Assembly (NCBI GenBank): GCA_963825005.1
Contig: CAWGRP010000004.1
Span: 1 to 32,000 of the forward strand
DNA: 32,000 nt
Direction of reading: 5' to 3'
DNA from: an uncultured delta proteobacterium
GTDB lineage: Bacteria; Desulfobacterota; Syntrophorhabdia; Syntrophorhabdales; WCHB1-27
Both the position numbers and the translations under genes were made by a program. The notes under the pieces are model-generated. The model saw only the letters and a program-made list of their open reading frames with translations, made no database searches and had not been told where the DNA came from. Positions 1 through 32,000 of the stretch are shown piece by piece (the stretch's first letter is position 1; each line of letters starts with the position of its first letter).

Positions 1-105
1 ATCAATTCTTAACATTCTCTTAATGGCAATGTGGTACGTAAAAAGGTACAGTATTTGAAATCTCCTTCTCCACGCTTACGGATGAGGGTTCTACCGGGAG
101 GCATA

Positions 106-2130
106 ATGAAAAAGGGTTCGTCAAAGCAGGCGTCCGCACTTATTCTCATTTTCTTCTCTTCCATTATTTTTCTGTCATGCGGTTATAACAGCTCGGACAT
201 TAAAGCGGACGCGGACGGCGCCGGCAAGAGGATGGGAAGAAAAGTAGTCATTTTCGTGTGGGATGGTCTTCGGCCTGATAGCGTCAATCCTTCAAGCACG
301 CCCAACCTCTGGAAGCTCGCGCAAGGAGGTGTATTCTTTCGGAGCAACCACGCCACGTTTCCCACATTCACCATGATGAATTCGTCGTCCTTCAACGCAG
401 GCAGTTACCCGGATAAGACAGGATTTTATGGCAATACGATGTATCGGCCAGGCGCGTCAGGGAAGAACGCGAGCGGCTCAACAGTCGACTACAACCAGCC
501 TGTAATGGTTGAAGACTGGAACATCATCGAAAGCCTTAACTCGTATTACAACGGACAGCTCTTTCTGGTGAAAAGGCTTCTTCAGGCCGCACAGGAGAAG
601 GGCCTCACCACTGCGATCGTGGGAAAGTCCGGTGCAGCCTTTATGTTCGATCTCGATAAGAAAGGCTATGGAATCGATGAAAACACAGTATTCCCTCAAT
701 CGCTTGCCGCTGAACTTCAGAATGCGGGCTTCGTCCTTCCCAGAAACACACCGACGATGTGGCCTGATCTGAAGCTCGCGAGCTCGAATGGCAACCCGAC
801 GAACCGGCCGGCGCCATCTATATTGTCAGACGGCGTCACGCCTGATCCGACAACCGGAGTAACGTCGCCCAATGCAAACGCAAACCGTTACATGATGGAT
901 GTCTATCTCAAGCACATACTTGCAACCCACAAGCCTGATCTTTCGGTCATATGGTTAAGGGACCCCGATGCCACGGAGCACAGTTACGGTGTTGGATCCA
1001 AGGCATATGCCGACGCGCTCGGCAGTATGGATACGATGCTGGGCCAGCTCATCGCAACGCTTAACGACCTTAAGATCGACGACGTAACAGATATCATCGT
1101 TGTCTCCGACCACGGCCACAGCAATGTTTCCGGCGATCTTTCTCTGTTTCCGCTCCGCTCGATTTCTGACAAAGCTGTCAGAGAGGTTGATCCCGTAAAC
1201 GGCTTCTCGGTTTCCGGAGATGTCAGACTGGCGCAACTCCTCGCGGACAATGGCGTGGTGAGCAACGTATACGATGGAGGCAGATCAAAATATGACCCGG
1301 TGCTCTGCGGCATCATGGCAGGCGGGGCAAAGGCCTATCCTGATCAGATGGACACCGACGGAACCGTAACCGGAAAGGCGGGCAGCACGTATACGACAAG
1401 GAGTTTCGTGGTTCCAGCCACGCTTCCTTCCGACGCGGTCGTCATCGCTGCAAACGGAGGAAGCGACTATCTCTACGTGCCATCGAAGAACGGAAGCATT
1501 GTCAAGAAAATCGTCGCATTCCTTCAGCAACGCGAGGAGTTTGGCGCGATATTCGTTGACGACAAGTACGGTGCAACCGCGGGCACGTTTCCGCTCAGCG
1601 CTGTACGTCTCGAAAACACGAGCGGAAGAAATCCTGACATTGTCGTCAGCTACAACTACGACGAGAATGCAGTCATCCAGGGAATCAGGGGCACCGAATA
1701 CGAAAGCATGATGACTAATCGGGGTATGCATGGTTCTTTCAGCCCGATCGATGTGAACAACACCATGATTACCTTCGGGCCTGACTTCAAGAAAGGTGTC
1801 ATAAACAACACGCCATCCGGGAATACTGACGTTGCTCCCACTGTTGCTTTCCTTCTGGGTCTCAACCTTCCCGATACGGATGGACGCGTTTTGCATGAAT
1901 CGTTCCTGAAGTCCTCCGTAACCGTTTCGGTAAAGAACGCACGCACCGTGACGCGCTCCTCGACCGCGTCGGGGCTTGCCATCTACCTTCCGACGGCCGT
2001 GAAAAATTCGCCGGCGAATAGCGCTAGAGGAAAATCCGCCTACTTCATCAATCTCTCGACATCGACGACTGCGGACTCGACAGGGAAATCGGTCACCTAT
2101 TTTGACTACGCGCAAGCAATCAGAGAGTGA
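106..2130 (+). CDS. Type I phosphodiesterase/nucleotide pyrophosphatase (alkaline phosphatase superfamily), predicted lipoprotein
   Basis: ORF 31..2130; ATG at 106 has an upstream GGGAGG and is followed by a lipobox-like signal (ILIFFSSIIFLSCG). Motifs: VVIFVWDGLRPDSVNPSSTPNLWKLAQGG, TFPTFTMMNSSSF, IIVVSDHGHS, MHGSFSPIDVNNTMITFGPDFKKG. Confidence 0.9.
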   Translation: MKKGSSKQASALILIFFSSIIFLSCGYNSSDIKADADGAGKRMGRKVVIFVWDGLRPDSVNPSSTPNLWKLAQGGVFFRSNHATFPTFTMMNSSSFNAGSYPDKTGFYGNTMYRPGASGKNASGSTVDYNQPVMVEDWNIIESLNSYYNGQLFLVKRLLQAAQEKGLTTAIVGKSGAAFMFDLDKKGYGIDENTVFPQSLAAELQNAGFVLPRNTPTMWPDLKLASSNGNPTNRPAPSILSDGVTPDPTTGVTSPNANANRYMMDVYLKHILATHKPDLSVIWLRDPDATEHSYGVGSKAYADALGSMDTMLGQLIATLNDLKIDDVTDIIVVSDHGHSNVSGDLSLFPLRSISDKAVREVDPVNGFSVSGDVRLAQLLADNGVVSNVYDGGRSKYDPVLCGIMAGGAKAYPDQMDTDGTVTGKAGSTYTTRSFVVPATLPSDAVVIAANGGSDYLYVPSKNGSIVKKIVAFLQQREEFGAIFVDDKYGATAGTFPLSAVRLENTSGRNPDIVVSYNYDENAVIQGIRGTEYESMMTNRGMHGSFSPIDVNNTMITFGPDFKKGVINNTPSGNTDVAPTVAFLLGLNLPDTDGRVLHESFLKSSVTVSVKNARTVTRSSTASGLAIYLPTAVKNSPANSARGKSAYFINLSTSTTADSTGKSVTYFDYAQAIRE

Positions 2131-2140
2131 AAGCGACTTT

Positions 2141-2776
2141 ATGAGAGTCTCATACAGACGAACCGTGAAACAGCGTACGCATATCGCTATACGCCTTTTG
2201 CTTTTGTTACTGTTCGTGGCGGCCGCGCATACGACGTACGCTTCCAATCCGCGATGGGCATTGCAGGTTGAAGGGGAGTATTATGGAAAGGAGGCGGTAG
2301 TCTTTTCGCTTCTCATGACGCAGACTCGTTTCGTTAAGTCCTACAGCAACGGGATTACGATCACGGGCGTCAAGACGGCAAACGGCCCGGTCTACTATTT
2401 TATTAAGAGTGATGGGAAGCTCATCGTCAAAGTCAGCCAGGATAACCTGTACCGGATCGGCGAAATGACAAACTGGGAGATGATGACGAAACTGACACGA
2501 TTTGGCGACGGCGCCGGTCTCGTGAGCGAAAACAAGAGCGATACGGAGAATGCGTGCAGATGGTATAGGGCTGAAAAAGAAGAGGTCAGGCTTTGCATGC
2601 ATGAGCGCTTCAAGCTCCCGGTTTACGTAGAAAGCAAAGGCAAAATAGTCGCCCACATCAAAAAGATGAATTATACGAAAGCACCGGTTGATCCGAAAAA
2701 AATTATCGACCGCTATGTGAAGGAAGGTTACCGGTTTGTGGATGCAGACGAGGATATCTCGCCCGATACGGATTAG
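2141..2776 (+). CDS. Hypothetical secreted protein
   Basis: ORF following the phosphodiesterase; N-terminal signal-like MRVSYRRTVKQRTHIAIRLLLLLLFVAAAHTTYA; no family recognised. Confidence 0.7.
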   Translation: MRVSYRRTVKQRTHIAIRLLLLLLFVAAAHTTYASNPRWALQVEGEYYGKEAVVFSLLMTQTRFVKSYSNGITITGVKTANGPVYYFIKSDGKLIVKVSQDNLYRIGEMTNWEMMTKLTRFGDGAGLVSENKSDTENACRWYRAEKEEVRLCMHERFKLPVYVESKGKIVAHIKKMNYTKAPVDPKKIIDRYVKEGYRFVDADEDISPDTD

Positions 2777-3150
2777 GCGCCAATAGCCCTTAAAAAACGG
2801 GATTAGTGATAACGCATTTCACAAAGATTTAATGCGGCCTTCACAGGTTCGTAACATAGTGCGGGTATACTGGAATCATGTGCAAAGATCGGATAGTACA
2901 TCAGCTGCTCTATTTGATTTCCTTCCTGGTCTGCTTTGTCGTCATCGAAGCATTTACCCACGTGCTGAAGATCTGCGTGTTGTGCGGATATTTTAAGCGC
3001 GGCGAAGATTATCCCCATTCCGTGAACTCACATCCCTGTGAGATATCAACCCACCGAATTATCTGAACATTAACCGACACTGCATTAGTTCTTAACACTC
3101 AGCCCCGATAATTATAACAAAACGAAAACACCAAAAAAAGAGGAGTACGC

Positions 3151-3930
3151 ATGAATTGTTGGATGAGAAGACTTGCAAAACAGCACCGTATGATGAGGAG
3201 ACGCTATCCGAAGGAGCAGTTGATTGTTGTTTTTGACATAGATGACACGATTCTCGATCTCCGTCATATGATCCTGAACGTGCTCACATCTTTTGACAGG
3301 CGCCACGATACGAACCATTTTCGAGGTCTCTCCCTGCAGGATATAGTTGTCAGTGAAACGGAGATCCAGCGAATGATGACAGAAACGCGGATACCCGAAC
3401 GTGATAAGCGAAAGATCACGCAATGGTTTACCGAGCAAGCATGGTCGAGCCCGGTAATATCGCGCGCCCACCGGCCTTTCCCGGGCGTATTGGATGTGAT
3501 ACGCTGGCTTGAGTCGCAGGAGAATACCTGTGTGGGGCTTAATACGGGAAGGCCGGAGAGCATCAGAAAGGAAACGCTCCTATCGCTCAACAGGATCGGG
3601 CAGGCCCATGGTGTCCGCTTTCATAATGATCTGCTGTTCATGAGCCCTTACGGTTGGGGCGAGCGCATTGTTGAGTCGAAGGTGCAGGGCATCAGCCATT
3701 TTAAGGAGCGCGGTTTTCGTATCGCGGCATTCGTGGACAACGAACCGGAGAACCTGCGTGCCGTGGCCGAATTCGACCGAACGGGAGAAATCCTGCTGCT
3801 TCACGCAGATACGGTGTATAGCTCGGGCAAAGAAATGATTCCCGAACGCGCGGTGAGCGGCGCGGTATACGACATTTCCAGGCTGCTCCTCAGCAGTGCA
3901 GGGAAAAATGAGCTGGGGGAAGCAGCCTGA
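3151..3930 (+). CDS. HAD-superfamily hydrolase-like protein
   Basis: DxD motif in VVFDIDDTILD, NTGRPESIRKE, and IAAFVDNEPENL. Confidence 0.8.
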   Translation: MNCWMRRLAKQHRMMRRRYPKEQLIVVFDIDDTILDLRHMILNVLTSFDRRHDTNHFRGLSLQDIVVSETEIQRMMTETRIPERDKRKITQWFTEQAWSSPVISRAHRPFPGVLDVIRWLESQENTCVGLNTGRPESIRKETLLSLNRIGQAHGVRFHNDLLFMSPYGWGERIVESKVQGISHFKERGFRIAAFVDNEPENLRAVAEFDRTGEILLLHADTVYSSGKEMIPERAVSGAVYDISRLLLSSAGKNELGEAA

Positions 3931-3955
3931 TGTTCGAATTCATTAGGAATGAACG

Positions 3956-4192
3956 TTAGCGCTCCTCCCTGCCGTACTCGGTCCCTCCATGTTGTTTACC
4001 GCGCGAAGGTCCGCCACTTTCGCTGGTATCTTTCCAGCCGTCGCTTCGCGGCGAGCAACATCTGAAATGGTTTCCGAAGTGGCCTCCGAAGAACATCCTC
4101 ATGCAGAAGAACATCATGACTAAACAGACGAGGAACATGATCGGGAAAATCCACCACATCCATGCAAATGGTGCGTTACACCAGAACCACAT
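3956..4192 (-). CDS. Small Trp/Phe/Cys-rich single-TM protein
   Basis: ATG at 4192 preceded by AGGAGGAAAGG; product MWFWCNAPFAWMWWIFPIMFLVCLVMMFFCMRMFFGG...; downstream of the VKOR-like gene. Confidence 0.55.
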   Translation of the reverse strand: MWFWCNAPFAWMWWIFPIMFLVCLVMMFFCMRMFFGGHFGNHFRCCSPRSDGWKDTSESGGPSRGKQHGGTEYGREER

Positions 4193-4292
4193 AGCCTTTC
4201 CTCCTTTTCGCGAATCGACGATCTGAGATGAACGGTCGGGTCGTCGGTTTAACTGTGTAGACGAGATCAGCGCCCAAAAGGATACAGGTGCT

Positions 4293-4790
4293 TCATAAGA
4301 ATGATGATCCAAAACGCATCTTCGCCTCTTCTCCATTCGTGATCGGCTCATGACCTCCGGAGAGCGCCTTAAAGTGCGCGATTGCGGAGAGGAATAGAAG
4401 AACCGTTAAGATGGCCGATATCAGACAGTAAATGCAAAAGGCGCGGATCACGGTAATATCGAGATACATGAAGCCTATTGAACCGCACACCCCTATCGCA
4501 GTGTAGAGAAGAGAGGCCAGGCGCAAACCGCGCCGGGACGAGCAGAACACGAGAAGTGCCGCGAGTACGAGCATGATCAGATAGAAGAAGACTCCAAAGT
4601 ACCCTATCGGCACGCCCCCAATGCGCCCGTCCGGACTGTAGGCGACGGTATTACAACCGTCGATCGGAGGGGGACACCACAGCAACTGACCCATGTAGAT
4701 CATGTACACGTCGTAAAGCGCGATGCTCATGCCGATAAGTGCGTAGACGAACATCAGATACGGGTGGAAGATAGTTCTTTCTGTTTCCAT
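4293..4790 (-). CDS. Vitamin K epoxide reductase (VKOR)-family membrane protein
   Basis: Four-TM pattern with LLWCPPPIDGCNTVAYSP...GVPIGYFGVFFYL and C-terminal CIYC motif in FCIYCLISAIL. Confidence 0.75.
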   Translation of the reverse strand: METERTIFHPYLMFVYALIGMSIALYDVYMIYMGQLLWCPPPIDGCNTVAYSPDGRIGGVPIGYFGVFFYLIMLVLAALLVFCSSRRGLRLASLLYTAIGVCGSIGFMYLDITVIRAFCIYCLISAILTVLLFLSAIAHFKALSGGHEPITNGEEAKMRFGSSFL

Positions 4791-4815
4791 TGCAGGTACC
4801 TCCTTTGGTTGATTT

Positions 4816-4835
4816 ATGTGAATATATATTCACAT
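4816..4835. promoter_or_regulatory. Perfect 20-bp palindrome ATGTGAATATATATTCACAT; candidate TetR operator upstream of the VKOR-like gene
   Basis: ATGTGAATAT is the exact reverse complement of ATATTCACAT; located between the tetR-like stop (4852) and the VKOR-like start (4790). Confidence 0.7.
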
Positions 4836-4851
4836 ATGTGGCAAAAAAAAA

Positions 4852-5442
4852 TCAGCACACGAGCCTCACAAAATTGCTCCACAGCTTACCCGCCTCTACT
4901 CTAATATCGAAGGATTCGGCCCCGATAGTCCAACGGAGCGCTGTCGATTGGATTAAGCCGAGAAAAGTCAGGGCTGTCTCCCTTGGGGACAGCCCCTTCC
5001 GGAAGTCCCCCTCATCGATACCCGCCGCAATGATGCCCGCCAGTGTCTCTACGTAGTCCCGCAGTCGTAAGGATATCTTCTCTCCCAATTTTCTATTGCC
5101 AAGGCGCAGGTCTTCCGAAAAAATCAGACGTGGCATCCCAGGGTTTTTCTCGATCATTGTCATATGGGAAAAGAAGATGGTCTCCAATTTCTCCAGAGGA
5201 CTTCTGCTTCTCGCCGCAATGCCTGCTGCTTTTTCCATGACGGCCGCCCCTATGAAGTCCGCAAGCGCAGCATAGACGTCGTCTTTACTTCCAAAATGTC
5301 TATAAATGTTAGCTTCACTCATCCCCGCCGTTTTAGCGATGGCTGTAATAGTGAGAGCCTTGGCCCCGCCCTTTCCCAATACTTTTAGGGCCGCCTGGAC
5401 GATTTCCTCTTTTCTTATGTGCGTGCTCTTTTTTTCTGTCAT
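4852..5442 (-). CDS. TetR-family transcriptional regulator
   Basis: N-terminal HTH: KEEIVQAALKVLGKGGAKALTITAIAKTAGMSEANIYRHFGSKDDVYAAL. Confidence 0.93.
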   Translation of the reverse strand: MTEKKSTHIRKEEIVQAALKVLGKGGAKALTITAIAKTAGMSEANIYRHFGSKDDVYAALADFIGAAVMEKAAGIAARSRSPLEKLETIFFSHMTMIEKNPGMPRLIFSEDLRLGNRKLGEKISLRLRDYVETLAGIIAAGIDEGDFRKGLSPRETALTFLGLIQSTALRWTIGAESFDIRVEAGKLWSNFVRLVC

Positions 5443-5447
5443 GCTGC

Positions 5448-5471
5448 TAATGTGAATATCTATTTACATTA
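5448..5471. promoter_or_regulatory. Imperfect inverted repeat TAATGTGAATATCTATTTACATTA; candidate autoregulatory TetR operator
   Basis: Shares the TGTGAATAT half-site with the palindrome at 4816-4835; lies directly upstream of the tetR-like start. Confidence 0.6.
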
Positions 5472-5647
5472 AACCAGAGATCGTTTTCCATGTCAAGCAA
5501 AAAGTTCAAGGCAAAGAAGTTGCGCTCTCATGGGCAGATAAGGATGATGCAATATTTCGAGTGACAACGGTTGGCCCGCGCTTTCCCTGCCGGTCGTGAT
5601 GTATCGGTACAGGCAGCTCACCATCATGGCGGTCTGGCAGTCCTGGT

Positions 5648-7011
5648 TCAGCTTGCCACTGAGAGCACTCTTTCTAAATGCTGTACCGCCATCTGAACCG
5701 GATCCCACGGAGAACTGAGAGGCGGAGTATAGCTCAGATCATACGCGCAAAATTCGCGGACCGTCGCTCCATGAAACAGCGCTGTCGCAAAGATGTCGAT
5801 CCGCTTTGATACCTCGGTGCCGTAAGTACCGATCATCTGGGCACCCAGGAGCCTTCCCGTGGTTCTGTCCGCTGTTACACGGATGTACAGCTTATGGGCG
5901 GGCGGATAATACACCTTGTGGTCCCACGTCTCGAGGTCCGCGGTCACGGGAGTGAATCCTGCACCCCATGCCTCTTTTTCGTTCAGGCCTGTCCGTGCGA
6001 CCACCTTGTCGAAGACCTTCACCGATTGAGTGCCAAAAGCACCGTCGAATTCCGCCAAACCGCCGAGAGCGTTTTCACCGGCGATCCTGCCCTGCTTGTG
6101 GGCGACAGTACCGAGGGGGAGATAGGTATTCTTTCGGAGGATTCCGTGCCAGGTTTCTGCGCAGTCACCCGCCGCATAGACATCGGGTATGGTCGTTTCC
6201 ATCCTGCGATTCACCTGGAGCGCCCCTCTTACCCCCGTCTCGATGCCGATGGAGCGGCCAAGGGCCGTGTTCGGTACGCTGCCTACCGCCACCAGTACCA
6301 TGTCCGCGGAGAGGCTGAAGCCGTCGGTACCCTGGACGACCAGTTGATCTCCTCTCGGCTCCATGGACTCGACACCGATCCCCGTGCGGACCAATCACTC
6401 CGGACCCGGTGAGGGTCTCTTTGATACGCTCGCTGAAATCAGCATCGATCGAGGTCATCACCGATTCGGTGTATTCGACGACGGTTACCTCGACTCCCCG
6501 GCCCGTGAGGGCTTCGCACATCTCCATGCCGATGTAGCCGCCGCCCACGATGACCGCGCTCTTCGGGAGCCGGTGGTTCAGGAACTGCTCTATCGCAAAA
6601 CTGTCCGGCAGCGTGCGCAAAAGGAAGACTCCGGGATTATCCAGGCCGGCCATGCGGGGCCTCTGCGAGAGGGCGCCGGTACCTATCACAAGTTTGTCAT
6701 ATTCGAGGCGGGTCTCTGCGTTTGATTCGTCCGCAACGATCACCTGTTTCATCTTCGTATCGATGGAGGTTGCGGTACAACGAAGCATGAGCTTGATTCC
6801 CTGTCGCTCGATGTCCTCCCTTGTTCGATGAGCCAGATTCCTCCAGTCTGTCACCTCGTGGCTGATGTAGTAAGGCAAGCCGCAGATGCTGAAATTGGGG
6901 AATTCGTCGGCGACGATCACCGTGGGGACAATGTCCGGGTCCAGCTCCTTTGCCCGCAGGGCCGCACTGATGCCCGCATCGCTTCCACCAATAATCACGA
7001 GATTCTTCATT
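5648..7011 (-). CDS. FAD-dependent pyridine nucleotide-disulfide oxidoreductase (CoA-disulfide reductase-like), frameshifted in the given sequence
   Basis: N-terminal part in ORF 6165..7121 (MKNLVIIGGSDAGISAALRAKELDP...FPNFSICGLPYYIS), C-terminal part in ORF 5648..6394 (...VLVAVGSVPNTAL...IPDVYAAGDCAET). Removing one G near 6391 restores GVIVRTGIGVESME. Confidence 0.85.
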
Positions 7012-7283
7012 TGATTCTCCTTTATCGATTGCCTAATCTCTTGCGGGTTCCCGGCCCTATTGCAGGTCCGCAGGAGTCGTCCGACCATACCGTTTCGTGG
7101 TCGGCTCCGGCCGAACCGCACTTCAACTTCTTATAAGAAAACATAACAGCAATCTGTTAAGAGCCGGTTAAGAGGCGGAGCAGACCGCCGACATCCGGGA
7201 TGAGCCATCCGTTGCCGAGCGTGCGGGGGTGAGGAGCGGCGCATTGGACCGGGCTCAAGGCCACTTGTACCGCACCTCGTCTT

Positions 7284-10200
7284 CTATCTCTTGATGAGCT
7301 TCACCTTTGTATCATAGAAGGAAACGCTGCCGCCCACCGGATCTAGCATACAGGTATTCTTGAGATAAGGATCCACCCACATGGCCGCGTTGGCGTGCAC
7401 GCCCGTTGCCCTCCTAGGGTCACCCTTCACGACGATCCCGTCGATTGTCACGTCTGTCGCGCCCGTTGCCCAGTGACCATGGCCCAGCGTAAAGGTGATC
7501 ACACCGGGCATGATCGTTTCCGTGACCTGTGCCTTGCCGATCATCGGCTTTACCGTGCCGTTCTTGAGGTCCCAGACGCCCTCCCGATTGGTGGCCGACA
7601 CGACTTTCATACGATCGCCCTCTCGTATCCCCAGCTTATTTGCATCGAGCGGATTGATGATGATGGCGTTCTCGGGGAGCAGCGTGAGGAGCCAATAGTT
7701 GGGGATGGTTCGCGATTTGGTCATCGTGATATCTTTCTGGGTTATCAGGTGCAGGGGGTAGCCTTCTTCCAACCCTGCGTCTTTCGGCGAGGTCCCGAGA
7801 GCGGTCACCACGGGGAGGTACGTGGCGTACCCCGCGTTTGATTTACCGGTGAAGGAGTTCTTCGTCCCCACGGTCTTCTCCTGATAGATGTTGATGGCCC
7901 GCCCGTACTTGTTGACCACCTGGTCACCCTTGTAGATGTCCTTGTAGTCCTGGAACCTGCCACCCCTGTTGAGTACGTAGATGACCTTCCGCCAGTTCGG
8001 CCCTGCAATGCGCTCCCAACGCTTCGCGTCGAAGATTGTCGGGGGGAGATGCTGCCTCGCATCCAGGAAGAGCTTGACTTCCCGGTCGTCGGCATCGGGC
8101 ACGGGTGAGCCGTCCGTGGCAACATTGGCCACCATCCGGATGTAGAAATCATCCTGCCTGGTGAACGGCTGGCCTGGGCCGAACCCATCCTTGCCGAAGC
8201 CCGGCATCCCGAGCTTTTCCGCGAAGGCCAGAAGCACCGACTCGAAGCAGCAGGGCATCTCCTCGCCGAAGACCTTCACCGTCTCCGCAAGGGGGGCGAT
8301 GACGGGCTGCCTGACCGGCTGGACCTTTGAGGGCATGTTGGGATGGGACCCATGGAACTCCCAGCGCTCGAGATAGCTCTCGCTCGGGAAAATGTAGTCG
8401 GCATACATGGTGGTCGTGCCGACGAGGATGTCGGTCGTGAAATAGAGGGGAACCTTTTCGAGGTTGGTCAGGATCTCGATGTTGGTCTGGCCGGCAGGCA
8501 ACGCATAGGCCGGTGTGCCCATGTAGCTGAAGACCGCCTTAACCGGGTACGGGTAGGCGTCGCCCATGGACGGCATGATCTCCTCATAGACGTCGCTGGC
8601 CAGGGGGTACCAGTTCCTTTTTGCGGGATATCCCTGAAAGAGCGTGCTGTCCTCGTATTTCACGTCATGCCGGATAAGGCTTATGCCGAACTTGGAGAGT
8701 CTTGTCGGGGGCGAGCTTGCCGAGATCGAAGGGCTGCCCCTCCTTCCCGCCGGTAATGTTATAGGTGGACGCCGCTATCATGCCGCCCTTCCAGTCGAAG
8801 TTCCCGAGCAGGAGATTAAGCGTCATCGCGGCGGTCACGTTGTAGAAGCCGTTGGTGTGCTGGGCTACGCCCCTGTGGACATCGACCGCGGCCCTTTTCC
8901 CGTAGCTCGTCAGTTCCTTCGCCGTAAGCTCCAGGTCTTTCACGGGGATCCCGCATATGTTCGACCACTCGTCCATCGTATGCGCGTTGGCCGATTCGAG
9001 AAGGATCTGGAGGCCGCTCTTCACCCTGATGCCCTTGATCTCCGTATCGACGAAGAGGTCGCCGGTCACCGCGTTCTTCTCATCGTTGGGGTCGACCGCC
9101 ACAGGTTTGCCGTCCTTCATGGCCACGAGGTACTCGAAGGCGTACTCCTTGCCCGCCTTGTCCTTGCGTTTCTCGATCTCCGCTATGCCGATCTCATGAG
9201 CTCTTACGAATTTGCCCGGCTTCCCTTCCTTGTCGATGGCGACAAGCAAGACGGCGTTGGTCCAGGTGGGCTCACCTGCCGCCTTCGCGGCTGCCTTATT
9301 GGCGTTTGCCAGGTATTTTGCGTCGTACTTCTTGTCCCTCAGCATCGCCTGGATGAGCGCCATGAAGAAAGCGGCGTCGGTTCCCGGTTTGATCGCCATG
9401 TACCGGTAGGCCTTGGCCGCAGCCTTGTTGAACCTCGGGTCGACGACCACGAGTTTTGTTTTTCCCTGGGTGATGTTCGGCATGATCCGGCGTTGCGGTT
9501 GGGCGGCCCGTAGTTCGCGTCGAACAGGTTGGATCCCACGCAAAGGATGTAGGCGGAGTTCTCCGTATCTGCCTGCCAGTAGAACTTGGGGCCTCCGGTG
9601 AACTTGTTGATTCTCGTACTGCTCGCTCATCGCCTTGCAGGTGAAGTAGAGGGAGCCCTGACAAACGGTCGTGTGGCCGTGGGTGTTGACGGTGCCGAAA
9701 TAGTCGTTGAAGAAGCGGTTGCCGAATTCGGCCCGGCCCGCCTTCAGCCTGCCCCACCAGTAGACCATCTGGTTATTCTTGGGGCCGAGGTCCGGATGGT
9801 CGGGATCGATCAGGTAGTGGAGGTTCTCGGCATGCTTCGTCTTGAACTCCTCCACCGCCTTTTTCTTATCCTTGGCGGAGAGAATGGCGGTTGCGTCCGC
9901 AGCCATCGCGCTCGCTATTTTTCTGTCACGCAGCACGTAGATATCCTTCAGGCCGGTGACCGTTCTGTTTTCCTCGCCAGGCACGTGGGCGAAGAGCAGG
10001 CCGCCATTAACAATCTCGTTGATGGCCTGGTCGAAGGGGACGGTCTGCCACTTGTTCTCACCCCTCTTGCCGGCCCTCTTGAGCACTTTTGTGATCCGGT
10101 ACGGATCGTAGGCCGTCTGGATACCGGCCTGGCCTTTCGGGCAGATCGCGCATATCGACCGTGTTCAGGTCGAAGGGTGACGTCTGATAAGGCGAATTGG

Positions 10201-10501
10201 GGAGGGCGACAAAGGGGTTATACGGGTTGCCGTCTATCTTCAGCGCAACGGCGCTACCGTTTTTTCTGAAGAACTTCACCTTGATGCCGCATCCCGTGTT
10301 GCACTGGAGGCACGACGTGTAGAGTATATTCTCGGCCTTGATGAGCTCGTATTCCTCTTCCGGCGTCAGCGTCCCCGCCTCCGCCCTGCGCAGCAGGTCC
10401 GCGGCCCACGCGGCCTCTGATGCCAGGAGCGTGCCGCCGAGGACGGCCGAACATTTGATGAAATCCCTCCTGGTTAGACCTTTGTCATTTTTTTCCGCCA
10501 T
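7284..10501 (-). CDS. TtrA/SrdA-like molybdopterin oxidoreductase catalytic subunit with Tat signal; at least four apparent frameshifts
   Basis: MAEKNDKGLTRRDFIKCSAVLGG Tat signal; YTSCLQCNTGCGIKVKFF cluster motif; out-of-frame ICAICPKGQAGIQTAYDPYRITKVLKRAGKRGENKWQTVPFDQAINEIV; HPDLGPKNNQM; PTWTNAVLLV; AYPYPVKAVFSYMGTPAYALP. These match recalled tetrathionate reductase A features. Spread over ORFs 10058..10870, 8665..10086, 9339..9539 and 7284..8663. Confidence 0.82.
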
Positions 10502-10518
10502 GTCCTCTGTCCCCTTAT

Positions 10519-11370
10519 CTACGAAAGTATGTAAAAGACTCTGGGCTTTGTCGGAGCGGCATCCGCAAAGAGCGGCGTCGTGCCGGGATACCCCACCTTT
10601 TGTGCGATCTCGACCGCGCTTTTGCCCTGGAGGTCCACAAAGGTGAGCTTCTGTTCGCCCTTTCCCTTGACCGATGTCAGGACTTTCACCTTGTGCGCCT
10701 TTATCGTCTTGTGCAGGAGGCTCTCCTCGTCCTCCAGGTCCCCGAAGATATTTGCCCTGGACGGACAGGTGCTCGTGCACATCGGTACCATGCCCTGCTT
10801 GATCCTGTGCATGCAGAAATGGCATTTCCTGGCCACCCCGACCGGCAGTTCGTTCTTGGCGCGGGGCCATTTCTTGCCGTATTCCCAGCTCGGGGCTTTC
10901 TCGTACTCCTCGATCTTGGGGGTACCCTCCGTATAGAAGGCTCCCGCGTCGAGGTTTCTCGCCTTATAGGGACAGGCGAGCACGCAACGGCCGCAGCCGA
11001 TGCACTGTTCGTAGTTGATCATCACGATACCGGCGCTCAGGCCTTTCGTGCTTTTCCAGGTGGCCTTGCCCTCACCTTTGTTCGGGCACGCGGCGACGCA
11101 GGCAGGGTTATCGCACTGGTTGCAGAGTCTCGGCGTGAATCTCCTTTTCACGGCGGGGAATGTGCCGAACTCCTCCTCGTAGACCGGTCTGTAGACAATG
11201 CCGGGCGGGCTCTTCTGCTCCGCGACGCATCCGGCAGTGCAGGCCTTGCAGGACGTGCATCTCCTGAGGTCGATGAGCATGGCCCATCGAGGGTTGGGCG
11301 TATTTAATGCCCTTCTGATATCCTCCTGGACCACGACCAATTCATCTCTGCCTTCATACATAGGACTCAC
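10519..11370 (-). CDS. TtrB-like 4Fe-4S ferredoxin-type electron transfer subunit
   Basis: Multiple Cys clusters: CTSCKACTAGC, CNQCDNPACVAACP, CIGCGRCVLACPYKARN, CHFCMHR...CTSTCP; immediately upstream of the TtrA-like gene. Confidence 0.85.
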   Translation of the reverse strand: MSPMYEGRDELVVVQEDIRRALNTPNPRWAMLIDLRRCTSCKACTAGCVAEQKSPPGIVYRPVYEEEFGTFPAVKRRFTPRLCNQCDNPACVAACPNKGEGKATWKSTKGLSAGIVMINYEQCIGCGRCVLACPYKARNLDAGAFYTEGTPKIEEYEKAPSWEYGKKWPRAKNELPVGVARKCHFCMHRIKQGMVPMCTSTCPSRANIFGDLEDEESLLHKTIKAHKVKVLTSVKGKGEQKLTFVDLQGKSAVEIAQKVGYPGTTPLFADAAPTKPRVFYILS

Positions 11371-11648
11371 CCCCCAGCTATTTCAAACGACTCTTGATAC
11401 CATGTGAAATTTGCTTTTAGTATGTCGGCCCGATGTTACACTGGTATGAAGAAGCGGTTAATTCTTTGTCAAGAACCGTTGTGACGGACTCGGGGCAGCT
11501 TTATCCTTTCCGCGATCTTGACATGGAAGCCGGAATGCTCAACATTAGGGCTCGATTTCAAGAAGGTGAACAAAGGCCCACCGACACGGAAAAAGGCTTG
11601 GTGGAACAACATTGGGCCACAGGAAAAAGGATCTTCGTCTTCACGACG

Positions 11649-12731
11649 TTACGGCGTCTCCACTCCCGCTACCTGACAGTATTGAGCTGAAAAATACCGC
11701 CTCTGAAAATAGAGTGCCACATTCACCAGGCCGATGAGCGCGGGCACTTCGACCAGCGGGCCGATGACCGCTGCAAAAGCCTGTCCCGAATTGATGCCGA
11801 AGACCGAGACGGCCACAGCGATGGCGAGTTCAAAGTTGTTGCTTGCCGCGGTAAAGGAGAGGGTTGCGCTTTTTTCATAATCCGCCCCGAACTTTTTACC
11901 CATGTAAAAAGAGGCAAGGAACATTATCACAAAGTAGATGAGGAGCGGTATCGCGATCCTCACCACGTCGAGAGGCAGCTTGACGATGTACTCGCCTTTC
12001 AGGGTAAACATGACGATGATGGTGAAGAGGAGGGCGATAAGAGTGATGGGGCTTATCTTCGGCACGTAGACCGTGTCGAACCATGTCCGGCCCTTGAGCT
12101 TGATGAGGCCGAACCGACTTATGATACCGGCGATAAAAGGGATGCCAAGGTAGATGAAGACGCTTTCCGCGATCTGACCGATGCTCACCTGCACGATCGT
12201 GCCTTTCAGGCCAAAGAGCGGTGGAAAGACGGTGATGAAGATGTACGCGTAGACTGAATAGAGGAGGACCTGGAATATAGAGTTAAACGCCACAAGGCCG
12301 GCCGCATACTCCCGGTCTCCGCAGGCCAGATCGTTCCAGACGATCACCATGGCGATGCAGCGGGCGAGGCCGATCATAATCAGGCCGTACATGTAGTCAG
12401 GATATCCCCCGAGGAAAATGATGGCAAGGAAGAACATGAGAAAGGGGCCGATCACCCAGTTCTGAACGAGGGAGAGCGCAAGGACTTTCTTGTTCCTGAA
12501 TGCCTCACCCATCTCCTCGTACTTCACCTTGGCAAGCGGTGGGTACATCATGAGGATGAGGCCGATGGCGATGGGGATATTGGTGGTGCCGGACTGAAAG
12601 AGATTGATGAAGTTATTGATAGCAGGGTAAAGATACCCGAGCCCCACCCCGAAGAACATGGCAAGAAAGATCCACAAGGTAAGGAAACGGTCGAGGAAAG
12701 AGAGTTTTTTCGATATACCTTCGGTCATCAC
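11649..12731 (-). CDS. acr3: ACR3-family arsenite efflux permease
   Basis: Ten-TM-like protein; [82 protein letters not shown]. Confidence 0.95.
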
Positions 12732-12774
12732 AGACTCCTCTTCAGCTTTGGCACTGGTGTCGACCTTTCAAGAG

Positions 12775-13137
12775 TTAGTTTGTCGCACAGCAGCGATTGA
12801 TCGGGATGACGTCGCCTCTGCTCTTGCAGAACTCCCCAAGCCGCCTCCGGTCCTGCTTCATCGTTGTCTCAGGGATCCGTTCCAGCACGGACAGCAGGAG
12901 GAACCTCTTGAAGAGATCAGCGTCATCCAGCCTGTAATGCATCCACTTCCCTTCTTTGCGGTCTTTCAGGAGTCCTGCTGACTTGAGCACGCCGAGATGA
13001 AAGGATACCTTCGGCTGGCTCATGTCGAATGCGGCGACGATCTCGCAGACGCAGAGTTCGCCGTGCTCAAGAAGCTTGAGAATTCTGAGCCGCGTTTCGT
13101 CGGAGAGGGCTTTCAATATGGTCACCATTTCTTTCAT
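12775..13137 (-). CDS. arsR: ArsR-family transcriptional repressor
   Basis: ALSDETRLRILKLLEHGELCVCEIVAAFDMSQPKVSFHLGVLKSAGLLKDRKEGKWMHYRL; start overlaps the arsC stop. Confidence 0.95.
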   Translation of the reverse strand: MKEMVTILKALSDETRLRILKLLEHGELCVCEIVAAFDMSQPKVSFHLGVLKSAGLLKDRKEGKWMHYRLDDADLFKRFLLLSVLERIPETTMKQDRRRLGEFCKSRGDVIPINRCCATN

Positions 13138-13590
13138 CGGCTGCCTCCGCTCGATTGCTCGTCAATAAGCTCTTCGACCTTTCCCTTGATCTGATCCCGT
13201 ATCTTTCTTGTCTTCGCCAGCTTTTCTTCATGGGTTCCTGTAAGGCTAGCCGGATTCTCGAAAGGCCACTGAAGACGCGTCACGCGACCGGGGAAAATGG
13301 GGCATCGTTCAGCCGAGGATTCGTCACAAACCGTTATTACGTAGTCGTACAGCCTGCCCTCCTTGTAGAGGCTGAAAACAGACTTGGCCTGATTAGCAGA
13401 AATATCGATGCCCACCTCCTTCATGACCTCTATCGCAAGAGGGTTCGAGGGGTCCCGGTTCAAGGCCGGCGCTCTCCGCTTCAAAGAGGTCTCCGGCCAT
13501 CTTGTTCAAGAACGCCTCGGCCATCTGGCTTCTCGCGGTATTGTGGACGCACACGAACAACACCCGATATTTTTCCTCGCTACTCATTTG
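13134..13590 (-). CDS. arsC: Arsenate reductase, low-molecular-weight phosphatase/thioredoxin type (ArsC), frameshifted in the given sequence
   Basis: N-terminus [45 protein letters not shown] lies in ORF 13393..14388; the remainder [24 protein letters not shown]...[18 protein letters not shown] lies in ORF 13134..13484. Frameshift near 13450. Confidence 0.9.
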
Positions 13591-14388
13591 CACCCCTCCA
13601 CATAGACGCTCACGACATAATCCTAATCGATTCATTCTTCTTTGAGGCTTGCCCAGAACCGCTTTGCCCAAGGGATCCTCGGTATCGGGACCAGGGCAGC
13701 ACGCACCGGAGGGTTTAACGGTGACTTTCGTGCTGCCAAGGCCGGACGCTTCTGCGAGCTTCTGGTATTCATCCATGCTAACGGCGCCGGCGATGCAGCC
13801 GACGTAGGCCTCCACGCTCTCTCGGACATCCTGGGGCAGATCTTTGAGCAGCGCCATATCGGAAATCGCCACTCTGCCCCCTGGCTTTAACACACGGTAG
13901 ATCTCCTTGAAGACTCTGCGCTTGTCTGCCGACAGGTTGACGACGCAGTTACTGATGACCACGTCCACGGAGCTGTCGGCGACGGGCAGGTTCTCGATCT
14001 CGCCGAGCCTGAACTCCACGTTTGAAATCCCGCTCTTCTTCGCGTTCTCCCGGGCTTTTTCGAGCATAGCGGGTGTCATGTCGACACCGATCACCCTGCC
14101 CGAGGAGCCTACCTTTGAAGCCGCCAGGAAGCAATCGAACCCTGCCCCGGAGCCCAAATCGAGCACGATCTCACCTTCACTGAGACTTGCCAGAGCAGTC
14201 GGATTGCCACAGCTTAAGCCCAGGTTGGCGTCATCAGGTATTGCAGCAAGCTCGACCTCCGAATAGCCGATCGATTTGGCAAACTGCTTGTTGTTGTCAG
14301 GGCCGCAACTGGTGCAGCAGCTTTTTCCCTTCTCGGCAATGCCGCTGTATGCTTCCCGCACGTTTTTCCTGATCTCCAGCTCGTCCAT
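13587..14388 (-). CDS. arsM: Arsenite S-adenosylmethionine methyltransferase (ArsM-like); C-terminal end disturbed by apparent indels
   Basis: [88 protein letters not shown]. Start at 14388 preceded by AAGGAGGAG. Confidence 0.9.
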
Positions 14389-14408
14389 AGCTCCTCCTTC
14401 GGTGACAT

Positions 14409-14432
14409 ATATATCAATTGATATTGATATAT
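14409..14432. promoter_or_regulatory. Perfect inverted repeat ATATATCAAT-TGAT-ATTGATATAT, likely ArsR operator
   Basis: 10-bp perfect arms with 4-bp spacer, 20 bp upstream of the arsM start, ahead of a cassette that encodes ArsR. Confidence 0.85.
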
Positions 14433-14680
14433 GATATGCATTACAAGCTTATATGTCAATACTTGTTGCGCTAATCTTATAAACACAAATTGTTATAGCC
14501 AGATACCCAAGGTACGGAGCGATACTCATCCCGATCATCCTTGCTGTTGAAAATGCTCTCTGGAAAGTATGTACCGTCTGATCTTTGACAATGGATTTCA
14601 AACGTGAATCATGTTACTAAAAATGCGTGCGATAGGCTCTATCAGATTTTCTAGCTCTTGCGAACTGAGGAGGTAATCAT

Positions 14681-14989
14681 ATGGCACATTTTAAAGCGGG
14701 ATGAGTCGACTGAGGCGAGGACTACACACCGCCGGCAGTTAGCTGGCGCATGCTGAAATTTCCTGACGATACGCAATGCAGCCTGTTCGGTCTGGATGAG
14801 ATACTGGCCGAACTTTACGATGAGGGCAGGAAGGCTAGTGACGAGACCGCGCACGAGATCATTGCAAGGTTGGAGGCTATGAAGAACTATATCCCTTCCT
14901 CAGACAGTGTTCGCAGAGAATATGCTTATCTCCTGCTGAAGGAGTATAGGAAGTACGTTAAGCAAAAAGCCGACGACAGTACGAGGTAG
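14681..14989 (+). CDS. Small protein, candidate selenoprotein with two in-frame UGA codons (MAHFKAG-U-VD-U-GEDYTPPAVSWRMLKFPDDTQCSLFG...)
   Basis: ATG at 14681 with strong SD (GAGGAGGT) is in frame with ORF 14750..14989; only TGA codons at 14702 and 14711 interrupt. The internal ATG at 14750 lacks an SD. A GC-rich hairpin lies at 14731-14747. Confidence 0.4.
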
Positions 14990-15005
14990 AGCGCGCCTCC
15001 GATAC

Positions 15006-15842
15006 ATGGCAGTCGGCAAGGAGCTCGGGCTGGAAGCCGTGCAGATCATGCAGAAAACGATCTTTAGCATACCAAAGATGGACTGTCCTTCAGAAGAGCG
15101 AATGATACGGATGAAACTGGACGGACTGAAGACAATCCAATCCCTGCGGTTTGACCTGCCGGGGCGTACGCTGGAGGTGTACCATACGGGTGGCTACGAT
15201 AACCTGCTCGAAGCCCTTGAAACCCTGCGGCTCAACGCAAAGGTCATTTCATCTGAACCAGTCGATGTGGTGAGCACAGGGGAGGTTTGTCGTCAGGAAA
15301 GCCGCGTTCTCCGGCAGGTTCTTGCCATCAACTTCTTCTTTTTTGCACTTGAGATGCTCACCGGTTTCATCGCCGGCTCAATGGGTCTTGTAGCTGACAG
15401 CCTGGATATGCTGGCCGATAGCATTGTCTATGTTCTTTCGCTGTTCGCTGTCGGAGGGACGGCCTCACGTAAGAAGAAAATTGCCGGAGCAGCCGGCTAT
15501 TTTCAACTGACTCTGGCCCTTTTAGGATTCGCGGAGGTTATCAGACGTTTTGTGGAACGCGGTGAGACGCCGGACTTTCATCTGATGATCGTCATTTCTC
15601 TGCTCGCTCTGGTAGGTAATTCGATCTGTCTCTATCTCCTTCAGAAGTCTCAAAGCCGGGAAGCCCATATGCAAGCGAGCATGATTTTCACGTCTACCGA
15701 TGTTATCGTGAACCTCGGCGTAATCACGGCGGGTGTTCTCGTGTACCTGACAGCTTCGAAATTGCCTGACCTGGCAGTAGGAACAATCGTATTCATACTC
15801 GTCGGAAGAGGTGCGTATAGAATCCTGCAATTGCGCAAATAG
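15006..15842 (+). CDS. Cation diffusion facilitator-like transporter with N-terminal HMA-like domain
   Basis: N-terminal KTIFSIPKMDCPSEERMIRMKLDGLKTI (metal-binding-like ferredoxin fold) followed by CDF-like FFALEMLTGFIAGSMGLVADSLDMLADSIVYVLSLFAVG. Confidence 0.82.
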   Translation: MAVGKELGLEAVQIMQKTIFSIPKMDCPSEERMIRMKLDGLKTIQSLRFDLPGRTLEVYHTGGYDNLLEALETLRLNAKVISSEPVDVVSTGEVCRQESRVLRQVLAINFFFFALEMLTGFIAGSMGLVADSLDMLADSIVYVLSLFAVGGTASRKKKIAGAAGYFQLTLALLGFAEVIRRFVERGETPDFHLMIVISLLALVGNSICLYLLQKSQSREAHMQASMIFTSTDVIVNLGVITAGVLVYLTASKLPDLAVGTIVFILVGRGAYRILQLRK

Positions 15843-15871
15843 ACCGTGATCTTTTCTAAGCAATCATCCGC

Positions 15872-16327
15872 TCAGCACTCTATAACCTGGCCGCCTAACT
15901 TCTTCCTGAGCTGACGGACGGGCTGCTCTTTGAGAAGCGGAAAAAGCCTTCTCTTTTCTTTGGGCAAGAAAATTACATCATACCCTTTCTTTGCCTCGGT
16001 CATCACGGTCGATACCACATCTTCCGTTTCTACCGGGCAGATTGCGAGGGAGACGCCGGTGTTGAGCGCCTTCTTGCGGAGTTCCTCTGCCTCTGCGCTC
16101 GCGCGAGCGAGCACCTGATCGCGAATGTAGAGTAGAAACTGCGCCTTACTGGGACGGGTTGCTACCAGGTCGTTGTGACCGTAGTGGTAAAGATCGGAAG
16201 TAAGGATCTGAAGCGCAACTATTTTTTTCGACGAAGCCCGGGCAAGGCGGAAAGCGGCCTCCACCGCGTCGTCACAGTCGGCGCCGGTCAAAACGAGGAG
16301 AATAGTATTCATAGGGCCGATCTTCAA
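15872..16327 (-). CDS. Universal stress protein-like small protein
   Basis: MNTILLVLTGADCDDAVEAAFRLARASSKKIVALQIL..., C-terminal PVRQLRKKLGGQVIEC; UspA-like layout. Confidence 0.6.
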   Translation of the reverse strand: MKIGPMNTILLVLTGADCDDAVEAAFRLARASSKKIVALQILTSDLYHYGHNDLVATRPSKAQFLLYIRDQVLARASAEAEELRKKALNTGVSLAICPVETEDVVSTVMTEAKKGYDVIFLPKEKRRLFPLLKEQPVRQLRKKLGGQVIEC

Positions 16328-16497
16328 TATAACCCCATTACCTGCAAAAACCAGAGGACAAGCACGGCTCCGACACCCAGGACAATGGCGATGTACTCGT
16401 CCAGTCGGTGGCGCAACTGTTTTGCCGCTGACTCTGCTTCGACCTTCTTCAAATCGGCTACGTCCGGACTTTCTCTATTTTCCCTATTTTCAGCCAT
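16324..16497 (-). CDS. 57-aa single-TM protein (below the ORF track length cut-off)
   Basis: Hand-translated: MAENRENRESPDVADLKKVEAESAAKQLRHRLDEYIAIVLGVGAVLVLWFLQVMGLY; sits between the UspA-like and YeiH-like genes, overlapping the UspA-like start. Confidence 0.6.
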   Translation of the reverse strand: MAENRENRESPDVADLKKVEAESAAKQLRHRLDEYIAIVLGVGAVLVLWFLQVMGLY

Positions 16498-16537
16498 AGT
16501 AGATCTCCTGTCGCTTCAGGCCCCCGGGCCGCCTGTC

Positions 16538-17704
16538 CTATTTAAATACACCGAATTTTATCAAGATCAGGATCAACCCCACGCATATGCCGACTCTCAG
16601 GCATCCCGCTACATAGCCGATCAGAATGCCCTTCGGTCCGGCCTTTCTCAGATCGCCCAGCTTGGTCTGTAGCCCCAGACCGACAAAACAAAGGGTAAAG
16701 AACCAGTTCATCACCTTTTCCATGGCCTCGTTCGCCGGCTGCGGCCACAGGTGAAGGCAATTGCCGATCCATACGATAAGAAAGCCGAATACGAAGAGGG
16801 GGAACTTGTCTTTGAGAATCTGCCACGTATCAATCTTTGATGAGCGAAATTCCTGCGTCAGGGTCATGAAATAGATGAAAAGAACCCCGGCGGGAATGAG
16901 AACAACCCTCCCTATGTTAGAAAAACCTGCCACCTTGCCCGCCTCGAAACTGTAGTTGAATCCTGTAGCAATCACCTGGTTGGAATTGGGAACCCCCGCT
17001 GCGCACAGGATGCCGAACGTATAGCTTGATAGCTGGAGGAGTCTGCCGAAAAAAGGAAGCATAAAAAGGCAAAAGAGGCCGAAGGTGACCGAGACTGCAA
17101 TCGCGTACGCCACCTCCTCACTCTTGGCCCGCACCATTGGCGCTACCGCAACACAGGCCGAAACGCCGCACATGGAAAAAGCGGCTGAAAGAAGAGCGGT
17201 AAGGCTGTCTCCGAGCTTGAAGTAGCGGCCCATGAAAATAAAGACGAGCGCGCCTCCAAAGACCATCACTATCATCAGCAGGATACTGACGGCGCCCAGT
17301 TTGACCACGTCGCTTAGCATGTATTGAGATCCCAGCATGATGATGCCCACGTTCATAAAGACACCGCTGTATGTCAGGCCCGATTCCCACGACCTGGGAA
17401 CACCGACCACGTTCCGGATAAGTATGCCTACGACAAGGCCGATGACCACGTAGTTGAAGTGGAGCAGATCGACAAAAAGCCCCTTGCCGTAAATTGGAGG
17501 CAGCACCGCGTCGATGTATGCCAGCAGGTTCTGGATAGTGAAAGGAAAGTCGACCCCTGGCAATCCGCAAAGAACGGCAATGATTATCATCGCGAGAAGC
17601 CCCGGCCAGCTCGCCTTAAAGCTCGGGAGCGAACTCCATATTGTCGGCTTTCGAACCAGAGCCGCTTCGCTCAAGGCTTTTTCATATGTCGCATCTTGTG
17701 CCAT
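16538..17704 (-). CDS. YeiH/UPF0324-family putative membrane transporter
   Basis: Multi-TM; GLFVDLLHFNYVVIGLVVGILIRN, GVFMNVGIIMLGSQYMLSDVVKLG, SMCGVSACVAVAPMVRAKSEEVAYAIAVSVTFG. Confidence 0.85.
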   Translation of the reverse strand: MAQDATYEKALSEAALVRKPTIWSSLPSFKASWPGLLAMIIIAVLCGLPGVDFPFTIQNLLAYIDAVLPPIYGKGLFVDLLHFNYVVIGLVVGILIRNVVGVPRSWESGLTYSGVFMNVGIIMLGSQYMLSDVVKLGAVSILLMIVMVFGGALVFIFMGRYFKLGDSLTALLSAAFSMCGVSACVAVAPMVRAKSEEVAYAIAVSVTFGLFCLFMLPFFGRLLQLSSYTFGILCAAGVPNSNQVIATGFNYSFEAGKVAGFSNIGRVVLIPAGVLFIYFMTLTQEFRSSKIDTWQILKDKFPLFVFGFLIVWIGNCLHLWPQPANEAMEKVMNWFFTLCFVGLGLQTKLGDLRKAGPKGILIGYVAGCLRVGICVGLILILIKFGVFK

Positions 17705-17918
17705 GTCTCATGTCTCCTTATCGGGGAACTGCTACCCTCATATCGCCACCCCCAACCGTTACACCTGGCCCGCCCAAGCCCGCCCGGGAGGCGACGAAGT
17801 CCGGATGCAGAACGAGGCGGACGCGAGACGAGAACCGGAGGCGTGCTGCAATGCACGTCGAGGATTCGCGACGAAGCGGTCAACGAAGTTATGCGCCGGA
17901 ATCCGTCGCCTCCCCTTG

Positions 17919-20789
17919 TCACTTCAACCGCCATACTTCCCTGTATGCCAGCCTCTTAAGCAGCGTCTTGCGCAGGAAGTGTTCGGTGGTGCCGTTGACG
18001 CCGACCATCACGTCAACATTGTTTCGCGGATACTCCGCAAGGTTGGGTGTCCGCTTGCCCGCCTTATCTTCTATGTGCCAGGCCTGGATACGCTCGCCGT
18101 CGAAGTCATCGATGACGATCTTGAAATATCCTTCCGGGCCGGTATAGGTTCTGTTCTTCGCATCGAGGATAATCGGTTCGGGATTGTCGAGAATAAACTC
18201 ATTCAGCATGTAGCAGTGGCCGCAAACATCGGGCCGCATCACGTAGCGCGGATCATCAGCCCACGGCTTATCACGCTCAAGTTTCTGCACACCCGTCCAC
18301 GCATAGAGCGTCACCGTACCGCCCGCGAAATCACACGGAAGGTCAAGCTCTACATGGACGTCCTTGTACTGCATCATCACCTTCTGCTGGGACGGGCTGT
18401 ATTGAGGCAGCGTGTCGTAAACTTTCTGGTCAACGGGACCCAGTTGCTTGTCGGCCACCGTCTTTCCTTCACCGTCGATCAGAAGGAGACGCGCCGTCTT
18501 CCGGCCCGCATCGACACTTGCGACCCTGAGCTTGTAGTCGCCGAGCGCAGTCTCTTGCCCGGCTTTCAGCTCTATCTTCTCCGGTTCTTCATACGAGATG
18601 GTAAACGAGTCCATACCCGGACTGCCCATCTCCGCTATCTCCACAACGTCGGGACTCACCCACCGGGGGATCACGTAAGTCGCCCCCTCGGCGTAGACGT
18701 CGGGCAAAGAGTACTTCTGGCTCGCAAACGACTTATCGCCGTAGATCGGCTCATACTCTGAAAGTCCCGGCCCCAGGAGAATGTCGGCCCCGAATGCATT
18801 GCCGGAGTACTTGATGATGCGCATGGTTGCAACAGGCCTTCCCCAGAGCCATCGCGAGCCAAGAAAGCGGACCGCCTTACTCCCATCCCCAAGGGGAATA
18901 TCCTGCCAGAACAGGGGATTCCCGTCCCCCATCGGGAGCAGCTTCCAATAATCAATAGCCGCATGCTTTCTGACGACGAGGTAACTTTCCGTGCTCAGCA
19001 GATACGCCCTTTTCCCGAGGATGTATAAGGATTCGCCTGCAAGAGGCCGGACGTTCCTGTCGAGGCGCGACGTGTAGTACAAGCCGGCGGGAGGTATGAT
19101 GATCTTTCCCTTGTGATAGTCAACGTAGCTGCCCCGTATGACGAGGGCCTCCGCGGAGGTCAGCTTTTCTCCCTTGCGGTTCTCCACGAATTTACGCACA
19201 AGACCTCTTAGCTTGGGAACGAACGCGCAGTCCGGGTCGGGCGCGAACCACTTGGCCGACGCGATCGCGGGTGGATACGAAGTGAACTTCGATTTGACCA
19301 CCGGCACCCCGTACGTGGGGTCCGCAAGCCGTGTCAGAAATGTATCCTCCATCACCGATACAACAAGCTCACTCATACCGATAAAGAAGTCTGCGTTCTC
19401 TCTCCCTTCTTTCCACAGGATAAGGTTGTCGGTGCGTCTGAAGAACGCATCCCGCACATATGAGTTCTTCACCACATCGCTTTCGATCTTTCCAGCCACT
19501 ACCTTGAAATAGGGCCTGTCCCAGAAATCGGAGATCTTGATCGGCCCTGCGTAAGTCTCTTTATCGTTGGTCAGCTCGAACGCATCCTTGTTTTCCAGCA
19601 CCACGCGCTTCAACATACCGGTCATGGAATCGGGCTCGAGCCGGACCAGGTATCGTTTGTCCCTCGGCCAGGGCTCTCCGTCCTTCAGCTTCACGAGGTT
19701 GTGATAAATCATGAAAGAGACGGTACCGTTTGTCCAGCCCAGCGGCACGTCGTTTGCCCATGGCGCAAAATCAGAACCCTTGTACCAGGAGGGATCGACC
19801 ACGAGCTCTATGTGCAAATCAAGGTCGAAATCGGTGAGCGACATTCGCTCCTGGTCAGTCACCTTGTACTCCTGCTGCGTCACCGGCACGAGAAGCTTGG
19901 ATGCCAGCACCTTTTGGCCTGTCCAGTTGCGTACCTCCACCAGAATCCCGTTCTCCTTACGGAATGCATAAATTCTCTTGCTCCACCACCAGCGGTAGCT
20001 CTCCTGCCGGACCCCAACCACATACGGCCTGTCCAGCGAGAAGACCGCCTCCTTGATAACCGGATACTTCACCTCCGAGAAGAGCGCATCCTCATGTGTC
20101 ATCTTTTTTGTGGTCAGTCTCGTCGCCCCGTACTGGTATGAACTGGTGAGAAAGAAAGGTTCCTGCTGAGGGTTGACGCCTTCTTTCAAGTTCAGGTCCC
20201 GTGCCTTTGCCGGCTCAGGAAAAGAAGAAGAGACCGGCATTTCAGTCTGCCACCCGCCCGAGGGCGCGATCACGGCAAGCTCTCCGTAGGGCTTCCCGTA
20301 ATGATCCGTCGCGTAGTCGAACCAGAGGCGATATCCTGAATCATCGAGGAGGACCTTTCCCCTCTTCTTGACCGCAACGTCCGTCTTCGTTACCTGGGCA
20401 GTTCTGAGCGACAACAAGTAAGAGGTCTCTCCGAGAATCAGGAAGGGATCCCTTCGCAGAGGCTTCGCGTCCTGTGACGTGGACGACGCGTAGAAGAGGC
20501 CGCCGGCCGGAACAGAGACCTTGCTGTCTTTCACCTGGCTACCCCTGAGCACCACGCACTCCGCAAGCTCCTTTTCCTGGCCGTAATGATTCCTATGGGT
20601 CGTGTTGAGGAGGCCTCCGAGTTTGGGGATGTACGTCGCATCGTCAGCCGGGGGAAGGCCGTGTGGAGACTCTGTGCCCCATGCGTTGCCTCCCGCAAGG
20701 AGACCAATGATGAGTACCGCGGGAATAAGCAGGAGCGGGAGTATCCCTCGGTCGTACCGTTTAAGCAAACAAGCGATAAGGCTCAGCAT
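17919..20789 (-). CDS. 956-aa predicted secreted protein with an internal duplication; no family recognised (possible S-layer-like C-terminal region)
   Basis: N-terminal hydrophobic signal ILPLLLIPAVLIIGLLAGGNAWG. Repeat A: IPKLGGLL...ECVVLRGSQVKDSKVSVPAGGLFYASS...PLRRDPFLILGETSYLLS. Repeat B: VPKLRGLV...EALVIRGSYVDYHKGKIIIPPAGLYYTSR...PLAGESLYILGKRAYLLS. Confidence 0.8.
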   Translation of the reverse strand: MLSLIACLLKRYDRGILPLLLIPAVLIIGLLAGGNAWGTESPHGLPPADDATYIPKLGGLLNTTHRNHYGQEKELAECVVLRGSQVKDSKVSVPAGGLFYASSTSQDAKPLRRDPFLILGETSYLLSLRTAQVTKTDVAVKKRGKVLLDDSGYRLWFDYATDHYGKPYGELAVIAPSGGWQTEMPVSSSFPEPAKARDLNLKEGVNPQQEPFFLTSSYQYGATRLTTKKMTHEDALFSEVKYPVIKEAVFSLDRPYVVGVRQESYRWWWSKRIYAFRKENGILVEVRNWTGQKVLASKLLVPVTQQEYKVTDQERMSLTDFDLDLHIELVVDPSWYKGSDFAPWANDVPLGWTNGTVSFMIYHNLVKLKDGEPWPRDKRYLVRLEPDSMTGMLKRVVLENKDAFELTNDKETYAGPIKISDFWDRPYFKVVAGKIESDVVKNSYVRDAFFRRTDNLILWKEGRENADFFIGMSELVVSVMEDTFLTRLADPTYGVPVVKSKFTSYPPAIASAKWFAPDPDCAFVPKLRGLVRKFVENRKGEKLTSAEALVIRGSYVDYHKGKIIIPPAGLYYTSRLDRNVRPLAGESLYILGKRAYLLSTESYLVVRKHAAIDYWKLLPMGDGNPLFWQDIPLGDGSKAVRFLGSRWLWGRPVATMRIIKYSGNAFGADILLGPGLSEYEPIYGDKSFASQKYSLPDVYAEGATYVIPRWVSPDVVEIAEMGSPGMDSFTISYEEPEKIELKAGQETALGDYKLRVASVDAGRKTARLLLIDGEGKTVADKQLGPVDQKVYDTLPQYSPSQQKVMMQYKDVHVELDLPCDFAGGTVTLYAWTGVQKLERDKPWADDPRYVMRPDVCGHCYMLNEFILDNPEPIILDAKNRTYTGPEGYFKIVIDDFDGERIQAWHIEDKAGKRTPNLAEYPRNNVDVMVGVNGTTEHFLRKTLLKRLAYREVWRLK

Positions 20790-21112
20790 GTACAGTCCTT
20801 CCCTCCAATGCCTTCCAAAATAAAGAACGGCTTGATTTTCTTGAGCAGCGTCCGGTCCATGCCCGGCACCTGCAGCAACTCCTCGACCGTCTGAAAATCG
20901 CCGTTGTCTTTGCGGTACTTTACAATATTCTTTGCGAGTTCCGGTGTCATCAGGGGCACATTCTTCGTCAGATCGTCGGCGCTTGCCTTGTTGATGTTGA
21001 CAGTCTTTCCTTTAAGTTTCTCCTCCGCCGCCCAGGCGCTGATCGAAAGCACGAGAAAAAGACCGGCCAGCACCAAAACGAAAGCTACTCTCTTCTTTGT
21101 CATGACAGCCAT
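20783..21112 (-). CDS. Secreted ComEA-like helix-hairpin-helix protein (copy 3)
   Basis: Signal peptide KKRVAFVLVLAGLFLVLSISAWA then VNINKASADDLTKNVPLMTPELAKNIVKYRKDNGDFQTVEELLQVPGMDRTLLKKI; stop overlaps the 956-aa gene start. Confidence 0.88.
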   Translation of the reverse strand: MAVMTKKRVAFVLVLAGLFLVLSISAWAAEEKLKGKTVNINKASADDLTKNVPLMTPELAKNIVKYRKDNGDFQTVEELLQVPGMDRTLLKKIKPFFILEGIGGKDCTC

Positions 21113-21118
21113 CCTCCT

Positions 21119-22040
21119 TTACCACGTCCTCTGCAGTAGTACATATGCCGCGTTGTTTACATGCGCTTGGCCCGCGAATATCAGGACCAGCCGCAAGAGA
21201 AAGCCGCCCACCAGTAGCGCATAGAGGGCGACTGAAAATCGCATTCGATTTATAGCTCCTTTTCTCAAGACAAGAGCCATCAGGAACCAGCATGCCTAAA
21301 CCGAGGACGCCCGCCCACCATACCACGCCGTTCCCGCCTGTCACGAGATGGAGAAGGTCGCCACGCGATGGGCTGAAAAATGAAAACAATAGAAAGAGCA
21401 AGGTGAAGAGCAGATGAACAGGCAGCAATATCCGATAGCCCGATCGGAGCCAGAGCATAGGCTGCTCCATTGCCTCGGCAGGAGCAGCGCGGAGCGCTAT
21501 CACGCCGCCTGCCGCGAACCCCGTTGTCATCGCCGAGAAGCAGAAGAGGCCGGGTAGGGCCACATTTCTCCAAAGCGGAAGCGCCGAGGCGGAAAGGAGG
21601 ACGCCGGTATAGACGGATACCGCCAGGGCGACCGGCATCCCCGCAACTCCCAGTGCGCTGCGATAACTCTTCTTTCGCCATACGCTCCACCCCCCGATCA
21701 TTGGCAGACGAGCTTTCTGCGGTTCGGGGAGCCAGAAGAGTGCGTGTACAATGGAGATGGCGCCAAACAGGCTGAGGAGCCAAACGCCGAATGACATGGG
21801 AGAATCGGCGTTGAAGACGCGTAACGTGAACCAGAAGCGTGTCTTGTACATCAAGTCGAGAATGAGCATGGCGAGGCCGAAGGCGACTGAAAGCGGCGCA
21901 AGAAAGGCCGCGCTTCGAGAGCATACCTCGAATCCCTGCCCCTTCTTCCTGCTCGCCAGGACAGCGAGACAGAAGCTGCCGGCCCCCAGGCCCGCGAAGA
22001 AGAGGTCGAGCGCTACAGGAAGACCCCATGTCTCAACCAT
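21119..22040 (-). CDS. NrfD/PsrC-like integral membrane quinol-interacting subunit, frameshifted near 21270
   Basis: MVETWGLPVALDLFFAGLGAGSFCLAVLAS..., multiple TMs. After one base is removed near 21270 the frame reads LVLRKGAINRMRFSVALYALLVGGFLLRLVLIFAGQAHVNNAAYVLLQRTW* and ends at 21119. Confidence 0.85.
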
Positions 22041-22692
22041 CTGTTCCCTCCTCGGGGCCAAGCCTCTTCCAGAGCCATGCGAGCACGAGTGCTCCTGGAA
22101 TGAGACCGCCAAGCCACTTCCACGGCTGAAACGCGCGTACCGTATTGAGTGGCACGGGCTCAGGCAGTTGATAATCTCCGGGCGCGCCCTGAAGAGCATA
22201 GATCATATGGAGCCGTTCCTTTCTGCCGTAGGCAGGCGCATCCGGCCCTTTCCCATCGGGGTAGTAGGTGAGAGCATCGGTAGGGCACTTTGCGACACAG
22301 GCCGGCTCCTTACCCACGTCGATGCGCTGAATGCAGAAGCTGCACTTTCTCATTGTATGCTGGCTCGGGCTTTTTTTTGGAACCTGAAACGGGCAGGACT
22401 CTATGCAGTACCCGCAGCCGATGCATTTCGTTCTCAGGTGCTCCACGACGCTGTCATCCCTGCGGCGCAGGGCTCCGGCCGGGCATGCCGACACGCAGGA
22501 CGGGTCGTTGCAGTGAAAACAGGCGGTGGATGCAGACCATTCCTGCGCCTCGGGAAGATGGCCCGTCACGTGGCTCTTCACCCAGCGGAGTTGAATGCCG
22601 GGAGGGGCATCGTTTTCCAGTTGGCAGCCCACCTCGCAGGAGTGGCACCGGATGCACTTCTTTCCATCAAATAAAATCAGCCGCTCAGTCAT
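22033..22692 (-). CDS. 4Fe-4S ferredoxin-type electron transfer subunit with C-terminal TM anchor (PsrB/FdhB-like)
   Basis: CIRCHSCEVGCQ, CFHCNDPSCVSACPAGAL, CIGCGYCIESCPFQVP, CSFCIQRIDVGKEPACVAKCPTDAL; C-terminal WLGGLIPGALVLAWLWKR. Confidence 0.92.
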   Translation of the reverse strand: MTERLILFDGKKCIRCHSCEVGCQLENDAPPGIQLRWVKSHVTGHLPEAQEWSASTACFHCNDPSCVSACPAGALRRRDDSVVEHLRTKCIGCGYCIESCPFQVPKKSPSQHTMRKCSFCIQRIDVGKEPACVAKCPTDALTYYPDGKGPDAPAYGRKERLHMIYALQGAPGDYQLPEPVPLNTVRAFQPWKWLGGLIPGALVLAWLWKRLGPEEGTDG

Positions 22693-22764
22693 AGCTTGCT
22701 CAGTGTTTGGTGTTCAGCGTTCAGTCAACTGTTCACCGATTACCCTGATCGCTGTTCACGTTCT

Positions 22765-24918
22765 TCACGCTTTCACCAGCCTGCAACCGAATCCGTTGAA
22801 CTGGGCTGATACCTTGTCCCAGTTGGAAGGGATGATCGTGTTGATTGAAGTGCCCGCGTTTCCCGCAAAAGGGCTCGCCTTGGCCGGATGAGAAGGTGTC
22901 CAGACGAGTCCAGGCAGAATCATCTCACTCAGGGCAATCCTGACTTTGATCTTTCCCAATTCGGTTTCAAGATGGGCCCACTCGCCATCCTTCAGGCCCA
23001 GGCTTTTGACGGTATCAGGATGCACCTGCACGTAATTTCCTTTTGAAAACTGCGCCATGTATGCCGACCAGTTGGTGTAGGTGTGCTGCCAGTGCTGCAC
23101 CACTTTGCCCTGGAGGAAGATGAGAGGAAACGGCTTCGACTCTCCCGCATCCCCAAGCGGGCTCCCTTCCGGCTCCGACCACGCAATGGGTCCCAGCGCC
23201 GGGGAGCGAAGCTCCACTTTTCCATCTTCCGTGAGAAAGCGGTCATTCGGATAAAGCGTACCGTGCGTGCCAGGATGAGCCTCCGATGGACAGGGCCAGC
23301 TGATCCCGGTCGGCTCTTTCTTCAAACGCTCCAGTGTCAACCCGGACCAGGTCGGGGAGTGTTTCCTCACCATTTCAAAAATATCTTCTGGACTCTTCAG
23401 ATCCGGAAATTTTTCTCCGTTGATCTTTTTGCCGAGGTCAGCGTAAAAGCGCCAGTCTTCTGTCGTCTCTCCCGGGATGGGCACAGCCTGGTTGCGCCAG
23501 ACAATCTGTCGCTGCGCCCCGTACTGGGAACCTGAACTCTCGAACGGCATGGTGCCGGGGATAATGAGATGAGCGAGAGACGCCTCGTCGTCCATGAAGA
23601 AACCCCGGTAAACAACGAGGTCCACATTGCCGATCGCCTTTCGTACCCGGTTGGCATCGGGATAACGGCGGTAGCTGGAGTTCAAAAGCAGCACGTTCAC
23701 CCGTTTCTGTTCCATGGCAAAGAGAACTTTACGGAAACTGAGCGCGGCCGGCATGTCCTGGGCCCGGAAAGAATCCTCGAACGCTTCGATGCCTCCCGGT
23801 TTGCCGCCCTGGACATTCATGATCCCCTTTCCGGGACCGCTCAGATTGGCCGTCAGCGCCTGCAGGGCAATGATCGCACGCGCGCTCTGGATCGAATTGG
23901 TGTAGCGCGATATGGAGCCGCCGAGCCAAACCATCGTCTTCTTACTTGCGGCCAGGCGTGTGGCCAGTTCCACCACCTTCTCGGCCGGTATCCACGTGAT
24001 CTTCGCCACCATCTCCGGCGTGTAAAGCTCGGTTGCTTCAGCGAGTTCCTTGAACCCATTCACGTGTTGGGCAACGTAATTACGGTCATGCATGTTCTCT
24101 CTTATCATGAAGCGGATCAGTCCGAGCGCGAGAGCGCCATCGGTGCCCGGCCGCCCCATGAGCTGCTCGTCGCAGTGATTGCTGGTCGGTGTCCTGCGCG
24201 GATCCAGATAGATCACACGGACACCCTTGGCCCGGGCCTGATCGATCCAGCGTATGTAAGGCGGATACATCTCAGCAATATTTGCCCCGAACAGGACAAG
24301 CACTTCCGTATTCATCGCTTCGTCAAGCGTGGTTGTGGAAACAGGACTGCCGAGGCAGATGCGCAAGGCCGTCGCCGAACTCCCTATGCAGGTGTCTCCC
24401 GGCGAGCATATATCAGGGAACCCTGCTGCCCACAGTGCCATCTCCGCGGCGATCTCGCTCTCGTGTGATTCCCAGAGAGGCGCAAAGAGCGTTACCCGGT
24501 GCGCGTAGTCATCGGGGAATTCTTCCTTCACCTTTATGACCCGCTCTGCCACGGTATTGAGCGCTTCTGCGTAGGAGATACGCTTCCAGTTTGTCCCCTC
24601 GCGTTTCAGTGGATAAAGGATCCGGTGAGGACTGTAGGTGAGCTCCACCAGCGCCTGTCCCTTGGGGCACATCGTCCCGTCGGTCCAGGTATTGCCCGGG
24701 TTGCCATACGCGTTGACGACCCGGTCATTCCTGACCTGCACAAGCGTGGTACATCGCACCTGACAGAACTGGCAGCAGCTCATCACCTCGCGGTCGATCT
24801 GCGCCGGCGGCTCTGCGGCTGCCCCCGTCGTTATGCCGGGCGCGCTGAGAGCACCGGCTGCCAGTGCGCCGGCCTTCAGGAAATTCCGGCGGGTGATGCT
24901 CATCTGCCGTTTTTTCAT
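22765..24918 (-). CDS. Molybdopterin oxidoreductase catalytic subunit (Psr/Phs-like), Tat-exported
   Basis: SITRRNFLKAGALAAGALSA Tat signal; CCQFCQVRCTTLVQVRNDRVVNAYGNPGNTWTDGTMCPKGQA [4Fe-4S] motif; GDTCIGSS candidate Mo-ligand Cys region; intact ORF of 717 aa. Confidence 0.93.
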   Translation of the reverse strand: MKKRQMSITRRNFLKAGALAAGALSAPGITTGAAAEPPAQIDREVMSCCQFCQVRCTTLVQVRNDRVVNAYGNPGNTWTDGTMCPKGQALVELTYSPHRILYPLKREGTNWKRISYAEALNTVAERVIKVKEEFPDDYAHRVTLFAPLWESHESEIAAEMALWAAGFPDICSPGDTCIGSSATALRICLGSPVSTTTLDEAMNTEVLVLFGANIAEMYPPYIRWIDQARAKGVRVIYLDPRRTPTSNHCDEQLMGRPGTDGALALGLIRFMIRENMHDRNYVAQHVNGFKELAEATELYTPEMVAKITWIPAEKVVELATRLAASKKTMVWLGGSISRYTNSIQSARAIIALQALTANLSGPGKGIMNVQGGKPGGIEAFEDSFRAQDMPAALSFRKVLFAMEQKRVNVLLLNSSYRRYPDANRVRKAIGNVDLVVYRGFFMDDEASLAHLIIPGTMPFESSGSQYGAQRQIVWRNQAVPIPGETTEDWRFYADLGKKINGEKFPDLKSPEDIFEMVRKHSPTWSGLTLERLKKEPTGISWPCPSEAHPGTHGTLYPNDRFLTEDGKVELRSPALGPIAWSEPEGSPLGDAGESKPFPLIFLQGKVVQHWQHTYTNWSAYMAQFSKGNYVQVHPDTVKSLGLKDGEWAHLETELGKIKVRIALSEMILPGLVWTPSHPAKASPFAGNAGTSINTIIPSNWDKVSAQFNGFGCRLVKA

Positions 24919-24952
24919 GATCTACAGCCCTGACTCCAAATCGACACTCCCC

Positions 24953-27061
24953 CTATGCCTTCTTCGCGTGCGGAGAATCGGGCTCAAAAAGTTCATACAT
25001 GATGCGGCCTTCAAAATTGGGCGGCGGCACCAGGCCGTACATATGCATAATGGTGGGCATCACGTTCATCATGTGGCCACCCTTCGAAACATCGTTGTTC
25101 TTTTTTATGCCGGGACCAACCGCTATGAACGAGGTAAGCGCGTTGCCATGGTACCCGGTAAAATGTCTGCGCGGATTGTCCCATATCTGTCCGTCACGGC
25201 CGAAAGCGCCAAAATTAATCTGGTAAAGTCCGTCATTCTTCTTGCCCGGCACCTTGATTCCCGATGCATCACGAAAGCCGCAGAACTGCACGTCACCGGC
25301 ATACCAGCCGTAATCGCCCTTGTATATATTCTCAACCCGGTCTGCAATCTGTGTGTACTGCTGTCCTTCAGGGTCTTTGAGCTTCTTCAATTCGGCGATG
25401 ATTAAGTCGCGCAGCTTTTCATACTCGTTGTACTCCACGATGCCGTTCGGTTCGCGCCCCTTGAGGTTGATGAATATGCCCGGGTTCCAGGAAGTGTATG
25501 CCTTGGTCCTTGACCAGTCGATGTCATCGTTATCATACGTCCGCTTCTTGCCCTCCACCTCAGGCTTGACGTTGAGGAGCCCCAGTTTCATCAGCCATGA
25601 ATTGGGCTCGAAGTCCTTCTTCGTCGGTCCCCATGCGTGATCGGATATCATCATGAAGCACGTATCTTTGGGTAGTTCTTTCAGTATCCTTGCCAGCTCC
25701 TTGTCAACGTATTGTGTGAATTCCAGCATCAGCTTGCCGTTGCCGTATTTCTCTTCGTACTCCTCCGACCAGTCGGGATTGCCTTCAATGCGGGTCATGT
25801 TGTGGTTGAGGCGGTCATACGGCATATTGGAGAACCAGAAGAAGTCCCACGGCTTATTCTTCATCAGCCAAAGCACAATGTTATTCTGTTCGCGAGTTGC
25901 ATCGTAGCAGTCCTCGATTAGCGTCTCCTCTTCCTGGACGTAAGCGATAAACGCCGTATAATCGTATTCGAAAGGTACGTTCGGTGTCCGATAGTAGCCC
26001 ACCGCATCATATACCTCCTTCTGGAGTGAGGGCGGGTAGGTCCACCGATCGGTCGGCACGACAGGCCCGTCGAAGAACTGGTCAATCGGCTCGTGCCGTT
26101 CCGGCGCCGTGGGGTCTTGCAGAAGACGGTAACGATACAACTGCAGGGCGCCATCATCCGTATTAATCAGCTCCGGCTTCCAGCGGACGATAGCCCGCCT
26201 CCCATTCGGAAATTCAATGGGGACATACTTTGACCACTCACCCTCTTTCAGGGTCAGCTTGAGATCGCTGTATGCGATGGTTACCGTGTTGCCGGGATTG
26301 AGCGTTAGTTCAAGGGGAACTTGCTGGTCCTTACGGCGGATCGCGGTGGACACCTTACCACCCGAGAAAGTCACCTTGGTTTTCAAGGGGCCTGCGGCTC
26401 TGTGTTTCTCCTGGGTGTAATAGACGTGACCCATGTTGAATGGCTGATCGCCCAACCCTGGCGCGCCCTTGCCGGACAGCATGAAGCCATCCTTCAGCCG
26501 TTCCGGTGGCCAGGACATTGCCGTGCCGCAGAGGCCGACTTTCACGCCTCCCTCAGCCAGCATGAAAGGCACAGTTGGGGCGTGCAACCTGAAGAACCGG
26601 TTGATGCCCGAAGTCTGGAAGGCAGTCCGGTCATAGATCTGCCACGGATGCGATCCGAAGAAATTATTCTGGCCCGGACCTACTCCTGTATTGTAGGCAG
26701 CCCATGCGTCGACAGACATGCCGCGGAAAATATTTTCGAACTCCCCGTAACTGCCTTGCGTCAAGAGCTTCTTGAACGTGGGGAGTTTGCCCTGTTTAGA
26801 CCATTCAATTATTTTTTCCATGCTGCATGAGTCAAGGCCCATCAGCAGAATTTTCGGCTTCTTACCGGCCTTCGATCCCTTGCCCGTTCTCTCCTTGGCC
26901 GGGGCAGCACTCGACGCCTTTGCCGCGAGTCCGGCCACTGCGGTTCCCAGAATGCCGCCGGCCAGTTTTTTTAACGCACTGCGCCGGGACAGACCTTTAT
27001 TTTCGTCTATCGTGCTGTCATCCGCGCTATCATCGATGTTGTCATTGATGGTATCATCCAT
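24953..27061 (-). CDS. Tat-exported type I phosphodiesterase/nucleotide pyrophosphatase-family protein
   Basis: LSRRSALKKLAGGILGTAVAGLAAKASSA Tat-type signal; KILLMGLDSCSMEKIIEWSKQGKLPTFKKL; CFMMISDHAWGPTKKDFEPNSWL; GYHGNALTSFIAVGPGIKK. Confidence 0.88.
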   Translation of the reverse strand: MDDTINDNIDDSADDSTIDENKGLSRRSALKKLAGGILGTAVAGLAAKASSAAPAKERTGKGSKAGKKPKILLMGLDSCSMEKIIEWSKQGKLPTFKKLLTQGSYGEFENIFRGMSVDAWAAYNTGVGPGQNNFFGSHPWQIYDRTAFQTSGINRFFRLHAPTVPFMLAEGGVKVGLCGTAMSWPPERLKDGFMLSGKGAPGLGDQPFNMGHVYYTQEKHRAAGPLKTKVTFSGGKVSTAIRRKDQQVPLELTLNPGNTVTIAYSDLKLTLKEGEWSKYVPIEFPNGRRAIVRWKPELINTDDGALQLYRYRLLQDPTAPERHEPIDQFFDGPVVPTDRWTYPPSLQKEVYDAVGYYRTPNVPFEYDYTAFIAYVQEEETLIEDCYDATREQNNIVLWLMKNKPWDFFWFSNMPYDRLNHNMTRIEGNPDWSEEYEEKYGNGKLMLEFTQYVDKELARILKELPKDTCFMMISDHAWGPTKKDFEPNSWLMKLGLLNVKPEVEGKKRTYDNDDIDWSRTKAYTSWNPGIFINLKGREPNGIVEYNEYEKLRDLIIAELKKLKDPEGQQYTQIADRVENIYKGDYGWYAGDVQFCGFRDASGIKVPGKKNDGLYQINFGAFGRDGQIWDNPRRHFTGYHGNALTSFIAVGPGIKKNNDVSKGGHMMNVMPTIMHMYGLVPPPNFEGRIMYELFEPDSPHAKKA

Positions 27062-27141
27062 ACTACGCCCTCCTTATATGAGAAGCCCCGTGGGCTGATG
27101 TTCAATATTGGACCGGCTGGACTGTGACAAAACTGTACCTG

Positions 27142-27504
27142 CTAGCACTTGGACGGTTTGAGACTCGGCTCATCATCGTCGTCCCCATCACTCTTGGCTG
27201 GGGGCAGAAGTATGTCTCCCTTTGAATCAACCTGCAGCGACATCTTCTTGAGAATCTCCTGCGTCATGCCAGGCACCTTCAAGAGGTCATCAGTTTTTTT
27301 GAAGGCGCCGTTCTTGGTGCGGTAATCGACGATCGCCTTGGCGAGGACCGCCGTGACTCCGGGAACCTTGGCGAGCCGAGTCGCACTCGCTTTGTTCAGG
27401 CTCGTCTTTCCTCCTGCTTGAGCTTCCGCCGTAGCGGTATATCCCATCAGGAACAGGGCCGCCACCAGGATAAGTGCCAACAGACGATATGTTCTCGTAG
27501 GCAT
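27142..27504 (-). CDS. Secreted ComEA-like helix-hairpin-helix protein (copy 2)
   Basis: Signal peptide, then TSLNKASATRLAKVPGVTAVLAKAIVDYRTKNGAFKKTDDLLKVPGMTQEILKKM; acidic DGDDDDEP tail. Confidence 0.9.
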   Translation of the reverse strand: MPTRTYRLLALILVAALFLMGYTATAEAQAGGKTSLNKASATRLAKVPGVTAVLAKAIVDYRTKNGAFKKTDDLLKVPGMTQEILKKMSLQVDSKGDILLPPAKSDGDDDDEPSLKPSKC

Positions 27505-27615
27505 CTTTTCTCCTCCTTCTTAATCGTGATGGCGCACGGCGGGCAACAGGTCCTCATCCGCCATGTGCCGTCACACGCATTTCATACACGCCTATAGTCC
27601 ATCAGTTTATCTTCA

Positions 27616-27945
27616 TTAGTACCTTGGCAGCTTGGCCTCATCATCGTCGCCGCCGCTTTTCGCAGGCCCGAAAGCCAGGGCCGGCGCCACTGCATCGACC
27701 TTCTCCTTCGTCATGCCGGGTACCTTCATCAGGTCATCAGCAGACTTGAATGAACCCGATTTCGTGCGTGTCTCAACCATAGCCTTTGCCATGTCGCCGG
27801 AGATTCCCGGGACCTTTCCCAGTTGGTCCGCAGTCGCTGCGTTTACGTTCACCTTCGCCGGTCCTTGCGCGCACACGGCTGCTGCCAGGATAAAAGCAAA
27901 ACCCAGGCAAACAACAAACCCTGCAACTAATGTCTTCTTAATCAT
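27616..27945 (-). CDS. Secreted ComEA-like helix-hairpin-helix protein (copy 1)
   Basis: Signal peptide, then VNVNAATADQLGKVPGISGDMAKAMVETRTKSGSFKSADDLMKVPGMTKEKVDAV; acidic GDDDEAK tail. Confidence 0.9.
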   Translation of the reverse strand: MIKKTLVAGFVVCLGFAFILAAAVCAQGPAKVNVNAATADQLGKVPGISGDMAKAMVETRTKSGSFKSADDLMKVPGMTKEKVDAVAPALAFGPAKSGGDDDEAKLPRY

Positions 27946-28134
27946 CTCTCTGTCCTCCTTTTGTGTTTAGTTTGACACGTTAAATCCTGCGTTTTTCTCT
28001 GCTGTCTATTATCAGTCAACCAGAAACACGTACCGTATTAGGCCGGAACCGGGGAAGTCCTGGGCGATCTAAAATCAGCGTCCGAGCGCTCCCCCAGCTC
28101 CGCGAGGCCTGCGATACGATCTATATGTACATAC

Positions 28135-29496
28135 TTACTTCGCCATTTTCCAGATGGCCGGGCAGTCACCGCTCAAGGGTTCTGCCTTGCTCAGGTCTTT
28201 GCCGGCCAGCCCCGGATAATCCTTTCCATACTTGTAAGACCGATGAATCATGTTGGCGGCAAGATCCTCCCTCGCCGATACGCTGTGTTTCGCGTCGTCA
28301 TAGAAGCAGTTAATCTTGTCCCCTGGAAAAACAGGGTTAACCCATTCCCAGACCACTTGCGGCTTCGGGTCATGCGTAACCTCGAAGACGTGACCATGAT
28401 TGCTCGATGTCACCAGGATATTGCCGTTGGGAAGCTTCTGCGCCGACCCCTGGTACGTAGTATAGAAACTGTTTCCGATGACCGGCTCAAACTGCCAGAC
28501 AATCTTACCCGTCTTCGGATCCATCTCTACAACGCGGGAACGGTTTTTTTCCGGCCGTTTCCAGCCGTTGTCAAATATCTGAAAATTGCCGTTTTCAAGC
28601 CGCGTTACATGGTGAGGACCGAAGAGAATCTGATCTCCGTCGTCCACGAAGCCGGGTTTTTTGCCTTTGCCGTAGGTAGTCGGATTGCCCCAGCGATACT
28701 CGATCGCGCCCGTCTTGTGATTGATAAGGAAGAATTCGCCGAAATTTCGGGAATTGACGAGGATCTGATCGGTCGCAGGGATATAGTCGAGCGTGTTGAA
28801 ATGCGTCCAGTCAGGCACGTGCATATATCCGCTTGCTTTGGGCAGCTGGTAGTTGACGTTCAGTTTCTTCGGCCCCTTTCCTATGTGGTCCCAGGCATGC
28901 CACTCCCATACTACCTTCTTGTCCCTGTTGACCTCCTTCACGTAATCCGGCCAGAGGCCCGTATATTTCATTCCTTCGAATTCGAATTCCTTAGGCATGG
29001 TCTTCGGGTTACGCCCTTTCTTGATCGCTTCGGCAGCGCTCTTGTATTCCCAGCCCAGCACAAGAATATTCCCGTTCGGCATGATGTTGAAGCAGTGGTG
29101 CTGAACCATGGTCGGGGTATACTCCTTGTATTCCCAGACAACGTTTCCATCCCAATCGATTTCCTGAATTAGACCGGCGGTGCCACCGAACTTGACAGGC
29201 GCCTTGTCGGGGTCCGGCCTTCCGGCCCGCAGAAGATTCCCATTCGGCAGGAGCATCGCGAAAAGCCCCGGCATATACGGGCTCTTCCATGTATGGACGA
29301 CGTTTCCCTCCATATCGATGAGATAGGTGGTCGTGCTCAAACTGGGAGCAAACAACATGTAACCATCGTATGCCTTTTCCTTGTTGTATCTGATTAGTCC
29401 GGTTGGCCCGTAGAGCAGCTCATAGGCCCCTGCTGAAATTACTGAAACCGCGATAAACGTCATAACGGCTAACGCACACAAACATTTTTTGGACAT
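28135..29496 (-). CDS. Arylsulfotransferase (ASST)-family secreted protein
   Basis: MSKKCLCALAVMTFIAVSVISAGA signal; TTYLIDMEGNVVHTWKSPY, LLPNGNLLRAG, HHCFNIMPNGNILVLGWE, DWTHFNTLDYI, FGPHHVTRLENGNFQIFDNG. Confidence 0.88.
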   Translation of the reverse strand: MSKKCLCALAVMTFIAVSVISAGAYELLYGPTGLIRYNKEKAYDGYMLFAPSLSTTTYLIDMEGNVVHTWKSPYMPGLFAMLLPNGNLLRAGRPDPDKAPVKFGGTAGLIQEIDWDGNVVWEYKEYTPTMVQHHCFNIMPNGNILVLGWEYKSAAEAIKKGRNPKTMPKEFEFEGMKYTGLWPDYVKEVNRDKKVVWEWHAWDHIGKGPKKLNVNYQLPKASGYMHVPDWTHFNTLDYIPATDQILVNSRNFGEFFLINHKTGAIEYRWGNPTTYGKGKKPGFVDDGDQILFGPHHVTRLENGNFQIFDNGWKRPEKNRSRVVEMDPKTGKIVWQFEPVIGNSFYTTYQGSAQKLPNGNILVTSSNHGHVFEVTHDPKPQVVWEWVNPVFPGDKINCFYDDAKHSVSAREDLAANMIHRSYKYGKDYPGLAGKDLSKAEPLSGDCPAIWKMAK

Positions 29497-29929
29497 GCCT
29501 TCCCCCTCGTAAGAAGTTTTTATATTGAAGTGCCACACGGCCCTTCCACCAACTCTTTTCCCACCCCCTCTCAGCGTATAACTTGTTGCGCTAAACCAAG
29601 AAGCCCTATGCACGCAGCGTGCGTCTCTGTGAAGCGCGTTACAGTCTTCTCGACCGTCTGATACGTAGTAATCAAGCCGTAGGAAAATTATTACAGACGA
29701 TCGGAGAGATCCTGCTGATTACATGCGAACCCCATGCCAGCGTAAAGAGTCTCAGGATATTTTGTAATCGCCTGAAATTAAAGGCAAGTAGCTGCCCCGT
29801 GACCAGACGAGGAGAAGCCGGAAAGCAAGAAATGTAAAGCCTCCTGCACAGATGTGCCTGTAGCTGCACAGATGGTGATCGAGCTAATGGCCGCACAAAA
29901 CTGACTCTCTCCGTGGAAGATCTGCAGTT

Positions 29930-31291
29930 CTACATCTCCAGGCCGTACTGCGCCATCTTATCGTAAAAGGCGCGGCGGCTGATGCCGAGGAGGCGTGCGG
30001 CCATACTGCGGTTATTATCCGCAGCCTTCAGGGCTTTGACGATTGCTTTCTTCTCCGCCTCTTCAACCACCTGCCTCAAAGGCAGTGGCGTTCCATCCAC
30101 CCCACCGCTGGTCTCTTTCGCGGGACCTCGTTCAATGCTGAGGCAGTCGAGCGTGAGCGCCTCATCTTCGGCAAGAAGAACCGCTCGCTCCAGGATGTTG
30201 GCCAGTTCCCTGATGTTTCCCTTCCAGGGCCAGCTGTACATCGCCTCCAGCACGTTAGGTTTGATCGTGCTGATCTTCTTCTTGTATGCCTTGCAGAACT
30301 TGTTTAAGAAATGATCGATGAGGAGAGGAATGTCTTCCAGTCGCTCTCTCAAAGGAGGCAGGTGGAGAGGAACCACGGCCAGGCGATAGTACAGGTCATC
30401 ACGAAACATTTCCTCTTCTATCATTGGACGTAGATCACGGTTCGTCGCTGATATGAAACGCACGTCAATCTGGATTGTCTGATTTCCTCCAACGGGTTTT
30501 ATCTCTCTTTCCTGGATTGCCCGGAGCAGTTTCACCTGGGTGGAAAGTTTGATATTGGAGATCTCATCCAGGAATACAGTTCCCCCCTGGGCCTCCTCAA
30601 GCAGGCCTCTTTTGGCCCTTATGGCCCCGGTGAATGCGCCTTTGACATGACCGAAGAGCTCGCTCTCCAAAAGTGTTTCCGTCAACGCGCCGCAGTCGAT
30701 CGGCACAAAGGGATGGTCCTCCCGGGAGCTGTTCGCGTGAATCATCCGGGCCAGCAGCTCTTTGCCTGTTCCGCTTTCCCCTTCGATCAACACGGAGGCT
30801 TGCGAGTCGGATATCTTTTCAACCTTTCGCAGGAGTTCGTGCATCGCCCTGCTTGACCCAACGACCATCTTTGGGAACTCTCCGTTCTCTTCCTGAATGC
30901 GCAACGTATCCAGCTTCCGATGCAATTTTCCATATTCGAGTGCCCTGCGGAACAGGATCTCCGCCTCCTGCATCTTGAACGGTTTGGTGATATAGTGAAA
31001 AGCGCCGAGCTTTATAGCCTGCACTGCCGTCTCGATGGTTCCCACGCCGGTGATGATGATAAAAGGCAAGGTGGAATCGGAAGCTCTGACCCGTTCGAGA
31101 AGCTCGAGGCCGCTGAGGTCATCCATGGCCATGTCTGACAGGACAAGGTCAAACATGGTTTCTTCGATCGCCTTCCAGCCTTCCTCGCCGGACCCGGCAG
31201 TTGTCACGTCATAGCCAAGCCGGTTCAAGAATCGGGCAAGAACCTGCCTCATCTCCGGCTCATCTTCCACGATGAGAATTTTCTCAGCCAT
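29930..31291 (-). CDS. Sigma54-dependent (NtrC-type) response regulator
   Basis: Receiver domain ILIVEDEPEMRQVLARFLNRLGYDVTTAG...DLVLSDMAMDD; AAA+ GESGTGKELLARMIHANS and ELFGHVKGAFTGA; C-terminal Fis-type HTH NNRSMAARLLGISRRAFYDKMAQYGL. Confidence 0.97.
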   Translation of the reverse strand: MAEKILIVEDEPEMRQVLARFLNRLGYDVTTAGSGEEGWKAIEETMFDLVLSDMAMDDLSGLELLERVRASDSTLPFIIITGVGTIETAVQAIKLGAFHYITKPFKMQEAEILFRRALEYGKLHRKLDTLRIQEENGEFPKMVVGSSRAMHELLRKVEKISDSQASVLIEGESGTGKELLARMIHANSSREDHPFVPIDCGALTETLLESELFGHVKGAFTGAIRAKRGLLEEAQGGTVFLDEISNIKLSTQVKLLRAIQEREIKPVGGNQTIQIDVRFISATNRDLRPMIEEEMFRDDLYYRLAVVPLHLPPLRERLEDIPLLIDHFLNKFCKAYKKKISTIKPNVLEAMYSWPWKGNIRELANILERAVLLAEDEALTLDCLSIERGPAKETSGGVDGTPLPLRQVVEEAEKKAIVKALKAADNNRSMAARLLGISRRAFYDKMAQYGLEM

Positions 31292-32000
31292 GCTTTCTTG
31301 TTTCCACGCCAGCCTCTTTCATCGGCTCCGTCGAAGACTCACCGAGAGGGAGATCGATGAAAATGGTCGTCCCTTCTCCCATCTTCGATTCTACACGCAC
31401 GGACCCATTATGCTTCTCGATGATACGCTTCGAGATCGAGAGGCCGAGCCCGAAGCCCTTGTTCTTTCTTGCTGTGTAGAAGGGGTTAAATATTTTTGGC
31501 AAATCCTTTTCAGGTATGCCCATACCGGTATCAGCTATTCGGAGACAAACATTCTGGCTGCCGTTCTGCCTTTCCCTGGAAACCTGTATCCGGATGGTAC
31601 CTTTGTCCGAAATCGCCTGGATTGAATTGAGGATCAGGTTGACAAAGACCTGCTGCATCTGGTTGTCATCCCCCTCAAACATCACCGGCTCTGCAGGAAA
31701 CGCCTTCTCCACGCGAATCCCTTTCTGTCTTAATTGTTGTTTGCAGAGAGATAAGGACTCCTCAACCAGAGAAGATAAGTCAATAGGCGCATGTGCCGGC
31801 GGCCGTGGCCGTGTAAAGGTCAAGAGATCATCGATGAACTTTCCCGCCCGAACCGCATTCCGTTCGATCGCTTCCAGGCCCTCTTTGGCGCTTTCCTGGC
31901 ACAATTGCAGCTGGAGAAGTTCCTCTGTGTTGGCCAGTATGATACCCAGGGGATTGTTGATCTCATGGGCGATTCCCGCGGCCATCTCGCCCATGATCGC
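31284..32000 (-). CDS. Sensor histidine kinase, 5' part outside the window
   Basis: MGEMAAGIAHEINNPLG H-box, NQMQQVFVNLILNSIQAI N-box, IADTGMGIPEKDLPKIFNPFYTARKNKGFGLGLSISKRIIEKHNG; overlaps the response regulator start; open at the window edge. Confidence 0.93.
   Translation of the reverse strand, partial: AIMGEMAAGIAHEINNPLGIILANTEELLQLQLCQESAKEGLEAIERNAVRAGKFIDDLLTFTRPRPPAHAPIDLSSLVEESLSLCKQQLRQKGIRVEKAFPAEPVMFEGDDNQMQQVFVNLILNSIQAISDKGTIRIQVSRERQNGSQNVCLRIADTGMGIPEKDLPKIFNPFYTARKNKGFGLGLSISKRIIEKHNGSVRVESKMGEGTTIFIDLPLGESSTEPMKEAGVETRKHG

Follow-up and report, generated by a model that had tools for sequence, protein, structure and literature searches.

The question raised by this locus is what a row of co-oriented genes, most of them for exported proteins, lying next to a sigma54 two-component system, accomplishes in the cell that carries it. 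An earlier note on the window (the whole 32,000-nt stretch of DNA analyzed here) had described nine such genes, and an open reading frame check of the window places all nine, in the order described, on the minus strand at 17919 to 29496. All features given below are on that strand.

Gene row and regulation

The first gene encodes an AST-family (aryl-sulfotransferase-like) six-bladed propeller protein of class A with a Sec signal (28135 to 29496), which scores 98.8 bits against PF05935 (cut-off, 24.2). It is followed by genes for two exported HhH proteins (protein 1, 27616 to 27945; protein 2, 27142 to 27504), a Tat-exported alkaline-phosphatase-superfamily protein of the NPP/type I phosphodiesterase kind (702 aa; 24953 to 27061), and the products recognized from family profiles as a Tat-exported Mo/W-bisPGD catalytic subunit (717 aa; 22765 to 24918) and a four-cluster ferredoxin (FeS) subunit with a C-terminal hydrophobic helix (22033 to 22692). 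Next come an NrfD-type quinol-interacting membrane subunit (about 21119 to 22040), identified by profiles and an intact orthologue, a third exported HhH protein (20783 to 21112), and P956, an exported 956-aa all-beta protein of two homologous repeats (17919 to 20789). The stop of HhH protein 3 and the start of the P956 gene overlap by 7 nt. All three HhH proteins match PF12836, at 64 to 74 bits.

The span originally described is incomplete. The co-oriented unit reaches 15872, adding a membrane transporter of the YeiH/putative-sulfate-exporter family (16538 to 17704; PF03601, 181.5 bits), a 57-aa single-TM protein ending in MGLY-COOH (16324 to 16497), and a 151-aa protein without a signal peptide that ends in VIEC-COOH (15872 to 16327) and has no Pfam or NCBIfam match. 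All three are conserved partners in related loci. The arrangement is far beyond chance because it recurs in 78 loci of several phyla, and the gene row is confirmed as a genuine, conserved, exported module of many anaerobes. We found no description of the module in the literature searched.

The sigma54 two-component system is indeed upstream. It consists of a 453-aa sigma54-dependent response regulator (29930 to 31291), whose orthologues carry Response_reg, Sigma54_activat, and HTH_8 domains, and the C-terminal part of a sensor histidine kinase (31284 to 31994), the gene for which runs off the window; its full-length orthologues have a periplasmic SBP_bac_3 domain together with PAS, HisKA, and HATPase domains. 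A sigma54 -24/-12-like promoter motif, TGGCATGGGGTTCGCA (29724 to 29739), precedes the AST gene by about 230 nt. The count of sigma54 motifs within the window alone is not significant; the strict form of the motif is also located directly upstream of AST genes at nine other loci.

Distribution of the core and of the redox partners

The comparison set comprised 78 related loci from Desulfobacterota, Acidobacteriota, Methylomirabilota, and Tectomicrobia. Gene frequencies refer to the 39 of these with at least 8 kb on either side (full-flank loci), in which the Mo subunit and the phosphodiesterase were counted within 10 kb. The gene next after that for P956 encodes YeiH in 71/71 loci, HhH genes are present in all 39 full-flank loci, and AST-family genes are present in 37, mostly as two to five paralogues. 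P956, YeiH, HhH, and AST proteins are thus the fixed core. Of the full-flank loci, 26 have the sigma54 response regulator, 16 have the Mo subunit, and 5 have the phosphodiesterase. Because of its low frequency relative to those of the HhH, AST, and YeiH genes, the Mo complex is a recurrent, exchangeable redox accessory and not part of the core. The earlier expectation that the P956 and HhH genes would co-occur with it is refuted by these counts, as they are mostly independent of the Mo complex.

The Mo complex has two layouts, which differ in whether NrfD or cytochrome b561 serves as the anchor, and two different positions among the loci. In at least 10 loci without it, a tetraheme cytochrome c replaces it, occupying its position beside a small Cys protein; such tetraheme cytochromes are known to act as sulfur reductases. 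In the window, the three subunits of the Mo-FeS-NrfD complex, described earlier as complete, are all present, but nrfD has a 1-nt frameshift near 21275 to 21282, which shifts the last ~45 residues to the next frame and its stop codon at 21119 to 21121. In close relatives, nrfD is intact and encodes 292 aa.

The catalytic subunit, previously taken to be Psr/Phs-like, is under every curated named-family cut-off and by score is closer to Fdh/Nas than to Psr/Phs (308 bits against the Fdh-alpha model versus 214 bits against the PhsA model, for which the cut-off is 694). Both its 4Fe-4S Cys motif and its candidate metal ligand, Cys177, which has Ile as the next residue, are invariant. Assignment as a formate dehydrogenase (FDH) was rejected, as the FDH His is absent and Cys177 is the candidate ligand instead. 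In composition, the complex does resemble PsrABC and PhsABC, with a Tat Mo-bisPGD subunit, a four-cluster FeS subunit, and an NrfD (Psr-like) or cytochrome b (Phs-like) anchor, and, like PsrABC with Wolinella Sud, it has a small periplasmic Cys protein encoded alongside. It differs from these systems in the low PhsA score of the catalytic subunit, in a carrier that is not a rhodanese, and in being optional in the module.

The 702-aa protein carries an RR Tat motif, and four of five orthologues match PF01663 (56 to 64 bits), but the window protein itself is under the PF01663 threshold.

Terminal residues and conserved sites

The near-fixed Cys and Tyr tails, which the earlier note does not mention, are the most informative feature of the module. 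HhH protein 1 has an acidic tail without Cys that ends in KLPRY-COOH, and the orthologue at locus L081 has an identical tail. HhH protein 2 has an acidic linker and ends in EPSLKPSKC-COOH, the terminal Cys being the sole Cys of the mature protein. HhH protein 3 ends in GIGGKDCTC-COOH, and CTC is the end in 120/120 of its closest homologues. Of 71 small HhH ORFs, 69 have a Cys end; PSKC is the end in 32/34 of the PSKC class, and C-[TN]-C is the end in 35/35 of the C-x-C class. Mature HhH proteins of the Cys-ended kind have no Cys besides the terminal ones. Four further families of small proteins at these loci also have fixed ends, namely, Tyr (19/20), G-[LF]-Y (26/28, the family of the 57-aa protein), Trp (10/10), and Cys (19/23, the family of the 151-aa protein). 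The HhH domains are mildly basic, and DNA binding is therefore still conceivable.

These classes have preferred neighbors. At other loci, the PSKC-class gene is directly downstream of a class-B AST gene in 26/33 cases; the window has neither a class-B AST gene nor the Tyr-ended 165-aa protein. The C-x-C class adjoins MoA or NrfD (15) or YeiH (14), and in at least 10 loci it is followed by the tetraheme cytochrome c and a DUF1573 protein.

The His and Arg columns of the AST family are 94 to 100% conserved across 70 paralogues, and an equivalent of the catalytic His436 could not be placed in the AST-like proteins. The proteins share an exported PF05935/PF14269 propeller and the His/Arg set with PAPS-independent ASTs (Escherichia coli CFT073 AssT with DsbL/DsbI, Desulfitobacterium DhAST, and Streptomyces Cpz4). 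However, they are very remote from characterized enzymes (Cpz4, an AST-type enzyme of solved structure, is matched weakly, at 26 bits), each locus has two to five of them, which fall into two classes, and their genes always sit with those for HhH proteins, P956, and YeiH rather than with Dsb genes. Tyrosine, Tyr-peptides, and proteins, which bacterial ASTs can sulfate, are in vitro acceptors rather than established physiological substrates (PMC13426309).

P956 has no Pfam or NCBIfam match. It is duplicated, as the earlier note had claimed, with halves that are 25% identical (E = 7e-31). In repeat 2, C856-G-H858-C859, H905, E907, and D908 are invariant, and C856, H858, H905, E907, and D908 are kept even among single-repeat relatives. 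Residues 933 to 955 form a basic C-terminal helix.

A possible sulfur-group relay and competing explanations

The fixed core and the Cys/Tyr tails suggest an undescribed protein-borne sulfur-group relay. Our best explanation, offered tentatively, is a sigma54-induced periplasmic relay in which AST-like enzymes would load carrier tails, a redox partner would process the load, and YeiH would move the anion. Gene content, synteny, tail motifs, partner adjacency, and conserved residues are read directly from the loci; the chemistry that we infer, and its direction, would be as follows. The envelope module would be induced via the sigma54 two-component system. Small proteins with Cys or Tyr ends would act as swinging-arm carriers, and AST-like enzymes would transfer a sulfuryl group from aryl sulfates to their tails, the proposed acceptors being the tyrosine phenol of the Tyr-ended proteins and the thiol of the PSKC class. 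The C-x-C class might exchange with the bound group or resolve it, by way of a dithiol/disulfide or a persulfide, and be recycled by the redox partner of the genome in question, i.e., the quinol-linked Mo-bisPGD/FeS/NrfD complex (here), a cytochrome b complex, or a tetraheme cytochrome c. Once freed, the inorganic sulfur oxyanion (sulfite or sulfate) would cross the membrane through YeiH. P956 could, at a guess, serve the transporter on its periplasmic side as a platform or an enzyme, and the NPP-like hydrolase would be an optional addition. The combination of organic sulfate and redox chemistry put forward earlier is still the best lead, but its framing around the Mo complex does not fit a subunit found in 16/39 loci.

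Precedents for such carriers are the C-terminal Cys carrier SoxY with SoxB and SoxCD, Sud with PsrABC, and the DsrC arm. The likeness to the Sox thiosulfate-oxidation system (SoxYZ, SoxXA, SoxB, and SoxCD) is by analogy: Sox too is periplasmic, and its substrate is held covalently on a Cys at the flexible C-terminus of a small carrier, where it is processed by a hydrolase and a molybdenum enzyme. In contrast to Sox, the carriers here have the HhH (ComEA/PsbU-like) fold rather than the SoxY fold and end in PSKC or C-x-C rather than GGCGG, SoxXA, SoxB, and SoxCD homologues are lacking in the module, the Mo enzyme is of the bisPGD type rather than the sulfite-oxidase family, and the hosts are strict anaerobes.

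The link of the window transporter to sulfur oxyanions comes from its NCBIfam name and from work on Salmonella YeiH, a family member that gives sulfite resistance (PMC12880088). The transporter belongs to PF03601, as do those of the Salmonella YeiE-YeiH sulfite-stress system and TauZ (PSE family), but it scores 114 bits against TIGR00698 (cut-off, 232.6), no LysR regulator is found in the module, and it is invariably accompanied by P956, a TM protein of 57 aa, and a protein of ~150 aa with a Cys end. Several points count against the relay: some hosts (Syntrophales and Methylomirabilota) are not known to reduce sulfate, menaquinol-driven reduction of aryl sulfate to sulfite would be thermodynamically tight by our own estimate, and no AST is known to have a thiol acceptor. 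The remoteness of the AST-like proteins from characterized enzymes, the lack of a class-B AST gene and of the Tyr-ended 165-aa protein in the window, and the mildly basic HhH domains also weigh against it.

Metal or metalloid binding would be just as good a use of the Cys tails, as soft metals are classically bound by vicinal and terminal thiols. In this unlikely alternative to the relay, the tails would chelate soft ions, for example, species of As(III), Sb(III), Hg, Cu, Se, or Te; their redox state would be changed by the Mo enzyme or cytochrome, P956 would bind metal at its Cys/His site, and YeiH would move the oxyanion. The P956 segment C856-G-H-C-Y-M plus H905 resembles a metal site, and the unit in the window adjoins an island with ArsR, ArsM, ACR3, and a TtrA-like Mo enzyme, along with a CDF transporter. 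However, this arsenic island is not syntenic elsewhere (L010 and L081 to L083 have AST genes and TniQ in its place), and the multiple AST-family paralogues and the Tyr-ended proteins would be left unexplained. Moreover, the loci contain no known metal-resistance regulator and are under the control of the sigma54 two-component system or GntR.

A pathway centered on the Mo complex appears improbable. The AST-like protein and the phosphodiesterase would attack an organic sulfate/phosphate ester or an extracellular polymer, with quinone-linked redox chemistry of the product and binding or accessory roles for the HhH proteins and P956. All of the genes are present and co-oriented, and relatives from the Syntrophorhabdales, Syntrophales, Acidobacteriota, and Tectomicrobia retain the full arrangement, but the phosphodiesterase is missing from 34/39 full-flank loci and the Mo subunit from 23/39. 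Given also its two positions, two anchors, and substitution by cytochrome c, the Mo complex therefore does not define the activity.

Each P956 repeat distantly resembles the archaeal S-layer DUF1608 domain, and Foldseek gave a single confident structural match, 3u2g, both for P956 (E = 4e-6, probability 1.00) and for one repeat alone (E = 5e-7, probability 1.00). P956 might thus be an S-layer-like or periplasmic lattice protein, with HhH proteins as tethers to DNA or matrix or as disulfide cross-links and the other genes separate, which we regard as very unlikely. Its tandem all-beta architecture is shared with the Methanosarcina S-layer protein MA0829 (tandem DUF1608; PDB 3u2g), and, among distant single-repeat relatives, one has a PF07752 match below threshold and another has PGF-CTERM. 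However, the TM-scores are just 0.24 to 0.33, P956 lacks a PF07752 match, and its repeats are about 470 aa long, versus about 270 aa in MA0829. Furthermore, P956 is bacterial and periplasmic, has no C-terminal membrane anchor, and, unlike S-layer proteins, is very highly conserved (mean column identity of 64 to 69% across phyla). The sigma54-inducible control, the 71/71 coupling to a transporter, and the conserved Cys/His/Glu/Asp cluster also argue against a structural role.

A phenolic or humic redox system without sulfur transfer, in which polyphenols or quinone-like compounds from peat, sediment, or gut would be the substrates of the propellers and of the Mo enzyme and the Tyr/Cys ends would be redox or adduct groups, is similarly doubtful in the extreme. 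The Mo superfamily does include phenol-transforming members, such as transhydroxylase. Record titles place the hosts in peat, fen, groundwater, sediment, and gut, many hosts are aromatic degraders, and ASTs bind phenols, but enzymes for quinones or aromatic rings are missing from the conserved set, the His/Arg set of the AST family is retained, and the obligate partner is an anion transporter of the YeiH/PSE family, which is tied to sulfite and sulfate.

Extent and conservation of the gene unit

All of the genes between 17919 and 29496 lie on the minus strand, and their identity and order in the earlier note were correct. The gene for an AST-family (aryl-sulfotransferase-like propeller) protein (28135 to 29496) is followed by those for two exported helix-hairpin-helix proteins, HhH1 (27616 to 27945) and HhH2 (27142 to 27504), a 702-aa protein with a twin-arginine signal (P702; 24953 to 27061), and a Tat-exported Mo-bisPGD catalytic subunit (MoA; 22765 to 24918; PF04879, PF00384, PF01568, and TAT_signal). 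These are followed by genes encoding a four-cluster ferredoxin (22033 to 22692; Fer4_11), a frameshifted NrfD protein (21119 to 22040, with its start at 22040), a third exported HhH protein (HhH3; 20783 to 21112), and P956 (17919 to 20789), an exported 956-aa two-repeat protein. The sigma54 response regulator and histidine kinase reported upstream of the AST gene are also present, and the sensor domain of the kinase is periplasmic and of the solute-binding type. The unit had been thought to end at 17919; however, it extends through three further minus-strand genes, which overlap or lie a short distance apart and encode a YeiH/PF03601 transporter (16538 to 17704), a 57-aa single-transmembrane (TM) protein (16324 to 16497), and a 151-aa protein (15872 to 16327).

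The frameshift in nrfD lies near 21275 to 21282. Homologues fit frame −1 to about 21282 and then frame −2 from 21274 to 21131, and the shifted frame yields a normal last helix and a stop codon 7 nt ahead of the start of HhH3. In close relatives within Syntrophorhabdales, nrfD is intact and encodes 292 aa; the frameshift is confined to the window copy. Two further genes are split, one encoding a TtrA-like Mo subunit (473- and 459-aa open reading frames [ORFs]; 7284 to 10086) and the other a CoA-disulfide-reductase-like protein (two ORFs; 5648 to 7121). Since nrfD is not alone in this, an error-prone assembly is likely, and the three apparent 1-nt frameshifts suggest assembly indel errors rather than pseudogenes. 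An Rfam search of the window returned no RNA family.

Homology over the full length of P956 extends to more than 245 proteins (56 to 88% identity), all called “hypothetical protein” among the source names listed. Scanning one genome per species gave 78 distinct P956 loci, which span Syntrophales, Syntrophorhabdales, Desulfatiglandales, Desulfobacterales, Desulfovibrionales (including gut Mailhella), Acidobacteriota, Methylomirabilota, and Tectomicrobia; the nearest to the window is in a Syntrophorhabdales metagenome-assembled genome from peat (P956 85% identical). Window proteins were mapped onto the other loci by tblastn and a simple ORF caller, and the gene counts are lower bounds because small or overlapping genes were sometimes missed. 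YeiH is encoded directly after P956 in all 71 loci with room for it. Among the 39 loci with at least 8 kb on either side of P956, HhH genes are found in 39 and AST-family genes in 37 (usually two per locus, with a maximum of five), followed by the sigma54 regulator (26/39), the Mo subunit (16/39), NrfD (11/39), and P702 (5/39). Conservation of the module across genomes is thus strong, and recurrence in 78 loci rules out a chance juxtaposition of genes. That note had placed the Mo complex at the center of an extracytoplasmic redox/hydrolase module and had named co-occurrence as the measure of this reading; with the Mo subunit in only 16 of the 39 fully flanked loci, the reading fails. Where the complex occurs, it has one of two layouts: MoA-FeS-NrfD-HhH upstream of P956, as in the window, or MoA-HhH-FeS-cytochrome b561 downstream of YeiH.

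A −24/−12 sigma54 motif lies 230 nt upstream of the window AST gene, and this same strict motif also precedes AST genes in nine other loci. The number of such motifs within the window alone is at chance level, and the window motif gains weight solely because it recurs elsewhere. Scans of the window for sigma70 promoters and terminators gave counts like those of shuffled sequences.

Small proteins with fixed C termini

The C-terminal motifs of the small proteins are the most informative result. A terminal cysteine is found in 69 of the 71 small HhH ORFs of the surveyed loci, and the terminal cysteines are the only ones in the mature proteins. In one class, which includes window HhH2, an acidic linker precedes P-x-L-[SAK]-P-S-K-C (32/34); in the other, which includes window HhH3, all 35 members end in G-G-x-[DE]-C-[TN]-C, and CTC is the C terminus of all 120 database proteins closest to HhH3. 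A KLPRY end is shared by window HhH1 and its orthologue. Fixed ends are also found among other small proteins of the loci: a 165-aa exported protein whose gene lies upstream of class-B AST genes has a final Tyr (19/20), the 50- to 57-aa TM protein encoded after YeiH a final G-[LF]-Y (26/28), a 66-aa TM protein a final Trp (10/10), and a 150-aa protein without a signal peptide a final Cys (19/23).

The position of these genes is also regular. A class-B AST gene directly precedes the PSKC gene in 26 of 33 cases. The C-x-C gene has MoA or NrfD as a neighbor in 15 cases and YeiH in 14. Where no Mo complex is adjacent, the C-x-C gene is followed, in at least 10 loci, by genes for a tetraheme cytochrome c and a DUF1573 protein. 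In L022 to L024, L030, L034, L040, L047, L048, L072, and L080, the HhH protein ends in C-N-C and the genes that follow encode a Cytochrome_C554/c7 tetraheme protein and one or two DUF1573 Ig-like proteins; a GntR regulator replaces the sigma54 system in some of these loci.

Where sources name HhH3 homologues, they use “competence protein ComEA,” “ComEA-like,” or “helix-hairpin-helix domain-containing protein.” The HhH domain itself is clear, with all three window proteins matching PF12836 (HHH_3; 64 to 74 bits), but the full-length ComEA model TIGR01259 reaches only 49 to 55 bits against a cutoff of 152, and the invariant Cys tails and the gene neighborhood are unlike those of competence loci. 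The Cys-tailed HhH carriers are at present misannotated as “competence protein ComEA.” A competence or DNA uptake locus is ruled out by the gene context and by the lack of other competence genes in the loci.

Identity of the enzymes, the transporter, and P956

The window AST-family protein matches both AST domain models above their thresholds, PF05935 at 98.8 bits (cutoff 24.2) and PF14269 at 55 bits (cutoff 27). Over 70 AST paralogues of both classes, five His and two Arg columns, which may include the counterpart of the catalytic EcAST His436, are 94 to 100% conserved; one conserved His aligns with a conserved His of Cpz4. Characterized ASTs work by a ping-pong mechanism through a sulfo-histidine, and in vitro they sulfate proteins as well as tyrosine and Tyr-peptides; the physiological role and natural substrates of the bacterial PAPS-independent enzymes are stated to be unknown (PMC13426309).

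The description of the Mo complex as Psr/Phs-like holds for its architecture, which consists of a Tat-exported bisPGD subunit with an N-terminal 4Fe-4S motif (its cysteines invariant), a four-cluster FeS protein, and an NrfD anchor. It does not extend to orthology of the catalytic subunit with PsrA/PhsA: the PhsA model scores 213.8 bits (cutoff 694), Fdh-alpha 308.3 bits, and NasC 278.7 bits, all far below their cutoffs, and the source names are all generic. Alignment to FdhH and FdhF places Cys177, which is 100% conserved, at the FdhH selenocysteine position, where it is followed by Ile and not by His; a formate dehydrogenase is ruled out by this ligand Cys without a following His.

P702, described previously as a Tat-exported phosphodiesterase, has the twin-arginine signal, although the window copy gives only a weak Sulfatase match and none to PF01663. 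Because 4 of 5 orthologues (67 to 79% identity) match PF01663 (56 to 64 bits, cutoff 23), “phosphodiesterase-family” is fair at the family level, and metal-site-like motifs are visible in the sequence. A second PF01663 protein (31 to 2130, plus strand; 699 aa, 128 bits) has a marginal likeness to P702, with a short C-terminal match only, and a class-B acid phosphatase is encoded at 3151 to 3930.

The YeiH protein matches PF03601 (181.5 bits, cutoff 24.5); its assignment is at the family level only because the TIGR00698 subfamily score of 114 bits is below the cutoff of 232.6. The NCBI family name is putative sulfate exporter, and in Salmonella sulfite resistance depends mainly on YeiH (PMC12880088).

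P956, the 151-aa protein, and the 165-aa protein are all without a match in Pfam and NCBIfam, an exact lookup of P956 found no record, and neither sequence nor profile searches of the PDB with P956, P702, or distant relatives of P956 gave more than spurious matches. The two halves of P956 are homologous (25% identity, E = 7e-31). Its AlphaFold model, a confident one (pLDDT 81.8, pTM 0.80), is all beta apart from a signal-like helix at the N terminus and a basic helix at the C terminus. The sole confident structural match in a Foldseek search against the PDB is the DUF1608 domain of a Methanosarcina S-layer protein (3u2g), obtained with full-length P956 and with repeat 2 by itself (probability 1.00 for both; E = 4e-6 and 5e-7, respectively), with low TM-scores of 0.24 to 0.33. 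PF07752 (DUF1608) had no match in P956 and nine homologues even at E ≤ 10; it matched 1 of 15 distant single-repeat relatives at 18 bits, below the cutoff of 30.

An exhaustive profile search with P956 yielded few full-length clusters, together with single-repeat relatives of 380 to 560 aa, which align to the whole of repeat 2 (HHalign 100%). C856, H858, H905, E907, and D908 are common to repeat 2 and these relatives and are missing from repeat 1, and mean column identity across phyla is 64 to 69%. High conservation, the Cys/His/acid cluster, and the obligate coupling to a transporter argue for P956 as a probable enzyme or binding platform more than a wall layer. Residues 856 to 859 are encoded at 18213 to 18224, in the motif C-G-H-C-Y-M, and H905 at 18075 to 18077; the latter is kept even in single-repeat relatives, there as C-P-x-G-H. 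To judge from its residues, C-G-H-C-Y-M is similar both to metal-binding loops, such as cupredoxin-like ones, and to the PDI-type CGHC motif. Single-repeat relatives of 380 to 610 aa occur in metagenomes (P0139, P0152, P0155, P0162, P0262, and others), and one has an archaeal PGF-CTERM signal. This signal, together with the subthreshold match to the S-layer family PF07752, is a hint that the repeat family forms a link between surface proteins of bacteria and archaea.

A possible periplasmic sulfur relay

By analogy with known relays, namely, SoxYZ with SoxB and SoxCD, Sud with Psr, and DsrC, we tentatively suggest that the module may be a periplasmic relay of sulfur groups on protein tails, a reading that we consider possible but not probable. 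AST-like enzymes would load a sulfuryl or related sulfur group from aryl sulfates onto the terminal Tyr or Cys. The C-x-C carriers would resolve the bound group by thiol chemistry and would be recycled by the quinol-linked Mo/FeS complex or the tetraheme cytochrome, and the sulfur oxyanion would pass through YeiH, with P956 acting at the transporter. The HhH carriers resemble SoxY, by analogy only, in being small periplasmic proteins whose flexible C-terminal tails bear a Cys; in contrast, neither the SoxY fold or family nor a SoxZ partner was found, and the HhH proteins match HhH families only. Against this reading, no AST is known to work with a thiol acceptor, the energetics of a relay with menaquinol are uncertain, and some of the hosts are not known sulfate reducers.

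Metal or metalloid binding by the thiol tails would also fit. This reading gains a little from the arsenic genes adjacent to the module in the window, but those genes are not syntenic in the other loci. The sulfur relay also has a more specific form, which we regard as improbable: in anaerobes, an unrecognized sulfuryl relay would start from aryl sulfates (from peat, sediment, or gut), ASTs would load the sulfuryl group on the C-terminal Tyr/Cys tails of dedicated small proteins in the periplasm, the Mo enzyme or cytochrome c would convert the thiol-bound group to sulfite, and YeiH and P956 would deliver it inward, bypassing ATP-dependent sulfate activation.

The earlier note knew of no characterized pathway with this combination, and our literature search, which covered the gene combination, bacterial DUF1608, YeiH/PF03601, ASTs in these taxa, and ComEA-like proteins with sulfur reductases, likewise found no description. 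The nameable components belong to known superfamilies, whereas the conserved core and the tail motifs correspond to no described system. Three unnamed protein families are defined here: P956, the Cys-tailed HhH carriers, and the Tyr/Cys-ended small proteins. If true, a sulfuryl relay would supply the long-missing physiological role of bacterial aryl sulfotransferases. That role is directly testable because a conserved operon pairs ASTs with Tyr/Cys-tailed proteins and a sulfite-linked transporter, and experiments are feasible thanks to the three cultured hosts among the 78 loci: Desulfosarcina variabilis, strain NaphS2, and Pseudodesulfovibrio karagichevae. Hosts of the module abound in peat, groundwater, marine sediment, and the gut (Mailhella, Desulfovibrionaceae), and a route by which organic sulfate esters enter dissimilatory sulfur metabolism would matter for cryptic sulfur cycling as well as for sulfide production in the gut. 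A near-identical HhH3 protein (that of L081 to L083) occurs in 140 blocks of a public collection; of three places listed, two are from JGI metagenomes and one is from ENA. This suggests a widespread host population and a module that is probably common in the environment.

Next to the module, an arsenic/sulfur-type island on the minus strand (7284 to 14388) encodes the TtrA-like Mo subunit, an ArrB/TtrB/DsrO-like FeS protein, an ACR3-type (SBF family) permease, an ArsR/SmtB regulator, and an ArsM arsenite methyltransferase. A cation-diffusion-facilitator transporter gene (15006 to 15842, plus strand) is divergent from the module. At this position the window departs from its closest relatives, L010 and L081 to L083, which have two class-B AST genes and then TniQ.
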